DNA of 64,000 bases from Candidatus Cloacimonadales bacterium. GTDB taxonomy: Bacteria > Cloacimonadota > Cloacimonadia > Cloacimonadales > JAIOQZ01. Position numbers and translations under genes: made by a program. The notes under the pieces are model-generated. The model searched no databases. It was not told the origin of the DNA and saw only the letters and a program-made list of their open reading frames with translations. The stretch's first letter is position 1. Each line of letters opens with the position of its first letter. Positions 1 through 64,000 of this stretch are shown here, piece after piece. The stretch spans positions 3,330,864-3,394,863 of the forward strand of contig OY771587.1 of assembly GCA_963674825.1 (NCBI GenBank). The letters run 5' to 3'.

Positions 1-778
1 CGACGCTTGCATTGTTGTAACCGACTAAACCGCCGATGTTTGTGCTGCCGCCGACTGAACCTACCGAGTAGCAATCCTGGATGTCTCCGCCGGGAAAATT
101 TCCACCCACCAATCCGCCGACGTTGGATGTTCCCGAAACGCTGCCGGTCGCATAGCAGTCGTACAGCGTGCTGGAATTGCTTCCCGCGAATCCCCCAATA
201 TTGCTTGAACCGCTCACCGTGCAAGCGCTGTAGCAGCAGGATGCTTCGCCTCGTTTATCGCCGATCAGGCCGCCGCCGACGGTATTGCCTGCGACGCTTC
301 CCGTAGCGCAGCAATTTGTGACGGTTCCGCTGAGAAAATTGCCGATCAGTGAACCTATGGTGTTGTATGCATGTATATTCACGTCGAGGAGAACAAGGTT
401 CGAAATCGCCGCCTGGGAAATGTATCCGAAGAAGCCCTGGTTGTTCCCTGAGGGACGGTTGATGGTCAGGCCGCTGATCGAATGTCCCTGGCCGTCATAG
501 GATCCCTCGAAGTATTCGTGATCGATGGAGGAATTGCGATACCCCAGCGGCATCCATCCGGTACCGTTGTTCCAGGTACTTGTAGCGCTGGCGTCGATGT
601 CGTCAGTCTGAACGAACCATCGATCCCACTGGTTTTCATTCTCATAGACCCACTGGAGGTTGTCGAGCGAGGTTATTTGATATGGAGCCGTTTCAGTACC
701 GCTGCCGGATGGCTGTACCGCTGTCGCGAAAAGCAAAGAAAAACAAAGCATGAAAATTGCGCATATATATTTTGTCAT
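1..778 (-). CDS. Secreted GLUG-motif repeat protein, N-terminal part (gene runs off the left edge of the window)
   Basis: Not in the ORF track because it is open at the window edge. Reverse-strand ATG at 778-776 with GGAG 7 nt upstream. It translates to MTKYICAIFMLCFSLLFATAV (signal peptide), followed by repeated ...NIGGFAG.../...NVGGLVGG.../...NIGGLVGY... units typical of GLUG repeats. The plus-strand ORFs 7..784 are Arg/Cys-rich shadow ORFs. Confidence 0.7.
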   Translation of the reverse strand, partial: MTKYICAIFMLCFSLLFATAVQPSGSGTETAPYQITSLDNLQWVYENENQWDRWFVQTDDIDASATSTWNNGTGWMPLGYRNSSIDHEYFEGSYDGQGHSISGLTINRPSGNNQGFFGYISQAAISNLVLLDVNIHAYNTIGSLIGNFLSGTVTNCCATGSVAGNTVGGGLIGDKRGEASCCYSACTVSGSSNIGGFAGSNSSTLYDCYATGSVSGTSNVGGLVGGNFPGGDIQDCYSVGSVGGSTNIGGLVGYNNASV

Positions 779-1145
779 TCTTAATCTCCATACGGTGAAA
801 TTTATATCTCTAAAGATCTTGAGGTGGTATCTGTCAATATCTTTGTGGGTATAATGTGGTCGAATATCATTTTTTGATTCCCAATCTTTTTTATGAACAA
901 ATATTCATTTATACTCCCTGCCTATCAATGTCTCTTGCTCTTACAGGAGACGATTTCGTGGATAACAATAATGAGATCGGAGTTTCAGGTATTCGTGATT
1001 TTTACTGATAAGATAATGATTCACACCAATATATGATTCCATTCGTTCCTTGTTTCGATCCTCTTGCTGAGTGTACTATATATATGCACAATGAGTTTAT
1101 TCTGCATTGTTCGGTAAGCGATTTTAAGAAATACATGATAGAGAC

Positions 1146-1178
1146 GAGCAGCCTTGTGTTATTGATACAAGGCTGCTC
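1146..1178 (-). terminator. Stem-loop downstream of the giant gene (12-bp stem GAGCAGCCTTGT / ACAAGGCTGCTC, 9-nt loop)
   Basis: Perfect 12-bp inverted repeat 37 nt after the stop at 1215. On the minus strand it is followed by a T-rich patch (TTTCTTAAAAT), so the U-tract is weak. Confidence 0.6.
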
Positions 1179-1214
1179 TCAGGCATTTGAATGAGGAAAT
1201 GCTGTAACGTGAGA

Positions 1215-4200
1215 TTATTCCTTTCTCACGCTGGTATTATCGGCAGTAGGACGGATCGTTCTTGTTCTGGTATATGGCTCCGTATCGGATGTAACGTGGA
1301 AGAATCCCAATCCAACTTCAGGTAACTCGATTGTCCAGCATACACCTCCGGTTCGTATTGGTGTAAAGACGCCATTAGCACTTACATCAATCCATGGTCC
1401 GTCGGGGGACTCGGCTTGAAATACATGATAAGATATTGCACCATCGACGGCATCCCACATGATAACGACATCGTCTCCGGATCGTTGAAGTCGAACATTT
1501 TGCGGTGGCAGTAACCCGATGCTTTCTACGTGGAACATATACGGTTCAATCGGATTGCCGAGAACCTGGTTGCTGATGAAAACGATCGATTCGTCAGCGG
1601 TATAGACGACATCAAGATCGGGATCGTAGATACGGTACTGAATGGTTTCACCGATCGTGTTCGCGTACTGGGTCAGGAAGAATGTCCATTGATCCATAAC
1701 CTGCACCAGCGACGCCACACCGCGGCATTCATCTCCGCAGAAAGCTCCCAGGATGAAATTCTCGCTGTTCTGAAGCTCATCGTCGATTTGGACGACAGCA
1801 GTGATATTAGAGGAATACTCGTAGTCCAGCGGATCGAAATCCCAACCGGGAAGGTCTCTCGGTGACTTCACCAGATTTTGGTCATGCTGCTCAAGTGCCG
1901 GCTGCTCCCTCGGAATCGTGTAGTCGGGGTAGAAGAACGAGCCGCTTCCGGCGGTCTTCAGCATATAGCCTTCTCCGGGATTCATGAACAGCAATGAACC
2001 GTACCAGCCGTATCCTTCGATGTATTGGGAATAACCGGTCTGGTTTTTAATCAGGTCGCCCGAAACGAGACTTGGCATGTCTGCCAGCGCCTCATTCACG
2101 CTGATGCTCAGATGCGGCAGGTATCCGATCCAGTTCCAGCCGCTTCCGTATGTAATCGCTGTTGTCTGCGGATCATCGAGAAGACCGTTGCATTGTAGAT
2201 CGCTTTGCTCTGCCAGCTTGATCTTGAACATCTGCGTCGTTTCGATGCTCGATAGAGAACCGACCCAGCCGGTTCCTTCAACGTATTGGGCGTACTCGGT
2301 CTGGCTCTTGATAAGGTCGTTTTGAACAGGACCGAGCGATGAGAGGATGTTGTCCAGGAGCATCGAGCCCTGGTTTACGAGGTTGATTGAGAACCATGTC
2401 CATCCGCCGTGGCATTCGATGGTAGTGAACAGCTCGGGACAGACATCGAGCACGACCGGACTTAGCGATGTCCCATAAACCGCGCCGGAAAGGAAAACAT
2501 ACGTTTGATTGATCCCGAAATGCTCTTTGTTCTCGGAGGAATCCCAGGTTCGGAAGTAGAGTGTGTCGCCGTACTCTTCATCGCTGTGAACGGTCAGAAA
2601 AAACTGATATTCATCATCTACGAACGGCACATGGTGGATACTTGCGAATCCTCGGCATTGATACGAGCCATCCTGATCGAGAACGAATGCGCCAACGATA
2701 TCGTTCGTGTCGGTGGAAATCGTATCATCGATATTCAATTGGCCGGTGATGGTCATGGAGTATTCGAAATTGCTCAGCGGAGTCGCTACCCAAGAGGGAG
2801 GATTGGCGAGGACGCTTATGTCGAATACCAGCGGTTCTCTTCCCAGCCCGGGAATATCGGCATAGAGCGTGTCGCAGAAGGTTCCGTAACCGAGCTGTTC
2901 ATTGACGGTAAATGTCAGGCTCTGGCTGTCGAGCGGATAGAGCTGACCGTTCTCGACATCCACCGTTAGCCACTCAGGCAAGTCTTCGATGACGAAAGAG
3001 GAGGTCTGTCCGCCGCTGTTGATCAGCATCATATCGATCTCCATCTCCTCGCCCAGTGGCTTGATCGCTTCGACTTTGGTTTGCGACCACCCAACCGGAT
3101 TGGCATTTACGAAAAACTCCCAGGTCAACGCCTCCTCCAACGGATTGCCATAAAGGTCCGTGATGCCTTCCACGCTTGCTTGCACAAGATGATTCTCCAT
3201 CCACCAGAGCATGTCGGACGCTGGCGTGAGCACAATCTCGTTGTTGAAGACGCTGAAATCGCAGTTCAGCGGCATATAGTTATCCAGAATCGTCAGGCTG
3301 ATGTCGTCCGGATCAATGCCCACCGGATCGATCGCTTCAGTGAGAGACAGCAGTATCTGGTCGCCTAGCGACAGGATGCCGTCGCTTGGTTCCGGCGCAG
3401 TGAATGATGTCGGCGAGATACGGTCGATGAAGCCCTGTACGGGAGGGCAGTAGTAATTCTCGGTTTGCACGTAATCGGTCGCTCCTGCGCGAATTTCATA
3501 CGCTCCATCCGAAAGCAGGCTGACATCCCACGGAATCTGTATGTAGAAGGGGTATTCCGCTAAAACCGAATCGGGAATTACAGCAGCGGTAATCCAGTCA
3601 CGATTGCAGGTTTTCTTGTATTGCAGGAGAAGCGATTCCAGATAGGGTTTCTCGATATCATAGCCGGTCAGAATCACATTCAAGGTGTCGTTGTTTGCCT
3701 GGTTGATAATCCAGTCGTCGTTCGGAAACTGTATTTCCACTCGGCTATAGGGTGGTTCCCAATGTACGTCGAAGTACTTGTACACATAGAAGTAATGTCC
3801 ATCCGGGCCATCGTTTCCTCGGTCGCCCGGAGCGTAGAATTCCAGTGCCAAGTCTTCATAGTCGAATTCGTACGGTCCTCTTTCAACTGTCATCACCGCT
3901 TGAACAGCGCTACTGGGCGGAATATCGAACGCCATCTGTTCTTCCAGCGGCACACCGTTTATTTTCACCGTCGCGCCGCCCGGATTGCTGTCATGGTGCA
4001 TGGTCAGGTAGTATCGACGGTACTCTTCGCTCTGACTGGTATTTTGCAGACTGAGCAGGAATACTGCCTGATCGCCGTCCTCCAGACCCGATTGAGCATA
4101 TGTATTCGCCGTGAGATTCACGCCATCGCGAGGAAGCGTGTTCGGTTCCCAGCGGTTGGACGAAGCTCCGGCGATTGTCTCGAACACCGGCGTTCCATAA

Positions 4201-7200
4201 ACCGGATCGGTCTTGATATCGACAGTGAAGTAGTCGGAGAGGTAGTTCAGGGAGCTTGTCTCGTCGTCATCAGCGAGGACGAACGTGCTGGTGGTGCTCA
4301 TCTCGTTTTCGGTAGCGGTCGAATGCCCGATGGTCACGCCGGTTTCGAATGACCATCCCCCTGTTTCGCCCATGCCGTTCACCGTTAAGCCGAAATCCAT
4401 ACCGAATTCTTCAGATACTGTGGTAGTGAAATAGAACGTATTGGCTTCGGTTGAGGCACATGTTTCCTCGTAGGTATATCCAGCGCCAGCATTGAAAGAC
4501 ACGTTTGCAGGATGGTTGGGATTCGCTACAGCGTTTTCGATGTTGTCTTCGTTCATATCGAGGTAGGATTGCCACAGAGCGGCAGACGTTGTGTCGCCGA
4601 TCGCGATAAGGTTTGGGATCACGCTGAGTCGAATCTGGCTCTCGGTGTACATGTAGATGGTGTCGAACCCGTTGGGCGATACCATAACGCCCTGCGTGAG
4701 GTTGACGGAATTGGTGGAATCGATCCAGGCGACTTCCTTGGTGATGCCCCATACAAGGTTTACTGCGCCGCCGACGAAGAGGTCGGATTCCAGCCCGATG
4801 AGTTGGTTGTCCGGTGATGTGTTGTATTCTTCGGTGGTGGAGAAGGTGTATTGGGTTTCCGTATCGCATCCCATGCCCAGCTCGGCAGTGACCGACTGTC
4901 CGATATCAATCGTCGCGTCTATCTCGGTTTCGATGCTGTAGAACAATCCGGTGTCGAAAGAGAAATCCGGGCCCATGTGCATGGTCTGATGCTGGTTGTT
5001 CGCTATGGTCATTTCCGCTGACACCGACATCGAAACGCTGGTGCTGCTGGTCTGGCTGAAGGAGCTGTAGCTGCAATCGCCGGGAGGATCGTGTAGCACG
5101 AGGAATGGTAGCTCGGGTGAAGTCGTCGAGAAGGTGCTTTCCATTGGGCGAGTGCCTTCTGTTAACACCCAGTCGGTCTGAGTCGCATACCGATCCAGAT
5201 TGGTATCGTGCACGGTGAATTCAAGCATATTCTGGTGTTTGCGGTCACCGTTTGTGATAATATTTGGCAGGTAGGGCGCGAAGGTGTATGTGTAGTAGTT
5301 GTTCCCGTCGAAGTTATCTTCCGTTTCGCCTTGTGTTCCCACCTCGTCGGTTATCTGAATGTCGCAGTCAGTGATATAAGTGACAAAGGCGGGGCTTCCA
5401 GCAGCACGGTAATCCTCGAATGCCCGGACATTCACGCTGCACCACTCGTTTTGCGGAAGAACATAGAAACCGAATTCCTGATATTGATCATCATCCATGT
5501 ATTTTATATCGAGCGAGGTAGGCCATACAGCCTCAACTGTGAGATCGTTGTGCCAGACAATACTGACGGTATCCGGGGCAGTTTCGGTGTAGCGCAGATC
5601 GACATTGACCGTGCTGATATCCTGGAAACTCGGCAGCACGCCCAGACCGAAGGGATCATCCTCGGGATCCGCGGTCGCGGTGAGATTGTAGTTCAGTGGC
5701 GGTACATTGGTTATAGCGACGATTCCGCCACCCCAGGGGAGATTATCCTCTACCTGCGTGTAACGATCGCCCATCTCGCGGAGAAGGACATCGAACGATC
5801 CGATCGGATAACCATCATTTCCCCCCACGATGCGTAGCGCAAAGCTGACTTTCTCGGTGTCCCAGAAGTTGATTCCGGTTCGTGGGTAGGTTACGGCCCC
5901 GAGGTCCCACACGCGATCGAATTCATGTTCTTCGAACGAGACGCTCAATATTGCTTCGGTTCCATGCTCCAGATCCATGGTAAATTCACCATCTTCATCG
6001 ACCAGCGTCGGCGGAATGGTCGCCGAGCCATTGAGAAGGATCGATGCGCCTTCCACCGGCACTTGCGTATCGATATAGCGCACGATTCCCGATACACTGA
6101 TCATGGAGTTGTCCGTGAAATCGACGCCGTTCTGGCTAATGTTGCTATTGCTTAGCGTGACAAGCCTTTGCTCGGGTTGGAAGTTGTGTCCCGCTTTAGA
6201 CGGTGTGACAGTGAAGGTGGTGGCGGAGCCATAACTTAGTTGTGAGATCGCGTAATCCCCCCAAACATCGGTCACTGCGCCGGGAACGATGCCGGGTTCG
6301 TCGTCCGACCATGTTCCGGTGGTGAAGGTTCCTACATGGCTGTAATTGGTGCCATCGAATACATGATTCCCGGCACCCTCATTCATCGGCCAGTAGCCGA
6401 TCAAGCCTGTCTCGGACCAGGGCAGTATCAGGTTGCGCTGCAAATCGATTTTCGTTTGTGTTCGGGCGATATTGAAGAAGCGCAATTCGTCAATCGAGCC
6501 ATCTGCACCGACGTACAAATCATTCTCGAGAAAAGGTGTTATCGTTACGGTTTCGCTTACGATTTCCTCTGCGTCGATATAGAGCGTTAGAAGGGGCTGG
6601 GAGGCGTCGTAAACGACTGCAAGGTGATGCCACTGGTCATCGACAATGGACGATGTAGTGTCCGGCTGCTCCAGCAATGTAGTAACATTCATCGTCGAAT
6701 CAACTTGCACAAATCGAAGATAATCGCTTATTTCAGCGGTGACGACGAGCCCGATGTCCTGGTACATAATGGAAAAATTCGCTGTAGATAGTTTCACCCA
6801 GATTTCCCATGTGAAATCCTGGCTGGTATCCAGCTCAGGATCGTCGATAGATAATTCTCCATTCATCTCGAGGCATTTTCCCTGAGCTGGTGATACGGAA
6901 ACGATCACCTCGCTGACGGGATTGTCATTCGGTGTGCAGATATTCCCCGTGATGATACCGTTGGGCTTCATGTAGCCGTAATCGCTGTCTGAGGATGACG
7001 ATTCAGTACCAGCATAAGCTACGATGGAATACTCGTAGAACGTACCTGGGTTGGCGGTATAGTCGGCATACGAACGCGCGTCGGAGGTTATCGATTGAAG
7101 CTGTACGTTGTTGCGGTATACTCGGAAACCGGTCAAAGGCTGATAGTCGGAATTGAACTCCCATTCGAGATATACGTAGCCATTGTAGTTGTTGTTACCG

Positions 7201-10200
7201 TCGGACGCGGTCATATTCCACGGCGTCATCATTCCCTGGTATTCGTATGCTCCTATATCGATGCGGTTCGATACGCTCTGGGCGTGTTCGTAGATGCGCG
7301 GATTACCAATATAGTCGATATCGGGAAGATCGAGAAATCCGCCGTCGATGAATCCTGCGTTGAGACAAGGTGATGTACTGGTAAGCTGGTATGGATTGAC
7401 TCCGCTACCCACGAATTGCGGATCGTCGCTGATATTGCCGCTTCCTTCAGCGCCGCCCTCGACGCAGCAATAGCGAATGTCCATGTTGCCGGAGAGCGGT
7501 GAATCGCCGTTGTCCCAGATGATACAGCTTGCGATGTCCGGCTCGGCAGTACCCGATGTGCGAATCGCGTTTCCCACGGGCGCATCGCTGAATAAGATAT
7601 CGAGATTGTACAGCCCCGGGTTGCCATCAATAATGTAGAATGCGCCGCCAGAAACGGTTGCTTTGCTGGAAAGAACAAGCCCGTTGAGGATGTTGGCATA
7701 GCTGTCGTGGATATATGCTGCACCTCCGATATCGGCGTTGCCGTTGAGCAGCATGCAATTCTTGATCGTAAGATTGTCGTAACCGTCGATGCAGAGGTTT
7801 CCGCCATGCGGCTTGAATGGGTTAACGTCGTTACCGTTCCAGATGTTGATGAATTCAGCGTAGCTGCTGTCTGCGGAATTGCCGAAGTAGATACCGCCCC
7901 AGCCAGCACCTTCAGTTGATTCGTTGAACGTGATTTTTTGATAAAGGGTTCCGTTTGCCTGCAATGCGCCATAGATTCCCAAGAGTGAATCAGAGGTGAA
8001 TCGCAGTGTCGAATAAGGATTGACGGTCAGCGTGTATCCCTCTGCAATTGCGATGGGGACGTTGATTGTAACCTGTCCGCTAAGCGTAATATCCTGCGGG
8101 ATGAGTCCACGTCCAGTCTGCTCTTCGTAAGCGCCGACATCGGTGGTGTTCAAGATGGTGTCGATGGTGGAATTGATGCTGGATGGGCTTGAAAGCACAC
8201 GCGAATTCCCCAGGAAATCGGTGTCCAGAATACCGTCATACATCTCGCCGCGGTTGATACAGGGCGATGTATCGGAGATTTGATAGGGCGTGCTTCCTGA
8301 GATGAAGTCGGGGTCGAGATCGAAGCAGTCGGTATAGGATCCATTGAAATCAGCAACCCCGTCGCCTTCGAATCCTTCGAATCCGCCTTCGATATCGCAG
8401 TGCCGGAAATCGGGATGCCAGGAGGATGCATCGAGATAGACCTGATCGCCGCTGGGAGCTTCGTTGCCACGGATGATCGTGTTGACGATACTGCAATCGC
8501 AGACAATGTTGACATGCAGTCCACCGCCGCTGACAGTCGCTTCGTTATCGACGATGGTATTGTTCCAGAGGTGCTCAGACCGCTGATAGCACATGTACAT
8601 TCCACCACCGTATTCCGCTTCGTTCTCGTAGATGATATTATCCTGTACAATCGGAAAGAACCACGTGTCGCCCATGTTTTGGAAGCCAATGCCGCCACCA
8701 TACTGCGCTTCATTGTGGCAGATTTCATTTCCGTGGATGACGATATCCTGATAATCGACGCCATGCAGACCTATTCCACCGCCGCTCTCGGTCGCGAAGT
8801 TGTGCGCGATGTAATTGCTGCGGATCACGGGCATAAACTGAGGATTGTGTTGTTCGCTGTTGTAGGTGAAGCTGGCGATACCACCGCCGAGTCCGTTGGA
8901 GAAATTGTTAACGATACGGCAGTTTTCGACATGGCAGTACGATTCCCCGAAACAGATCGCGCCGCCCTGGGTGATGACTTGGTTGAAGTCTTGGTCGTAA
9001 AGAGCTTTATTGTAACTGAAGACACTGCCGGTGACCATGCATTCAGAGAGATCGTTGATCCACAGAGCGCCACCTTTTTTGTAGGCGTAGTTATAGCTGA
9101 ATCGCGAGTTGGAAATCCGCCAGCCGCCGTTGCTGTTGATGAACATCGCGCCACCGCAGAATCGTTCATTGTCGTCGTCGCCGAGTTGTGCCACCGCTTT
9201 GCCGTGATCCAGGATGCAGTGATCGAAGATAGTCGAATCCTGACTGGAAGCGATATTGAGCGTGATACCCGCCCAGCTTCCGTCCGGCGCAATCGGGTAG
9301 GTACCTGATATGTTGTGGAATCCTGTCGTATCCGCAATTGTGAAGCGGATGGAGTCTGCTTCGGTTCCGAGCGCCTGCAGCGCGCCTTGAACCAGAATAC
9401 CATAATGATCCTGGAAGATTACCGTGGTTCCCGGTAGCAGGGACATCGTCTCGCCGGCGGGAATAGTGAGATCGTCCCAAACGGTTACATTAGTCGAGGT
9501 AATCTCCTGTTCTTCATCGTATATTCCCCCGAGGTAGAATCCTCCGATGGGGCAGGTCGATTCCAGGTCGGGTGTTTCGCTGGAAACCTGTATGCAGACA
9601 GCGTTGAAGGGTCCCGCCAAATTATAGACAGGACGATGGATAACTTCGTTAAAGGTGTAGTTCGCTACCAGGTCTGTTTCCGGGTCGGTCAGCGAGATGT
9701 GTCGGTTGTTCCAGATTTCGGATGCCGATCGGGCTGTTTTCCATATCCGTACTTCGTCGATATAGCCTTCGAAAATCTGTGAGGATCCGGCTTTGGAACC
9801 AATTGAGCCAAGCGGACTGCCATCAGGATCTTTGATCGTAGTGCCCTGAGCCTGGGTGCTGTTGCTCATGTTGACGCCATTGATATAAAGGGAACTGGTT
9901 CCGCCGGTATCCACGACCAGCGCCACGTGGTACCACCGCCCGGGATTGAGCCCGTCCCAGGATAACGACATCGTTTCGGCAGATCCGCTGCGATCCAGTG
10001 TCGCTTGCCCATACACGGTTGTATTGTTGGTATAAATCTCGAATTCCCCATGATCGCCGTGATAAAGAATCGTGCGGTTGGATGAGTCTAACTCGGAGAG
10101 ATTAAACCAAGCCTCAGCAGTGATTGCATTGGGTGGGGTTGTCCATAGTGGATTGAATATCACGCGCTGACAATCGTCTCCGTATTGCAGCATTCTGTCG

Positions 10201-10931
10201 TTCAATGTCCAAACATAGGAAACATTTGAGTCGTCCCACCAGCCGCCTTCATGTAGCGTTCCGTTATTGTTGCCCGTCTCGTCATGGATTGTCGTGGATT
10301 CGTCGTCCATCTTGTAGTAAGCGACGAGGCCAGGTTCGCTACCCGCAAGGTGGTTGTATTTATTCGCGGTCAATTGCTCCGGGGTTCGGGCTATATTCCA
10401 CAGTCGTATCTCATCGAGATATCCGTTGAAGAATCTTCCCGGCATCTGGTAGTTATTGCCGATATACACAGGATAGTTATTCGTAGCAGTACCCGAAACC
10501 GTCGTTGTGCTGTGAAGAACACCATCGATATACATACTGAGCAGGATTCCGTTTTTAACAATTTCGATGTGATGCCAGAAACCACCGAAATAACCGGCAT
10601 TGGTGAAATCGCATTTCGATGGGTCAGAGGTTACGCTGGCGCTTCCGTACGTGAAGCGAATTTGATCCGTTTCGTCATAGCGATGCAGTCTCCAGCTATT
10701 GTCTCCCTTGGCGATGATCGTCTGCCACGGCATATCGAATCCGCTGATAATCACCCATAATTCCAGTGTCATGTTAGTGGTGAAATCGAAATTGGATTCA
10801 TTGGGCAATACGATGTAACCACCGGAATTATTGAAATGATAGCACTTATCAAAATAGGACTCCATCTGTCCATGAAGTGATAAGGATAAACTCATCAATA
10901 CCAGGACGAAAAGAAATGTAGTTTTGCGCAT
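1215..10931 (-). CDS. Giant (3238 aa) secreted surface protein with multiple LamG/ConA-like lectin modules, parallel beta-helix repeats and an FN3-like module
   Basis: Uninterrupted 9.7-kb ORF with an AAGGAGAGG RBS and signal peptide MRKTTFLFVLVLMSLSLSLHG. The LamG signature recurs (LDEIRLWNIART, IDEVRIWKTARS, IDELRFFNIARTQ). Long series of GGA/GGG-turn repeats (GGALWIN, GGAICF, GGGIASF, GGGIGLH, GGGIGFQ, GGGMYM, GGGLHV) are typical of a right-handed beta-helix. The C-terminal region has an FN3-like stretch, PPQNVRLQRSGDDVVIMWDAVDGAISYHVF. I could not recognise a T9SS CTD. Confidence 0.9.
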   Translation of the reverse strand: MRKTTFLFVLVLMSLSLSLHGQMESYFDKCYHFNNSGGYIVLPNESNFDFTTNMTLELWVIISGFDMPWQTIIAKGDNSWRLHRYDETDQIRFTYGSASVTSDPSKCDFTNAGYFGGFWHHIEIVKNGILLSMYIDGVLHSTTTVSGTATNNYPVYIGNNYQMPGRFFNGYLDEIRLWNIARTPEQLTANKYNHLAGSEPGLVAYYKMDDESTTIHDETGNNNGTLHEGGWWDDSNVSYVWTLNDRMLQYGDDCQRVIFNPLWTTPPNAITAEAWFNLSELDSSNRTILYHGDHGEFEIYTNNTTVYGQATLDRSGSAETMSLSWDGLNPGRWYHVALVVDTGGTSSLYINGVNMSNSTQAQGTTIKDPDGSPLGSIGSKAGSSQIFEGYIDEVRIWKTARSASEIWNNRHISLTDPETDLVANYTFNEVIHRPVYNLAGPFNAVCIQVSSETPDLESTCPIGGFYLGGIYDEEQEITSTNVTVWDDLTIPAGETMSLLPGTTVIFQDHYGILVQGALQALGTEADSIRFTIADTTGFHNISGTYPIAPDGSWAGITLNIASSQDSTIFDHCILDHGKAVAQLGDDDNERFCGGAMFINSNGGWRISNSRFSYNYAYKKGGALWINDLSECMVTGSVFSYNKALYDQDFNQVITQGGAICFGESYCHVENCRIVNNFSNGLGGGIASFTYNSEQHNPQFMPVIRSNYIAHNFATESGGGIGLHGVDYQDIVIHGNEICHNEAQYGGGIGFQNMGDTWFFPIVQDNIIYENEAEYGGGMYMCYQRSEHLWNNTIVDNEATVSGGGLHVNIVCDCSIVNTIIRGNEAPSGDQVYLDASSWHPDFRHCDIEGGFEGFEGDGVADFNGSYTDCFDLDPDFISGSTPYQISDTSPCINRGEMYDGILDTDFLGNSRVLSSPSSINSTIDTILNTTDVGAYEEQTGRGLIPQDITLSGQVTINVPIAIAEGYTLTVNPYSTLRFTSDSLLGIYGALQANGTLYQKITFNESTEGAGWGGIYFGNSADSSYAEFINIWNGNDVNPFKPHGGNLCIDGYDNLTIKNCMLLNGNADIGGAAYIHDSYANILNGLVLSSKATVSGGAFYIIDGNPGLYNLDILFSDAPVGNAIRTSGTAEPDIASCIIWDNGDSPLSGNMDIRYCCVEGGAEGSGNISDDPQFVGSGVNPYQLTSTSPCLNAGFIDGGFLDLPDIDYIGNPRIYEHAQSVSNRIDIGAYEYQGMMTPWNMTASDGNNNYNGYVYLEWEFNSDYQPLTGFRVYRNNVQLQSITSDARSYADYTANPGTFYEYSIVAYAGTESSSSDSDYGYMKPNGIITGNICTPNDNPVSEVIVSVSPAQGKCLEMNGELSIDDPELDTSQDFTWEIWVKLSTANFSIMYQDIGLVVTAEISDYLRFVQVDSTMNVTTLLEQPDTTSSIVDDQWHHLAVVYDASQPLLTLYIDAEEIVSETVTITPFLENDLYVGADGSIDELRFFNIARTQTKIDLQRNLILPWSETGLIGYWPMNEGAGNHVFDGTNYSHVGTFTTGTWSDDEPGIVPGAVTDVWGDYAISQLSYGSATTFTVTPSKAGHNFQPEQRLVTLSNSNISQNGVDFTDNSMISVSGIVRYIDTQVPVEGASILLNGSATIPPTLVDEDGEFTMDLEHGTEAILSVSFEEHEFDRVWDLGAVTYPRTGINFWDTEKVSFALRIVGGNDGYPIGSFDVLLREMGDRYTQVEDNLPWGGGIVAITNVPPLNYNLTATADPEDDPFGLGVLPSFQDISTVNVDLRYTETAPDTVSIVWHNDLTVEAVWPTSLDIKYMDDDQYQEFGFYVLPQNEWCSVNVRAFEDYRAAGSPAFVTYITDCDIQITDEVGTQGETEDNFDGNNYYTYTFAPYLPNIITNGDRKHQNMLEFTVHDTNLDRYATQTDWVLTEGTRPMESTFSTTSPELPFLVLHDPPGDCSYSSFSQTSSTSVSMSVSAEMTIANNQHQTMHMGPDFSFDTGLFYSIETEIDATIDIGQSVTAELGMGCDTETQYTFSTTEEYNTSPDNQLIGLESDLFVGGAVNLVWGITKEVAWIDSTNSVNLTQGVMVSPNGFDTIYMYTESQIRLSVIPNLIAIGDTTSAALWQSYLDMNEDNIENAVANPNHPANVSFNAGAGYTYEETCASTEANTFYFTTTVSEEFGMDFGLTVNGMGETGGWSFETGVTIGHSTATENEMSTTSTFVLADDDETSSLNYLSDYFTVDIKTDPVYGTPVFETIAGASSNRWEPNTLPRDGVNLTANTYAQSGLEDGDQAVFLLSLQNTSQSEEYRRYYLTMHHDSNPGGATVKINGVPLEEQMAFDIPPSSAVQAVMTVERGPYEFDYEDLALEFYAPGDRGNDGPDGHYFYVYKYFDVHWEPPYSRVEIQFPNDDWIINQANNDTLNVILTGYDIEKPYLESLLLQYKKTCNRDWITAAVIPDSVLAEYPFYIQIPWDVSLLSDGAYEIRAGATDYVQTENYYCPPVQGFIDRISPTSFTAPEPSDGILSLGDQILLSLTEAIDPVGIDPDDISLTILDNYMPLNCDFSVFNNEIVLTPASDMLWWMENHLVQASVEGITDLYGNPLEEALTWEFFVNANPVGWSQTKVEAIKPLGEEMEIDMMLINSGGQTSSFVIEDLPEWLTVDVENGQLYPLDSQSLTFTVNEQLGYGTFCDTLYADIPGLGREPLVFDISVLANPPSWVATPLSNFEYSMTITGQLNIDDTISTDTNDIVGAFVLDQDGSYQCRGFASIHHVPFVDDEYQFFLTVHSDEEYGDTLYFRTWDSSENKEHFGINQTYVFLSGAVYGTSLSPVVLDVCPELFTTIECHGGWTWFSINLVNQGSMLLDNILSSLGPVQNDLIKSQTEYAQYVEGTGWVGSLSSIETTQMFKIKLAEQSDLQCNGLLDDPQTTAITYGSGWNWIGYLPHLSISVNEALADMPSLVSGDLIKNQTGYSQYIEGYGWYGSLLFMNPGEGYMLKTAGSGSFFYPDYTIPREQPALEQHDQNLVKSPRDLPGWDFDPLDYEYSSNITAVVQIDDELQNSENFILGAFCGDECRGVASLVQVMDQWTFFLTQYANTIGETIQYRIYDPDLDVVYTADESIVFISNQVLGNPIEPYMFHVESIGLLPPQNVRLQRSGDDVVIMWDAVDGAISYHVFQAESPDGPWIDVSANGVFTPIRTGGVCWTIELPEVGLGFFHVTSDTEPYTRTRTIRPTADNTSVRKE

Positions 10932-10970
10932 AATCCTCTCCTTGCAACGTACTTTTTCTGTTTTATAATA

Positions 10971-10986
10971 TGCAGGGGTTGTGCCA
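10971..10986 (-). promoter_or_regulatory. Sigma-54 (-24/-12) promoter of the giant surface-protein gene
   Basis: The minus strand reads TGGCAC-aaccc-CTGCA. The GG and GC dinucleotides are at the canonical 12-nt offset, about 40 nt upstream of the ATG at 10931. Confidence 0.7.
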
Positions 10987-11050
10987 TATTCCGTGCGCGC
11001 TGTATCGCTTTAATAGCGCGATTTGATGAGCCTGATTCAAGGTTTTGGGT

Positions 11051-11064
11051 GAACGTTTTCGTTC
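11051..11064. promoter_or_regulatory. 14-bp palindrome GAACGTTTTCGTTC, candidate enhancer (UAS) for the adjacent sigma-54 activator
   Basis: 5+4+5 inverted repeat centred 72.5 bp upstream of the -24 GG of the promoter at 10971..10986. A near-identical copy sits at 14368..14381. Confidence 0.5.
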
Positions 11065-11141
11065 GAATTGGGCGATATCGTTCAGCGCTATATTGAAAAA
11101 TATTGACGCATTCGTTCGCTGTATGTTCTCATGGAATCAAT

Positions 11142-12989
11142 ATGAATCAGTCACCAGATGAAGCACAAACACATGCACGCGATTTAATCGCACAGGCTTA
11201 TCGGCTTATGAACAGCGATCCGCCAGGGTGCATCCGCCTTTCGGAAGAAGCGCTGAATGTGTCCCATGAAATCGGTTTCGCGGTTGGCGAGGGCATGGCA
11301 CTGATGCACATCGGGTTGGGGTATTTCCATCAGAGTAATTTTCAGGAAGCGCAGAAGTACTACCTTGAGGCGGAGCCTATATTGCGGCGCGAAGAATACT
11401 GGTATGGTCTGCGGTGTGTCTACAATAATTTGGGTGTTACCTATCGACAATGGGGCGATCATCAGAGAGCGCTTGAGTATTATAAGCAAAATCTTGATCT
11501 CGAAGACCGTTTTCCAATTCCCAAACTGCAATGCACAATTTTGTATAATCTCAGCACAATCTATCTTGATCTGGAAGATGAGGAAATCGCCAGAGAATAT
11601 CTGATGGAAGCCCTGAAGCTTGCTGAAGAACATGGGATTGTCTCATCATTGGCGCTGGGATATAAAAGTTTGGGACAATACTACCGACGAATTGGTGATT
11701 TTCATGGTGCTCACGAGTGTTTCGAGAAATCCAGAGCAGCTTACGAACAGACTGGGGACAAATCCGGTCTGTCTCATCTCTGTCAGGCGATCGCCTATCT
11801 CTATTATGACGAGGATCGTCTGGATGATTCACTCGAAGTCCTGGAGGAGGGCATGCGCCTGGCTCTTGAGATAGGTGAAAAACAGCAACAGGCCTCGCAT
11901 CATTTCACGTTTGCCCGTACCTATTACGTTACCAGAGATCTAAAGAAGCTGATAGAGCATCTCGATGAGTGTATCCGAATCTCGGAGGAGGGTATTTACC
12001 GGACATACCTTATCAATGCGCTGGAATTGAAAATCAAGGTATGCGAAGACGAGAATGACTATAAAGCGGCTCTCGAATTGACCCGCAAGCGCCAAGCTCA
12101 TCTGGATTACCTGAATGAAGAGAAACGAAACCGTGCGATCGAGGAAATCAAGACCCGGCTACAGGTTCAGAGACGGGAGCACGAAGCCGAAGTTCTTCGA
12201 TTAAAGACCATCGACCTGACGCAGCGTGTGGAAGAAGAGGTGAAAAAACGTGAGATCCAGCAGCATCTGCTCATCCAGAAATCGAAAATGGAATCGCTGG
12301 GGCGTCTGGCAGCCGGTATCGCCCATGAAATTAATCAACCGCTTGGAATGCTGAATATCGGACTTCAGAACCTGTACAACAAACTGAATAACGAAAAAGT
12401 GACCCCCGACTATCTGGATAAAAAGCAAAACCTGATGAACGAACACATCGAGCGGATCAAGAAGATTATCGAGCATATCAGGTTATTCTCGCGCGAGCAA
12501 CAGTCCAGCGCAATCCGGTTGCTGGATGTACGGGAAGTGCTCAACAACACCCTCTCGATGATGCTGGTTCAATGCGGCGAGCACAATATCCGGCTGAACG
12601 TAAAGACCGGAGATGAGCCGGCGTTGGTTCTGGGCAATCCATACCGGCTGGAGCAGGTGCTCCTGAATCTGATTGCGAACGCCAAGGACGCGCTGGATGA
12701 GAAATTCGACCGGTTTGACGACGCGAAGCTCATCACGATAACATGCCGGAAAGATGGAACTCGAATCCGGTTGAAAGTGACGGATAACGGACCCGGTATC
12801 GAAGAAGAGTATCTTCAGTCCGTTTTCGAGCCGTTCTTTACTACGAAAGACGAAATGAAGGGCACTGGACTGGGTCTTTCGATCTGTTACGGCATCATAC
12901 AGGAAATGGGCGGGACGATAACCTGCGAAAGTACTCAGGGTGAATCCACCACTTTCGATATCGAGCTTCCGGCATTGGAGAATTCATGA
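11142..12989 (+). CDS. Cytoplasmic TPR-repeat sensor histidine kinase
   Basis: The ORF track gives 11103 (TTG) as start; the first in-frame ATG is 11142. The N-terminal ~330 aa are TPR-like (YNNLGVTYRQWGDHQRALEYYKQNL etc). They are followed by a coiled coil, an H-box AAGIAHEINQPL, and HATPase motifs (NLIANAKDA, DNGPGI, GTGLGLSICYGIIQEMGG). No hydrophobic TM segment is evident. Confidence 0.85.
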   Translation: MNQSPDEAQTHARDLIAQAYRLMNSDPPGCIRLSEEALNVSHEIGFAVGEGMALMHIGLGYFHQSNFQEAQKYYLEAEPILRREEYWYGLRCVYNNLGVTYRQWGDHQRALEYYKQNLDLEDRFPIPKLQCTILYNLSTIYLDLEDEEIAREYLMEALKLAEEHGIVSSLALGYKSLGQYYRRIGDFHGAHECFEKSRAAYEQTGDKSGLSHLCQAIAYLYYDEDRLDDSLEVLEEGMRLALEIGEKQQQASHHFTFARTYYVTRDLKKLIEHLDECIRISEEGIYRTYLINALELKIKVCEDENDYKAALELTRKRQAHLDYLNEEKRNRAIEEIKTRLQVQRREHEAEVLRLKTIDLTQRVEEEVKKREIQQHLLIQKSKMESLGRLAAGIAHEINQPLGMLNIGLQNLYNKLNNEKVTPDYLDKKQNLMNEHIERIKKIIEHIRLFSREQQSSAIRLLDVREVLNNTLSMMLVQCGEHNIRLNVKTGDEPALVLGNPYRLEQVLLNLIANAKDALDEKFDRFDDAKLITITCRKDGTRIRLKVTDNGPGIEEEYLQSVFEPFFTTKDEMKGTGLGLSICYGIIQEMGGTITCESTQGESTTFDIELPALENS

Positions 12990-14365
12990 AACAACTCAAT
13001 ATTCTCATCGTCGATGACGAACAGGGTTATCTGGATGAGATCAGTGAATATCTAACCGATTGCGACTTCAGTACATTCACGGCCGGAACACCAAAGGAAG
13101 CTCTCGCGATCGTCAAACAACAGCAGGTCGATATTGCAATCGTCGATTTGAAGCTGCCGCAGATGAATGGGATCGAATTAATGCGGCAAATACTTGGCAT
13201 CGATGACTCGATCGCGATCATCATGATAAGCGGTCACGGCGATATCGACAGTGTCATCGAAGCGATGCGCGCCGGAGCTACAGATTTCTTCCCGAAACCT
13301 TTCAACCTGACAGATATCAGGATTTCCATCGAGCGCACCCGCAAATATGTGGATTTATCGCATAAACTCAATACTGCTCAAAACACGGTGGATGTTCTCA
13401 AATGTACACTGGAGAAGGAGGGACGGCATCCTATCGTAGCACAAAGCGATGCGATGAAGACCATCGTGCAGCAGATGCGACAGGTAGCGAACCAGCCTTA
13501 CTTCGACGTGCTGATCACCGGTGAGAGTGGTACTGGAAAAGAACTCGTCGCAAGAGGAATCCATCATTTGGACGAGACGACGAACGGAGTGTTTTACGAT
13601 ATCAATTGCACCGCGATCCCTGAAACGCTGTTCGAAAGCGAATTCTTCGGCCATGAAAAGAACGCGTTCACGGGTGCGCAAACCACGAGAAAGGGTTGCT
13701 TCGAACTTGCCAACGGTGGTACGCTCTTTCTGGATGAAATCGGAGATATGCCGTTGTCCATGCAGGTCAAGCTACTCAGAGCATTGGAAGAACGACGTAT
13801 TCGTAGGATCGGCGCACCGCGGGACATCCAATTGAACCTGCGGGTAATCGCATCGACGAATCGAGACCTTCGCAGCCTTATACAGCAGGGGATATTCCGG
13901 CAGGACCTGTACTTCAGATTGAATCGCTTTGGTTTGCATATTCCACCGTTGCGTCACAGAACGGATGATATACCGCCTCTTATGGATTTCTTCGGCATGA
14001 ACACCGCCAGGGATATGAAACGCGATGCCTTGCCCATTGCGAAATCGGTACGGAACCGACTCGTTAAATATCCCTTCCCGGGCAATATTCGCGAACTGAG
14101 AAACATGATCGAAAAGGCAAATATTCTTGCGGGAGCGGATGCCGCAGAACTGGATGAAAAATGCTTCCCCGATCTGTTTCAATTCGACCCTCTGTATAGC
14201 CCGGTATACGACGGCTTGAACCTCCAACGACTGGAGGAGATTGAAGCACAGATGATCCGGAAAGCCCTCGAGCAAGCTGTGGGAAACAAGACTCGGGCTG
14301 CGGAACTGCTCGGAATCACCCGAACCAGTCTCAACCGACGAATCGCGAAATACACCTTAGAATAA
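12986..14365 (+). CDS. Sigma-54-dependent response regulator (REC + AAA+ + Fis-type HTH; NtrC family)
   Basis: ATGA start/stop overlap with the kinase gene. REC domain (ILIVDDE..., DIAIVDLKLPQMNG). AAA+ motifs are GESGTGKE, the GAFTGA loop (NAFTGAQ), ESEFFGH and the arginine-finger region. The C-terminal HTH is GNKTRAAELLGITRTSLNRRI. Confidence 0.93.
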   Translation: MKQLNILIVDDEQGYLDEISEYLTDCDFSTFTAGTPKEALAIVKQQQVDIAIVDLKLPQMNGIELMRQILGIDDSIAIIMISGHGDIDSVIEAMRAGATDFFPKPFNLTDIRISIERTRKYVDLSHKLNTAQNTVDVLKCTLEKEGRHPIVAQSDAMKTIVQQMRQVANQPYFDVLITGESGTGKELVARGIHHLDETTNGVFYDINCTAIPETLFESEFFGHEKNAFTGAQTTRKGCFELANGGTLFLDEIGDMPLSMQVKLLRALEERRIRRIGAPRDIQLNLRVIASTNRDLRSLIQQGIFRQDLYFRLNRFGLHIPPLRHRTDDIPPLMDFFGMNTARDMKRDALPIAKSVRNRLVKYPFPGNIRELRNMIEKANILAGADAAELDEKCFPDLFQFDPLYSPVYDGLNLQRLEEIEAQMIRKALEQAVGNKTRAAELLGITRTSLNRRIAKYTLE

Positions 14366-14367
14366 AC

Positions 14368-14381
14368 GAACGCTTTCGTTC
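14368..14381. promoter_or_regulatory. Second copy of the palindrome (GAACGCTTTCGTTC), candidate UAS; may double as a weak terminator hairpin
   Basis: Same 5+4+5 inverted repeat as at 11051..11064. It lies 3 nt after the regulator stop codon. After subtracting the IS (1035 bp) and its 8-bp duplication, its centre is 71.5 bp from the -24 GG of the promoter at 15488. Confidence 0.5.
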
Positions 14382-14414
14382 ACTTTCTGTCTCGATCATA
14401 CCACGGGCATCCTT

Positions 14415-14422
14415 TCTAATCT
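14415..14422. repeat. Target-site duplication, left copy (TCTAATCT)
   Basis: Identical 8-mer directly abuts both IS ends (14415..14422 and 15458..15465). Confidence 0.85.
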
Positions 14423-15457
14423 GGCTTAATGGACAAAATGGTTGCTATTTCGCCAGAATTTCATCGATCATTTTACGTTTTCTCCATGGTTTAATGCCCG
14501 GATGATTTCTCAGCTTTCTTTTCAGCATTGAGAATGTCCCTTCCAGAGAATTCGTGGTGTTAGGGATGCCTCGATCTGGGTAATCCTGATAAATGAATAG
14601 GAAAGGGAGATTCGTTTTTAAGCTTCTGATTGCGCTACGTAATCTCCGATGAGTATAGTGCCATTTTCCAGTTTCCAGATTGAAGGTTTTCTCTCGTAGG
14701 AAAGATTTCCATTGCTGTTCCCACATCGAAAGCATAGCTTCAAATTCATGACGAGTAGAATGAGATAAATGCCCTACAATTTCCTTCAATTCTTTACCTG
14801 CTTCAAGCTTTGGATTGCGAGTTAGATATCGAGTAATGATCTGTACCTGATGGAATTGACACATTTGTACAGGGATATCGCTAAAGGCATGAAAAAGCCC
14901 TCGTTTCCCATCACAAGCGATTCCCAGGATTTCCCATGATCTACTCTGCAACCACCGAATGCCTTCAATATAGTCCTTCAATGACTCATGTTTCACATAA
15001 ACCCAGAGCAGATTTTTCCGACTCAGCTCATCGCGAAAAACCATGACACCAAAGCCGCGTCCAAAATAACTGGTGTCCATAACGATCACGCATTTACCTT
15101 TCTCATGTAGTTGGATATCGACGGTGACTTTATCGAGTTTGCGTCGAATAGTTCGAGTTGATATCCCATATCGATCACCGAGGTTTTCGAGTGTCTGATT
15201 GCCATGAACATGATCATTCCACAAGTGGATAATCAGATCATTCTCAGAACGCTTGGTATTCGCAAATACACTGTGACAATCATGGCAAAGGTATCGCTGA
15301 GCTCGACATCTTTTACCGTTTTTTTCGTCCTATACGAGCCACATTTGGGGCAGCGTTTTCGAGTCATTTCTGTGCTCCTACATAAAAACTTGGATTTAAA
15401 TGACTCGATATAAATGAGATAGATATGATTTCAGCAACCTTTTTTGTCTATTAGACC
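14423..15457 (-). mobile_element. Complete insertion sequence (1035 bp), IS1-family-like
   Basis: Imperfect terminal inverted repeats GGCTTAATGGACAAAATGGTTGC (14423..14445) and rc GGTCTAATAGACAAAAAAGGTTGC (15457..15434), about 19/24 identical. Flanked by an 8-bp direct repeat. Encodes a Zn-ribbon + DDE transposase split at an A7 run. The size, GG ends, 8-bp TSD and A-run frameshift all fit IS1-type elements. The family call is by analogy, not by search. Confidence 0.8.
14445..15367 (-). CDS. Transposase in two frames: orfA 15367..15233 (44 aa, Zn-ribbon start) and orfB to 14445, joined by a -1 shift at A7 (15325..15319)
   Basis: orfA starts with AGGAG-N6-ATG and reads MTRKRCPKCGSYRTKK. A -1 slip on AAAAAAAC gives ...KKNGKRCRAQRYLCHDCHSVFANTKRSENDLIIHLWNDHV..., which completes a CxxC...CxxC ribbon and runs into the 259-aa track ORF. 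Candidate DDE residues are DTSYF, CDGKRG and NSLEG. It is either programmed frameshifting as in IS1 InsAB', or a homopolymer frameshift mutation or sequencing error. Confidence 0.75.
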
Positions 15458-15465
15458 TCTAATCT
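15458..15465. repeat. Target-site duplication, right copy (TCTAATCT)
   Basis: See 14415..14422. The native sequence also carries TCTAATCTCA twice, 20 bp apart (15458..15467 and 15478..15487), directly upstream of the -24 element. Confidence 0.85.
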
Positions 15466-15487
15466 CAATTTTTCGATCTAATCTCAC

Positions 15488-15503
15488 TGGCACTTGGTTT
15501 GCA
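15488..15503 (+). promoter_or_regulatory. Sigma-54 promoter (perfect consensus TGGCAC-ttggt-TTGCA)
   Basis: Exact match to TGGCAC-N5-TTGCA. It lies 23 nt upstream of the ATG at 15526, with GAGG at 15517..15520, and 31 bp to the right of the IS end. Confidence 0.75.
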
Positions 15504-15525
15504 TGTATCCGATCATGAGGTAATC

Positions 15526-15837
15526 ATGATCTTGATGTATCATACACATACAGAAAATGCGCAGGAGATCGCCGAATTGATTCAAGACAGCGATCAGGAG
15601 ATCCAAATTGTGAATGACATCTGTACGTTGGTTTCAAGGCTTAAAACAAGCTCGGTCAGCAAACTGTACTTTCAGGTAAGAGGTCTTTCGGATTTCCGTA
15701 CGCTGGATATGCTGCTGTCCATTTCACCTGATCTTGATATTTCGCTTCTGGTTAAACCAGAAATGGAGAAGCTGCTGACACTTATGCAAACAATTTCGTT
15801 TGAAATTCTTCCAACCGAAGATGTTCTGGTGAAATAG
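15526..15837 (+). CDS. Small hypothetical protein (103 aa), possibly a degenerate receiver-like (flavodoxin-fold) protein
   Basis: The track ORF starts at 15499 (TTG) inside the promoter, so I re-called the start to ATG 15526 behind GAGG. The alternating beta/alpha pattern resembles REC, but the acidic pocket is absent (MILMYHTH instead of xxDD; KLYFQVRG instead of DxxxxD). Confidence 0.4.
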   Translation: MILMYHTHTENAQEIAELIQDSDQEIQIVNDICTLVSRLKTSSVSKLYFQVRGLSDFRTLDMLLSISPDLDISLLVKPEMEKLLTLMQTISFEILPTEDVLVK

Positions 15838-15840
15838 AAA

Positions 15841-16373
15841 CTATTTTATAATGTCGCTCAATTTGTCTACAATCTTGATAAATGCAATATCGGTCATGTA
15901 TGCCTTAAGCCGATAAGACCAGATGAAATAAACGCATGGCTTGGGAAGTAATGTGAGCCTACAGGGCTCTGTATAAGGAAAAAGGTGTGGAAGCTGATAC
16001 CGCTCCTTTGTTGATAAGCGAGGGGTGTCATTTATCAGACGCGAAAAGAGCGAAGAATCCAATGAAATATTGATGAACGTCCTTTGCCAGTCTGCAAAGC
16101 ATCTCTTACTCTGAACAATTTTCGAAAAAGGCCCTGGCAGAAAACGTGGTTGTTCTTTTTCAAAATGTCATACGTCATGACAATTGCATGATTCGAATTG
16201 CAATATTGCAAGAATCCCAATCTCGCATTCAAAAATTGAAACAGGTCTCGAATTCCATCTTTGATTAACTCTTTGCAAATGAATATATTGGAAATCCAGA
16301 TCGTCTCCCGGTATTCGAATGGCACAAATCTTACAAGTATGAATGTTCGAAAAGAAAAAAGGTGGTGTAACAA
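15841..16373 (-). pseudogene. Probable decayed 3' fragment of an IS4/IS5-type (DDE_Tnp_1-like) transposase, split over two frames
   Basis: Two overlapping minus-strand ORFs in different frames (16373..16035 and 16062..15841), with no plausible N-terminus. FEYRETIWISNIFICKELIK resembles the Y-x2-R-x3-E-x6-K / YRxRWxIExFFKxLK C-terminal signature, but with substitutions and an indel. The segment is AT-rich. Confidence 0.3.
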
Positions 16374-17533
16374 TGATTCAAAAGATAGTGTTTGCTTTTC
16401 TGATCATGGCTTTGTCAATTGCAGGATTGTCAGGAAATAAATGCCTGCAATTCGACGGCACAAACGATTTTATAATAATCGATGATCAAATTTCATTCAG
16501 TGGAGCTTACACCATCGAAGCGTGGTTCTACTCACAAACTTCGGGTGAGCAAAATATCTTATCAGCAACGAATAGTGACAACCAGCATGGTATCATTATC
16601 GCAATTGATAGTGGTAACAGATATCGCTTTCTCCATCGCGATCCTTCTGGCTCGAGTGGCGAACGCAATATCAGGGTAGGTGCGAGTAACTTCGTAAATA
16701 ACTGGCATCATATTGCTGCTGTATTTGATGGCAGCAGCACGTTCTTATATCTTGATGGTGCTGTCATCGGCAGTATGACAGGTGCAAGCGCTTTTTCTTC
16801 CTCCATGAACATCACCATGGGGAGATTAACCCCCATTAATTCTGCGCGTTATTTCAACGGTATGCTCGATGAAGTCCGCATCTGGAACATAGCTCGCACG
16901 CAGACAGAAATCCAGGAGTTGATGAACACAGAGCTTACGGGAGATGAAACGGGACTGGTCGCATATTATTCGTACAACCAGGAAAGCGGAGATGTTCTTG
17001 AAGACGCCACAGCGAACGTTAACGACGGTACACTGTATAATTTCACGCTGCCAGAGGCATGGGTGACATCCACTGCGCCAAACCATTTTCCACCGGGCAA
17101 CTACCTCGGTTTTGACGGCATTGATGATTATGTGGAAATACCATATACCGATTCGCTGGACTTGACTGGTGATATGACCATCGAGCTTTGGGTACGGTTC
17201 GATTCGCTTGCTTATGATCCGCAGTGTCTCTTTGCGAAAGGTGATTACGATTCCGAAGCATATTCGATGATGCTGAGTTCGGATAGTCTATTGAAGTTTC
17301 ATACTGGCAGCATGACACTGGAATATCATTGGGCTGATCTTGTAGCCCATGATTGGAATCATATTGCTGTTGCTTGCAACGGTGACAGCACGAAAATCTA
17401 TATCAACGGTCATCTGAAAGTTGCTTACCTGGAAGGGACTATTTCCACCAATAATGAAATGCTTCGATTGGGCGGAAGTTCCGGGGCAGATACTTATCCG
17501 CTAAATGGTGGAATCGACGAATTTCGCGTCTGA
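16373..17533 (+). CDS. LamG-domain secreted protein: upstream part of a longer frame that ends at an in-frame TGA
   Basis: Start re-called to ATG 16373 (GGTGGTG RBS). Signal peptide MIQKIVFAFLIMALSIAGLSG. LamG signature LDEVRIWNIARTQTEIQEL. It ends ...GGIDEFRV-TGA, exactly where the motif requires Trp. Confidence 0.8.
   Translation: MIQKIVFAFLIMALSIAGLSGNKCLQFDGTNDFIIIDDQISFSGAYTIEAWFYSQTSGEQNILSATNSDNQHGIIIAIDSGNRYRFLHRDPSGSSGERNIRVGASNFVNNWHHIAAVFDGSSTFLYLDGAVIGSMTGASAFSSSMNITMGRLTPINSARYFNGMLDEVRIWNIARTQTEIQELMNTELTGDETGLVAYYSYNQESGDVLEDATANVNDGTLYNFTLPEAWVTSTAPNHFPPGNYLGFDGIDDYVEIPYTDSLDLTGDMTIELWVRFDSLAYDPQCLFAKGDYDSEAYSMMLSSDSLLKFHTGSMTLEYHWADLVAHDWNHIAVACNGDSTKIYINGHLKVAYLEGTISTNNEMLRLGGSSGADTYPLNGGIDEFRV
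17531..17533 (+). other. In-frame TGA at a conserved Trp position, joining ORF 16373..17533 and ORF 17609..20875 (same frame)
   Basis: 17609-16343 = 1266 = 3 x 422, so both track ORFs are in one frame with a single stop between them. Read through, the sequence gives IDEFRV[*]NVVRTQEQIYDNRYNQLPVDEPGLVMYYRFDQG. This parallels LDEVRIWNIARTQTEIQELMNTELTGDETGLVAYYSYNQ in the same protein. Confidence 0.9.
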
Positions 17534-17608
17534 AATGTAGTCCGAACGCAAGAGCAGATATATGATAACCGATACAATCAACTGCCGGTAGACGAGCCCG
17601 GCCTGGTT

Positions 17609-20600
17609 ATGTACTACCGTTTCGATCAGGGTGATGCGGGAGAGAATAACACGTCGTTACCCAATGAGGTTGTCGATCATACGAATACCCACCATGGCGT
17701 TCTCAATAATTTCGCGATGGCAGGAGATAGCTCAAACTGGCTCGCTACCGGTTATGATGCAGCCTTGGTACTAAGCACGATCAGAGCGCACAACGTTACC
17801 GGAGAAACAGCCAATGTGAGTGCTGAGATACACAGAACCGGTTCAGCACTCGTATCGGTTCGAGGAGTATGCTATAGCAGTGCCAATAACAGCCCAACCG
17901 CTGATGACAGCACGGTAGAAGAAGTTAACCCCGGTGGCATTTCTGCCGGGGAGTATACTACATCGCTTTCTGGCTTGGATGGCAATACGCAATATTATAC
18001 ACGAGCCTTTGCCAGCAATGAAGTAGAGACGATTTATGGTGAGACGTGTCAGTTTACAACCCGCACATCGCCCAATGCACCGGACAGTCAGGCTTGTGAT
18101 ATTGTGTTCTCTCATATAACCCAGACGCAAGCGACGATCGCCTGGACGAATGGCAATGGAGATAACCGCGCAGTGTTCTTGCTTCAGGGTGACAGCGGCG
18201 TTGCTCCGCTCAATGACAACACGTCTTACTCAGCGAGTAGTATCTTCGGACAGGGAGACCAAATTGGCGATACTGGCTGGTATTGCGTCTATAATGGCGC
18301 AGATTCGAGTGTTAACGTGACGGGTCTGGTCACGAACACAACCTACAGGGCGATGGTGTGCGAGTATTACAATTCTTCTGGTTCTGAGATATACAACGCC
18401 GGTACGGCTAGCCATAATCCAGAAAACACGCCTATGTCACAATTTTATATCAGTATGGGCTTATATAATTATGGCATTTCGGGTGATACGGATTGGGGTG
18501 ATTACGACAATGATGGTGATCTGGATCTCTTGGCTGTTGGTGGAGGTATAATCGTTAGTGGAGTCTTCCGAAACAATAACGGTAATTTTTCGGATATAAA
18601 TGCCGGATTAATACAAGTAGCTAATGGCAGCGTTGCATGGGGCGACTATGACAATGATGGAGACCTGGATATTCTTTTAACGGGCATTGATTACGACCAA
18701 GTTGAGGTCTGCAATATTTATCAAAACAATGATGGCCTCTTCCACGATATTAACGCTGGATTACTCGGCGTTAATTACGGTAGCTCAGCTTGGGGTGACT
18801 ACGACAACGATGGAGATTTGGACATTGTCATCACTGGAAAAAACTTCTCGATTGGCTCCGTCAGCCGAATCTATCGTAATGATGACGGTGTTTTTACCGA
18901 CATTGATGCGGGACTGATAGATGTTGAGGAGTGTTGCGTGGAATGGGGTGATTACGACAACGATGGTGATCTGGATATCCTCTTTACAGGAAGTTCCTCA
19001 GAGGGCGGAGAAGCCATAATCTATCGTAATGACGGTGGTATTTTCACCGATATCCATGCTGGCTTGCTTGGGGTAACCAAGAGCGGCGCCGCCTGGGGTG
19101 ATTATGATAACGATGGTGATCTGGATATTTTTATCCTCGGGTACAATGAACTAAACATCGCAATGAGTAAAATCTATCGCAATGACGGCGGTATTTTCAC
19201 CGATATTCATGCTAATTTAGTTGATCTTGCTTATGGTGATGCTGCTTGGGGCGATTACGACAATGATGGCGATCTGGATCTTCTGCTGTCGGGAGAACAT
19301 GCGAACAACAATTATCACAGTTTCGTTTATCGCAATGATGATGGCGTATTTACCGATATTGAAGCTGGCCTTCCAGGATTGACAGTCAGTAAGGTGGACT
19401 GGGGTGACTACGACAACGACGGTGATCTGGATTTTATGCTTTGTGGGACTTTGGCACCCGGTTCTTTTTACTCCTATAGATGTCGCAATAATATGGGAAC
19501 GAATACCTTTACAACCAATACTGCGCCTGATGCTCCAACGAATTTCGAGATATCTTTTTCCGATGACGAATATGTGTGTAGCTGGGATGCTTCGGCAGAT
19601 GATATAACGCCGGTGGAATGCCTGACATACAATCTACAGATGGGATATGGCAACCAAGGCACGGACATTGTTTCACCCATGGCACAATTGAGCGACGGAT
19701 GGCGCATGATAACCGCGATGGGAAGTCAGAACCACAATACGCAATGGGCGCTTTCGTCTCTTCCGTTGAGATATCAAGTCGAATGTGTCGGTAGGGTTCA
19801 GGCTATTGACGGCGCTTACATGGGCTCAAGCTTCTCCGCAGAAGATACCTTTTGCTTGTATCCTGAGCTAGTAAACGAAGATGAGCTCGCGCCCGAAGGC
19901 GTTCTTTCCTGGGAGACCCAGTCTCAATTCCTGGAAATCATTGAGGGTTACCAGGTGCAGATCGATGTTACTACAGCGTTCACAAACCCGATCATTGATC
20001 AGGTTGTGTATCCCGAGGACGACACTCGTTCGGCAGCTCAAGCCTCGAGAATTGGTGCCTCATCCAAAGAAACAGCGCTTGTCACCCTCTCAGCCTCAAA
20101 CCCTGAGACAGTTCAGCGCACAGATTATCACAGTGTGCAACTCAATGAACTGACAAATTACGGTGACCTTGTGGGAGGGACGGTTTATTACTGGCGCACA
20201 AGGCCCATCTACAGCGACAGTATTGCATCCGTATTCACCGTGGAGGAAAAATCGTTCACCTATGTTGCTGGAAATAGTGCACCGAACCCACCTACTGATG
20301 GCTTCAGTCCTGCGAATGACGATCCGGTCTCCAGCCTCACACCCATGATATCCTGGAACGCTGCAACGGATCCCGATTCGAGCGATACACCTGATCTGCT
20401 GCGCTATTTCGTCGAGCTCGATACGCTCGATGTGTTCTCAGCGCCGGTCGTTACAGACTCTACGACGGTTGGGAATCCTCACATACAGCTTGAGGATCCG
20501 CTTATTTCGGGATATCGCTACTACTATCGTGTCAAAACGATTGATGACGAGGACGCGGAATCCGAGTGGTCGGTAACGCAGCAGTTCGTAACACTCTTGC

Positions 20601-20875
20601 CACCGCAGAATGTCATCATCGCGTGTGGGGAAGAAGGAGTAACGCTTTCTTGGGAAGCTATGGCCACGAATCTGGGAAACATGGTCTATACGGTGTATAG
20701 TTCGAGCGATCCAGAAGCTATATTCCCCGATGAATGGGCTGTGGAAGCGGTGAATCTTGGCACGACATCATGGCAGGATTCAGACGCTACAGCCCCGATG
20801 AAGTTCTACATTGTCACAGTGGGAAGTGCATCGCGCGAAGCAACATCCAGCTTGAACACGAAAAATACGAGATAG
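17609..20875 (+). CDS. FG-GAP/VCBS seven-blade beta-propeller + FN3-like surface protein (downstream part of the interrupted frame)
   Basis: Seven WGDYDNDGDLD(I/L) calcium-binding-type FG-GAP repeats. FN3-like segments are also present (APDAPTNFEISF..., LPPQNVIIACGEEGVTLSWEA...). The coding frame is actually open from 17534. No independent RBS is evident at 17609. Confidence 0.8.
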   Translation: MYYRFDQGDAGENNTSLPNEVVDHTNTHHGVLNNFAMAGDSSNWLATGYDAALVLSTIRAHNVTGETANVSAEIHRTGSALVSVRGVCYSSANNSPTADDSTVEEVNPGGISAGEYTTSLSGLDGNTQYYTRAFASNEVETIYGETCQFTTRTSPNAPDSQACDIVFSHITQTQATIAWTNGNGDNRAVFLLQGDSGVAPLNDNTSYSASSIFGQGDQIGDTGWYCVYNGADSSVNVTGLVTNTTYRAMVCEYYNSSGSEIYNAGTASHNPENTPMSQFYISMGLYNYGISGDTDWGDYDNDGDLDLLAVGGGIIVSGVFRNNNGNFSDINAGLIQVANGSVAWGDYDNDGDLDILLTGIDYDQVEVCNIYQNNDGLFHDINAGLLGVNYGSSAWGDYDNDGDLDIVITGKNFSIGSVSRIYRNDDGVFTDIDAGLIDVEECCVEWGDYDNDGDLDILFTGSSSEGGEAIIYRNDGGIFTDIHAGLLGVTKSGAAWGDYDNDGDLDIFILGYNELNIAMSKIYRNDGGIFTDIHANLVDLAYGDAAWGDYDNDGDLDLLLSGEHANNNYHSFVYRNDDGVFTDIEAGLPGLTVSKVDWGDYDNDGDLDFMLCGTLAPGSFYSYRCRNNMGTNTFTTNTAPDAPTNFEISFSDDEYVCSWDASADDITPVECLTYNLQMGYGNQGTDIVSPMAQLSDGWRMITAMGSQNHNTQWALSSLPLRYQVECVGRVQAIDGAYMGSSFSAEDTFCLYPELVNEDELAPEGVLSWETQSQFLEIIEGYQVQIDVTTAFTNPIIDQVVYPEDDTRSAAQASRIGASSKETALVTLSASNPETVQRTDYHSVQLNELTNYGDLVGGTVYYWRTRPIYSDSIASVFTVEEKSFTYVAGNSAPNPPTDGFSPANDDPVSSLTPMISWNAATDPDSSDTPDLLRYFVELDTLDVFSAPVVTDSTTVGNPHIQLEDPLISGYRYYYRVKTIDDEDAESEWSVTQQFVTLLPPQNVIIACGEEGVTLSWEAMATNLGNMVYTVYSSSDPEAIFPDEWAVEAVNLGTTSWQDSDATAPMKFYIVTVGSASREATSSLNTKNTR
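18494..19436 (+). repeat. Seven tandem ~150-bp coding repeats (FG-GAP blades)
   Basis: The core TGGGG(T/C)GA(T/C)TA(C/T)GA(C/T)AA(C/T)GA(T/C)GG(T/A/C)GA(T/C)(C/T)TGGA recurs at about 18494, 18638, 18791, 18944, 19094, 19247 and 19398. Confidence 0.9.
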
Positions 20876-20897
20876 ATGACGTATCACAGGCAGCATG

Positions 20898-20929
20898 GCG
20901 GACGTTCCTCAAACGGACGTCCGCTTTTT
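20898..20929 (+). terminator. Rho-independent terminator
   Basis: GCGGACGT / ACGTCCGC stem followed by TTTTT, 23 nt after the stop at 20875. Confidence 0.8.
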
Positions 20930-21045
20930 CAAAATAAAGCCTTGCTGTCATCATCAAGGTGTGATCGTACAGGTTATCCTCAGATATTGCTTTACAACTC
21001 GATATAATGCGCCAGAATATTGCGATTAACGATAAGTGGGGAACA

Positions 21046-22677
21046 ATGAAGACAGTTAGCGAATTGGGACGGGTCATCATTCAGCTCGCTGGGCAGGGTT
21101 TGTCGAGAGTACGTTTTTTACGTTCATTATGCGAGGAATTATCTGAATTAACAGGCAGCGATGCTGTGGAAATCCGCATTGCCGATATACGTTTCATGTA
21201 TCGCTATCAATTTAAGGCCGAACATCGTTTATCCGATTTTCAGCAGGTTAAATTCCTCATGGACGATCAGGGCACATGTTTACCGTTAATGAAGAGGAAG
21301 TCGGCTCTGGAAACGTTCTGTGCAAAATTGTATGAGAAGAAGTATCAGGGTGAACTGAAATGCTACTACCAACGCAAGAGCCTGATCATCGAAGAATACG
21401 ATTCAAAATCGAAACCCTGGAAATCACTGGCGATCCTCAGTTTTATTACCAGCGAGGATGTCCATGGACTCATTGTTTTATCATCCAGGCAGAAACTGAA
21501 TTTCCGGCAGGATGAAGCTCCTACATTAGAGAACTTGGCGCAGACGGTTGGCATTGCTGTGGCATTCCGGCGTTCACAATTCTCGTTGAACGAACGTGTA
21601 AAAGAGCTGACCTGCCTTCACGAAATCAGCGAACTGATGAATGATCATCGTAAGACAGAGCGAGAGAAATTCCAGCGCATCGTCGATATGATACCTCCTG
21701 CTTTTCAATATCCCCAACTTACCTCGGCTCATATGGATATAGACGGCATGAAATACAATAGCCACAAGATGGATAAACATCCACGTCATGAGCTATGTAA
21801 TGCGTTGACTGTCGATGGGATAACAATCGGTGAGATCAAGGTCTTTCTGAAGAAGGGGACGGGCAACGATTTCATCGATTTTCTTCCTGAGGAAGTGAAG
21901 CTCATGCAATCGATCAGCAGGGCAGTATCCTCGATGATCTCGCAAACTCGATACAACCAGGACCGTAAAGCGCTGGAGGAACAGCTTCATCATGCTGACC
22001 GCCTGGCGACAATCGGTCAACTGGCTGCGGGTGTCGCGCACGAGCTGAACGAACCGCTTTCCAATATCCTTGGTTTCGCGCAGTTGGCCGAGAAATCGGT
22101 AGGAGATCCCGAGACAGTACGCGGGGATATCCAGAAGATCGTCAAGGCGTCGCTGCATTCGCGCGAGATTGTCCGCAAACTGCTTCTGTTCTCACGTCAG
22201 ATGCCTGCTCAAAAGCAAGAACTTGAGCTCAATGACTTGATCCGGGAAAACCTGATGCTGTTGGATAACCGAATGCGAAACAGCGGTATCGATATTGTAA
22301 TGAAGCTCGAAGATCACCTGCCGCGGATCAAGGCCGATCGGGCCCAGATCAGCCAGATCATTATCAATCTTTCTGTTAACGCAATGCAGGCGATGCCGGA
22401 CGGCGGAAAGTTGACCATAAGCACCCGATCGACCGACGGCAAGGTCGCGCTATGGGTGTCGGACACGGGAACAGGCATTGCGAAGGGCATCCGACAGAAG
22501 ATCTTCCTGCCGTTTTTCACAACCAAGGATATCGGAGAAGGTACAGGACTTGGCTTATCTGTCGTGCATGGCATAGTCATGGGTCATAACGGCACGATTT
22601 CGCTCGAATCGGAGATTGGCAGGGGTACCACTTTCCGTATCGCCTTTCCTGTCGCAACAAAGGAGAAGGATGCATGA
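21046..22677 (+). CDS. Sensor histidine kinase (GAF-like + KELxCL sensor module + HisKA + HATPase)
   Basis: The track start 21007 lies inside a TATAAT box (21003..21008), so ATG 21046 (MKTVSELG) is more likely. H-box AAGVAHELNEPL. HATPase motifs are NLSVNAMQAM, DTGTGI and GTGLGLSVVHGIVMGHNG. The internal module begins LNERVKELTCLHEIS. Confidence 0.88.
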   Translation: MKTVSELGRVIIQLAGQGLSRVRFLRSLCEELSELTGSDAVEIRIADIRFMYRYQFKAEHRLSDFQQVKFLMDDQGTCLPLMKRKSALETFCAKLYEKKYQGELKCYYQRKSLIIEEYDSKSKPWKSLAILSFITSEDVHGLIVLSSRQKLNFRQDEAPTLENLAQTVGIAVAFRRSQFSLNERVKELTCLHEISELMNDHRKTEREKFQRIVDMIPPAFQYPQLTSAHMDIDGMKYNSHKMDKHPRHELCNALTVDGITIGEIKVFLKKGTGNDFIDFLPEEVKLMQSISRAVSSMISQTRYNQDRKALEEQLHHADRLATIGQLAAGVAHELNEPLSNILGFAQLAEKSVGDPETVRGDIQKIVKASLHSREIVRKLLLFSRQMPAQKQELELNDLIRENLMLLDNRMRNSGIDIVMKLEDHLPRIKADRAQISQIIINLSVNAMQAMPDGGKLTISTRSTDGKVALWVSDTGTGIAKGIRQKIFLPFFTTKDIGEGTGLGLSVVHGIVMGHNGTISLESEIGRGTTFRIAFPVATKEKDA

Positions 22678-23990
22678 ATCCCGAACGAATTCTTGTCGTG
22701 GATGATCAACCCGATACGCGCGAGATGCTGTATCGCTATCTGAAAACCGAGTTCAAGCTTGTCATGACTGCACCTGGTATCGAGGAAGCAATCAGGATGC
22801 TGACCGAACAGCCGTTCGATATCGTGATAACCGACTACAAGATGCCCCGTGGATCGGGGATGGAGCTGGTAAAGCATATTCGGGCAACGTACCGGGATAT
22901 CGGTTTGATGATGATCACCGGATACGCGACTGTTGAAGGCGCTGTACAGGCGATGAAGCATGGTGTTGAGGAATATCTCCCCAAGCCGTTCACGGAGATG
23001 GAACTTCTTCAAGGTGTGAACAGCCTTGCTCAAAAAGTTCGGACAAGGAAAAGCCGTACGACTTCCGATGTGCAGCATGGTCCAGCAGGTATCATCGGTT
23101 CGTCGAAAGTAATGAAACGAGTTTATCGCATGATCGAGAAGGCTTCTCACAGCCGTGCTACGGTATTGATCACCGGCGAGAGTGGCACGGGCAAGGAGCT
23201 GGTCGCAAGAGCGATTCATTATAGCAGCAAAAAGCAATCGACGCCTTTCGTTCCGGTCAATTGCTCGGCAATCCCGGAAGAGCTTATGGAAAGCGAATTA
23301 TTCGGCTATGTTAAGGGTGCGTTTACAGGTGCAGATACGTCTCGCGCGGGATTTTTCCAGACAGCGGACGGTGGCTCGATCTTCCTGGACGAAGTCAGCG
23401 AGATGAGCCTGGCGATGCAGGCAAAGCTGCTGCGAGTGATCCAGGAACGCGAAGTATATATGGTCGGATCCCGCAAGCCGGTTCCAGTCGATATCCGGAT
23501 CATCGCTGCCACCAACAAGGAGCTGAAGCAGCTATCCGAGAAAGGCGGATTCAGAGAAGATCTATTCTTTCGTCTGAATGTGCTCAATATTGATGTTCCT
23601 CCGCTACGCGAACGTGAAGGCGATTTGGAGATTCTGATCCTCACTTTTTCGAAGAAATTCGCTGTAGAGATGGGCTGTGAGCCACCCCGGTTTTCCCATG
23701 ACACATTAGAGATGCTTACAGGCTATGCATGGCCGGGCAATGTTCGGGAGCTGGAAAATCTCATTCAACGGCTGGTTGTGATGTGTGGTAGCGAAATCGT
23801 CAAGCCGGCTGACCTTCCCGATTATATCCGCAAACAGAAACCTCAGATGAAATGGACGCCGGACCGCACGTTGCAGGATGTAGAGAGAGACTACGTCCGG
23901 CAGGTTTTAGAAGCGTGCGGAGGCAACAAGTCAGAGGCGGCTCGAATTCTGGACATCGATCGCAAAACGTTACGATTGAAACTCACATAA
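22674..23990 (+). CDS. Sigma-54-dependent response regulator (REC + AAA+ + HTH)
   Basis: ATGA overlap with the kinase gene. Motifs are ILVVDDQ, DIVITDYKMPRGSG, GESGTGKE, GAFTGA, ESELFGY and the HTH GNKSEAARILDIDRKTLRLKL. Confidence 0.93.
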   Translation: MNPERILVVDDQPDTREMLYRYLKTEFKLVMTAPGIEEAIRMLTEQPFDIVITDYKMPRGSGMELVKHIRATYRDIGLMMITGYATVEGAVQAMKHGVEEYLPKPFTEMELLQGVNSLAQKVRTRKSRTTSDVQHGPAGIIGSSKVMKRVYRMIEKASHSRATVLITGESGTGKELVARAIHYSSKKQSTPFVPVNCSAIPEELMESELFGYVKGAFTGADTSRAGFFQTADGGSIFLDEVSEMSLAMQAKLLRVIQEREVYMVGSRKPVPVDIRIIAATNKELKQLSEKGGFREDLFFRLNVLNIDVPPLREREGDLEILILTFSKKFAVEMGCEPPRFSHDTLEMLTGYAWPGNVRELENLIQRLVVMCGSEIVKPADLPDYIRKQKPQMKWTPDRTLQDVERDYVRQVLEACGGNKSEAARILDIDRKTLRLKLT

Positions 23991-24029
23991 TCTGCCACTT
24001 TCACAACACCCTTTTCGCTGGGTAATGAA

Positions 24030-24054
24030 TCCCCACTGGGGAGAATATCCCCAG
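24030..24054. promoter_or_regulatory. Overlapping palindromes TCCCCA-C-TGGGGA and CTGGGGA-gaata-TCCCCAG, candidate UAS for the second sigma-54 activator
   Basis: Perfect 7-bp arms. The centre is about 111 bp upstream of the -24 GG at 24156, a typical enhancer distance. Confidence 0.45.
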
Positions 24055-24154
24055 ATTTTGTAATACTCTATTGAGACAGCATAACTGCGTATAGTGCTCA
24101 TAAGATATTATATGGCAACTTGTTATAGTATGGGAAATACTGATTCCCTTCCAC

Positions 24155-24169
24155 TGGCACAACAAATGC
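24155..24169 (+). promoter_or_regulatory. Sigma-54 promoter upstream of glutamate dehydrogenase
   Basis: TGGCAC-aacaa-aTGC with correct GG/GC spacing, 40 nt upstream of ATG 24209. Confidence 0.65.
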
Positions 24170-24208
24170 GAACTTGTTCCACCGAATACGAAATTTGTGG
24201 AGGAACAA

Positions 24209-25495
24209 ATGGAATTGAAGACTTACAACCCATTCAGAATGGCACAGGATCAGTTTGACGCGATCGCGGATCAACTGGACCTGGATCAGGCGACAAGAGA
24301 CCTGCTGCGCAACCCCATGCGCGAATATCATGTGAATATTCCCATCAAGATGGACGATGGAACCACGAGAGTTTTCCGGGGATTCAGGGTTCAGCACAAC
24401 GATGCCCGTGGCCCGGGAAAAGGTGGTATTCGATTTCATCCGCAGGAGACCGTCGATACGGTACGTGCTCTTTCCATGTGGATGACCTGGAAATGCGCTG
24501 TGGTCGATATTCCCCTTGGTGGCAGTAAGGGTGGCGTGATCTGCGATCCGCACAACCTGAGCCAGCGTGAACAAGAACAGATCTGTCGTGGATGGGTGCG
24601 CCAACTAGCCCACGATGTTGGTCCTCTTCGCGATGTACCCGCACCCGATGTGATGACCAATGGACAGCACATGCTGTGGATGCTTGACGAATTCGAAACG
24701 ATACATGGGGCAAAATTCCCCGGATTTATCACCGGCAAGCCTGTAGGCAGCGGTGGCTCACTTGGTAGAACCGAAGCTACCGGATATGGTGTGATCTTCA
24801 CGCTTCGCGAAGCGTTGCGCGAGTTGGGTATCGATCCCGCTTCCACGACGGCAGCGGTCCAGGGCTTCGGAAATGTTGCCCAATACGCAATCGACCTGTA
24901 CAATCAACTGGGCGGAAAGGTGATCTGTGTGTCATGCTGGGATCAGCAGGAGCAGAAATCCTTCACATATCGCAAGATGACCGGCGTGGTTCTGCAGGAA
25001 CTGCTCGATATTACAGACCGTTTCGGTGGGATCGATCGCAAGAAAGCCGAATCGCTTGGTTACGATGTGCTGGGCGGCGGACAGTGGATCGAGCAGGATG
25101 TGGATATCCTTTTACCCTGCGCGCTGGAGAACCAAATCAATGCCGATACCGTAAACCTCATCAGCAAACGTGTAAAGGTGATCGCGGAAGGCGCAAATGG
25201 CCCGACAACTCCTGAAGCCGACAAAGTTCTGAAGGAACGCGGCATATTCATCATTCCCGACTTTCTTGCCAACGCTGGTGGCGTAACTTGCAGCTATTTC
25301 GAGCAGGTTCAGTGCAATATGAACTATTACTGGGAGAAAGACGAAGTTCTCAGCAAGCTCGATACGAAGATGACCTCCGCCTTCATGGATGTATCTGCTC
25401 TGGCTCGCAAACGTAACCTTTATATGCGCGACGCCGCGTATATCATCTCGATCAGTCGCGTTGCCCAGGCTTGTAAAGACCGGGGCTGGATTTAA
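24209..25495 (+). CDS. gdh: Glutamate dehydrogenase (Glu/Leu/Phe/Val dehydrogenase family)
   Basis: Start re-called to ATG 24209 (GGAGG 6 nt upstream; the track gives GTG 24197). Catalytic-lysine motif DIPLGGSKGGV. Rossmann motif VQGFGNVAQ. The length and overall pattern match ~420-aa GDHs. Confidence 0.92.
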   Translation: MELKTYNPFRMAQDQFDAIADQLDLDQATRDLLRNPMREYHVNIPIKMDDGTTRVFRGFRVQHNDARGPGKGGIRFHPQETVDTVRALSMWMTWKCAVVDIPLGGSKGGVICDPHNLSQREQEQICRGWVRQLAHDVGPLRDVPAPDVMTNGQHMLWMLDEFETIHGAKFPGFITGKPVGSGGSLGRTEATGYGVIFTLREALRELGIDPASTTAAVQGFGNVAQYAIDLYNQLGGKVICVSCWDQQEQKSFTYRKMTGVVLQELLDITDRFGGIDRKKAESLGYDVLGGGQWIEQDVDILLPCALENQINADTVNLISKRVKVIAEGANGPTTPEADKVLKERGIFIIPDFLANAGGVTCSYFEQVQCNMNYYWEKDEVLSKLDTKMTSAFMDVSALARKRNLYMRDAAYIISISRVAQACKDRGWI

Positions 25496-25540
25496 TCGAT
25501 AAGACTTCCTGAAATAAAGAAACACAAGAAACACCTCTGC

Positions 25541-25580
25541 ATTGCGGTGCGCGGAAATCCTGAAGTCCGCGTGCCGCAAT
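25541..25580 (+). other. 15-bp stem hairpin after gdh (ATTGCGGTGCGCGGA / TCCGCGTGCCGCAAT, two G-T wobbles)
   Basis: Strong stem, but it is followed by CTT + A9 rather than a T-tract. Function as a terminator is uncertain. Confidence 0.4.
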
Positions 25581-25596
25581 CTTAAAAAAAAACAGG

Positions 25597-27315
25597 ATGA
25601 TCGTCATGGATAAGAATCAGTATCAACGAGGAATGCTTCATCAAAGGCCCTTCGATTTCATTGGTCAGGGATCTTTAGGTGGCAAGGCACAGGGTCTTGT
25701 CGATATCCAGCAGGTTTTGCAAGAATCTACGGATTCGCCGATGACAGTCTCAATACCGCACATGACCGTCATCCGCACTGACATCTTCGATGCTTTTATG
25801 ACGCAGAATAACCTCTGGGAAAAAGCGCTCCGGGAAACGGACGACCAGCAGATTGCGTACTTATTCCAGAAGGCTTCACTACCGGCAACCGTCGTAGGAG
25901 ACCTGCGGGACATCATCGCTCGATATTGTTATCCCCTGGCTGTGCGCTCTTCGAGCCTGCTTGAGGATTCATGTAAAGAGCCATTTGCCGGCGTTTACGC
26001 CACGAAGATGATTCCGAATAATCAGCTCAAGGTAGAGCAGCGTTTCCAGAAGATGGTGGAGGCGATTAAGTTCGTCTGGTCGTCGATGTTCTTCGCTGAA
26101 TCAAAGGGGTATTTCCAGGCTGCGGGAAGAGATATCCGCGACGAAAAGATGGCTGTTATCATTCAGGAAGTTGTTGGAAATCGTTACGGCGATCGTTATT
26201 ACCCGATTCTCTCAGGGGTAGCCAGATCGTTCAATTTTTACCCGACCGGAAATGCCAACCCCGAAGACGGAGTGGTCAATCTGGCGCTTGGACTTGGAAA
26301 AACCATCGTGGATGGAGGCGTGTCCTGGCATTACTCCCCTCGATATCCCGCCGCGCCTCCGCCATTTAATGGGATGCGGGATCTTCTGAACCTTACCCAA
26401 ACACGTTTCTTTGCAATCAATATGGGGAATATCCCAGAGTTCAACCCCATTCAGGAGGCGGAATTCCTGAGCCGGCACAGCCTCAAGGAGAGCGAGGAAG
26501 ACGGTACGCTCAAACATCTCTGCTCATCCTGGGATTATCAAAACGACCGTATCGTGACCGGGCTCTACGGTCAAGGCGCGCGGGTCCTCAACTTCGCTCC
26601 GATCCTGCAGGCTCGCATGCTACCGCTCAACGACGCGCTGGTTAATCTCTTGAAACTCTGTGAAAAGCATTACAAGACGCATGTTGAGATCGAATTCGCA
26701 ATGATGTACGATCATGAAACTCAACGAATCCCACATATCGGATTTTTACAGGTTCGTCCGATGAATGTATCGCATGCGTTTGTCGAGATCGATCCCTCAA
26801 TAGTCCAGGAAGATTGCGTGCTGACACTCTCCGACTCCATGGGCAATGGCACGCGCGAGGATATTCAAGATATCGTTTACCTCAAGCCGGATAGCTTCGA
26901 TCCTGCAAAAACAAGGCAGATGGCGCAGGAGATTGAGCAAATCAACGAGCAGATGGTCGCACAGCACAAACCATATCTGCTGATTGGATTCGGTAGATGG
27001 GGATCTTCAGATTCATGGCTGGGGATACCGGTTACGTGGCGGCAGATATCCGGCGCTCGTTGCATCGTCGAATCGACGCTGCCCAATATGCAGCCGGAGC
27101 TGAGCCAGGGCTCTCATTTCTTCCATAACATGATCGCGTTTGGCGTACTCTATTTCACTGCTCGCGACAACGATCGAAAAAGTATTGACTGGCAGTGGAT
27201 CGAGAAGCAACATGAAATCGAACAGACACAATTTTGCCGTCATGTTCATCTGGAGAAACCATTGCGAATCTTTGCGGATGGTAAAAGGAAAAGAGGGGTA
27301 ATCACAAAATGGTAA
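25597..27315 (+). CDS. PEP/pyruvate-binding (PPDK_N, ATP-grasp) domain protein without a recognisable swivel-His domain
   Basis: GGKAQGL, LAVRSSSLLEDS, FAGVYATKM and MAVIIQEVVG are PPDK_N hallmarks. The C-terminal module FGRWGSSDSWLGIPV...LSQGSHFFHN is shared with the next gene. No GGxTSHAA motif is present. Confidence 0.8.
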   Translation: MIVMDKNQYQRGMLHQRPFDFIGQGSLGGKAQGLVDIQQVLQESTDSPMTVSIPHMTVIRTDIFDAFMTQNNLWEKALRETDDQQIAYLFQKASLPATVVGDLRDIIARYCYPLAVRSSSLLEDSCKEPFAGVYATKMIPNNQLKVEQRFQKMVEAIKFVWSSMFFAESKGYFQAAGRDIRDEKMAVIIQEVVGNRYGDRYYPILSGVARSFNFYPTGNANPEDGVVNLALGLGKTIVDGGVSWHYSPRYPAAPPPFNGMRDLLNLTQTRFFAINMGNIPEFNPIQEAEFLSRHSLKESEEDGTLKHLCSSWDYQNDRIVTGLYGQGARVLNFAPILQARMLPLNDALVNLLKLCEKHYKTHVEIEFAMMYDHETQRIPHIGFLQVRPMNVSHAFVEIDPSIVQEDCVLTLSDSMGNGTREDIQDIVYLKPDSFDPAKTRQMAQEIEQINEQMVAQHKPYLLIGFGRWGSSDSWLGIPVTWRQISGARCIVESTLPNMQPELSQGSHFFHNMIAFGVLYFTARDNDRKSIDWQWIEKQHEIEQTQFCRHVHLEKPLRIFADGKRKRGVITKW

Positions 27316-30300
27316 ATCTCGATAACAACCTGAAAAACCTGATGGATGACCTCAATGAACGGGCTAAAGAGCTGAACTGCCTCTATCGTGTCGATGGTAT
27401 TCTGGGAAAGGCGCAGGATTCGATCGAGAACAAGATGTTGCAGATAGTCGATCTGATACCCGAAGGATGGCAACACTGCGATCTTTGTTCTGCAAGAATC
27501 GAACTGAATGAATTTGCCTGTCAGACTGACAATTATCGGGAAACTCCCTGGTTCCAGCAGAAAGAAATCGTGGTGAACAATCAAGCCGTCGGCTCTGTTC
27601 GCGTAACATATTCAGAAGACAAACCTTTCCTCAGAGAAGAAGACAAGCTGCTTCAAACGATTGCCGATAAAGTCGCAGCGTTTCTGGATCGTGACGAACT
27701 CAAACGCTCCGTTCAGCAATGGCAGCGATTAAAAAGCTCTCTGGAAAATTCCGCGGACCGTTCTGACTGGAAGGTTATCGTCGATTTGTTGTACAAAACC
27801 GACATTGAAGCCTATTTGCGCACTGCACGAAAGATGATGAACTATCTCTTTTGGATTGGCAACGAAAAGGCAATGTCGCTACTGGCAAAGATCAATATAG
27901 AAAAACTCGACGATAAACTTTTTGCGAATAAACCCTCAGACCGTACAGACAAGAACAGTCTCCTTGAAGGTTATCGAGAAGTGTTCGAGACAGCCGATTC
28001 TTTCCTTTCAAACGACGAGATCCTTGCCTGCCTGCATAAGTGGATGCAGGAGGATCGTATCAACTTCTTTGTGCTGGCTCTGGAGGATTTGGCTACATCT
28101 TTGACGGACATTCAAAACGCGTTGGCGCGGTTTTTCACACTGGGGTTAGACAAGATCGAACTTTCCGAGTACACGCGCAAGAACATCAACGTGCTGCTGG
28201 TTCTCCGATTCTTCACCGACCAACTGGAATTCATCAATATCGCCAAAAATTTTGTCCAGTTAACTGCTTTCCAGGATCTGGTTCAGCACATGATTTTCCC
28301 AAACAACAGTCACGGGAAGCTGGGCGGGAAAAGCGCCGGCATCTTCCTTGCTCAGAATATCATGAAATCCGAGATCGACAACAGCATGCACGGAATCGAG
28401 ATCAAGTACCCCAAAACCTGGTATATCACCTCTGATACGATGCATCGCTTCCTGCACTACAACAATCTCAAGGAAATCATCGAACAGAAGTACAAGGATA
28501 TCGAACAAATCCGCGAAGAATACGGTAATGTCATCCAGATGTTCAAGAACAGCCAGTTTCCCCCGGAGATAACCAAAGAACTCTCCCGCGCGCTGGATGA
28601 TTTTGGTCATCGTCCCATTATCGTGCGTAGCTCATCTTTGCTCGAAGACCGGGTAGGGGCGGCCTTCTCAGGGAAATACAAGAGTCTGTTTCTGGCAAAT
28701 CAGGGAACCAGAGCACAACGTTTGACAGCATTGATGGATGCTATCGCAGAGGTCTATGCTTCAACCTTCGGGCCAGATCCAATCGTCTATCGCAAGGAGC
28801 GTGGACTACTCGATTTCCACGAGGAGATGGCGATCATTATTCAGGAGGTAGTCGGAACCCGTGCAGGCAAGTATTTCTTCCCGGCGTTTGCCGGCGTGGC
28901 GTTCAGCAATAACGAATTCCGATGGTCACCTCGTATTAAACGCGATGATGGCTTGATTCGGTTGGTTCCTGGTCTCGGTACGCGTGCGGTCGATCGCTTG
29001 AGCGATGATTACCCGATTCTTGTCGCACCGGGACGCCCCGATCTGCGCGTGAACGCAACCAATGACGAAATTTTGCGATATTCCCCGAAGATGATCGATC
29101 TGATCAATCTGGAGGAAAACACATTCGAGACGATTTCGATGGTGGATGTTCTTCGCGAATGCGGGGATGATTTCCCGTTGATCGAGCAGATCGTATCTGC
29201 CTACGACAATGCCAGTATTGTATCTCGTAACCGGTTCAATATCGACTTCGCCAACGATGATCTGGTGGTGACCTTCCATGGGATGATCGAGAATAAATCG
29301 AATGGTTACATCAGGCTTCTGGGGGATATGATCTCAATCCTTAAAGAGAAGATGGGCGTACCGGTGGATATCGAGTTCGCATGTGACGGAAAAGCGCTTT
29401 ACCTTCTGCAATGCCGCTCCCAAAGCGCGGAGATTACCAGCACGCCATCCGCAATTCCCAAAGATGTGCCGCAAAAGGAAATCCTTTTCACTGCCAATCG
29501 TTTCATATCGAACGGTTTCGTTCCGGAGATCACACATTTGGTGTATGTCGATCCGCAAGCGTACAGCCAGTTGGAGACACTGGAGGAACACAAGGCTGTG
29601 GCGCGCGCGATTGGTAAGCTGAACGCGATCCTGCCGAAACGGAAATTCATCCTCATGGGACCGGGAAGGTGGGGGAGTCGTGGGGATATCAAACTCGGCG
29701 TGAGTGTTACCTATGCCGATATCAGCAATACCGCGGTTCTGATAGAAATCGCCAGGAAAAAAGGGCAATATACCCCGGATCTTTCTTTCGGGACACATTT
29801 TTTCCAGGATCTGGTGGAGTCCTCTATTCGCTATATACCGCTCTATCCTGATGAGGGAGAGAACATCCTGAACGAGTTTTTTCTGCAAAGTGCCGACAAT
29901 ATTCTACCGGAGTTGGTACCTGAACTGAGCGACCTGCAAAAAATTATTCGGGTTGTCGATATCCCAGCTTCGACGCATGAAAAATATCTAAGAATACTCA
30001 TGAACGCTGATCTGGACGAAGCGCTCGCGTATTTCAGCCAGGACCATGAGGCAAGCAGTATTGTCTCCCGGGAATCGTCGATATCATCTTCGCAACCAGA
30101 GAATCACTGGTTATGGCGGTATCGGATGGCGGAGAAGATTGCGCGGTTGGTCGATCGTGAACGTTTCGGCGTGAAAAACATGTATATATTTGGAAGCGTG
30201 AAGAACTCTAACTCCGGCCCTGCGAGCGATATCGATCTTCTGATCCACATCGAAGACGAACCGCAGAGCCGCCAGGCTCTCCTGCTATGGCTGGAGGGGT

Positions 30301-30470
30301 GGTCTCGATGCCTTTCCGAGATTAATTACCTAAGGACTGGATATCACACCGACGGCTTGCTGGATGTGCATCTGATAACAGACGAAGATATTGAGAACAA
30401 ATCCAGTTTCGCCACTCGGATCAATGCCATAACAGACGCTGCACGGCCACTTACTCTTCCAGAACGATGA
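27309..30470 (+). CDS. Three-part protein: KELxCLY sensor module + PPDK_N ATP-grasp + C-terminal Pol-beta-type nucleotidyltransferase
   Basis: 7-nt overlap with the upstream gene. N-terminal module begins LNERAKELNCLYRVDGIL. PPDK_N motifs are GGKSAG, IIVRSSSLLEDRVGAAFSGKYKS and MAIIIQEVVG. The shared C-terminal module reads GPGRWGSRGDIKLGV...LSFGTHFFQD. The NTase motif is FGSVKNSNSGPASDIDLLIHIE. Confidence 0.8.
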   Translation: MVNLDNNLKNLMDDLNERAKELNCLYRVDGILGKAQDSIENKMLQIVDLIPEGWQHCDLCSARIELNEFACQTDNYRETPWFQQKEIVVNNQAVGSVRVTYSEDKPFLREEDKLLQTIADKVAAFLDRDELKRSVQQWQRLKSSLENSADRSDWKVIVDLLYKTDIEAYLRTARKMMNYLFWIGNEKAMSLLAKINIEKLDDKLFANKPSDRTDKNSLLEGYREVFETADSFLSNDEILACLHKWMQEDRINFFVLALEDLATSLTDIQNALARFFTLGLDKIELSEYTRKNINVLLVLRFFTDQLEFINIAKNFVQLTAFQDLVQHMIFPNNSHGKLGGKSAGIFLAQNIMKSEIDNSMHGIEIKYPKTWYITSDTMHRFLHYNNLKEIIEQKYKDIEQIREEYGNVIQMFKNSQFPPEITKELSRALDDFGHRPIIVRSSSLLEDRVGAAFSGKYKSLFLANQGTRAQRLTALMDAIAEVYASTFGPDPIVYRKERGLLDFHEEMAIIIQEVVGTRAGKYFFPAFAGVAFSNNEFRWSPRIKRDDGLIRLVPGLGTRAVDRLSDDYPILVAPGRPDLRVNATNDEILRYSPKMIDLINLEENTFETISMVDVLRECGDDFPLIEQIVSAYDNASIVSRNRFNIDFANDDLVVTFHGMIENKSNGYIRLLGDMISILKEKMGVPVDIEFACDGKALYLLQCRSQSAEITSTPSAIPKDVPQKEILFTANRFISNGFVPEITHLVYVDPQAYSQLETLEEHKAVARAIGKLNAILPKRKFILMGPGRWGSRGDIKLGVSVTYADISNTAVLIEIARKKGQYTPDLSFGTHFFQDLVESSIRYIPLYPDEGENILNEFFLQSADNILPELVPELSDLQKIIRVVDIPASTHEKYLRILMNADLDEALAYFSQDHEASSIVSRESSISSSQPENHWLWRYRMAEKIARLVDRERFGVKNMYIFGSVKNSNSGPASDIDLLIHIEDEPQSRQALLLWLEGWSRCLSEINYLRTGYHTDGLLDVHLITDEDIENKSSFATRINAITDAARPLTLPER

Positions 30471-30631
30471 GCGACCAGAAAAAGAAAACGCCTGAGCAGA
30501 GTTCTGCGGATAAACCGGCGGAAGTAGCGCCGAAGAAGCTCAAGGGCCTTTGCATCAACTGCGATTATCGCGACACCTGCACACTGCCCAAGCCAGAAAC
30601 CGGAGTATGGTTTTGCGAGGAATATCGGTAA
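30467..30631 (+). CDS. Unannotated 54-aa Cys-rich micro-protein, translationally coupled (ATGA) to the PPDK_N-NTase gene
   Basis: Below the ORF-track size cutoff. ATG 30467 overlaps the stop at 30468..30470. It translates to MSDQKKKTPEQSSADKPAEVAPKKLKGLCINCDYRDTCTLPKPETGVWFCEEYR, a basic disordered N-terminus followed by CxxC-x5-C-x12-C. Confidence 0.55.
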   Translation: MSDQKKKTPEQSSADKPAEVAPKKLKGLCINCDYRDTCTLPKPETGVWFCEEYR

Positions 30632-30656
30632 GATCATAAGATGATTTAAAGGTGAA

Positions 30657-33008
30657 TCACTTCATCATCATCACTTTGCGATACAACGTCTTACCGGAGT
30701 ATCTCATACGGCAGATATAGACACCACTACTGACCGTCGATTGTCGATTGTTTCGTCCATCCCACACGATTTCATGCTCTCCAGCTTGATATGTGATGCC
30801 GCCTAAGTCGCGTATTTTCTGACCGCGCATATTGTAGATTGCGATCTTGACGGTAGAGGTTGTTGGTATCGTGAAACGTATCGTCGTGCTGGGATTGAAC
30901 GGATTCGGATAGTTGGTCAATCCTGATTCGTAGGGTGGGATATTCTGTTGAGTTGCCATATCTGGATCGTACTCGTAGCAACCCATGTCGATACGAGCAA
31001 TACCATCCTGATCGCCGTCGACAAAGCGGTCATTGAGCAGCAAATCATATAGCGGAAGATACATTCCTGTTGTATCCGCTCTGCCGGCATCAATGCTGAG
31101 GTCACCTGCTGGAAGACGGTAGGGAAAAAGACTCTCTGGATTGTTTGTATTCCAGTCTGGTGGGGCATTGATATTGCCGTCTAGCCAGTTCAGTGTGCAA
31201 AGTTCAACATCCGGTACATATATGCTCGCTTCGCCTCCATTGATGTTGCAGTGATCAATATTGAGGACGTTCTCAAGCTGCGCACTAGCTCCGGATAGTA
31301 GTGTGATTTCATATTGTGTGAGGTCGTCGAATATGCAATTAGCTGCATTTACTTCTTCCCACCCCACATCGAGTGTGGCAAACGAGGAATTGTTGTCAAC
31401 AAATGTGCAATTATAGATATCTTCACCACCACTGCTTCGTAAAGTTACAACACTCTCAGTAGGCATCGTGTTATTATATATCAGATTGTTTCGAAACGTT
31501 AGGTGCGTCTCCATTCCTTCCCAACTTCCCATTGATATTGCGAGGCTATGCCATTGAGATTGACATGAGCCGTTACCGAACGTGCAGTTCTCCACTAGAG
31601 CATCTCCACGCATGCTAACGTATAGATGGGCATACCCAAAATCGTATTCTCCTGAAGCAGTTGCGTGATTGTTGTAAAACATGCAATTGCGAATAACTGT
31701 GTTGCCGGACAGAAGGTAAGCTCCCGGCCTATCTTCCGCAATGTTGTCATGAATGCTTGAGTTTGTGAGTGTAAAATTATCTACGTTAGCGATATGTATA
31801 GCTCCTACGCCTTCACTGTTTGCGCCCGATGCATCAATATCGTCTAACATCACTTGATTTGAGCGTGTTATACCAATTAGCTTATCGATATTTGTGCTGT
31901 TGTTAACTAATTTTAGCCCAGAAGCTTGAACTATCTGATTACCAAATCCTGAACCAATAAATGGCATCCCCCGATCATTATATAGCGTAACAAAATCGGA
32001 ACTTTCTCCATGTAAGATGCAATGATCCTTCAGCGAGATCGGAAGAAGCAAATTTGTTTCTTCATAGCTATATTCTCCTGCAGCGACATACACAGTTTTG
32101 GGATTCAAGCTGTCCGATGCAATTTTCCGCATTGCCAAGGAAATGTTCTGGAGGGGATCTTCCGGTGATAGTCCGCTGTTGCTATCATCTCCATTTGGAG
32201 CAACGTACAGGTCATGATTGACTTCTTCCATCCAGCCGTGCAGAACATCGTGCGTCAGTTCTCCATCATCATTTAGCTGATGAAAGAAATGCGAAAAATA
32301 TTGGGTTGGCGGATTAACGGTGAACGTATCTACTATAACTTCGATATTGCTACCTGCATCAATTGCGTAAAGGTCGCAGTGAATACCGCCCGTATTATTG
32401 TATATATTGCAACGATTCTCAAGATCGAATGTCAAGTTTGAATCGTAAAGAACACATATTCCTCCTCCCACATATGCTTGGTTATTAATTATTGAGACTC
32501 CAGACAAGATAAGACCTGCCTGCACTACATATATCCCTCCTCCTGAATATGAAATGTTGTCGCGTATTATACAGTTATCAATTGTCGCATCAATGATGGG
32601 ATTAATATTGTAATTGGTGCATATAAACACACCGCCTCCAGACATGCCATCACTGAAATCAATCCCACTCCCGTTTGTTATGGTGAATCCTTTTATTCTA
32701 GCATTCTGCTCATGATCATTGAGGACAAAGCAACTTCCCGTTTGATTACCATTCACGATCGTTGTACCAATGTAGCTCTCATCGCCGGTTGTGAGTTCAA
32801 GGCTGGCGATGGTGATACCGTGGCCATTGAAGTTGACGTTTTCGTAGTAGGTTCCGGGCCAAACCAGCACGGTATCGCCATCTGCAGATGCATTCACGGC
32901 GGATTGGATGGTTGTCCAGTCACCGGTTCCGTCCTGCTTTACAGTGATGATGACTGCGGAGAGTGAGATCGCTGCTGTGACAAGGATCAGGGCTATCAGG
33001 TTTTTCAT
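30657..33008 (-). CDS. Secreted parallel beta-helix protein with T9SS type-A C-terminal sorting domain
   Basis: Signal peptide MKNLIALILVTAAISLSAV. Beta-helix repeats (GGGVFI, GGGIYV, GGGICV...). The C-terminus NYPNPFNPSTTIRFTIP...VKIAIYNMRGQKIRDL...WDGRNN...SGVYICRM matches the Por/T9SS CTD pattern. Confidence 0.88.
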   Translation of the reverse strand: MKNLIALILVTAAISLSAVIITVKQDGTGDWTTIQSAVNASADGDTVLVWPGTYYENVNFNGHGITIASLELTTGDESYIGTTIVNGNQTGSCFVLNDHEQNARIKGFTITNGSGIDFSDGMSGGGVFICTNYNINPIIDATIDNCIIRDNISYSGGGIYVVQAGLILSGVSIINNQAYVGGGICVLYDSNLTFDLENRCNIYNNTGGIHCDLYAIDAGSNIEVIVDTFTVNPPTQYFSHFFHQLNDDGELTHDVLHGWMEEVNHDLYVAPNGDDSNSGLSPEDPLQNISLAMRKIASDSLNPKTVYVAAGEYSYEETNLLLPISLKDHCILHGESSDFVTLYNDRGMPFIGSGFGNQIVQASGLKLVNNSTNIDKLIGITRSNQVMLDDIDASGANSEGVGAIHIANVDNFTLTNSSIHDNIAEDRPGAYLLSGNTVIRNCMFYNNHATASGEYDFGYAHLYVSMRGDALVENCTFGNGSCQSQWHSLAISMGSWEGMETHLTFRNNLIYNNTMPTESVVTLRSSGGEDIYNCTFVDNNSSFATLDVGWEEVNAANCIFDDLTQYEITLLSGASAQLENVLNIDHCNINGGEASIYVPDVELCTLNWLDGNINAPPDWNTNNPESLFPYRLPAGDLSIDAGRADTTGMYLPLYDLLLNDRFVDGDQDGIARIDMGCYEYDPDMATQQNIPPYESGLTNYPNPFNPSTTIRFTIPTTSTVKIAIYNMRGQKIRDLGGITYQAGEHEIVWDGRNNRQSTVSSGVYICRMRYSGKTLYRKVMMMK

Positions 33009-33039
33009 GGTTTCTCCGGGTTAGAGACCCTCACCCTAA

Positions 33040-33063
33040 CCCTCTCCCGCAAGCGGGAGAGGG
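33040..33063. repeat. GC-rich perfect hairpin CCCTCTCCCGC-AA-GCGGGAGAGGG (REP-like intergenic element)
   Basis: 11-bp perfect inverted repeat between two same-strand genes, preceded by CCCTCACCCTAAC. There is no T-tract on either strand. Confidence 0.5.
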
Positions 33064-33095
33064 AATAAAAGGTGGGGTTATACTTTGCTTCATCC

Positions 33096-35354
33096 TTATT
33101 TTAAGAGCAACGCCTTATTGATGCGCGTCTCGCCATCAGTGCGGAGTCTGATAAAGTAGATTCCGCTGGCCGCGTCGGTCGCATCCCACACAATCTGATG
33201 TTTACCCGAAGGCATCGTGCTGTCAAGAAGTGTCTTGACCTTCTGACCTCTGACATTGAACACCTCGATGGATGCTTTGCCGTCGGATGCCAGAGAAAAC
33301 TCGATCGTTGTTGTCGGGTTGAATGGATTGGGGAAGCAATCAAGCGATGTCCGATACGGTTCGGTGATGTCATTGATCGCCAGAAGCGGTTCGAGATGAA
33401 AATAAACGGTGCAGTTCGCGCTCTGTTGCGCGCTATCGGTGGCTGTGATGCTCATCGGCGCATTCTGGGCTTCCTGTACATCATGCCATACGCTGAGTAC
33501 ACCGGTCGAATCGTCGAAGCTCCACTCAAGCTCCAGGCTGTTTGTTTGAAACGCGAATACGAGCTCTTCATCAGGCGTGAAATCATCCTGAACATGTTCC
33601 CAGAGCGAGAGCGTTACAATGCTATCGGCAGGGACAGTGACAACGAAGGGCATGCCTGTAAATGTCGGTGGGTCATCGGGATTGTTGTTGATCGTGATGA
33701 CCATGCTCTCGGTTGTGGTATTTCCAACGCCATCTTCGGCCCAAACCTCGAGCGTGTAAAATCCATCGGGTAGCTGGGTTGTGTCGAATCGCTGGAGCGC
33801 ATCGTTTTCGGTCATGGCAGTGTCGGCGTCTGCATGGCTGATAATGTAGTAGTAATTTCGGGACGTGTAATCGCCGATACTGAAGCAAGTGTTATCGCGA
33901 CTGAAGATGGTGGCGAGACATTCAGCGTCATACGTGGCTTCTCCGTAGGTGTCGTTGGGATAATCCATCGTGAAGGCGAGCTGGTCGATGAGGATGCTAT
34001 CCGGATTCTCAACTGCTGCGATTCTGTACCCGATACGGCTAATGGTGCAACGCCAGTTGCTGTTGATAATGTCATGCGCTTTAGCGATAATATCCACAGT
34101 TCCACTGAGTGCTTCGGGATTTGCGTAGTTATTGTTACTGATGCGGAACGCGAAGAGTTCATTCTGCAGTGCATTTTCGAAAACAGGTGGATTGGTGTCG
34201 AAGTGCTCGTAGGTATCGCGCAACGGATCGTCAGTAGTCCACCACTGGCCGTCCCAAACGACTCCGCTATCCTGGATTCGAGCGTAATGGCAGTGATGAA
34301 AGTCGGACACGGGCCATTCGACAAGTGTTCCAATTACGTCTCCTGCCTGAACAGCGTCACCTTCAGCGACAGTTATACTGTTCTGGTTGAGATGAGCATA
34401 AAGGTATCCTTCGCATTCATCATTTGTATTCTCGAGTGCTATCGCAACGCGCCAGTATAGGTCGCCACCTGTTGTCAGTACAGCTTTTACGATGCCATCT
34501 GCGACTGCGAAGACCTGCTCATTGGGTTGTCCGAGGAAATCGACACCGGGATGCAGATAAGGAGTTCCGCCATAATCTTGAATCTCGAGGTAGGTATTGC
34601 CGATAGGATGAGGATAATCTGCTTCACCGTAGTGCAGAGGTGATGGGATTGGCTGATGTGTTCGGTTATGACGAGAAGCCGGAGCCAGGCGTGTTTTTTC
34701 TATTGTTCCGTCGGTGACATTTATCAGCTTGAATTCTTGCCCTATTCTCTCACTCACATAAATTTTACCATCTTGCAGCGCGACATCGTGCAAGGATCCG
34801 TTCGTGCTGAATAGGGTCTGATTATCTTCCAGGTTATAGAACCGAGTTTGTGTCTGTATAAGTATTGTGTCATTGTTGACGATCATTTTACGCACGATTC
34901 CATCGACACTGTAAACCTTCTCGCGATAACTGATTGTATTACTATTGGAATCCCATAGGGCGAGATTTCCTTTTTGATCGATTGTGAACGCGTCAGCAGC
35001 GGGGAAGATGTGCATTTCTCCGGTATCGGTGTCGAGAGTTCGAACGGCATCACCCGTGGAGAAGACAAGCCAACGAAGATTCGGTGATAATATAGGATCA
35101 ATCGTTTGCCTGAATTGCCATTCACCGAGTATGGTTTCATTGCTGTTAAAAAGTCGGAGTGTGACCGACTGGTGGTCGTGGTGCTCAATATCAATTGAAT
35201 TGTTTAGGCAAGTATAGCGGTCGATGAAGCCGATGTGCTGGCAAGTGTCACCTGTATCGATATACCCACCAGAGGTTAATGATATGGCTGAAAGGGGTAT
35301 GACTGTCATGTACAGTATTGAGATTGTGATAAGCAGTTTCCGAATCTTTTTCAT
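33096..35354 (-). CDS. M23-family metallopeptidase domain protein with T9SS C-terminal sorting domain
   Basis: Start re-called to ATG 35354 (GGGAGG RBS; MKKIRKLLITISILYMTVIPLSA). M23 motifs are HPGVDFLG, AVADGIV, YAHLNQ and HHCHY. The CTD reads CFPNPFNPTTTIEFSL...IEVFNVRGQKVKTL...WDATD...SGIYFIRL. Confidence 0.85.
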   Translation of the reverse strand: MKKIRKLLITISILYMTVIPLSAISLTSGGYIDTGDTCQHIGFIDRYTCLNNSIDIEHHDHQSVTLRLFNSNETILGEWQFRQTIDPILSPNLRWLVFSTGDAVRTLDTDTGEMHIFPAADAFTIDQKGNLALWDSNSNTISYREKVYSVDGIVRKMIVNNDTILIQTQTRFYNLEDNQTLFSTNGSLHDVALQDGKIYVSERIGQEFKLINVTDGTIEKTRLAPASRHNRTHQPIPSPLHYGEADYPHPIGNTYLEIQDYGGTPYLHPGVDFLGQPNEQVFAVADGIVKAVLTTGGDLYWRVAIALENTNDECEGYLYAHLNQNSITVAEGDAVQAGDVIGTLVEWPVSDFHHCHYARIQDSGVVWDGQWWTTDDPLRDTYEHFDTNPPVFENALQNELFAFRISNNNYANPEALSGTVDIIAKAHDIINSNWRCTISRIGYRIAAVENPDSILIDQLAFTMDYPNDTYGEATYDAECLATIFSRDNTCFSIGDYTSRNYYYIISHADADTAMTENDALQRFDTTQLPDGFYTLEVWAEDGVGNTTTESMVITINNNPDDPPTFTGMPFVVTVPADSIVTLSLWEHVQDDFTPDEELVFAFQTNSLELEWSFDDSTGVLSVWHDVQEAQNAPMSITATDSAQQSANCTVYFHLEPLLAINDITEPYRTSLDCFPNPFNPTTTIEFSLASDGKASIEVFNVRGQKVKTLLDSTMPSGKHQIVWDATDAASGIYFIRLRTDGETRINKALLLK

Positions 35355-35613
35355 ATTGTCCTCCCGAAGAATAATCGATAGATACATTGAAGATTTATGA
35401 TTTTTTTATTCCGTAATGTCAAATAAAATCTTAAAACCCCTGAATGGTGGCATAATAATAGAAGTGTGAAAAAGCATCAGCATGCGTCAGGCAGTTAAGA
35501 AGTATACGATGGCTTATTACTCATATGCTCGAATGGAGGTTCACAGACTCAGGAAACTGCTTGACTGATAACGTTGTGTCAGAAAATTGGGAAGCTGTAA
35601 TGAAGGAGGAAAT

Positions 35614-36597
35614 ATGTCGAAATACATGACATTCTTACTTATTTCAGTCTTCACGATCTTTGTATTAGCTGGTTGCCAGAAAAAGGACTCGAAACCTGCG
35701 GATGAGCTTCAGCCTGTTCGATACGGTGGACAATTCTATCCAGGTGAGTTCCTGCTTGATGGATACGATTTCTTCAGCCCCCAGAACGTAACAGTACAAC
35801 ACAAGATTTTCAGCTCCGGTACGGAAAACAACGAAGCACTCATCAGTGGTAACATTGATATTAACGTAGGTTCCGATTCCAAATCGGTTGCGCTTTTCAA
35901 TGCAATGGGCGATAAAGCCCTCATTATCGGTACCGTACAGCGTGGAAACCGCTACTCGACCATGATTCGCCCTGATGCGACCTATACCGATTGGGCCGAT
36001 CTCAAGGGTAAGGTTGTTGGTACTCGTTTCGGATCAGGAGCGGAATTCGTACTGCGTAAGTACTTCGATTCACGTGACGATCTGTCTTGGGACGACTTCG
36101 AGTGGGTCAACATCAAGACGGAAGACATGATTGCCGCGCTTGTGAATAAGAAGATCGAAGCCTTTACCGTTTGGGCTCCGACCAGTGAAATCGCTGAAGC
36201 TCAGGGCAATGCGAAGCTGCTCCGCAATTTTGGTGATGTCGCGCTTACTCCTGTGCTCATCCACACAACGAAAGATTATGCTGACAACAACCGCGAAGCG
36301 CTGGTTCGCTTCATGATGGGCCAGCTTGAAAAAGCGAAGATGATCAAAGACAACCCTGCTGAAGCTGCAAAATACGCAGCAACAGCTGCTCAGGAAAAGG
36401 GGATGGACGTTGCACCCGAGGCGTTTGAGCTTATCTTCCAGCGTATCAATTTCCAGATCGATTTCGGTCAGGAAATCATCGACGAGCTGAAAGAAACAGG
36501 TGCTTTCCTTCAATCTCAAGGAAAGATCGACGAGGTACCGGAGTTTTACTGGGACGATTCGTTTGTACGCGAAGCGCAAACCCGTCTTGCTAAGTAA
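35614..36597 (+). CDS. ABC transporter substrate-binding lipoprotein (NMT1/THI5-like, NitT/TauT family)
   Basis: Start re-called to ATG 35614 (GAAGGAGG RBS). Lipobox LAGC. The periplasmic-binding-protein pattern is similar to sulfonate/taurine/nitrate binders. Confidence 0.75.
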   Translation: MSKYMTFLLISVFTIFVLAGCQKKDSKPADELQPVRYGGQFYPGEFLLDGYDFFSPQNVTVQHKIFSSGTENNEALISGNIDINVGSDSKSVALFNAMGDKALIIGTVQRGNRYSTMIRPDATYTDWADLKGKVVGTRFGSGAEFVLRKYFDSRDDLSWDDFEWVNIKTEDMIAALVNKKIEAFTVWAPTSEIAEAQGNAKLLRNFGDVALTPVLIHTTKDYADNNREALVRFMMGQLEKAKMIKDNPAEAAKYAATAAQEKGMDVAPEAFELIFQRINFQIDFGQEIIDELKETGAFLQSQGKIDEVPEFYWDDSFVREAQTRLAK

Positions 36598-36608
36598 TTC
36601 GGAAGAGA

Positions 36609-37370
36609 ATGGCCTGGTTTAAAAAGCTGTATCTCGATCACATATTGATCCTTATCGCGATTCTTGGTCTGGCTCAGTTTATTCTGACCAGACCAGGAAT
36701 TGCTTCGCCTATCTTCCCAACACCTCTCGTGATCCTGGAACGAATGATCCATTTCCCTAAAATCTGGGTTCACGCACTTTCATCCATCATTCGGCTTTTT
36801 GTCTCTGTAATCACGGGATTTATCCTGGGTGTATTGATTGCCGTAGTCATTCGTGCATTCAAAAAGCTTTCTTTCTTTGAAGACGCAATTTCTTTCTTTA
36901 TGTCGATTCCAGGAATCAGTTGGGCGCCGATCTTTATCATTCTACTCGGATTTGGCGATCGAGTGATCCTTCTCGTTGCGGTTATTACCGCCATTTTTCC
37001 GGCAGCATATTATACATGGCACGGTTTGCTGGCACTTGATCTACATCAGAAGCAGCTTACTGATCTTATGGGTTATAATACTGTCCAACGATACATACAG
37101 TTTGTTTTCCCGGCGATGGCAAATTATCTAGTCATTGGTTTCAAGCTCAGCTTTGCCCGTACCTGGCGTACTATCATTGCTATCGAGATGATCTGTGCTA
37201 CGACGAGTGGCCTGGGCTACATGGCGATGGATGCGCGCGAGCTTCTGAATATCCGTGATTTGTATTGTGGTATCCTTCTTTCGGGCCTTACTTTCCTGGT
37301 TATTGATAAAATTGTTTTCAGCACACTTGAACACTACACTGTTCGGCGCTGGGGAATGAAAGTTAAATGA
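36609..37370 (+). CDS. ABC transporter permease (first of two)
   Basis: Six hydrophobic segments. Context is with the ATPase and SBP genes. ATGA overlap with the next gene. Confidence 0.8.
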   Translation: MAWFKKLYLDHILILIAILGLAQFILTRPGIASPIFPTPLVILERMIHFPKIWVHALSSIIRLFVSVITGFILGVLIAVVIRAFKKLSFFEDAISFFMSIPGISWAPIFIILLGFGDRVILLVAVITAIFPAAYYTWHGLLALDLHQKQLTDLMGYNTVQRYIQFVFPAMANYLVIGFKLSFARTWRTIIAIEMICATTSGLGYMAMDARELLNIRDLYCGILLSGLTFLVIDKIVFSTLEHYTVRRWGMKVK

Positions 37371-38065
37371 AAAAGATTGTTATCGTCCTCGTATTGATAG
37401 CCATAACAATCGGCTATGCTTATTATGAACAGATTGCAGCCGGACACATCTTTGCGCATCTATGGGCGAGCCTTTCACGAATTATAATTGGCTATGCGTT
37501 ATCTGTAGCAGCAAGTTTTCTGACCGCTCTTGCGCTGAGCTTCCTTCCGGGCATTCAGAAATATGTTCGCGTTTATCTGAACTTCCTGATATCGATCCCG
37601 ACAATTGCCTGGATTCCTCTGCTGCTGATTGTTACCGGTATCACGAACCGCACCATGATCATTGCGATTTTCCTTGGATCCTATTTTGCCATCGTGTTCA
37701 ACCTCCTTGATGGCTTCAAGACGGTTGACAAGAATCTTGTGCTGCTTGGTCGAAACCTGGAATATAATCAGGCTCAAAGGCTAATTCGCATTATGGTTCC
37801 AGCGTCGCTTAATACGATTCTGGTCTCGCTTAAACTCGGTATATCGTACTCATGGCGTGCTCTTATTGGTGCTGAAATGCTGGGGGCGGCAACAAAGGGC
37901 TTAGGCTACCTGAGCTTTGCCAGCAGGCAGTTTTACGATCTGAAGACTATGTTCACAGCTCTTGTGCTTATCGGTTTGATTGGCTACTTCCTGATCCAGC
38001 TATTGACTCACTTTATCGAAGAAAACACCATTAGAAAATGGGGATTTAATGATCATACAATGTAA
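37367..38065 (+). CDS. ABC transporter permease (second)
   Basis: Polytopic membrane protein paralogous to the preceding gene (shared ...SWRALIGAEM / ...TWRTIIAIEM loop). Confidence 0.8.
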   Translation: MKKIVIVLVLIAITIGYAYYEQIAAGHIFAHLWASLSRIIIGYALSVAASFLTALALSFLPGIQKYVRVYLNFLISIPTIAWIPLLLIVTGITNRTMIIAIFLGSYFAIVFNLLDGFKTVDKNLVLLGRNLEYNQAQRLIRIMVPASLNTILVSLKLGISYSWRALIGAEMLGAATKGLGYLSFASRQFYDLKTMFTALVLIGLIGYFLIQLLTHFIEENTIRKWGFNDHTM

Positions 38066-38789
38066 ACAGGTAAATAAATTTTTTGGTGACCTGCACGTAT
38101 TAAAAGGTATCGATCTGGAAATAAAGAAAGGCGAGTTCTTTGTGCTGCTCGGACCTTCGGGATGTGGTAAATCTACATTACTCTACATGATGGCAGGTTT
38201 TGATAAACCAACCTCTGGTTCGGTCGAAGTACTGGGGCAGTCGGATATCAAGCCAAGCAAAAAAGTCGGATTCGTATTTCAGGATTTTGCGTTGTTTCCG
38301 TGGAAAACGGTTCTGGGAAATGTCACGGCAGGATTGCTGGACAAGTCAAAAACTGAGCGACGGGACATCGCCATGCATTTCATCGAGAAGGTGGGGCTGA
38401 CTGGCTTCGAGCACAGCTTTCCGCATACTTTAAGCGGTGGAATGAAGCAGCGCGTGAGCATCGCCCGTGCACTTGCCTACGAACCTGAAATCCTGCTGAT
38501 GGATGAACCCTTTGGTGCGCTGGATGCCCAGACACGAAAGAAGATGCAGCAGGAACTTATCCGCATTCTACGCGAGATGAACAAGACCATCGTCTTCGTT
38601 ACGCACAGCGTGCTGGAGGCAGTCTATCTTGCCGATCGCGTGGCGGTTCTCAGCAATCGTCCATCAAGTATAGTCTATCAGGTGAAGATCGAAATCGATG
38701 GCGAAAGGCATTATACAGATGAGAAGTACCTGCATTACCGGGAGAACATCTTGCATTACCTCAATCAGTTTACTGGTGTAAAAGAATAA
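38049..38789 (+). CDS. ABC transporter ATP-binding protein (NitT/TauT-type)
   Basis: Walker A GPSGCGKST, FQDFALFPWKTV, signature LSGGMKQR, Walker B LLMDEPFGALD. Confidence 0.93.
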   Translation: MIIQCKQVNKFFGDLHVLKGIDLEIKKGEFFVLLGPSGCGKSTLLYMMAGFDKPTSGSVEVLGQSDIKPSKKVGFVFQDFALFPWKTVLGNVTAGLLDKSKTERRDIAMHFIEKVGLTGFEHSFPHTLSGGMKQRVSIARALAYEPEILLMDEPFGALDAQTRKKMQQELIRILREMNKTIVFVTHSVLEAVYLADRVAVLSNRPSSIVYQVKIEIDGERHYTDEKYLHYRENILHYLNQFTGVKE

Positions 38790-38800
38790 AGGAGATACCC

Positions 38801-39034
38801 ATGGAACAAGAATTACTCCAATTCATCCTCGACACGTTTGTACCAATGGCAGATGAAGAAGTGACTACTACGACATCGCTATTTAAAGAGAAGGTTCTCG
38901 ATTCGCTGAATCTGGTTTCGATCATCACGCATATTCAGTCTGAATATGGCATTGACATCCAGCCCTTTGAAGTTACGTTGGATAATTTCGACTCTGTCGA
39001 TATGATTTGCCAATATATACGCAGCAAACAATAA
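38801..39034 (+). CDS. Acyl/peptidyl carrier protein (DltC-like, 77 aa)
   Basis: AAGGAG RBS 11 nt after the ATPase stop. The phosphopantetheine-attachment context is VLDSLNLVSIITHIQSEYG. The size equals DltC/ACP. Confidence 0.8.
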   Translation: MEQELLQFILDTFVPMADEEVTTTTSLFKEKVLDSLNLVSIITHIQSEYGIDIQPFEVTLDNFDSVDMICQYIRSKQ

Positions 39035-39049
39035 CACATCGGAAATCCT

Positions 39050-40135
39050 ATGTTTTTTCAAAATACAAGAGTCCAGATAATCCTCTGGGCTCTGTTTTGG
39101 TTCATTGTACTTGGAGCCGGGTTCGATTTCCTGGTTCGCAATCAGCTGCTGTTCGCGAATAAAACAGTCCGATCCATCATCATCAAGAATTACAACAGCA
39201 AGGATATAGGTGCTGTTCTGTCGCTCAGCGACCGGATAGAAACCGAAGGTGATCAGATACCGCGGTACTTGTTCCTGGGTGGTTCTCAGGTAAAAGAATG
39301 TGTCAAGGACGATCAGGGTGTCACGATTGCTCTTTCGGATTCACTGGGACAGGATGTTGAATTTGCCAACATGGCAACTGGCTACGGGAATTTTTACGAT
39401 AATCTTAGGCTTGAAGAATCACTTGCGGGTACGAAAAACCTGATTTACATGATCGGCGTTTCACCAAGCTATTTTACTTGGGCAGATTCGATACAGTTTT
39501 TCTACGATGTTGGCAAAGATTCTCAACGAAAGCTGCAATACAAGTATCCGATGCTTGCTCCATCTGATACGGGAATCTCGATTGTAAAAGATCACGATGC
39601 GGATATCTCGCTGAGAGCATACTTCCCTGGATTCCAGACTGCCTATACATTTTGCAAGATCGGCCAGAAGGTTTTTCAGCATATTCTTTACGAGAAATTA
39701 TTTCCATCCCTGGATAATCCGTTGGACGAGGATGCGAGAAGCAAACCGACTTGTGCAGAGTTGAAAATGCTGAGATATGAGCGACTTAAATATAAGTTTC
39801 CGAAGGAATTTGAGAAATACAGTCAGACAAACCGTGCAATGATAATGGCTTGTATCGATGAGGCGAAGAAACAGGGAAACGAGGTGATCCTTGTTGATCT
39901 GCCATACACGCCGATTCTTGAGGTTCATCGGGATACACTTGTGAGTAATTACGAGCCATATATTGATGCAATTGCTCATGAGACAGATACGCCGATCCTG
40001 TCCTTGCGATACGATGTTTTTGTTGAGGCAGACTTCGTTGACGGCATTCATATGTCGGAAAGCGGTCAGAAGAAAGCGGCTGCTTTGCTCGTTGATGAGC
40101 TTACACAATGGTCTCGCAAGGTGGTTAATCAATGA
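39050..40135 (+). CDS. N-terminally anchored SGNH/DltD-like O-acyltransferase
   Basis: Single N-terminal TM (IILWALFWFIVLGAGF). Candidate nucleophile block FLGGSQV. C-terminal D-x-x-H block FVDGIHMSESG. Position is next to the MBOAT gene. Confidence 0.6.
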   Translation: MFFQNTRVQIILWALFWFIVLGAGFDFLVRNQLLFANKTVRSIIIKNYNSKDIGAVLSLSDRIETEGDQIPRYLFLGGSQVKECVKDDQGVTIALSDSLGQDVEFANMATGYGNFYDNLRLEESLAGTKNLIYMIGVSPSYFTWADSIQFFYDVGKDSQRKLQYKYPMLAPSDTGISIVKDHDADISLRAYFPGFQTAYTFCKIGQKVFQHILYEKLFPSLDNPLDEDARSKPTCAELKMLRYERLKYKFPKEFEKYSQTNRAMIMACIDEAKKQGNEVILVDLPYTPILEVHRDTLVSNYEPYIDAIAHETDTPILSLRYDVFVEADFVDGIHMSESGQKKAAALLVDELTQWSRKVVNQ

Positions 40136-41319
40136 TCTTTTTCAAGGGTGTTTATTTGCTCGCTATACTTATCAGTCTTGCCATCTATTGGATTGTACCG
40201 AAGAAATTTCGTATATGGTGGATGGTTATCAGTGGACTCGCGATCCTCATGCACATCCAGTTGGTGTGGACGCTGTTCTTTGTTGCATTAGCTGTCTATT
40301 CATGGCTCGCAGGCAGATTTGTTGCCACGAAGCCAAAGAAGACGATTGTCTATCTTGTTGGATTCATCATCTTGCAGGCGACGATCATGATGACGCTCAA
40401 ATACTACCCAGTGCTGTGCAAAAAATTCTGGCCGGAAGATGTCACCATGATTGGTCATCTGCTTGTTCCGATGGGCGTGTCGTATTTCGTCTTCAGGCTG
40501 ATCGCGTATGTGCTGGACAGTTTCAGGGGAATCGTCAAGAAGCACAGCTCGCTAGTCGATTTCCTGGCATACATCCTCTTTGTGCCGATCTTCCCGGCAG
40601 GTCCAATCGAGCCTTATAATCATTTCTGGGGTATGAGGCAGGAGAAGCTTGGAACTGATGATGTTATCTACGGACTCAAACGGTTGCTCTGGGGTTATGC
40701 CAAGAAGATTATCCTGGTCAACTACCTGCTCCAGATGCTGGTCTATGAAACCTTAAAGCCCCTCGTGCTCAACGATCCGCTCGATGGCTCGGTGAATGGC
40801 ATGCTTACTATCGCTTTCCTGGTCGGCAGCCTGGTTTATGCCTATCTCGACATCTCGGCTTACGCGGATCTCGCGATCGGATTCAGCCGCCTGTTCGGCT
40901 TCAGAGTAAGCGAAAACATGAACTGGCCGATTCTGGCCACCAATACAAGTGAATATTGGAATCGTTGGCACATGACGCTCTCCAACTGGTGCCGGAACTA
41001 TGTCTATTTCCCGATTCTCATCCGCACGAAGAATCTCTACATGGCGCTCTATGCCAGTTTCCTGGTGATGGGCCTCTGGCATCACGTGGGCCTGACCTGG
41101 GTGATGTGGGCTGTGTGGCATGCCTCGGGAATTCTGATCTACTCCTTCTGGAGCAGGTTTACCCGTAAGAACAAGGCAATCGTCATGTTTGGCAGACGCA
41201 AGCCAGTCAAAGTTTTCTCAGCGCTGATCACGGTACTGTGGTCGTCGGGATCGTTTGCATTCATCAACACGAGTGGGATGCGCGAAGCATGGTTCGTATT
41301 CCGCTCCATTATACAATAG
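40132..41319 (+). CDS. MBOAT-family membrane-bound O-acyltransferase (DltB/AlgI-like)
   Basis: Polytopic protein of 395 aa. The hallmark catalytic-His region is EYWNRWHMTLSNWCRNYVYFP. ATGA overlap with the upstream gene. Confidence 0.88.
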   Translation: MIFFKGVYLLAILISLAIYWIVPKKFRIWWMVISGLAILMHIQLVWTLFFVALAVYSWLAGRFVATKPKKTIVYLVGFIILQATIMMTLKYYPVLCKKFWPEDVTMIGHLLVPMGVSYFVFRLIAYVLDSFRGIVKKHSSLVDFLAYILFVPIFPAGPIEPYNHFWGMRQEKLGTDDVIYGLKRLLWGYAKKIILVNYLLQMLVYETLKPLVLNDPLDGSVNGMLTIAFLVGSLVYAYLDISAYADLAIGFSRLFGFRVSENMNWPILATNTSEYWNRWHMTLSNWCRNYVYFPILIRTKNLYMALYASFLVMGLWHHVGLTWVMWAVWHASGILIYSFWSRFTRKNKAIVMFGRRKPVKVFSALITVLWSSGSFAFINTSGMREAWFVFRSIIQ

Positions 41320-41328
41320 GATCAAGAT

Positions 41329-41448
41329 ATGAAACAGCTGAAAAACTCTCTGAAAGGACTCGCGATCGCGCTGCTTATCTACGCGATCCTGTTCATCCAT
41401 TTCTTTATTTCATCGGGACCGCCGATGTTCCGGTATGAGGGGTTCTGA
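41329..41448 (+). CDS. Unannotated 39-aa single-TM micro-protein with C-terminal FRYEGF (DltX-like FxYxxF tail)
   Basis: Below the ORF-track cutoff. ATG 41329 (AGGA 8 nt upstream), 9 nt after the MBOAT stop. Its stop at 41446..41448 is 2 nt before the ligase ATG. It translates to MKQLKNSLKGLAIALLIYAILFIHFFISSGPPMFRYEGF. Confidence 0.65.
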   Translation: MKQLKNSLKGLAIALLIYAILFIHFFISSGPPMFRYEGF

Positions 41449-41450
41449 TC

Positions 41451-42917
41451 ATGACCGAGCTGCCCCTGTCTTTTTTGCTGCAATCCGCTGAGAAGTATCC
41501 CGAAACGATTTGTCTGCGTACGCCCGAAGAGAGGTACACGTACGCTCAATTTCTCGATAGAACCCGTCGCCGCGCCACGTTTCTGGCTGAAAAGGGAGTT
41601 GGCAAGGGAACGCTGGTAACCATCCAGACTCGTGATTATATCGAATTCATCTCGACGATGTTCGCCTGCTGGATGCGTGGGGCGATTCTGGCACCGCTTA
41701 ACACCGGTCAACCGCCGCGAATCCATCAGGTTATCGACGGGATCCTCAAACCAGGGATCGGATTCCACGACAAGGAGAATCCATTCGGTTACGAGCCAGC
41801 GTATCCTGTTCATTTACTTGAGCTAAGCGAGACACCGCTCCAGGTGTTTACTCCGGTTGAACCGGATGATATCTCCATGATCATGTTTACATCAGGTACG
41901 TCCGGTGTTCCCAAAGGCGTACCGTGGAAGCACTGCAATACATGGCGTAATGCGGTTGAGACTGGCCAGCGTATCGGGGTGGAGCAGGCGGATAATCTTT
42001 TTCTCAATACACCACCCTACACCACGAGTTCGATCAACCACATTTTAACCATGTTCGCTGTCGGCGCTACGCTAAGCATTGATCAGGGTTTCATGTTTGG
42101 CGCCGGTATTCTGGATCAGCTCGATACTTACGAATGCACCGCGTTCGGAGGAGCGCCCGTGCACTTCATGCGTCTCATCGGCGCGCTGAAGGTGAAGAAG
42201 CCGCTCAGGCCGATCCGGTTCCTCTTCAATTCCGGCGAGCATCTTCCCACGCCCGTGCTGGAAGAGCTGATCGAGTATCTTCCCGAAACAGAGATCCACT
42301 GCGTGTATGGACTCACCGAGGTCTCAGGCCGATTCTGCATCCTCCCATGGAAGGATGTGAAGAAGAAAGCTGGTTCGGTTGGATTCCCACTACCGTCATT
42401 GCAAGTTACGGTCAGGGATGATGACGGTAAAGCGTGCCCGGTGGGAGAAGTTGGCGAAGTGTACATCACCGGTTCGCTCTTGATGGATGGCTATTACAAT
42501 GCGCCCGAAGCCAACGCAAAGGCTTTCAGTGAACACGGTTTTGCCACGGGGGATGTTGGCAGTCTGGACGAAGACGGCTACCTGTTCCTGGTGGGTCGCA
42601 ACGATAGTGTATTCAAGGTTGGTGGCGAGAAAGTGAGCATCGGTGCGATCGAAGAGCTTCTTCTTGAATTCGATATGTTCGATGAGGTTGCGGTTATTGC
42701 CGAGTTTGACCAGAACATGGGCAACGTACCTGTCCTTTATTATGTACTACACGAGTCTTGCTCGCTTTCACGGCGCGATATCGTTGTCGCGATCCGCGAA
42801 CGTTTACCCAAGACGCATATCCCGGTTAGATTCTATCAGGCAAGCAAGCTGCCGCGCACCCAGTCAGGAAAGGTCATGCGTCAGGCCGAGAAACTGAAAC
42901 CCTATGTGATTCAATAA
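41451..42917 (+). CDS. Adenylate-forming enzyme (AMP-binding; DltA-like carrier-protein ligase)
   Basis: MFTSGTSGVPKGV (core A3), GEVYITG, FATGDVG, GRNDSVFKVGGEKV and PRTQSGKVMR (A10 Lys). Confidence 0.88.
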   Translation: MTELPLSFLLQSAEKYPETICLRTPEERYTYAQFLDRTRRRATFLAEKGVGKGTLVTIQTRDYIEFISTMFACWMRGAILAPLNTGQPPRIHQVIDGILKPGIGFHDKENPFGYEPAYPVHLLELSETPLQVFTPVEPDDISMIMFTSGTSGVPKGVPWKHCNTWRNAVETGQRIGVEQADNLFLNTPPYTTSSINHILTMFAVGATLSIDQGFMFGAGILDQLDTYECTAFGGAPVHFMRLIGALKVKKPLRPIRFLFNSGEHLPTPVLEELIEYLPETEIHCVYGLTEVSGRFCILPWKDVKKKAGSVGFPLPSLQVTVRDDDGKACPVGEVGEVYITGSLLMDGYYNAPEANAKAFSEHGFATGDVGSLDEDGYLFLVGRNDSVFKVGGEKVSIGAIEELLLEFDMFDEVAVIAEFDQNMGNVPVLYYVLHESCSLSRRDIVVAIRERLPKTHIPVRFYQASKLPRTQSGKVMRQAEKLKPYVIQ

Positions 42918-42929
42918 AATATTCGATGC

Positions 42930-42960
42930 CAAGGGGTCGCCTGGTATACAGGCCCCCTTG
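42930..42960. terminator. Hairpin between convergent genes (CAAGGGG..GCCTG-gtata-CAGGC..CCCCTTG)
   Basis: 12 paired bases with a 2-nt bulge. It lies between the 42917 (+) and 43045 (-) gene ends. There is no clear U-tract. Confidence 0.5.
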
Positions 42961-43044
42961 CCTGCATCTCTCTTCATTCGAACTACCCTGTCCCTCGCTA
43001 CATCTCTAACTAAACACTCATTAGGATGGCCGCGATATGATGCT

Positions 43045-44250
43045 CTACTTATATGATAGTATCGCTTCTGTAGTCTTCGACGGAATCAGACCCCACTCTG
43101 CGACGACGAATCCTGTGCGCTCGAACTTCGGGATTATCGGCTCGACCAATTCGAGGTCATTCGACTCGATGCTATCGACATAGTAATGCAGTCTGATGAG
43201 ATTGTCCGGTTGCTGTGATATGTTCAGTGCGATGTATGGATCAATCTGCGCGTTGTACTGTGGATAGATCGCGTAATATTCAGAGTCGGTAAGTCGTGGA
43301 ATCCACCATTCGATAAAATCGTTAATCTCTGTCTGATTAAAGCCTGTTTGACGCAGGTTATCACAGAAAAAACGTTCAAGGTCACCTTGCGCAATGACCC
43401 AACCTGCTGATTTCTGAGTGAAATCAGGTGTCTCGCTTTCATAGTAAAGGTAGCCGAATTGTCCGTCGATCGAACCATCCGGATCAACCACGATATTCTG
43501 CCACTGTTCAGGATAGCCTGGGTCGGAAACGGTTACGCTTCCTCCATGCGGGAATTCAATATTCACATCGAGCGTGGTGGTTTCGGTGGGGTAGAGGTAG
43601 ATGTTGGGTTTGTAATCAACCACTACGGCAACGGGCAACCTGTAATCATCGTAGCAGCCTTGCAGGTGAAACGAACAATCGTTGAAGGTGTAGTCGTAAT
43701 TTTCGTCGTCCATTGATGCTATATAATATCCGGAATCAATATCAGTAGCAAATCTGCCTTCGCTATCGGTAGAGAGGACTCCGATCGGAATATTGTCCTC
43801 TTTCAGGATCAGATCATAGTTCTCCAATACACCAATCAGTAATCCATCTTCTTCGGAGGTAGTAAAGATCACTCCACAATTAAGATCCGGGGGGCATGCT
43901 TCAAAGTCGGTCATATAGTCCAGCTCGATACGTCCACCTTGATTCTCGCTTCGCATGATCGAATAGCAGTCCTGTTTACCTGCGATGACGTGGAATAGAT
44001 AGGTAGTTTCGTTGGAACCTCTTAATTCGACCTGGAACCACCCGACATAGACATTATTGTAGTATGCAGCATAGATATCGCCGTTGTTGTCATTGGTAAC
44101 GTAAGCGGTATCAGCCGGTACTCCGTCCATAAGGATTACGATCTCGATTGCCGGTGTTTCGATCGGGCCGGTTGTGCTGTCTTTGTCGTCTTCGCATCCG
44201 ACAAATAGAATAGTGCACAGTATAAGAATCATAAAAAGCAATGAACGCAT
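43045..44250 (-). CDS. Hypothetical lipoprotein (401 aa)
   Basis: Signal peptide + lipobox (ILFVGCEDD). No family recognised. Confidence 0.7.
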   Translation of the reverse strand: MRSLLFMILILCTILFVGCEDDKDSTTGPIETPAIEIVILMDGVPADTAYVTNDNNGDIYAAYYNNVYVGWFQVELRGSNETTYLFHVIAGKQDCYSIMRSENQGGRIELDYMTDFEACPPDLNCGVIFTTSEEDGLLIGVLENYDLILKEDNIPIGVLSTDSEGRFATDIDSGYYIASMDDENYDYTFNDCSFHLQGCYDDYRLPVAVVVDYKPNIYLYPTETTTLDVNIEFPHGGSVTVSDPGYPEQWQNIVVDPDGSIDGQFGYLYYESETPDFTQKSAGWVIAQGDLERFFCDNLRQTGFNQTEINDFIEWWIPRLTDSEYYAIYPQYNAQIDPYIALNISQQPDNLIRLHYYVDSIESNDLELVEPIIPKFERTGFVVAEWGLIPSKTTEAILSYK

Positions 44251-44522
44251 AATCCCTCCCCATTGTCATGCAGAAAATTGACTTGGTGTAACAATAATTG
44301 TCAAGATCTTTCGGGTATCCTCGTGTAAGGGCCTCTTTGTCTGTGCATTTTTTTGATTCAATGTTTCTAATGGAGCAGGATTCTATGTTATGCTTGACAG
44401 GAGAGGCGAGAGATCGTTTGCTGTCGGTTGAATTTCTATAATACATTAATAGGCGGACCAATGGACAATTAGGTTTGTTTTCCCCCGTTTGCAATTCACG
44501 AAAAACATAACAGGAGACAAAC

Positions 44523-44843
44523 ATGTCCAAAAAACATATAGCCCCTTGCGGGTTGGATTGTGCGCGTTGCGATATCTATATCGCCACACAGGCTGATAGC
44601 GATTCTATGCGGATGGAGGTCGCTAAAAATTGGTCTGCGCTTTTCCATTATAGCTTCACGAAGGATGATATAAATTGTGATGGCTGCCTTGGCGGAGGAC
44701 GAATGAGTGTGTATTGCCACACAATGTGTGAAGTACGTCAATGCGCTGTTCAACGAGGTATAATCGACTGCAAAGCATGCCCGGATTACAAGTGTAATGC
44801 TTTGATCCGGAATCATGAAGCATCCGCAAGCTACACTCCGTAA
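44523..44843 (+). CDS. DUF3795-like Cys-rich protein
   Basis: APCGLDCARCDIY...CDGCLGGG...CEVRQCA...CKACPDYKC pattern. GGAGACAAAC-ATG RBS. Confidence 0.7.
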   Translation: MSKKHIAPCGLDCARCDIYIATQADSDSMRMEVAKNWSALFHYSFTKDDINCDGCLGGGRMSVYCHTMCEVRQCAVQRGIIDCKACPDYKCNALIRNHEASASYTP

Positions 44844-44865
44844 TTGAACAACATACCAGATAAAA

Positions 44866-44897
44866 ACGGACGGAACCCCCCGTCCGTTTTCTTTTTA
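44866..44897 (+). terminator. Rho-independent terminator
   Basis: ACGGACGG-aacccc-CCGTCCGT followed by TTTTCTTTTT. An A-tract upstream could make it bidirectional. Confidence 0.85.
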
Positions 44898-45093
44898 TCC
44901 TTCGTGCAGTTATTGGCATGCATCACAACGATATTTCTATTTTGATGTCCAACAAGCCTGACATTTCGGGAAAATGGTGAAAATCGAGATCGTTCATACT
45001 ATCTCAGATTTTTAGCCTCTCATAACCACTAGCAGTGTGGTCAGATACATCCACTGAAAAATAAATGTAGAAAAAATTTGCTTGACGCGGATA

Positions 45094-45139
45094 TCGTGAT
45101 TATTATCTCGATAAATATATATCGATATAAAAATCACGA
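45094..45139. promoter_or_regulatory. 46-bp near-perfect palindrome (20/23 arm matches) in the adh promoter/leader, containing TCGATA-N6-TATCGA (45108..45125)
   Basis: Left arm TCGTGATTATTATCTCGATAAAT versus rc of the right arm TCGTGATTTTTATATCGATATAT. It overlaps a possible -10 (TATTAT 45101..45106; -35 TTGCTT 45078..45083) and ends 20 nt before ATG 45159. Confidence 0.55.
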
Positions 45140-45158
45140 AAGTGAAAAGGAGTGAAAA

Positions 45159-46430
45159 ATGTGGAAGAACGAAACTGACATCAACCAGGTGTTCGAACTC
45201 AGAACACGTACAACCGACTTCTTTGGCGTCGGTGCGATCAAGAAGATGAATGATATCGCTGCAACCCTCAAAGGTATCGGCATCAACAAAGCGCTGGTAA
45301 TGACCGGCGGATCATCCTATCGCAGAACTGGAGCCTGGGACGTAATCGAGAACGCCCTGAACAATAACAACATCGACTATAAACTGTACAATGCCGTAAC
45401 CCCGAACCCTACAGACAAGCAGGTTGACGAAGCGGTAGCGATCGGTCGTGAATTTGGTGCGGAAGTAGTTATCGGAATCGGCGGCGGAAGCCCTATCGAC
45501 GCAGCCAAGAGCACAGCTATCCTGCTTGAATACCCGAACCAGACTGCTCGCTCGCTGTATGAATTCGAATTCGCACCCGCGAAGGCCAAGCCCATTATCG
45601 CGGTTAACACAACCCACGGAACCGGAACCGAAGTGAACCGTTTCGCGGTTGTAACCATCTTCGATAAGGAATACAAACCGGCAATCGCTTACGATTGCAT
45701 CTACCCGCTCTATGCGATCGACGATCCAGGTCTTATGACGGGTCTTCCCGAGAACCAGACACGCTTTGTCAGCATCGACGCGGTCAACCACGTAACCGAA
45801 GCCGCGACCACTATCGTCGCAACCCCGTACGTCATGATGATGGCGAAAGAGACCATCAGCCTCGTGGCAGAATATCTGCCGCGCGCAATGAAGGATCCGA
45901 AAGATCTCACCGCTCGCTACTTCCTTACTTATGCGTCTGCAATCGCCGGCATCGCATTCGATAACGGTCTTCTGCACTTCACGCACGCTCTCGAGCATCC
46001 GCTTAGTGCTGTGAAGCCGGATCTGGCACACGGTCTTGGCCTGGCGATGATCCTGCCGGCTGTGATCAAGGAAATCTATGCTGCGCGTCCAAAAGTCCTC
46101 GCTGACATCTACTCGCCGGTAATCCCCGGTCTCAAAGGTGTTCCGGAAGAAGCCGAAATTGCTGCGAAGGGTATCGAAAACTGGCTGTTCAGCCTCGGTA
46201 TCGACAAGAAGCTTGCTGACGAAGGTTACACCGATTCCGACATCGACAAGCTGGTACACCTCAGCAAGACCACCCCGTCGCTGGATGGGCTGCTTGGAAT
46301 CGCGCCGGTAAAAGCTACCGACGAAGTGATCCGTCGCATCTTCACCAATAGCATGCACAGAATGGGAGAAGTCGAAAGCGAACTGCTGAAGACCCCGAAG
46401 CTTGGTTGCCCGAAAGCGAGCAACGAATAA
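45159..46430 (+). CDS. Iron-containing alcohol dehydrogenase (Fe-ADH family)
   Basis: GIGGGSPIDAAK dinucleotide motif. Metal-binding His cluster (HALEHPLS..., HGLGLA). About 420 aa. AAAGGAG RBS. Confidence 0.9.
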   Translation: MWKNETDINQVFELRTRTTDFFGVGAIKKMNDIAATLKGIGINKALVMTGGSSYRRTGAWDVIENALNNNNIDYKLYNAVTPNPTDKQVDEAVAIGREFGAEVVIGIGGGSPIDAAKSTAILLEYPNQTARSLYEFEFAPAKAKPIIAVNTTHGTGTEVNRFAVVTIFDKEYKPAIAYDCIYPLYAIDDPGLMTGLPENQTRFVSIDAVNHVTEAATTIVATPYVMMMAKETISLVAEYLPRAMKDPKDLTARYFLTYASAIAGIAFDNGLLHFTHALEHPLSAVKPDLAHGLGLAMILPAVIKEIYAARPKVLADIYSPVIPGLKGVPEEAEIAAKGIENWLFSLGIDKKLADEGYTDSDIDKLVHLSKTTPSLDGLLGIAPVKATDEVIRRIFTNSMHRMGEVESELLKTPKLGCPKASNE

Positions 46431-46494
46431 TGGTGGTTTCGGAAATCTACCGGAAACACAGAAATAGATTGACGAAGTAATGGCAAGATTCATA

Positions 46495-46512
46495 TCGATA
46501 GAAATCTATCGA
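46495..46512. promoter_or_regulatory. Perfect inverted repeat TCGATAG-AAAT-CTATCGA immediately upstream of rex
   Basis: 7+4+7 palindrome 18 nt before ATG 46530. It has the same TCGATA-N6-TATCGA form as in the adh promoter. A TTGACG box precedes both. Confidence 0.5.
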
Positions 46513-46529
46513 AAATGAAAGGAGACATC

Positions 46530-47165
46530 ATGAAGCCCGTATCGATCCTGACCCTGAGAAGACTTTCACAGTACTTGCAGATCATCCTGGAAGCGCAGAA
46601 GGAGCGGCAGGAATACATTTCTGCCACCACACTCGCCAACATGACCGGAGTACACCGTACGCAGGTTCGCAAGGATCTCTCTTCGACCGGCGTGGTAGGC
46701 GTTCCGAAAGTCGGACACAAGGTGAACGAGCTGGCCCTCGCGATAAGTGAATTCCTCAATTGGAACGATTCATCGGAGGCCTTTCTGGTCGGAGCGGGAA
46801 ATTTGGGTTCTGCGATATTGGGTTATCGGGAAATCTTCGAGACCAAAGGGATGAAAATACTTGCGGCATTTGATAATAACCCTGATCTTATCGGTACGAA
46901 GATTCATGATGTCCCCGTTTTTGCCATGGAGAAATTCGGAAACCTCGCACAGCGTTTGCACGTACACATTGGTATTGTAACCGTTCCGCCAGAGGCAGCA
47001 CAGCCAGTGGTGGACATGATGCTCGAAACGGGAATCCTTGCGATCTGGAATTTTGCTCCGGTTCAGCTTGTAACCCCAGAAGACATCATTGTCGAGGATG
47101 TCGATTTGTATGCCAGCCTGGCCGTGTTATCACAGCGGCTGGCAGTCAAACTGATGAAAAAATAA
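46530..47165 (+). CDS. rex: Redox-sensing transcriptional repressor Rex
   Basis: Start re-called to ATG 46530 (GGAG RBS). Winged-helix N-terminus (RRLSQYLQIL..., ISATTLANMTGV). Rossmann motif LVGAGNLGSAIL. Confidence 0.9.
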   Translation: MKPVSILTLRRLSQYLQIILEAQKERQEYISATTLANMTGVHRTQVRKDLSSTGVVGVPKVGHKVNELALAISEFLNWNDSSEAFLVGAGNLGSAILGYREIFETKGMKILAAFDNNPDLIGTKIHDVPVFAMEKFGNLAQRLHVHIGIVTVPPEAAQPVVDMMLETGILAIWNFAPVQLVTPEDIIVEDVDLYASLAVLSQRLAVKLMKK

Positions 47166-47250
47166 CTGAATCGTACAATTTCCAAAAACAAGCCACGAGA
47201 AGTATTGCTGCGTGGATTTTACCCGGAAATCGTATAACCATGGAGAAATA

Positions 47251-47751
47251 ATGACAGACACCCTGCAAGCAAACCGCAGTTTTCGCAAAGTGATCGAGAT
47301 CCTCGATCATCACCAGCGCGATCCGAAGATGATCATTCCCATACTGCAAGCCGTACAGGAAGAATACCGCTACCTGCCTCAGGAAGTGCTGGTGTTTATC
47401 GCGACGTCGCTGGGCGTATCGCCGGCGAGAATCTACGGTGTGGCGACATTTTACAGCCACTTTTCGCTCGAACCCAAGGGAAAACATATCCTGAAGGTGT
47501 GCGACGGAACCGCTTGTCATGTAAAGGGTTCCGGTAAAATTATCAAAGCCCTGAAAGACCATCTCGGCCTTAGCGATAAAATGAAGACTACCCAGGACAT
47601 GCTTTTTACCCTCGAAACAGTTTCCTGCCTGGGTGCGTGCGGCCTGGCACCGGTGTTGGTCGTGGACGAAGACGTCTATGGCCAGGTCACTGCCGAGCGC
47701 AGCGTCGAGATCGTGAACGAGCTCAAAGAAAAGGAGGGACACAATGTGTAA
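47251..47751 (+). CDS. hydC: NuoE-like [2Fe-2S] subunit of NADH-dependent [FeFe]-hydrogenase (HydC)
   Basis: Start re-called to ATG 47251 (GGAGAAATA-ATG). Thioredoxin-like 2Fe-2S motifs CDGTACHVKG ... CLGACGLAP. Confidence 0.88.
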   Translation: MTDTLQANRSFRKVIEILDHHQRDPKMIIPILQAVQEEYRYLPQEVLVFIATSLGVSPARIYGVATFYSHFSLEPKGKHILKVCDGTACHVKGSGKIIKALKDHLGLSDKMKTTQDMLFTLETVSCLGACGLAPVLVVDEDVYGQVTAERSVEIVNELKEKEGHNV

Positions 47752-49621
47752 CCTCGAACAGATTGCAGCAAGCTATCAAAAGAATCGCAAGGACTGCGCA
47801 CGCCGTGTGATCATATGCGCCGGAACAGGCTGCATCGCGAACGGATCGCTTAAGGTTCATGCCGCGCTGAAACGCATCGCCTCCGAAAGAGGTCTGGATG
47901 TGACTATCGAGCTCAAGGGTGAAGACAAACACGACGTCCTGCTCTCCAAGAGCGGATGTCAGGGATTCTGTCAGGTCGGTCCATTGGTTACGATTGAACC
48001 GGAAGGTTTTCTCTACACACATGTTAAGCCAGAAGATGCTGAGGAAATCGTACATACCACTCTGCAACACGGAAAAGCCGTTGACCGCCTGCTTTACAGA
48101 ATTCCCGCAGACCAAACAGTCTGCCCGACGACACAGGATATTCCTTTCTATGCCAGACAAACACGTAACGTGCTCGATAAATGCGGACGAATCGATCCGG
48201 AGAATATCGACGAATACATCGCCGACGGGGGCTACGTCGCGGCACGTAAAGCCTGGCTCGAACTGACACCGGAAGAAATTTGCAACACCTATAAAGAAGC
48301 AGGTTTACGGGGCAAAGGCGGCGGCGGCTTTTCCGCTGGCGTTAAATGGGACCTCTCCCGGAAACAACCATCTGAAGATAAATACATCATTTGCAACGGA
48401 GACGAAGGCGATCCGGGCGCGTTCATGGATCGCAGTGTCCTCGAGGGCAATCCCCACAGCGTGATCGAAGGTATGTTGATCGCGGCGAGGGGATCGAAGG
48501 CCAACCACGGTTACGTCTATGTTCGCATGGAATACCCGCTGGCATGCGCCAGAATTCGCAAGGCGATTGTGGATGCCGAACAGCAGGGAATTCTTGGCGA
48601 CAACATCTTCGGATCCGGCCATTCATTCGATATAAAGGTAATGGAAGGCGCCGGCGCGTTCGTCTGTGGCGAAGGCTCGGCGATGATCGCTTCCATCGAA
48701 GGCGGAAGAGGCATGCCCAGGACCAAGCCGCCACGGTCGGCGGAAGTCGGTCTGTTTGGCAAGCCCACCGTTATCAACAATGTGGAGACTTTGGCGACGG
48801 TCCCGCAGATTCTGCGTCATGGCGTCGAGAAATTCCGCTCCATCGGCACGGAGAAATCACCCGGAACCAAGGCGTTCGCCCTCACCGGTCACGTGGCCAA
48901 TACCGGCCTGATCGAGGTTCCCTTCGGTACAACCATCCGCGAGATTGTGTTCAATATCGGTGGTGGCGTGATCAATGACAACGGCGAGATCGACAACGAC
49001 AGCTTCAAGGCTGTGCAGATCGGCGGACCGTCCGGTGGTTGCCTCACGGCTGATCATCTCGATGTACCGCTCGATTTCGATTCGCTCTCTTCCATTGGCG
49101 CGATGGTCGGCTCCGGCGGACTGGTTGTGATGAACAAGAGCACCTGCATGGTCAGGATCGCGTCTTTCTTCATGAAGTTCACCCAGCACGAAAGCTGTGG
49201 GAAGTGCGTGCCGTGTCGCGAAGGAACCCGCCAGATGCTTGAACTGCTGGAAGACATCACCGAAGGTCGCGCGGACGAGACTACCATTCCGCTTCTCGAA
49301 GATACCGCCGAGACCGTACAGATCACCTCGCTCTGCGGTCTGGGAAAATCAGCTCCGAGCCCGGTTCTTTCCACTCTGCGTTATTTCCGCGATGAATACG
49401 ATGCGCACGTTGTCGGTAAATACTGCCCGACGCGCGAATGTAGCGCGCTGGTTCCGATCACCATCGATCCCAACATCTGTGTGGGCTGTACGCTCTGTAA
49501 GCGCAGTTGCCCGGTTGGCGCGATCACCGGAACCGTGAAGCAACCGCATTCCATCGATCCCGAGAAGTGCATCAAGTGCGGTGCCTGTATCGAAGTCTGT
49601 AAATTCAAGGCGATTTCCTGA
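47744..49621 (+). CDS. hydB: NuoF-like flavoprotein subunit (HydB): NADH/FMN-binding with Fe-S domains
   Basis: GLRGKGGGGFSAGVKW (FMN/NADH site). ESCGKCVPCREG (N3-type 4Fe-4S). Two C-terminal CxxCxxCxxxCP ferredoxin motifs. An N-terminal 2Fe-2S-like domain is also present. Confidence 0.92.
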   Translation: MCNLEQIAASYQKNRKDCARRVIICAGTGCIANGSLKVHAALKRIASERGLDVTIELKGEDKHDVLLSKSGCQGFCQVGPLVTIEPEGFLYTHVKPEDAEEIVHTTLQHGKAVDRLLYRIPADQTVCPTTQDIPFYARQTRNVLDKCGRIDPENIDEYIADGGYVAARKAWLELTPEEICNTYKEAGLRGKGGGGFSAGVKWDLSRKQPSEDKYIICNGDEGDPGAFMDRSVLEGNPHSVIEGMLIAARGSKANHGYVYVRMEYPLACARIRKAIVDAEQQGILGDNIFGSGHSFDIKVMEGAGAFVCGEGSAMIASIEGGRGMPRTKPPRSAEVGLFGKPTVINNVETLATVPQILRHGVEKFRSIGTEKSPGTKAFALTGHVANTGLIEVPFGTTIREIVFNIGGGVINDNGEIDNDSFKAVQIGGPSGGCLTADHLDVPLDFDSLSSIGAMVGSGGLVVMNKSTCMVRIASFFMKFTQHESCGKCVPCREGTRQMLELLEDITEGRADETTIPLLEDTAETVQITSLCGLGKSAPSPVLSTLRYFRDEYDAHVVGKYCPTRECSALVPITIDPNICVGCTLCKRSCPVGAITGTVKQPHSIDPEKCIKCGACIEVCKFKAIS

Positions 49622-49629
49622 AGGAGTGA

Positions 49630-51630
49630 ATGATGAAGCCGATGATTTATATTAACGACCGACCGATCCCTCTGGAAGGGGAGAAGAATATATTAGCCGT
49701 CGCGCGCAAGGCGCATATCGATATCCCGACCTTCTGCTACCACTCTGAACTGAGCACCTATGGCGCGTGCCGGCTGTGCCTTGTCGAAATAGAAGGAAAG
49801 GGAATCGTCACGAGCTGCTCAACGCCGCCACGGGAGAACATGCGTGTTTATACGCACACCCGTCAGATCCAGCGTCTTCGCAAGAATATCGTCGAGATGC
49901 TGCTGGCAAACCACGATCAGCAATGCCCGACTTGCGCACGTTCCGAGACATGCAGTCTGCGCTCTCTGAGCGCGAAGCTGGGTATCGAGAACGTCCGCTA
50001 CAGAAAAACCCGCAACCCCAAGGAGAAAGACACCGGTTCCATCGCGCTGGTTCGCGACCCGAACAAGTGCGTTCTCTGCGGTGACTGCGTTCGCTACTGC
50101 GACGAGATTCAGGGAATCGGCGCGATCGATTTCTCGAACCGTGGGGAAGACGTGGTTGTTGCAACGGCCTTCAACAAGAGTATGGCCGATGTCGATTGCG
50201 TGAACTGCGGCCAGTGCGCGGCTGTCTGTCCGGTTGGTGCGATTACCATTCGTTCGCACACCGTCAATGTCTGGGACGAGATTCACGATCGCGAAAAGAC
50301 CGTTGTGGCGCAGATTGCTCCGGCGGTTCGCGTAGCGATCGGCGAAATGTTCGGCATGCCGTCCGGCGAAGTGACGACCGGAAAGATCGTTACCGCGATG
50401 CGTATGCTGGGCTTCGACCAGGTTTACGATACATCCTTCGCAGCCGACCTGACCGTCGTGGAAGAGGCCAACGAGCTGCTTAAACGCAAGAGTGCCGCAG
50501 GCAAGCTGCCGGTGTTCACCTCCTGCTGTCCCGCGTGGGTAAAATACGCCGAGCAATCGCAACCCGATCTGCTTCCGTATCTCTCATCCTGTCGCTCACC
50601 GCAGCAGATGTTTGGTTCCATCGCGCGCAATATGTTGCCGCAGAAGCTTGGAATCAAGCAGGAAAATCTCGTGGTTGTCTCAATTATGCCATGTACGGCG
50701 AAGAAATACGAGTGCGCTCGTCCCGAATTCAGGACGGACGGCTTCCAGGATGTCGATTACGCGCTTACCACGCAGGAACTCGGCAATATGATCAAGGAAG
50801 CGGGTATTGATTTCGCAGCGCTCGAACCGGAAGCGATGGATCTTCCCATGGGCATGGCGACCGGTGCCGGTGTCCTCTTTGGTAAGACCGGTGGCGTCAG
50901 CGAAGCGGTGATCCGCTATGCTGCCGACGTGCTGGGCGCGGAATGCCCGGACGCGATCGACCTCGAAGAAATCCGAGGCGTGAAGGGTATTCGCGAGACG
51001 GAAATCGAGTTCGGTTCCACCAAGCTTCGCATGGCTGTCGTGCATGGACTCAAGAATGCCGCGACCGTGGCGAAGAAAGTCCTCAGCGGTGAGATGGAGT
51101 ATGACATTGTGGAAGTGATGGCTTGCCCAGGCGGCTGCATTGGCGGCGCTGGACAGCCGATTGTTCACTCAGAAGATAAGCGCCAGATGCGTGCAACAGC
51201 CATCACCCATACAGACAAGGTCAGTCCGCTCAAGAAATCCCATCGTAATCCTTACATTCAGGAGCTTTACAACACGATGCTCGACGCGCCCAACAGCGAA
51301 GTCGCGCACAAGATGTTGCATACACATTATACAAGCCGAAAGCGCATCGCGGACGAGAATATCTCGCTTACGGGAACCTCCTCATCCGAGCGAATCAAGG
51401 TCCGCGTATGCGTGGGCACGAGCTGCTATCTTCGTGGAGCGCACGACTTGCTCGCGAACCTGTTGAAGGCTGTTGAAGAAAACGAATGGACTCAGAAAGT
51501 CGATCTTGGTGCAACCTTCTGTACGGAGCGTTGCGACCGCGGACCGTCCGTGTCAGTCGGCGATGAGGTGCTCCATTTCGCGACACTTGAGAACGTGCTT
51601 TCGATGATCCAGGGTGCGATCGGAGCGTAG
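49630..51630 (+). CDS. hydA: [FeFe]-hydrogenase catalytic subunit HydA (bifurcating, group A3-like) with C-terminal thioredoxin-like 2Fe-2S domain
   Basis: H-cluster motifs are TSCCPAW, MPCTAKKYE and EVMACPGGCIGGAGQP. N-terminal 2Fe-2S (CYHSELSTYGACRLCLVE) plus 4Fe-4S motifs. The C-terminal extension reads VCVGTSCYLRG...FCTERCDRGP. Confidence 0.95.
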   Translation: MMKPMIYINDRPIPLEGEKNILAVARKAHIDIPTFCYHSELSTYGACRLCLVEIEGKGIVTSCSTPPRENMRVYTHTRQIQRLRKNIVEMLLANHDQQCPTCARSETCSLRSLSAKLGIENVRYRKTRNPKEKDTGSIALVRDPNKCVLCGDCVRYCDEIQGIGAIDFSNRGEDVVVATAFNKSMADVDCVNCGQCAAVCPVGAITIRSHTVNVWDEIHDREKTVVAQIAPAVRVAIGEMFGMPSGEVTTGKIVTAMRMLGFDQVYDTSFAADLTVVEEANELLKRKSAAGKLPVFTSCCPAWVKYAEQSQPDLLPYLSSCRSPQQMFGSIARNMLPQKLGIKQENLVVVSIMPCTAKKYECARPEFRTDGFQDVDYALTTQELGNMIKEAGIDFAALEPEAMDLPMGMATGAGVLFGKTGGVSEAVIRYAADVLGAECPDAIDLEEIRGVKGIRETEIEFGSTKLRMAVVHGLKNAATVAKKVLSGEMEYDIVEVMACPGGCIGGAGQPIVHSEDKRQMRATAITHTDKVSPLKKSHRNPYIQELYNTMLDAPNSEVAHKMLHTHYTSRKRIADENISLTGTSSSERIKVRVCVGTSCYLRGAHDLLANLLKAVEENEWTQKVDLGATFCTERCDRGPSVSVGDEVLHFATLENVLSMIQGAIGA

Positions 51631-51631
51631 G

Positions 51632-51865
51632 ATGAAGGTAATCAAGATATGCATGGGAAGTTCTTGCTTCGCAAGAGCGAACCGCGAAAATCTGTCCATG
51701 ATCGAAGACTACATCAAGTCGCACGGTCTGGAAGGATTCGTCCGTCTGGAGGGCTCGCTTTGCCTCGGCGAATGCGGTAAAGGCCCGAACATGGTCATCG
51801 ATGGTGTCTTTTATCACAATGTGCAGCCGGAGAATATCGTCCAGTTGCTTGACGAGAATCTATAA
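51632..51865 (+). CDS. Small thioredoxin-like [2Fe-2S] ferredoxin (78 aa)
   Basis: Start re-called to ATG 51632. Motifs are ICMGSSCFARAN ... CLGECGKGPNMVIDG. Confidence 0.75.
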   Translation: MKVIKICMGSSCFARANRENLSMIEDYIKSHGLEGFVRLEGSLCLGECGKGPNMVIDGVFYHNVQPENIVQLLDENL

Positions 51866-51882
51866 CCTGAAGGAATCATCCT

Positions 51883-53577
51883 ATGAACGCTGAGAATCCG
51901 ATCTATACCGAAAAGACCGAATGTCAGGACTGCTACAAATGCGTGCGAAATTGCCCGGTTAAGGCAATTCTGGTTCGCGACGGCAGTGCCGCGGTTATCG
52001 CTGAAGACTGTCTCTACTGTGGGAAATGCACACTGGTCTGTCCCGTGGGCGCAAAGAAGGTGCGCGACGATATCGATGTGGCACGAAAGCTGATTGCTTC
52101 GGGCAAGAAGGTCTATGCCTCGCTAGCGCCGTCGTTTCGTAGCGAGTTTGCCGATATCCCTGAAGGTCAGCTTCTGGCATGTATCAAGCAGCTTGGATTC
52201 GAAGGCGTCTCGGAGACGGCACTTGGCGCGCAGGAAGTTTCAGCAGCGTGTGCAAGGATCCTTTCAGAGGGTGAAAAACGAGTATATGTTTCGACCGCGT
52301 GTCCGTCGGTGGTGCGCTTAATCGAGCGATTCTACCCCGATTACATCGGCAATCTGACCGATCTGATGTCGCCGGTGCAGGCGCATGGCAGGATTCTGCG
52401 GGACCTTTACGGAGACGATATCGGTATTGTCTTCTTCAGTCCCTGCATCGCCAAAAAAACCGAAACCGGCGAGACCATCGACGTTTCGCTAACGTTCAAA
52501 GAACTTCGCAGATGGCTCAACAGCGAGTCAATCGTAGTCTCGGATGAAACAGCCGCCTTCGTGCCGGAAAAAGCCGAAGAAGGCGGCTGGTATCCTATCG
52601 ACGGCGGTATGATTGACGGTATACGTCAGAATCGCCAGCTCAGTGATGTGCAATTCCTCTGCGTCAGCGGCGTTAAGAACATCATGGAATCGCTGGAAGA
52701 TATCAACAAGCTCAATCTGGATGCGCCGGTGTTTATCGAAGCACTCGCCTGTGAAGGCGGATGTGTGAACGGACCGCAAGTCTCCAAGCGAGGTGCGACG
52801 GTGGTCAAGCGATCACAGATATTGAAGACAACGCCGCTTCCTTCCGAAGACGAGGCGCGCAACAGCATTCATGACATCGAACGATTTTTCCATCCCGAAC
52901 CGCCCAAGAAGAAGAAGTACCTGCCTGAGCAGATTGCGCAGGCGTTACGCTGGATCGGAAAGATCCGCCACTCGGACGAACTCAATTGCGGTGGTTGTGG
53001 ATATAACACCTGCCAGGATTTCGCAATTGCAATGTTGGAAGACCGTGCTGAACCTGCCATGTGCGTCTCTCATCTGAGGCGTCTGGCGCAGAACAAAGCA
53101 AATGCACTGTTGAAATCGATGCCGAGTGGCGTCGTGATTGTGGACAAGGATCTCAAGATCCTGGAGTGCAATCCGCGTTTCGTTGAGATCATCGGCGGCG
53201 ATGCCGGGATCGTGTTCGAGGTAAATCCTGAGCTTGCCGGCGTCTATCTGGAACGGTTGGTTCCCTTCCATGAGGTTTTCAAGCACGTTTTGGAAGATGG
53301 GAGCGACTCGAGGGTGATGGATATCGAGCATGACAAGAAGGTGATCCGGTTGACGGTATTCACCGTTGAGCCCCACCATACGGTTGGCGGAGTACTGCAA
53401 GACGTTACCGAGCCTGTTATTCAGAGCGAAAAGATCATCCAGAATGCACGCGAAGTCATGAAAAAGAACCTTACGACTGTGCAGCAGATCGCGTTTTTAC
53501 TGGGCGAAAACGCAGCTGATAGCGAGGTGCTCCTAAACTCGATCATCCAGTCGTTCTCTCGGAAAGGGCAGGAGTAA
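51883..53577 (+). CDS. hydS: Sensory [FeFe]-hydrogenase-like protein HydS (group C type): ferredoxin + degenerate H-domain + PAS
   Basis: 2x CxxCxxCxxxCP at the N-terminus. Modified H-cluster motifs: STACPSV (the relay Cys of TSCCPxW is replaced by Ala), SPCIAKKTE and EALACEGGCVNGPQ. A Cys-rich linker (CGGCGYNTC) is followed by a PAS-like region (LLKSMPSGVVIVDKDLKILECNPRF). Confidence 0.85.
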   Translation: MNAENPIYTEKTECQDCYKCVRNCPVKAILVRDGSAAVIAEDCLYCGKCTLVCPVGAKKVRDDIDVARKLIASGKKVYASLAPSFRSEFADIPEGQLLACIKQLGFEGVSETALGAQEVSAACARILSEGEKRVYVSTACPSVVRLIERFYPDYIGNLTDLMSPVQAHGRILRDLYGDDIGIVFFSPCIAKKTETGETIDVSLTFKELRRWLNSESIVVSDETAAFVPEKAEEGGWYPIDGGMIDGIRQNRQLSDVQFLCVSGVKNIMESLEDINKLNLDAPVFIEALACEGGCVNGPQVSKRGATVVKRSQILKTTPLPSEDEARNSIHDIERFFHPEPPKKKKYLPEQIAQALRWIGKIRHSDELNCGGCGYNTCQDFAIAMLEDRAEPAMCVSHLRRLAQNKANALLKSMPSGVVIVDKDLKILECNPRFVEIIGGDAGIVFEVNPELAGVYLERLVPFHEVFKHVLEDGSDSRVMDIEHDKKVIRLTVFTVEPHHTVGGVLQDVTEPVIQSEKIIQNAREVMKKNLTTVQQIAFLLGENAADSEVLLNSIIQSFSRKGQE

Positions 53578-54752
53578 TGGGCGAGCTCTATCTGGAAGTC
53601 GATTATTATCAATTGCGCAAGCATGGGCAGGGTGTCAGCGGTGATCATTTCACCAGCCTGAAGGACAACGACCGCGTGGTTTCTGTGCTGGCAGATGGCC
53701 TCGGAAGTGGCGTGAAAGCCGGAGTATTGGCTACGCTCACCACCACGATGGCCTCGAAATTCGTCTTATCCAACATGGATATCCGGCGTGCTGCGGAGAT
53801 TATTCTGGAGACGTTACCGGTATGCTCCAGGCGTAAAATAGGTTATTCCACGTTTACCATCGTCGATGCCGGAGCAGATGGCTCTGTGCGTATCATCGAG
53901 TATGATAATCCCTCGATTGTATTGCTACGCGACGGTAAATCGCAATCCTTAAACAAGAACGAGATTACCCTGAGCAACGAACGCAAGGGACGCCTTTTCT
54001 ATTCAACGCTCAAAATGGAGCCGGAAGATCGCCTGGTATTCTTCTCCGACGGTGTGACGCAATCGGGCATGGGCTCGGCGTATATGCCGTTGGGGTGGTC
54101 GGAAAAGGGCGTGGTACGGTTTCTTGAACACGAGCTGAAAGAAAATCGCTCCATATCCGCTGGTGAGCTATGCATGCAGACAACCCGACGAGCGCTCGAG
54201 TACGACAACCACAAGGCCATGGATGATATTACTTGTGCAGCGCTTTATCTGCGCGAGCCGCGAAAGCTCCTCGTGATGACCGGGCCTCCCTATAATCGGG
54301 ATCAGGATGCCACACTGGCGAATATAACGCGGGAATTCAAGGGTCGAAAGGTTATCTGCGGCGGCACGACATCTTCCATTATCTCGCGGGAACTGAATAT
54401 TCCTATCTCTGTAAAGCTCGACGAAGTCCGGCGCGGAGCAGACATCCCTCCTACAGCCGAGATGGAGGGATTTGAACTGGTTACTGAAGGTACTATCACG
54501 CTGAGCCGCTGCCTGCAACTCCTGGATAAGGAACACCCACTTGAGAAGGTCAAGCACAGCCCCATAAAGACTCTCGCGCGGCTCTTCATCGAAAGCGATA
54601 TCGTGCAATTCGTGGTGGGAACGCGTATTAACGAAGCGCATCAGGATCCCTCGCTTCCCCGTGAACTTGAGATTCGTCGTAACCTGATCAAGCATTTCTG
54701 CGATGTTCTCGAGAAAAAGTACCTCAAGGAAACTCACATCGAATTTCTGTAG
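53577..54752 (+). CDS. PP2C/SpoIIE-type Ser/Thr phosphatase with an extra ~160-aa C-terminal domain
   Basis: Its ATG (53577..53579) shares one nucleotide with the HydS stop codon (53575..53577). Motifs are GVSGDHF, VLADGLGSGVKA, FFSDGVTQSG and MDDITCAAL. The C-terminal region (from ~aa 230) is not recognised. Confidence 0.8.
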   Translation: MGELYLEVDYYQLRKHGQGVSGDHFTSLKDNDRVVSVLADGLGSGVKAGVLATLTTTMASKFVLSNMDIRRAAEIILETLPVCSRRKIGYSTFTIVDAGADGSVRIIEYDNPSIVLLRDGKSQSLNKNEITLSNERKGRLFYSTLKMEPEDRLVFFSDGVTQSGMGSAYMPLGWSEKGVVRFLEHELKENRSISAGELCMQTTRRALEYDNHKAMDDITCAALYLREPRKLLVMTGPPYNRDQDATLANITREFKGRKVICGGTTSSIISRELNIPISVKLDEVRRGADIPPTAEMEGFELVTEGTITLSRCLQLLDKEHPLEKVKHSPIKTLARLFIESDIVQFVVGTRINEAHQDPSLPRELEIRRNLIKHFCDVLEKKYLKETHIEFL

Positions 54753-55041
54753 TCCTCCTGACATCTTCGCTTAGGGCAGCCAGTAGAAGAAGAGTGCTCT
54801 ATGAGAAAATGACGATATCGGTTTTCTGAACATCTCACTGGCAAGTGCCAAGTATTAACATACATCATCGATTAGGCCCGTTTGGTCGCAAAGTTTCTGG
54901 CCGATATTGAGGTAACCCATTACCCCGTTTAAGGACATTTCAGAGCATCCGAACCTCAAAGAACAATATGGCGTATTGCTGTTACTCTGTTTTTCATTGA
55001 CATCCAGGCCTGTAGTTCAAAATGAAGAATTCGGAGGAAGT

Positions 55042-56841
55042 ATGAAGCGGGACTATATCCGTAATTTCTGCATTATCGCACATATTGACCATGGTAAATC
55101 AACCTTGGCAGACCGTCTGCTTGAAGTAACGCATGTCGTGGACAAAGGGCGTCATTACGACCAACTGCTTGACGATATGGATCTGGAGCGGGAGCGCGGC
55201 ATCACTATTAAATCGCACGCGATCCGCATGGAACACACAAAAGACGGACAGAAATATATCTTGAATCTAATCGACACTCCCGGACATGTCGATTTCAGCT
55301 ATGAAGTATCACGGAGCCTTGCTTCGTGTGATGGCGCGGTGCTTCTTGTCGATGCCTCCCAAGGTATCGAAGCGCAGACGATGAGCAACCTTTATCTTGC
55401 AATGGACAACAATCTCGAGGTTGTACCGGTGATCAACAAGATCGATATCCCCGGTGTCGACCTCGACTCGATCGTACATGAAATCGTTGATACAATTGGC
55501 GTTGACGAGGAAGATATCTTCAAAATCAGCGCGAAGACAGGACAAGGTGTGGACGAACTGCTCGACGGAATCATCGAGAAGATTCCTGCTCCGGCTGGAG
55601 ACACCTCGTCGCAACCGCGTGCGCTCATCTTTGATAGCTACTACGATGTCTATCGTGGTGTGATCACACTGATTCGTATGTACGACGGAAAGCTTTCCAG
55701 AGGCGATGGGATTCGCTTCCTGTCCACCGGCATGGAATATGAAGTCGATGAGATCGGCTATCTTGGTCTTAAACCTGTACCGATCGAAAGCCTCGAGGCT
55801 GGAGAAGTTGGGTATATCATTGCAGGTATGAAGGATGTTTCCGAAGCGAAGGTAGGTGACACCGTAACTATTGCGGGTCATTCAGAAGTATTGCCGCTTC
55901 CGGGATTCCAGGAGCCCAAGCCGATGGTTTACAGCGGTGTATTTCCGATTGATAAGGATGAATACGTACACCTGACCGACAGCCTTGCCAAGCTGAAGTT
56001 GAACGATGCTTCACTCGTCTATGAGAAGGAGAGTTCGCTGGCGCTGGGATACGGTTTCCGTTGTGGATTCCTTGGCATGCTGCATCTCGAGATCGTCAAA
56101 GAGCGCCTTTTGCGCGAATACGATTGCCCGATTATTACCACTACCCCCAGCGTGCGTTTCATGATCTATAGAACAGACGGAGAGGTGCTGGAAATCCATA
56201 ATCCAGTTGATTTCCCTGATCCGGTGCTGATTGACCATGTCGAAGAACCGTTTATGCTTGTTGAAGTTATCGTTCCCTCAGAGTTTGTGGGGAATATCCT
56301 GAAATTGACTCAGGAGCGTCGTGGTGTGCAGCGAAACATGCAGTATATCGATGATAAGCGCATGATGCTGGAATACGAGATGCCTCTGATTGAGATTGTA
56401 TTCGATTTTTATGATAAACTGAAATCGGTAAGCCGGGGATATGCGTCGCTGGACTACCATTTCCTCGAATTTCGTAGATCGCCGATCGTTAAGGTCGATA
56501 TCCTGATCAATGCTGAAAAAGTGGATGCGATGAGCTTTATGTGCCATGAAGAAAAAGCGTTTGCCTGGGGTAAGAGCATTACGGAGACTCTTTCTGAGGA
56601 GATTCCGAAGCATCTGTTCAAGATCGCCCTGCAGGCTTCGATCGGCTCGAAAATCATTGCCCGCAGCACCATCAACGCCCTCCGCAAGAACGTTACCGCG
56701 AAGTGCTATGGTGGTGATATCACACGTAAAAAGAAATTATTGGAGAAACAAAAAGAAGGTAAGAAGCGCATGAAGGAAGTGGGCTCGGTCCACGTCCCGC
56801 AGGAAGCGTTTCTTTCCGTATTGAAAGCGGACCGTTCATAG
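55042..56841 (+). CDS. lepA: Translation elongation factor 4 (LepA)
   Basis: Start re-called to ATG 55042 (GGAGG RBS). Motifs are IRNFCIIAHIDHGKSTL, DTPGHVDF and NKID. The LepA-specific C-terminus reads KCYGGDITRKKKLLEKQKEGKKRMK. Confidence 0.95.
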   Translation: MKRDYIRNFCIIAHIDHGKSTLADRLLEVTHVVDKGRHYDQLLDDMDLERERGITIKSHAIRMEHTKDGQKYILNLIDTPGHVDFSYEVSRSLASCDGAVLLVDASQGIEAQTMSNLYLAMDNNLEVVPVINKIDIPGVDLDSIVHEIVDTIGVDEEDIFKISAKTGQGVDELLDGIIEKIPAPAGDTSSQPRALIFDSYYDVYRGVITLIRMYDGKLSRGDGIRFLSTGMEYEVDEIGYLGLKPVPIESLEAGEVGYIIAGMKDVSEAKVGDTVTIAGHSEVLPLPGFQEPKPMVYSGVFPIDKDEYVHLTDSLAKLKLNDASLVYEKESSLALGYGFRCGFLGMLHLEIVKERLLREYDCPIITTTPSVRFMIYRTDGEVLEIHNPVDFPDPVLIDHVEEPFMLVEVIVPSEFVGNILKLTQERRGVQRNMQYIDDKRMMLEYEMPLIEIVFDFYDKLKSVSRGYASLDYHFLEFRRSPIVKVDILINAEKVDAMSFMCHEEKAFAWGKSITETLSEEIPKHLFKIALQASIGSKIIARSTINALRKNVTAKCYGGDITRKKKLLEKQKEGKKRMKEVGSVHVPQEAFLSVLKADRS

Positions 56842-56862
56842 AACGTTTCGGGAGGATTATTT

Positions 56863-57699
56863 ATGGATCGAAGAGGAAACCTGAGAGTTGGTGTTTATAT
56901 TGATGCGTCCAATATCGCCATGAATGGCGGTTATGGAATTCATTATGACGTACTTCGTGAGTTCTCTTGTCGCAACGGTGGTGTCGCTATGCGCCTCAAT
57001 TCTTATATCGCGTATGACGAAGAGCAGGCGAAGCAAAACATCGAATATCGTAAAAAATCGAAAAGCTTCCACGCGGTATTGCGTGATTATGGTTACAAAG
57101 TCATTGTGAAGAAAGTCAGACGGTATTATGACGAACGTGGCAATGTTCATACAAAAGCGAATGCGGATCTGGATATGGCTGTCGATGCTTTGATGCAGTC
57201 GGATCGTCTTGATTCTGTGATGCTGATCACGGGAGACGGCGATTTCATTCAGGTTGTCCGCGCTTTGCAGAGCCGGGGCTGCCGGGTAGAAGTGCTGGCA
57301 TTCCAGAATGTCTCCACCGATCTGCGCACCGAAGCCGACACGTTTACATCAGGGTATCTCGTGCCCGATCTTCTCCCCCTTGACAATTACAATGGTGAAG
57401 GCAAGAAACTCCCGTGGGGTGAAGAGGGAAGTCGAGTTCGTGGCGTATGTTATTCCTATCACCACGAAAAAGGCTTTGGTTTTCTACGTTTCATGAAAGA
57501 CATTAGCGGCGGTCTCTGGATCATGGACTCCAGGCGCCATGAATCACCGTATGTATCGGTGTTCCTGCACCATTCCCAGCTCGATACGAAAGTGGACATC
57601 AACGAACTTCCTTCGCGTGACCACATCTTCGAATTCACCCTGACAAACAGCGATCGCGGTTTGCAGGCGGTGGACGTCGAGCTCGTGTACCAATACTAA
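56863..57699 (+). CDS. NYN (LabA/PIN-like) domain protein fused to a cold-shock-like OB domain
   Basis: VGVYIDASNIAMNGG...ANADLDMAVDA...ITGDGDF (NYN acidic residues). The C-terminus carries RGVCYSYHHEKGFGFLRF (CSD-like GFGF motif). Confidence 0.7.
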   Translation: MDRRGNLRVGVYIDASNIAMNGGYGIHYDVLREFSCRNGGVAMRLNSYIAYDEEQAKQNIEYRKKSKSFHAVLRDYGYKVIVKKVRRYYDERGNVHTKANADLDMAVDALMQSDRLDSVMLITGDGDFIQVVRALQSRGCRVEVLAFQNVSTDLRTEADTFTSGYLVPDLLPLDNYNGEGKKLPWGEEGSRVRGVCYSYHHEKGFGFLRFMKDISGGLWIMDSRRHESPYVSVFLHHSQLDTKVDINELPSRDHIFEFTLTNSDRGLQAVDVELVYQY

Positions 57700-57714
57700 T
57701 TCCTTCTGTTTGAA

Positions 57715-59148
57715 ATGGCTGACTCGAGCAGGACAGACCTGACCCAGGGAAGCTTGCTGAGAAACTTGATCCAGCTGTCGCTGCCGATCATGTTCAGCAA
57801 TTTCATCCAGGTCTTCTATAATCTTACCGACGCCTTCTGGCTTGGGAAGCTGGGCGACAAGGCGGTAGATGCGGTTTCCGTAACTTCCATCGCCTTTCCG
57901 CTCGTCTTCTTTATCTCGTCGTTCGGCAATGGATTTGTAGTAGCCGGCACAGCGCTGGTTGCTCGATTCAAAGGGGCTGGAGAGCTGGACAAAGTCAAGC
58001 TTGTAACCGGCCAGTTCTGCGTCATCCTTGCTTTGTTCATCGCAGCCTTCATCGTATTCAGCCAACTTGCCATGCCAATGATTCTCAGGCTTTTACAAAC
58101 GCCACCTGAGATCATGGACCTCGCCATTGGCTACAACCGGACGATATTTATCGGTATGGCGTTCATGTTCATCGTGATATCCTATACGGCGATCGTACAG
58201 GGTATGGGCGACGCGATGACGCCAATGAAGATCCAGCTCGTTTCGGTCAGTCTTAACGTGATTCTCGATCCACTGATGATCTTCGGTATTGGCTTCAATC
58301 GTATGGAAACGATGGGAGCTGCGTACGCTACGCTGATTGCACGAATCGTTGGCGCGATACTGGCAATCGTATATATTTCTCGGAAAAACACCGATCTGAT
58401 TCCGAAATGGGACGATCTTAAGCCCAATCTTGCTATGTTGCGCAATTTGTTCAAGATCGCAATACCTGCCTCGATCTCCAATAGCGTCAACAGCCTGGGA
58501 TTCGTCGTTCTGCAAGGCTTCGTCAATACCTTCGGAACGGTGATTATCTCCGCGAACGCGATCAATAACCGTATGGTCAGCTTCTACATGATGCCGGCAA
58601 TGGGTATTTCGAGTGCGTTATCGACGATTATCGGGCAGAATCTGGGCGCGAAAAGACCGGATAGAGCGGTGAAGAGCATCCGAATCTCGATGTATCTGGT
58701 GATGATCATCATGACGGTAGGTTCTGCTGCATTGTTCTTCTTCGGAAAGGATATGACACGTTTCTTCATCAATGATCCAGCCGTTATCGAAATCGGTAAA
58801 CGGATGTTCCGCATCACTTCGCTCTCGACCATTACCTTCAGCGCGATGATGATTTTCTTCGGTGTTTTCAATGGCGCAGGCACGACCATGCCTACGATGG
58901 TTATCGGCCTTGCGCGTCTCTGGGTGTTCCGTATTCCGATGACTTATATCATGAGCGGATATCTACTTACGGTTACTTTCTTCAAGGATAGCTTCATGTA
59001 TGATTTTCTGTTCCGGGTGTCGGAACCATTCGCGAAATATCCGTGGGAATCTCTTTGGTGGTCGATGGTAGTCAGCAATATTCTGGCGGGAATTATCGCG
59101 CTTGCGATCTACATGAAAGGAAACTGGAAGCGGGTTGATTTCTCCTGA
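57715..59148 (+). CDS. MATE-family efflux transporter
   Basis: 12-TM pattern. N-terminal LLRNLIQLSLPIMFSNFIQVFYNLTDAFWLGKLG is typical of MATE (NorM/DinF-like) proteins. Confidence 0.88.
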   Translation: MADSSRTDLTQGSLLRNLIQLSLPIMFSNFIQVFYNLTDAFWLGKLGDKAVDAVSVTSIAFPLVFFISSFGNGFVVAGTALVARFKGAGELDKVKLVTGQFCVILALFIAAFIVFSQLAMPMILRLLQTPPEIMDLAIGYNRTIFIGMAFMFIVISYTAIVQGMGDAMTPMKIQLVSVSLNVILDPLMIFGIGFNRMETMGAAYATLIARIVGAILAIVYISRKNTDLIPKWDDLKPNLAMLRNLFKIAIPASISNSVNSLGFVVLQGFVNTFGTVIISANAINNRMVSFYMMPAMGISSALSTIIGQNLGAKRPDRAVKSIRISMYLVMIIMTVGSAALFFFGKDMTRFFINDPAVIEIGKRMFRITSLSTITFSAMMIFFGVFNGAGTTMPTMVIGLARLWVFRIPMTYIMSGYLLTVTFFKDSFMYDFLFRVSEPFAKYPWESLWWSMVVSNILAGIIALAIYMKGNWKRVDFS

Positions 59149-59721
59149 TTAGTTCTGAATCACGTTGTTCCAATCGACGGGCCCTTTCTCAAATCGATCG
59201 ATGAGCATTCGATAAGCCTGTGCGTTACCATCTTTGAAGAATTCAATCAGATTGTCCCAAATCTTACCAGTTTTGAAGCCGGTTTCATATGCCGTGAGTA
59301 GGGTGTGATTCTCGTCGATCTCCTGAAATTCCAGGATTGTGTACATGCTGAGGGAACCTTTCTGAATCTCTTCCGGGAATCGCTTACCGAGTGGGGACTG
59401 CATGGTTATTATCTTCCAGGGGACGAAATTGACGATGAAATTGATTACGGTATTCTCGTCACCGATTCGACCTTCCAGCTCATAGCGGCTCTTCAGCATA
59501 CCACCACTACGGAAGTCGATCTCGCATTGGGGAACTGCCCAGCTCTCCAAGCCTTCTTTGGTTGTATGCGCATCCCAAACATCTTCGAGTGATGCTGGAA
59601 CAAGAACCTCGTGAACCAGGACGCGTTCGCCGCTTTCATGCTCGATAACGCGAGTTTTAATATCTTGTGCGGACAACAATGTCGCCAGGAAAAGCAGAAT
59701 AGTGATAAGCAGGTTTTTCAT
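59149..59721 (-). CDS. Secreted SRPBCC/AHSA1-like domain protein
   Basis: Signal peptide MKNLLITILLFLATLLSAQ. A ~150-aa START/AHSA1-like pattern (VWDAHTTKEGLESW...). Family assignment is tentative. Confidence 0.55.
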   Translation of the reverse strand: MKNLLITILLFLATLLSAQDIKTRVIEHESGERVLVHEVLVPASLEDVWDAHTTKEGLESWAVPQCEIDFRSGGMLKSRYELEGRIGDENTVINFIVNFVPWKIITMQSPLGKRFPEEIQKGSLSMYTILEFQEIDENHTLLTAYETGFKTGKIWDNLIEFFKDGNAQAYRMLIDRFEKGPVDWNNVIQN

Positions 59722-59728
59722 AGTTGCT

Positions 59729-61768
59729 CTAATCCTGAGTTTGGTGGTCGTCGAATTTCACCATGTATTCGTTGTCAGCGTATTCGTCGTATTCCACCGA
59801 TTCGATTTGCTTGAATTGATCGAGAATCTTCTGAATACGCTGGATGGATTTGTGGATATTGCGGAAATATTGGGCTTGCTTCTCATTTAACTGCTCGGTT
59901 GGAGTGGTCATTTCCAGCATCTCAACAGATCCGCGAAGGATCATAAGCGGTTGGTTCAGCTCGTGATTGGCAGTCACCGCCATGGCGAGAGCCGATGATT
60001 TACGCTCCAGCTCGATCTGATTCTTCTCGCCCTTCTTACGCATCGTTATATCGCGAATACTGGCGATGATCGCTTCTTTTCCCTGGAACTCGATGCGACT
60101 GAATACTACTTCGGAATCGAAGGTATAGCTTCCTGTCGGATCGCATGAATTCCATTCCCGGATGATTGTCTGACCCTCCAGAACCTTGCGCCAAATATCT
60201 GGCAACAGGCTGAGTGGGTTACTCTTATGGGAGAAGTCGAACTGGAAATAGGATGCGAGTGCGCTTTGTTCGGTTGTCTGGAATAGATTGAGCGCTTGCT
60301 TGTTGACGCTGAGCACTCTTCCGTTGCGATCGAGGATCAAAATGGCGTCGTGGACGCTATTGAAAATGGTTCGCAGGGTATTCTCCGAGTTCCGAAGTGA
60401 ATTACCGATTCGTTCCACCATCTTGATTTCTTCGCGTAATTCCTGAGTACGTTCATCAACCGCTTGTTGTAGTTCATTGGATTTGAGGAGCTTCTCGCGG
60501 TAACGTTGGAAGATATAAAAAGAGATAATCAAGACAAGCAGCAGCACTACTCCAACCAGAATGAGAGCAAGGTTTCGCCGCTTCAATGTCAGATTGCTGA
60601 TTTCGGCATTCTTCTGCAGCAGTTCCGTCTCACGGGAGGTTTTCTCGATCTCGTACGCTGCATTGAGTTTGGCAATTCGTTCGTTAGCGTTTCTGGTTGC
60701 GAGGCTATCGGAGAGTTCGCTGTATTTGACGTAATATTCTAACGCTTTCTGGTAATTCTTCTCTTTCAAGAAGATGTTGTGGTAGTTCAGAAAGCAGTCG
60801 CGCACATATTGGCGAGCCCTGATGGCTTTCGACTTCCGAAGAACCTCAAATGCCTGACCAAGATATTCCTTTGCCTGATCGAGTTTTCCCCAATTGTAAT
60901 AAAGGAAGGCGATGTTCCGTAAGGCACTGCCATAATTTATCTGGTTCCCAGCTTTACGCCTGTTCATGGCCTTGAGATTATTTGCCAGACTTTTCTCGAA
61001 ATCGCCGATTTTATAATATGCCCAACCGATATTGGTATATGAGTCGGTTATAAGAAACTCGAATCCCGGAATATCGAAATCCTTGATCAGCTTGGTATAA
61101 AACTCAATTGCCAGGTCATATTGCTCCATATCGAGATAGGCCATACCGACATGCTTGCGCGTCATGTAAATACCCATCTGGTCACCTATTGCCTCGTAGA
61201 GCTGCTCCGCGATTCCGAAATAGGCGATCGCATGATTGATCTCCTTCCGGGCGAGGTAGGTTTCGGCGATATCGCTGAAGAGATCTGCTCGCAACTGAGT
61301 TTCATCCTCTTCAAGATAACTGAGAGCACGACGGTAGAAAGAAAGAGCCATGTCGTAGTTCTCGATGTAAAAATAGACCTTTCCGATATATTTGATTGTG
61401 CTGGCGAGGCCCTGGTCGTTGCGAATCTCTTCATTAAGGTGGTACGATTCCATGAAATATGACATCGCCTTATCGAAATCGCCAAGGAAACGATAGCATT
61501 CACCAATCATGATCAGCGACTTGATTTCCCGATCAACATCGCCTACTCGCTTGGATAGGTTCAAGGCTCGCTGACTGTAGCCAAGGGATCTGACCACATC
61601 GAAGTCAACTTCCGAATCGATCAGTTCTTCGGCGGAGCTGTTCAGGAGGTCGATCTTTCCCACTTGAGGAAGAGTCTGTAAATGCATTTCGAGGCTATCG
61701 GGCGACATAACGCCGGATAGCGCAAGAGGCAGGAGCATGATAATAAACAGAACCTTATGCATCGACAT
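59729..61768 (-). CDS. TPR + TM + PAS + DHp-like signalling protein lacking an ATPase (CA) domain
   Basis: Signal peptide. About 330 aa of TPR repeats. TM LALILVGVVLLLVLIISFYIF. PAS (LRTIFNSVHDAILILDRNGRVLSVN). An H-box-like AVTANHELNQPLMILRG follows, and the protein ends ~70 aa later with no N/G1/G2 boxes. Confidence 0.75.
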   Translation of the reverse strand: MSMHKVLFIIMLLPLALSGVMSPDSLEMHLQTLPQVGKIDLLNSSAEELIDSEVDFDVVRSLGYSQRALNLSKRVGDVDREIKSLIMIGECYRFLGDFDKAMSYFMESYHLNEEIRNDQGLASTIKYIGKVYFYIENYDMALSFYRRALSYLEEDETQLRADLFSDIAETYLARKEINHAIAYFGIAEQLYEAIGDQMGIYMTRKHVGMAYLDMEQYDLAIEFYTKLIKDFDIPGFEFLITDSYTNIGWAYYKIGDFEKSLANNLKAMNRRKAGNQINYGSALRNIAFLYYNWGKLDQAKEYLGQAFEVLRKSKAIRARQYVRDCFLNYHNIFLKEKNYQKALEYYVKYSELSDSLATRNANERIAKLNAAYEIEKTSRETELLQKNAEISNLTLKRRNLALILVGVVLLLVLIISFYIFQRYREKLLKSNELQQAVDERTQELREEIKMVERIGNSLRNSENTLRTIFNSVHDAILILDRNGRVLSVNKQALNLFQTTEQSALASYFQFDFSHKSNPLSLLPDIWRKVLEGQTIIREWNSCDPTGSYTFDSEVVFSRIEFQGKEAIIASIRDITMRKKGEKNQIELERKSSALAMAVTANHELNQPLMILRGSVEMLEMTTPTEQLNEKQAQYFRNIHKSIQRIQKILDQFKQIESVEYDEYADNEYMVKFDDHQTQD

Positions 61769-61922
61769 CTCTTATCCAGTCCAAAGTACGTTGTGAATGA
61801 ATCTAAATCGTGAATTTCCTGTATAATATGGGAGATAAATTAATACGTCCCTTATCTTGTCAAATGAAACGTTTCCTGACGCTTCGATGATATATCGCAC
61901 AAGCGCTGTATCTCGATGATTT

Positions 61923-62684
61923 CTATTCAATTACTTTCTTTTTACCTACAGGGGCGATATAAACTGTAAATTCCTCTTTCCCGTCCACGCGAAGCAGCTT
62001 GTCCATCTTCTCCTGATGATATGCTCCGATCGCACAGGTTCCCGCGTCAATCGCTTCGCAGCCCAGGTACAGATTTTGACAGAGGTGTCCCGCATCAACC
62101 GCGATAACTTTATGCGAAACATCCAAATAACGCCACTCCATGCGGTAGGGGATTGCTGTCCAAATGAACGTCACAGCCGCTGCAGCGGAGAATGCCTGTC
62201 CAAGGACCGCTTCTTTGACTTTCTCGGCGAGATTGTCTTCACTGAAAAGGAAAAGAAGAGCATGTTCTACAGGTAGGTAACGATAAAATCCTGTATCAAG
62301 TCCTTTCACATCCCGCACAGCGAGATAGGTCTCGCAGGCATGGCGGTTTCCTGCCGAAGGGACGGTTCGGAAGATGCGTCTGGGATTATCGAAATCGCGT
62401 ATTCCTTGCGTGATCCAAAGTAGGAAAGATAGTTCTTCCATTGTCAGTGCTTCATCACGAAACTGACGATGGCTTTTTCTGTGGGCGATTGCCTCCAGGA
62501 GCGGGATCTCGGGGATGGTTGTCCACTTATCCGGTCCAGGCAATTCGATCAAGGTCGCATCGGCAGGATATGGTTTCTGGATTGGGGGCATCGGGACGCC
62601 ATTATATTGGTCGGACTGGCTGAAATCAGTGCGTAACCTAATGGCGTCTTTCAAAAATTCGCGGTAATCATCAAATTGGCTCAT
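61923..62684 (-). CDS. SagB/ThcOx-type nitroreductase-family dehydrogenase
   Basis: RKSHRQF..., PSAGNRHACETYLAV and a late GxxxG region are typical of the SagB-type nitroreductase fold. Confidence 0.7.
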   Translation of the reverse strand: MSQFDDYREFLKDAIRLRTDFSQSDQYNGVPMPPIQKPYPADATLIELPGPDKWTTIPEIPLLEAIAHRKSHRQFRDEALTMEELSFLLWITQGIRDFDNPRRIFRTVPSAGNRHACETYLAVRDVKGLDTGFYRYLPVEHALLFLFSEDNLAEKVKEAVLGQAFSAAAAVTFIWTAIPYRMEWRYLDVSHKVIAVDAGHLCQNLYLGCEAIDAGTCAIGAYHQEKMDKLLRVDGKEEFTVYIAPVGKKKVIE

Positions 62685-62693
62685 TATCTCTCC

Positions 62694-63392
62694 TTACTTC
62701 AGTATTTTACGTTTGGTGAAGGACAAATATTCGTTTTGGCCCACGACGATATGATCCAGTAATTGGATCTCAACCAGCGCTAGGGCTTCTCGGATTTTCA
62801 ATGTGATAAAGATGTCTTCGTTGGAGGGCTCGATATTGCCGCCGGGGTGGTTATGTGCCAATATTACGGCGTGTGCATGGTACATCAAAGCGTGCTCCAC
62901 GATCTTCCGGACGTAGATCGTCGATATGTTGAGCGTGCCGTGAAAAAGTGTTTCTTCGGTGATGATCATGTTCTGGGTGTTAAGGTAAACGATCTTGAAC
63001 TGCTCGGTTTTAACGCCTTTATAGCAGGTCTTGAGGTACCGAAAAACATCGTCCGCACAGGTGATGTAGTCACGATGCAGAATCTTCTCGCGGAGATGAT
63101 AGACATTTGCGTCACGCATGAGTTTCAAGAGGACTGCCGAACGTTCACCGAGCCCATCGATTTCGGTGAGTTGGCTCACAGGAGCATTAAGGACATCGCT
63201 AAGGCTTCCAAATCTGCGGATGAGGCTCTTTGCCAAGCTGCGTGTATCCTTGCGGACGATCGAATAGGAGAGGATCAACTCCAACACTTCGTAATCGTGG
63301 AAGCCATCCAGGCCATCGCGAACGAATCGCTCGCGCATGCGCTGTTTATGGAGCTGTTGGTCGTCTGCAGGAAGCTTTGCTTTTTTATCCAT
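62694..63392 (-). CDS. radC: RadC-like JAB-domain protein
   Basis: N-terminal HhH region (RERFVRDGLDGFHDYEVLELIL). JAMM motif HNHPGGNIEPSNEDI. Confidence 0.9.
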   Translation of the reverse strand: MDKKAKLPADDQQLHKQRMRERFVRDGLDGFHDYEVLELILSYSIVRKDTRSLAKSLIRRFGSLSDVLNAPVSQLTEIDGLGERSAVLLKLMRDANVYHLREKILHRDYITCADDVFRYLKTCYKGVKTEQFKIVYLNTQNMIITEETLFHGTLNISTIYVRKIVEHALMYHAHAVILAHNHPGGNIEPSNEDIFITLKIREALALVEIQLLDHIVVGQNEYLSFTKRKILK

Positions 63393-63398
63393 TCGATG

Positions 63399-63836
63399 TC
63401 ATTTTGCCTGTTCCAACCAGGGTTTGACGCGGTCTTTATGTTTTTCTGAGAAGTAGGTGTATTTCTGACGACTGACCTTGTTCTCATCGAATAGTCTGTC
63501 GAACAGAGAAATAATGCGCCGATGGAGGATGAAGCTTTTCACAACGATCGCGAACCGAAGCAGCTTATTACTGAAGAGAAGCTCTTTGTAATCGTCCAGC
63601 ACTTTCGCGATCTTGAAGAGATTAGTCTGGCGTGAATTGACATGCTTGGCGTTGAACACCATCAGGATTTGCCTGAATTGAGCAGAATCCTGCAGGATGA
63701 AATCCAGACATTGCTTCAGAACAGGTTCTGCATTGCTCAACTTGAGCTCGTAAACGTATACGGTTCGATTGTTGATTTCGACGGGGTAACGAACGACTGA
63801 TTCTTCCGCTTTCTCAAATATATCCTGTAAAGGCAT
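63399..63836 (-). CDS. Hypothetical protein (145 aa)
   Basis: Clean ORF 6 nt upstream of radC on the same strand. No family recognised. Confidence 0.55.
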   Translation of the reverse strand: MPLQDIFEKAEESVVRYPVEINNRTVYVYELKLSNAEPVLKQCLDFILQDSAQFRQILMVFNAKHVNSRQTNLFKIAKVLDDYKELLFSNKLLRFAIVVKSFILHRRIISLFDRLFDENKVSRQKYTYFSEKHKDRVKPWLEQAK

Positions 63837-63879
63837 CGGAGCTCCTCTAATTTCATTCTATTATCATGATAGCGCCGTA

Positions 63880-64000
63880 TCATTTATTGGCAAGTGAAAT
63901 CATCGTTTTTATAATGCGAATGGCATTGGTTGCAGCGCCAAGACGGACATTGTGGGCGACATTCCAGAAACGCAATTCGTTTTCCCGGCATCCCTGACGA
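63880..64000 (-). CDS. C-terminal 39 codons of a semialdehyde-dehydrogenase-type protein (Asd-like); gene continues beyond the right edge
   Basis: Not in the ORF track (open at the edge). The minus-strand frame gives ...RFWNVAHNVRLGAATNAIRIIKTMISLANK*. The xNxxxGAATNA tail resembles Asd/ArgC C-termini. Confidence 0.4.
   Translation of the reverse strand, partial: RQGCRENELRFWNVAHNVRLGAATNAIRIIKTMISLANK

Follow-up and report, generated by a model that had tools for sequence, protein, structure and literature searches.

The 64-kb window (the whole stretch of DNA analyzed here) carries one short palindrome at either end of an operon for a sensor histidine kinase and an NtrC-type activator; one copy lies close to a sigma-54-like promoter, and the other is parted from a second such promoter by an insertion sequence (IS). 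This arrangement poses two questions: whether the palindrome is the enhancer through which the neighboring activator acts on both promoters, and what the insertion has done to the promoter from which its palindrome was moved away. On comparative grounds, we consider it very probable that GAACG-N4-CGTTC is the enhancer (UAS) of the adjacent NtrC-type regulator at two sigma-54 promoters; one copy has been displaced by the IS. The features on which the argument draws are as follows, in window coordinates:

1215–10931, minus strand: giant LamG-domain protein gene, 3238 aa, target 1 (ORF; Pfam Laminin_G_3, 7.9e-64)
10972–10986, minus strand: predicted sigma-54 (−24/−12) promoter of the giant gene, TGGCACAACCCCTGC, 1 mismatch to TGGCAC-N5-TTGC
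11051–11064: palindrome copy 1, GAACGTTTTCGTTC, predicted UAS of the giant LamG gene promoter
11070–11083: half-degenerate site, GGGCGATATCGTTC, second predicted site at the giant-gene promoter
11142–12989, plus strand: sensor histidine kinase with N-terminal TPR repeats (Pfam TPR_12, TPR_MalT, HisKA, HATPase_c)
12986–14365, plus strand: NtrC-type response regulator and sigma-54 activator (REC, AAA+, Fis-type HTH; Pfam)
14368–14381: palindrome copy 2, GAACGCTTTCGTTC, predicted UAS of the small-gene promoter
14415–14422: target-site duplication TCTAATCT, left copy, 8 bp
14423–15457, minus strand: IS of the IS256 family (zinc-binding variant), 1035 bp (inverted repeats and transposase match)
~15367 to 14445, minus strand: transposase, with a frame break near 15325, at an A7 run
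15458–15465: target-site duplication TCTAATCT, right copy, 8 bp
15488–15503, plus strand: predicted consensus sigma-54 promoter of the small gene, TGGCACTTGGTTTGCA, 0 mismatches
15526–15837, plus strand: small gene, 103 aa, target 2, predicted CheY-like pseudo-receiver
22674–23990: second activator, recognition helix IDRKTLRLKL

Two Predicted Promoters Share a Palindrome, Originally at Nearly One Distance

The preliminary description of this locus had reported both palindromes (11051–11064 and 14368–14381), their position on either side of the operon of the TPR kinase and sigma-54 activator, and a perfect TGGCAC-N5-TTGCA promoter at 15488, all of which our coordinates reproduce. The center of GAACGTTTTCGTTC lies 73 bp from the center of the −24 GG of the minus-strand giant-gene promoter, and that of GAACGCTTTCGTTC lies at present 1115 bp from the −24 GG center of the promoter at 15488; subtracting 1043 bp (the 1035-bp IS plus its 8-bp duplication) gives 72 bp before insertion. 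The distances given earlier (72.5, 1114.5, and 71.5 bp) hold, ours being counted from a slightly different reference point. Within the 64-kb window, GAACGNTTTCGTTC has three exact matches against 0.01 expected, a count reached in 0/100 shuffles, and no rpoN gene was found. The third exact match (29510–29523) falls within a coding region, and a sigma-54 promoter for it was rejected, the only boxes being antisense-strand ones with two mismatches at distances that do not match. A half-site-like sequence 19–22 bp downstream of the 14368 palindrome (CTCGATCA) was likewise dropped, being conserved in neither L001 nor L003 of the comparison set described below.

Spacing and Motif Are Conserved across Related Loci

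Nine IS-free related loci, three of them close (L001–L003) and six more distant (L086, L088, L181–L184), served as the comparison set, and regulator identity across them ranges from 86% down to 53%. The four genes of the module (those for the TPR kinase and the sigma-54 response regulator, the small gene, and the giant LamG gene) remain neighbors as the genes around them change: the kinase is syntenic with the regulator and a small-gene homolog (101–114 aa) follows the regulator in all related loci, and orthologous giant LamG genes lie beside the kinase/regulator pair in L001–L003, L088, L181, and L182 (LamG genes also occur at L086 and L183), divergently oriented in the window clade and downstream in L088 and L181–L183. 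A word-indexed search with the small protein matched only the four close genomes, and its distant homologs were located via synteny.

Comparison with uninterrupted alleles had been proposed as a check on the original spacing, and all nine related loci bear that spacing out. A proximal site of the GAACG-N4-CGTTC type is centered 72–74 bp from the −24 GG in 10/10 small-gene promoters, and at giant-gene promoters the palindrome center lies exactly 73 bp from the −24 GG in 4/4 close genomes. Palindrome arms and −24/−12 elements are 100% pairwise identical among the four genomes, with intervening spacers at 44–47%. The giant-gene promoter is kept as TGGCACAACC(C/T)CTGCATAT in L001–L003 with a diverging flanking spacer, and the −24 and −12 elements of the small-gene promoter are conserved in the same three loci and recognizable in L086, L088, and L181–L184. 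Judging from these sequences, we infer that both promoters are sigma-54-dependent in vivo.

Further sites accompany the proximal one. The half-degenerate site at the giant-gene promoter has its center 19 bp beyond that of the 11051–11064 palindrome, which puts it at 92 bp from the −24 GG; in L001–L003 it is kept as GGGCGA-NN-TCG(T/A)TC (arm identity 0.95), and in L088 a perfect palindrome is accompanied, 22 bp away, by a similar site of the GGGCG-N4-CGTTC type. The distant loci carry additional sites at 156–157 and 177–180 bp, offset from the proximal one by near-integral numbers of helical turns, and the small-gene enhancer of the window lineage has one recognizable site only.

The motif is also essentially confined to this clade and to these positions. 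In 188 kb of clade DNA, 18 exact copies of GAACG-N4-CGTTC were counted against 0.18 expected (~100-fold), 17 of them at predicted enhancers. None was found in the 762 kb surrounding 80 unrelated loci for sigma-54 activators, a negative-control set with 34–45% paralogs from other phyla that was recovered via generic AAA+ motifs. L084, which has a 57%-identical regulator with the helix TRVSLNRRL, has no such motif. A metagenome-wide scan for GAACG-N4-CGTTC-N{50,80}-TGGCAC-N5-TTGC returned 92 matches at about three per gap length (8 at gap 65, including duplicate contigs, and 10 at gap 80), only one of which lies near any GAFTGA protein; these pairs are background, and the clade promoters were missed by the scan because they mostly deviate from the strict consensus. 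That such pairs arise at background frequency is all that would favor coincidence as the source of the shared palindrome and spacing, a reading that is hardly credible given the near-flat distribution of gaps in the scan, the lack of a protein with the orthologous helix near any of its matches, the excess over expectation within the clade, and the site within 72–74 bp at 14/14 clade promoters.

The Adjacent Regulator Is the Probable Binding Protein

The regulator has the composition expected of an NtrC-type protein (Response_reg, 5.6e-27; Sigma54_activat, 1.2e-65; HTH_8, 1.2e-14), and the recognition helix ITRTSLNRRI is common to the six motif-bearing regulators that were aligned (one reads TRTGLNRRI). 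Its L1 loop reads NAFTGA, and HAFTGA or NAFTGA was found in 20/20 relatives read, down to 51% identity; the F-T-G-A core is retained and the first Gly of GAFTGA is replaced. No mention of these loop variants was found in the literature searched. Because the loop is noncanonical, sigma-54 coupling is assumed from the conserved promoters and not from the loop.

Given the conserved spacing, the confinement of the motif, and the conserved helix, we infer that the palindrome is bound by this regulator rather than by another protein, which supports the earlier proposal that the palindrome is the activator's UAS, with both promoters as its local regulon. What ties the palindrome to this regulator is synteny and helix conservation, and it could in principle be the operator of some other transcription factor encoded elsewhere, such as a global regulator, with the adjacent activator binding at another place. 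We regard this as improbable: the palindrome keeps a fixed 72–74 bp phase with sigma-54 promoters, which need an enhancer-binding protein, it stays with the kinase and regulator genes where the locus is rearranged, and it is absent from the 762 kb around other activators. Moreover, the spacers of the aligned close genomes contain no other conserved inverted repeat.

The second activator in the window (22674–23990) was considered as the binder and rejected. Its helix differs, it adjoins other palindromes and a glutamate dehydrogenase gene (gdh), and no second activator gene was called in L001–L003, all of which count against such a role.

The position of copy 2 suggests a different role, in which it would act mainly as an RNA hairpin, the intrinsic terminator of the kinase–regulator operon. 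It starts 3 nt past the activator stop codon (TAA, 14363–14365), as does the orthologous site in L001–L003, and a consensus scan lists a terminator-like element there, with a 5-bp stem and a loop of 4. The hairpin is weak (−4.3 kcal/mol), has no Rfam match, and lacks the stable GC-rich stem with U-run that marks a rho-independent terminator, and the T-run is not conserved in orthologs (L003 reads ...CGTTCAACCCCTTCGCC). The palindrome also occurs in the region of the divergent promoters, in which no transcription unit ends, and the distant loci place the site anywhere from 40 to ~1000 bp from the stop codon yet always 72–74 bp from the promoter. Finally, the arms are invariant at the level of DNA sequence, without compensatory changes, and the N4 loop is free to vary, a pattern that suggests recognition by a protein. 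A terminator as the main function is therefore very improbable.

We hypothesize that the palindrome serves as the regulator's enhancer in the following way. The TPR histidine kinase (11142–12989) would phosphorylate the regulator, a dimer of which would bind GAACG-N4-CGTTC and oligomerize on the palindrome, using in addition the weaker neighboring site at the giant gene. Looping over about seven helical turns (72–74 bp), the regulator would contact sigma-54 RNA polymerase at the two −24/−12 promoters, with two outputs, the minus-strand gene for the giant LamG surface protein and the small pseudo-receiver gene (15526–15837). An IS256-family element has landed precisely in the spacer of the second promoter and moved its predicted enhancer from ~72 to 1115 bp upstream.

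The product of the small gene has no match in Pfam or NCBIfam. Its AlphaFold2 model (pLDDT 81) gives receiver-domain matches at TM ~0.7 with weak E-values, and a CheY-like fold without the phospho-acceptor aspartate, that is, a pseudo-receiver, is predicted.

An IS256-Family Insertion in the Second Promoter Region

A 1035-bp IS with an 8-bp duplication had been described in the spacer, and both are confirmed: the element spans 14423–15457, and its TCTAATCT direct repeats are identical at 8/8 positions and spaced exactly 1043 bp. After removal of the IS, the window sequence is colinear with the empty orthologous sites in L001–L003, and the element is absent from every related locus. The statement that its inverted repeats and duplication are intact stands for the duplication, which is perfect; the inverted repeats (GGCTTAATGGACAAAA-TGGTTGCT and GGTCTAATAGACAAAAAAGGTTGCT) are imperfect, with ~20/25 positions matching, and the transposase frame is broken at the A7 run. 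The raw frame meets a stop 44 codons in, and past the A7 run, which lies in the zinc-finger codons, the DDE part is found in the −1 frame, so that this copy does not have the uninterrupted reading frame of an active element. The break could stem from a homopolymer sequencing error, slippage, or mutation. The frame-restored transposase (307 aa) matches NCBIfam NF048019 over residues 8–306 (4.6e-115; 384 bits, where the cut-off is 150), a match that requires the −1 frame correction. The insertion had also been called recent, which holds relative to other species only, the related loci being free of the IS.

The element resembles other members of the IS256 family in its full-length transposase match, imperfect terminal inverted repeats, 8-bp duplication, and insertion into a promoter region. 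It differs in that the window copy needs a −1 shift at the A7 run, and in that the insertion parts an enhancer from its promoter with no gene disruption or obvious hybrid promoter.

Displacement Most Likely Reduces Activation

According to a review (PMC7408454), activation by NtrC is not appreciably lower when its sites are placed 1000 bp or more away, and at 6 kb the sites work less efficiently. Since enhancers of the NtrC type act by tethering and tolerate kilobase distances, the most likely effect of the insertion, by analogy with these systems, is that activation of the small gene is reduced and not abolished. The preliminary description had suggested instead that the IS silences this gene by separating enhancer from promoter, which we regard as possible but doubtful. 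In the window lineage, the small-gene promoter has a single recognizable site at which oligomer assembly may be marginal, the strict 72–74 bp spacing suggests that phase matters, and an actively transcribed IS now lies within the loop; for the first of these reasons, displacement may affect this enhancer more than it does the multi-site enhancers of the NtrC paradigm. Against silencing stand the reported function of NtrC sites at 1000 bp or more (PMC7408454), the intact small ORF, Shine–Dalgarno sequence, and consensus promoter, and a weak outward sigma-70-like hexamer pair in the IS end (15400–15429) that could supply read-through.

An effect of the displaced enhancer on the LamG/FG-GAP genes farther downstream (16374–20875) had also been raised as a possibility. 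In L001–L003, the three closest relatives, the small gene is not followed by such genes, and those of the window have a sigma-54-like box of their own at 16320, in palindrome-free surroundings; for these two reasons, they are probably not under the control of the 14368 enhancer.

Relation to Known Sigma-54 Systems

Taken at its broadest, the four-gene module may be a previously undescribed, clade-wide sigma-54 circuit controlling cell-surface display in Cloacimonadota-like bacteria, with enhancers rigidly phased at ~73, 156, and 178 bp from the −24 GG and with the window as a natural 1-kb enhancer-displacement mutant; we put this forward tentatively, as a proposition that is rather less likely to be right than wrong. 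If it were true, the window genome would have lost the coupling of the pseudo-receiver to the giant protein; the pseudo-receiver may be a partner of the kinase or the regulator in feedback. The proposed enhancer supplies a testable motif and a two-promoter regulon for an uncharacterized sigma-54 two-component system of uncultured Cloacimonadota-like bacteria, and the IS allele would be a natural experiment on the movable range of a single-site bacterial enhancer. Sigma-54 is reportedly concerned mainly with control of the bacterial exterior, a view that a sigma-54 two-component system linked to a giant LamG surface protein fits. The general understanding of sigma-54 regulation is unchanged by these results, which are ordinary regulatory genomics.

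The closest paradigm is NtrC (NRI) at glnAp2, together with other pairs of a sigma-54 promoter and a UAS for a bacterial enhancer-binding protein. The window system shares with it a two-component response regulator built of REC, AAA+, and Fis-type HTH domains. Shared, too, are sites of dyad symmetry ahead of a −24/−12 promoter, the tandem ones separated by about two turns of the helix, and the location of the sites in the divergent region adjoining the regulator's own operon. The NtrC half-site pattern is TGCACC-N5-GGTGCA. The window system differs in its GAACG-N4-CGTTC site, its TPR kinase sensor, and its N/H-AFTGA L1 loop, in its predicted targets (instead of nitrogen genes, those for a pseudo-receiver and a giant LamG surface protein), and in its rigid spacing, with sites at 73, ~156, and ~178 bp in Cloacimonetes-like loci. 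The site center lies ~97 bp upstream of the inferred start, close to the range of 100–150 bp quoted for enhancer sites (PMC7057263).

In its site, the window system is reminiscent of GcsR, a TyrR-like enhancer-binding protein of Pseudomonas aeruginosa that controls glycine cleavage from three tandem sites upstream of a sigma-54 promoter and binds TGTAACG-N4-CGTTCCG in EMSA, one natural site being GGAACGAATTCGTTCC (PMC4894688). The two share the AACG-N4-CGTT core with its 4-nt spacer, a likeness of site sequence and geometry that implies no orthology; GcsR, by contrast, is TyrR-like, has no receiver domain, belongs to another phylum, and recognizes arms that extend to 7 bp (TGTAACG).

Palindromes, Candidate Promoters and an Insertion at the Regulator Locus

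Two copies of a 14-bp GAACG-N4-CGTTC-type palindrome, whose sequences and coordinates in the preliminary description proved exact when re-checked, flank a kinase–regulator operon in the window.

Features of the locus (window coordinates; domains from Pfam)
1215-10931, minus strand: giant gene, 3238 aa, Laminin_G_3 / fn3 protein
10972-10986, minus strand: giant-gene -24/-12 box TGGCACAACCCCTGC
11051-11064: palindrome GAACGTTTTCGTTC, within the 210-bp divergent region between the giant gene (minus) and the plus-strand operon
11142-12989, plus strand: kinase gene, TPR-HisKA-HATPase_c
12986-14365, plus strand: regulator gene, Response_reg / Sigma54_activat / HTH_8 activator
14368-14381: palindrome GAACGCTTTCGTTC, 3 bases past the regulator stop codon
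14423-15457: insertion sequence (IS), 1035 bp, imperfect terminal inverted repeats
about 15311-15367: transposase frame break, A7 run within zinc-finger codons
at 15488: small-gene -24/-12 box TGGCACTTGGTTTGCA, consensus
16320-16376: region with near-consensus sigma-54 box TGGCACAAATCTTAC (-12 GC to AC), ahead of a 386-aa LamG gene

The palindrome centre lies 73 bp from the centre of the -24 GG at the giant gene and 1115 bp from it at the small gene, where the IS is present. The IS is bracketed by the direct repeat TCTAATCT at 14415-14422 and 15458-15465 (spaced exactly 1043 bp), and deleting it together with one copy of the repeat brings the palindrome to 72 bp from the -24 GG, in agreement with the previously claimed pre-insertion spacing of ~71.5 bp. 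It occurs once in the window and no copy was found in any of the related loci. With a -1 shift at the A7 run, its minus strand encodes a 307-aa protein; the NCBIfam model NF048019 ("IS256 family transposase, variant Zn-binding type") gives this protein a full-length match at 384 bits, above the cut-off of 150. Left unshifted, the frame meets a stop after 44 codons, partway through a CxxC...CxxC zinc finger; this copy therefore either contains a sequencing error in the homopolymer, relies on slippage or has lost activity. At its right end (15400-15429) the IS also carries a sigma-70-like hexamer pair, ATGACT-18-TATGAT, facing outward toward the small gene and matching the consensus only weakly (9/12).

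Uninterrupted Alleles in Close Relatives

A protein search with the regulator recovered three close orthologs (86, 84 and 77% identity), whose loci (L001-L003) share the order giant LamG gene (minus strand), TPR kinase, regulator and ~100-aa small gene, lack the IS and differ from one another in the genes past the small gene. In all three, the palindrome starts 3 nt past the regulator stop codon and is centred 74, 72 and 74 bp, respectively, from the small-gene -24 GG, so that the comparison with IS-lacking alleles, which the preliminary description had proposed, returned the undisplaced spacing. The IS-removed window sequence aligns to these loci with single-base gaps only, and the giant-gene spacing is 73 bp in 4/4 genomes. 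Across the four, palindrome arms and -24/-12 bases share 100% pairwise identity and the 64-66-bp spacers only 44-47%. A second divergent-region site, GGGCGA-NN-TCG(T/A)TC, follows 19 bp past the palindrome in each.

Past this second site and ahead of the kinase start codon lies a TGAAA-N4-ATTGACGCA box (11088-11110), conserved at the aligned positions of L001-L003, which may be the operon's own promoter or another operator. The L002 small gene (11497-11809) is frameshifted, with its N-terminal 27 codons in one frame and the remainder in another; either the gene is a pseudogene or the assembly has an indel there.

Motif Frequency and Distant Relatives

The palindrome pattern as written has 3 exact matches in the window against 0.01 expected. 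Clade DNA totalling 188 kb holds 18 exact matches to GAACG-N4-CGTTC against 0.18 expected, 17 of them in predicted enhancer regions, and none is present in the 762 kb that surround 80 unrelated sigma-54 activators. The exception, GAACGGTTTCGTTC at 29510-29523, falls within a 1053-aa PPDK_N / nucleotidyltransferase ORF (27309-30470). The flanks at 70-180 bp on both sides hold no convincing sigma-54 box, and this copy may be an intragenic site or a chance match; with 10 fixed bases, about 0.06 such matches are expected per window.

More distant regulators (53-58% identity, on Cloacimonetes-type contigs) are preceded by a TPR kinase in L086/L087, L088, L181, L182, L183 and L184. In each distant locus a 104-114-aa small gene, homologous to that of the window (23% identity, pairwise E 5e-10), comes after the regulator, and in most a giant or large LamG protein is next. 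At every locus, a proximal site of the GAACG-N4-CGTTC type (at most 1 mismatch) has its centre 72-74 bp upstream of a -24/-12 box. Most loci add two tandem sites, 156-157 and 177-180 bp away from the -24 GG; with the proximal site and this tandem pair, L086, L088, L181, L182 and L184 share a near-invariant architecture. The small-gene enhancer in the window's clade is cut down to the proximal site alone.

Two distant loci carry other DNA between regulator and enhancer. In L184, an IS200/IS605-type Y1 transposase element (5396-6150), which has a hairpin-containing direct duplication of approximately 80 bp on its flanks, separates the regulator stop codon from the three-site enhancer and leaves the enhancer–promoter spacing at 74 bp. 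In L088, ~1 kb of non-coding, repeat-rich, CT-rich DNA (6384-7360, with long direct repeats around 6900-7300) intervenes, and the enhancer retains its 72 / 156 / 178 bp architecture.

Proposed Mechanism and Consequence of the Insertion

The palindrome–promoter arrangement is best read, on sequence grounds, as a standard bacterial enhancer, functionally equivalent to an NtrC-type UAS/sigma-54 pair. From the observed sites, spacing and synteny we infer that the regulator binds the palindrome and that the promoters depend on sigma-54. The phosphorylated regulator would bind the dyad as a dimer and then oligomerise, and a DNA loop of ~73 bp, or nearly seven helical turns, would bring it to sigma-54 RNA polymerase. 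Because the 72-74 bp distance is invariant and the extra sites are offset by roughly whole turns, the architecture argues for face-of-helix-dependent action. Among experimentally bound motifs, the closest that we found, TGTAACG-N4-CGTTCCG, belongs to GcsR of Pseudomonas aeruginosa, one of whose natural sites is GGAACGAATTCGTTCC (PMC4894688); the literature searched made no mention of the GAACG-N4-CGTTC motif for any Cloacimonadota regulator. The earlier reading of the palindrome as the activator's enhancer, displaced by the IS, is supported with caveats, IS-free alleles having kept the spacing. The system belongs to a well-known kind, to which it adds a natural enhancer displacement.

With the enhancer now 1.1 kb from the promoter, silencing of the small gene, which had also been suggested, would not be the default expectation, since NtrC sites are reported in a review to tolerate moves of at least 1000 bp without appreciable loss and to retain some function, at lower efficiency, even at 6 kb (PMC7408454). 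The usual UAS position is about 100-150 bp upstream (PMC7057263). Possession of a single recognisable site could make the small-gene promoter more fragile to displacement; promoter, Shine-Dalgarno sequence and ORF are all intact. The small protein has a predicted CheY-like fold (pLDDT 81; TM about 0.7 to receiver domains) and, read against the receiver-domain pattern, no acidic pocket and no phospho-acceptor Asp.

An effect on the LamG (ATG 16374) and FG-GAP (17609-20875) genes, raised as a further possibility, is unlikely, because L001-L003 lack these genes, 536 bp separate them from the small gene and they possess a TGGCAC-N5-TTAC box of their own. That box, TGGCACAAATCTTAC, lies some 40 nt ahead of the probable true LamG-gene start, and the 500 bp upstream contain no GAACG palindrome.

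Regulator Sequence Features and a Second Two-Component Pair

The motif-bearing regulators aligned (n=6) share the Fis-type recognition helix ITRTSLNRRI, with the variant TRTGLNRRI in L088; at L084, where the helix is TRVSLNRRL, the GAACG-N4-CGTTC motif is absent. The sigma-54 contact loop of the regulator is, unusually, NAFTGA in place of GAFTGA (13650-13670, residues about 222-227). All 20 relatives read (P0002-P0048), down to 51% identity, have HAFTGA or NAFTGA, and in homologs more distant still the loop reads GAFTGA or GSYTGA; the literature searched made no mention of N/H-AFTGA variants.

The window holds a second two-component pair (region 21007-25495), composed of a histidine kinase with a GAF domain (21007-22677) and, at 22674-23990, a sigma-54 activator whose helix is IDRKTLRLKL. 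Different palindromes, TCCCCA-C-TGGGGA-GAATA-TCCCCA (about 24030-24055), follow this activator, and a sigma-54-like box, TGGCACAACAAATGC at 24155, precedes a glutamate dehydrogenase gene (24209-25495), with which the pair probably forms an NtrC-like nitrogen circuit.

Follow-up and report, generated by a model that had tools for sequence, protein, structure and literature searches.

The 64,000-nucleotide stretch of DNA analysed here (hereafter, the window) encodes a 39-aa microprotein between the genes of a DltB-like MBOAT and an adenylate-forming ligase, and the short open reading frame that specifies it (the micro-ORF) is a real gene under purifying selection. Judged by its sequence, the microprotein belongs to a distinct, unnamed, and widespread family of FRY-tail microproteins that is separate from Pfam DltX. 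Our main reading, to which we assign a probability of roughly 0.75, is that the locus produces a translated, single-pass microprotein of this FRY family, distinct from Pfam DltX, whose C-terminal tail most likely serves as a DltX-type acyl shuttle in a carrier-protein-dependent acylation of the envelope. The features of the locus on which this reading draws are as follows.

35587..38789, + strand: NitT/TauT-type ABC importer (SsuA-like binding protein, two permeases, and ATPase), from NCBIfam matches.
38801..39034, + strand: 77-aa acyl/peptidyl carrier protein (Pfam PP-binding, 25.8 bits, cutoff 20.8).
39050..40135, + strand: 361-aa SGNH/DltD-like protein with an N-terminal membrane anchor (weak GDSL/NonGDSL Pfam matches).
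40132..41319, + strand: 395-aa DltB-like MBOAT (Pfam MBOAT, 75.4 bits).
41318..41321, + strand: AGGA, a Shine-Dalgarno-like element 7 nt 5' of the micro-ORF ATG, read from the sequence and kept in the related contig L081.
41329..41448, + strand: micro-ORF of 39 codons (ATG at 41329, TGA at 41446-41448), from the sequence and the ORF list.
41428..41445, + strand: codons of FRYEGF, the C-terminal hexapeptide F34-R35-Y36-E37-G38-F39 of the microprotein (Tyr36 codon TAT at 41434-41436).
41451..42917, + strand: 488-aa adenylate-forming ligase (Pfam AMP-binding, 206 bits).
42949..42974, + strand: terminator-like hairpin 3' of the ligase gene, likely the end of the operon.

The ATG of the micro-ORF stands 9 nt from the MBOAT stop (TAG, 41317-41319), and the ligase ATG at 41451 follows 2 nt past the micro-ORF stop. 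The 39-aa product, MKQLKNSLKGLAIALLIYAILFIHFFISSGPPMFRYEGF, has a basic N-terminus (K2, K5, K9), a hydrophobic segment at approximately residues 10-29 that corresponds to one TM helix, and a 10-residue tail; by the positive-inside rule, its N-terminus is predicted to be cytoplasmic and its tail external. A preliminary description of this DNA had reported the micro-ORF with the same coordinates, gaps of 9 and 2 nt, product, and FRYEGF end, all of which we confirmed from the sequence and the ORF list, and the one-helix architecture with F-x-Y-x-x-F at the extreme C-terminus that it had proposed is borne out in the 39-aa product. Its further statement that the gene is unannotated is true of the ORF track that it had at hand but not of the public protein collection of NCBI/ENA, which already holds the identical 39-aa protein, although without a name. 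Neither Pfam nor NCBIfam gave a match for the microprotein, a word-indexed homology search with the single microprotein as the query returned only the microprotein itself, and exact look-ups on contigs for the proteins of the window's micro-ORF and MBOAT gene matched nothing.

An exhaustive HMMER profile search of 1.84 billion cluster representatives retrieved 176 clusters at E ≤ 1e-3, all of them 33-74 aa in length, none named and none with a Pfam domain, and the match in these clusters nearly always reached the C-terminus. A word-indexed search with the 47-member alignment of the family returned 21 proteins, every one 'hypothetical' or unnamed and likewise free of Pfam domains. Within the 47-member alignment the F and Y of the tail are the sole invariant residues family-wide. 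Counted back from the C-terminus, the 164 retrieved proteins (162 with the family tail) have F at -6 in 162 cases, R at -5 in 151, Y at -4 in 163, Q, E, or V at -3, G at -2 in 114, and F at -1 in 127, and none of the 164 ends in F[IV]YNEF. The tail of the window's microprotein, FRYEGF, fits the family pattern F(-6) R(-5) Y(-4) x G(-2) aromatic(-1). Three members that were found via the microprotein sequence reside on metagenomic contigs outside of the 80 loci that we scanned; two of the three adjoin a called MBOAT gene in a ligase cluster, and the third comes after a gene at the contig end for which no family is recorded and has a GDSL-like gene beside it.

The 80 scanned loci were obtained with an MBOAT profile from one genome per species, and 58 of their 21,522 stop-delimited frames end in F.Y..F. 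About 45 of these 58 are small ORFs that encode one helix, run on the same strand as the MBOAT gene, and have tails such as FRYVGF, FRYQGF, FRYEGF, and similar, and most of the remainder of the 58 are the C-termini of longer (475-521 aa) and more distant MBOATs that end in F[IV]YFQF. The family HMM matched in 59 of 84 MBOAT-seeded loci, and all 60 matches share the strand of the MBOAT gene, the opposite strand having none; loci that had no match mostly featured fused tails, very short contigs, or variants just below threshold. Relative to the MBOAT gene, the micro-ORF is directly upstream in 20 cases, directly downstream in 12, and at another place in the cluster in 27, counts that are approximate given their stop-to-stop classification. 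The clusters of the small FRY ORFs also encode homologs of the ligase and the carrier protein of the window, and in many cases of its SGNH-like protein, in an order that varies, and the hosts of the loci include Pseudomonadota, Actinomycetota, Planctomycetota, Bdellovibrionota, Lentisphaerota, Gemmatimonadota, Bacillota, and others; the culturable Magnetospirillum fulvum and Alsobacter metallidurans (L025, L012) are among the relatives with such an operon. Short ORFs ending in F.Y..F next to MBOAT genes of related genomes were what the preliminary description had proposed to look for, and the ORF and its tail are indeed conserved in both syntenic and non-syntenic relatives. In the closest clade, with MBOATs 40-45% identical to the window's, the micro-ORF is directly downstream of the MBOAT gene, as it is in the window, and the products have an LF-x-H-[YF] signature in the helix in common. 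The micro-ORF products of four related loci are listed here.

L082 (Leptospirales MAG) micro-ORF: ...MVERIKEAMIGFIWALFVLFILFVHYTLCEAVPVFRYEGF, tail FRYEGF.
L083 micro-ORF: MSRLLKTIKESLCGLFWTLVIFLILFGHYVLCIEVPPFRYLGF, tail FRYLGF.
L084 micro-ORF: MKTTLKQCGQGLFWASLVFVTLFVHYAMCVDVPEFRYMAF, tail FRYMAF.
L002 micro-ORF: MRFWTLTKEILAGLGFAVLLLVILLVHYGMTSDVPPFRYIGY, tail FRYIGY.

Annotation has overlooked the FRY-type micro-ORF in some assemblies, as the NCBI gene records of L082 and L083 do not include it.

Among the proteins encoded beside the micro-ORF, the MBOAT scored 133.6 bits on the NCBIfam DltB model TIGR04091, below its cutoff of 375, and a profile of this MBOAT and 29 homologs matched only DltB structures in the PDB (6BUG, E 1.7e-51; 8JEM, E 3e-51). 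The alignment of the MBOAT with DltB reaches both C-termini and places W316-H317 on the catalytic WH of DltB; the protein has the conserved catalytic His317 and ends ...FRSIIQ, and an F.Y..F end of the MBOAT's own was found in 0 of 120 homologs. The 77-aa carrier protein, which is the presumed cytoplasmic acyl donor, bears a DSL phosphopantetheine site at Ser35 and gave weak ACP and DltC matches on NCBIfam, all below cutoff (DltC 30.4 bits vs. a cutoff of 68); ACP homologs are present in most of the related clusters. The 361-aa SGNH/DltD-like protein, the presumed final transferase, has a putative catalytic Ser79 (LGGS) and Asp331/His334 (FxDxxH), and G77, S79, D331, and H334 are invariant in 12 homologs, five of which match Pfam Lipase_GDSL_2. 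Its syntenic homolog in L082 matches Pfam DltD at 25.0 bits (cutoff 22.7) and the window's protein over the full length by BLASTP (E 6e-21). A PDB profile search with the SGNH-like family returned nothing meaningful, and a single-sequence AlphaFold model of the 361-aa protein had a pLDDT of 36 and was unusable.

The best PDB relatives of the ligase are the LgrA A domains (194 bits) and MenE (183 bits), with DltA at 97-103 bits, and there was no DltA model among the best 25 of its 106 NCBIfam ligase matches. Amino-acid adenylation domains bind the alpha-amino group of their substrate through Asp235. Where the pocket for the amino acid in LgrA has FD, the window's ligase has YT in the alignment, the motif of the ligase's clade at this position being PPY[FTY]TS; this comparison with LgrA is one of full-length alignment, as a PDB search with a fragment of the ligase had no return. 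The equivalent of Asp235 is thus a Thr, which suggests that the ligase probably acts on a substrate other than an alpha-amino acid such as D-alanine. The ligase is not a DltA ortholog, and we presume that it loads the carrier protein with a carboxylate.

The ABC importer abuts the carrier-protein gene and is kept in L081, and its absence from the 80 other loci ruled it out as a core component; it is possibly a lineage-specific accessory. T9SS type A sorting domains were found above cutoff in two neighbouring genes, and the host is therefore a T9SS-bearing diderm. No tRNA genes were found in the 64-kb window.

In the published mechanism of DltX, DltB takes D-Ala over from DltC and attaches it to the invariant Tyr in the FxYxxF at the C-terminus of DltX, this Tyr hands it to the serine of DltD, and PatA auto-acetylates the equivalent Tyr of its fused motif (PMC12148441); the account of DltX that the preliminary description had given matches this work. 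By analogy, Tyr36 of the microprotein is the presumed acyl acceptor. In the mechanism that we propose, the ligase would adenylate a carboxylate, probably not an alpha-amino acid, and then load the 77-aa carrier protein; the DltB-like MBOAT would pass the acyl group from the phosphopantetheine thioester of the carrier via its tunnel to Tyr36 at the outer face; the tail of the microprotein would hand this group on to Ser79 in the SGNH/DltD-like protein anchored in the membrane; and the latter would esterify an envelope acceptor. For the window's pathway, an acyl-tyrosine chemistry and a physical complex of the proteins, as well as an acyl group and an acceptor for it, are inferred by analogy with the work on DltX and PatA. 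The microprotein might instead be a purely structural or assembly subunit for the MBOAT and the SGNH-like protein, with the acyl group transferred directly and no acyl-tyrosine formed, a reading with which the differences of the tail from that of DltX (Arg at -5, Gly at -2) and the scaffolding role that DltX also has in the published model (PMC12148441) would be compatible. We consider it unlikely, given that the only residues invariant in the family are the F and Y, at the same C-terminal spacing as in DltX and PatA, whose Tyr is a proven acyl acceptor (PMC12148441), and that the MBOATs of the window's clade have no tail of their own.

A tail that acts as an acyl shuttle could also be part of the MBOAT itself, were the micro-ORF the detached C-terminus of that protein through read-through of the TAG or a nonsense split, i.e., of a fused MBOAT of the PatA/AlgI type. 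The two reading frames are one and the same in the window and in L081, with TAG-GAT-CAA-GAT between them, and MBOATs with fused motifs exist (PMC12148441), including in the related loci. In L082, L083, L084, and L002, however, the micro-ORF is in a different frame from the MBOAT, and in most other loci it is situated upstream or several genes away. The window's micro-ORF moreover comes with an ATG and an AGGA of its own, the end of the MBOAT coincides with that of DltB, following a basic loop and the last hydrophobic helix, and fused MBOATs carry two extra helices rather than one (PMC12148441). Topology points the same way: the MBOAT's C-terminus would be outside and the N-terminus of the microprotein inside, and the 3-residue linker could not span the membrane. 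We thus find read-through or a split very unlikely and take the shared frame in the window and L081 to be a coincidence and the in-frame TAG to be lineage-specific. A fused-motif MBOAT of the PatA/AlgI/WssH type was ruled out by the length of the MBOAT (395 aa), its alignment with DltB to the end, and the other frames of the ORF in relatives.

Proximity to the ligase gene raises the prospect of a regulatory uORF that couples or tunes ligase expression, as the micro-ORF stops 2 nt 5' of the ligase ATG and contains GAGGGG in its last codons, 8 nt before that ATG. This is highly improbable, since the amino-acid sequence itself is conserved, beyond mere translation, and since the micro-ORF is not adjacent to the ligase gene in most of the related loci.

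The coding character of the micro-ORF was evaluated against L081, an ENA contig that is the closest relative available (its MBOAT is 86% identical to the window's) and in which a 39-aa ortholog is called in the same place, at 7198-7317, with the product MKHLKESLKGLGIALLVYAILIIHFFISSGPPIFRYEGF. The micro-ORFs of the window and L081 differ by 20 synonymous and 6 non-synonymous codon differences, resulting in a dN/dS of 0.035 vs. 0.061 for the adjacent MBOAT gene, and their nucleotide differences number 4/1/22 at codon positions 1/2/3; the six tail codons show 4 synonymous changes and 0 non-synonymous changes. The remaining five frames of the region contain stops in both the window and L081. Among the 1818 stop-delimited frames of the window (at least 20 aa), the micro-ORF is the only one with an F.Y..F end. 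A family HMM built from 163 of the 164 retrieved proteins, with the window and L081 sequences excluded, scored the micro-ORF at 29.7-30.0 bits (E 4.5e-8 over the 1818 frames), and the runner-up frame reached 5.6 bits. Rfam gave no family match in the region of the micro-ORF, and no promoter-like or terminator-like site was found in the gap between the MBOAT and ligase genes. That the micro-ORF is a chance frame in an untranslated 131-nt spacer between these genes, a counter-case that the preliminary description had itself raised and for which the shortness of the micro-ORF and its going unrecognised by Pfam and NCBIfam might be cited, is scarcely credible and was rejected because of the coding signal against L081, the uniqueness of the F.Y..F frame, the leave-out HMM match, the homologous ORFs that are always on the MBOAT strand in relatives, and a gap in which neither RNA family, promoter, nor terminator was found.

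The preliminary description had also called the microprotein DltX-like, which does not hold in the sense of membership in the sequence family. PF12459 (DltX) gave no match at E ≤ 10 for the window's protein or for any of 47 relatives, whereas the positive control, Bacillus thuringiensis DltX, scored 75.7 bits (cutoff 25), and membership in the DltX sequence family was ruled out on these grounds. The control protein, MERLKEIWSRPLTQWVAKTVYYLAILFALLWLYGFHDTNTSTFIYNEF, ends in FIYNEF (PMC5541007), in agreement with the F(I/V)YNEF type of tail that the preliminary description had given for DltX. Searched with the FRY-family HMM, it scored 2.2 bits. An hhalign comparison of the FRY family with DltX aligned the two end-to-end with their tails in register, at a probability of 17% and a P of 0.0015, and no DltX chain turned up when the PDB was searched with Bacillus DltX. 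Since PF12459 does not match while architecture and context agree, the microprotein is DltX-like by every criterion of those latter kinds that was tested and falls outside of the DltX sequence family. Nor can the operon be regarded as a dlt operon, because the DltB, DltC, and DltA models were missed or were below cutoff and the ligase does not have the amino-binding Asp.

The published picture is that Dlt alone among bacterial MBOAT-SGNH systems uses a carrier protein and a separate microprotein, the others being said to use acyl-CoA and a motif fused to the MBOAT (PMC12148441; bioRxiv 10.1101/2024.09.17.613324). The locus and its relatives make up a second set of systems, spread across many phyla, in which the putative shuttle peptide has a gene of its own, belongs to another sequence family, and is accompanied by non-DltA ligases. 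A wider proposal, whose chances we see as evenly balanced, is that FRY-tail microproteins mark widespread, undescribed, carrier-protein-dependent MBOAT pathways in diderms and Actinomycetota that are not Dlt, that the window's clade moves a non-amino-acid acyl group to the envelope, and that the Arg beside the Tyr is a family-specific mechanistic feature. If true, this class of pathways would contradict the published generalisation regarding Dlt. What would be new is the placement of a known acyl-shuttle logic on a separate, unnamed microprotein family in non-Dlt, carrier-protein-dependent MBOAT clusters. The family provides a search handle for such pathways, which can be sought through small ORFs with an F-R-Y-x-G-F end in the vicinity of short MBOATs, and would allow the generality of the acyl-tyrosine relay and the contribution of the conserved Arg to be tested.

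Previous studies have described related systems in Gram-negative bacteria: Dlt-like operons (dltBAC plus dltD) are present in Dickeya, Pectobacterium, and Photorhabdus, with the acceptor unidentified (PMC3544676), and a small DltX-like ORF with the same topology and no sequence similarity has been reported from Gram-negative species (PMC5541007). Our literature search for DltX-like genes outside of Dlt found nothing else, and FRY-type microproteins are possibly catalogued in literature beyond its coverage. The locus resembles the Gram-negative Dlt-like operons in being a carrier-protein-dependent MBOAT cluster in a diderm, and it differs from them in its ligase, which is not DltA-like, whereas theirs are annotated as D-alanine-activating.

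Like DltX, the microprotein is in the range of approximately 40-50 aa and combines a basic N-terminus and one TM helix with a short external tail that has F-x-Y-x-x-F at the extreme C-terminus, and its gene is accompanied by those of an MBOAT of the DltB type, a carrier protein, an adenylating ligase, and a protein of the SGNH/DltD type. The tail of the FRY family reads F-R-Y-(Q/E/V)-G-F, unlike the F-(I/V)-Y-N-E-F of DltX, and neither DltX nor PatA has the near-invariant Arg (-5) and Gly (-2) of this tail. The DltX gene stands at the head of its operon, whereas the window's micro-ORF comes after the MBOAT gene. In contrast to Gram-positive dltXABCD, the ligase of the window is not DltA and is devoid of the amino-binding Asp, and in contrast to the Gram-positive hosts of Dlt, the host is a T9SS-bearing diderm, for which no teichoic-acid acceptor would be expected. 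With MBOATs of the PatA, AlgI, and WssH type, which form acetyl-CoA-dependent MBOAT-SGNH pairs, the system has in common the same terminal hexapeptide logic, the invariant Tyr, and an SGNH partner; unlike in these, a separate gene product carries the motif, the length of the MBOAT is 395 aa rather than 475-521 aa, and the donor is presumably a carrier-protein thioester instead of an acyl-CoA.

The ligase of the window (41451-42917) was compared with those of 80 related loci recovered by an MBOAT profile scan (L001-L080), and the FRY-tail microproteins, which are one-helix proteins ending in F-R-Y-x-G-F and proposed to act as DltX-like acyl shuttles, were found to occur with two ligase clades. 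The clade containing the window's ligase carries PPY[FTY]TS at the FD site of amino-acid adenylation domains and is partnered mostly by FRY[V/E]GF tails, whereas the second carries an FDYG motif and is partnered mostly by FRYQGF tails. This pattern suggests that the two clades handle different acyl substrates.

Genes neighboring the operons may bear on the source of the substrate. Upstream of the window's operon lies the following feature:

35587-38789: NitT/TauT-type ABC importer, comprising an SsuA-like binding protein, two permeases, and an ATPase

The carrier-protein gene starts 11 nt past the end of these importer genes, which are also kept in L081, a close relative whose MBOAT is 86% identical, and are absent from all 80 of the remaining loci. 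The importer may take up the acyl substrate in the window's lineage; alternatively, it may simply be a neighbor of the operon. In the MBOAT clade nearest to the window, an FMN_red protein of approximately 450-470 aa joins the cluster in L082, L083, L084, and a JGI contig. All of these clusters but that of L084 further encode a VOC/glyoxalase protein of approximately 135 aa; the window's operon has neither protein. These genes, which may hint at a route of acyl-substrate synthesis, are located as follows:

L082, 6313-9623: FMN_red and VOC/glyoxalase genes
L083, 2201-3616 and 6423-6851: FMN_red and VOC/glyoxalase genes
L084, 156-1499: FMN_red gene

Other genes of the window bear on the traits of the host:

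30657-33008, minus strand: large secreted protein, T9SS type A sorting domain above the curated cutoff
33096-35387, minus strand: second large secreted protein, T9SS type A sorting domain above the curated cutoff
45159-51630: downstream genes resembling an iron-type alcohol dehydrogenase, the Rex repressor, and NuoE/NuoF, their translations judged by eye only

The two sorting-domain proteins indicate that the host is a T9SS-bearing diderm, and the by-eye assignments downstream suggest an anaerobic fermentative organism. The window also holds a single ORF of 3238 aa (1215-10931, minus strand).

Within 40132-41448, the micro-ORF is in frame with the MBOAT gene, from which it is separated by TAG and three codons (DQD), and L081 has the same frame and spacing; in L082, L083, L084, and L002, all of the nearest clade, the two frames differ. 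FRY-tail micro-ORFs are encoded in L082 (6187-6309) and L083 (6289-6420) and are missing from the recorded genes of both NCBI assemblies in the collection used; the family is under-annotated. The ligase call of L081 (7321-8112) is only 263 aa long, yet both AMP-binding domains were matched; a deletion or frameshift, or an error of assembly, could account for its shortness.

Duplications were seen in L076, with two FRY micro-ORF copies (4334-4462 and 5640-5771), and in L019, with two tandem SGNH-like paralogs (3801-5986). In a sub-clade of six loci (L042, L047, L053, L054, L055, and L086), accompanied by two large tandem AMP-binding genes, an ORF of 45-49 aa immediately 3' of the MBOAT gene ends in FRYxD/E and then L, I, or Y. 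In two loci (L063, 7187-7366; L067, 7192-7371 [Cystobacter fuscus]), a 59-aa ORF immediately 3' of a short MBOAT gene ends in FIYIDF, a tail of the DltX/fused type rather than the FRY type; such ORFs may constitute a third class of separately encoded shuttle peptides.
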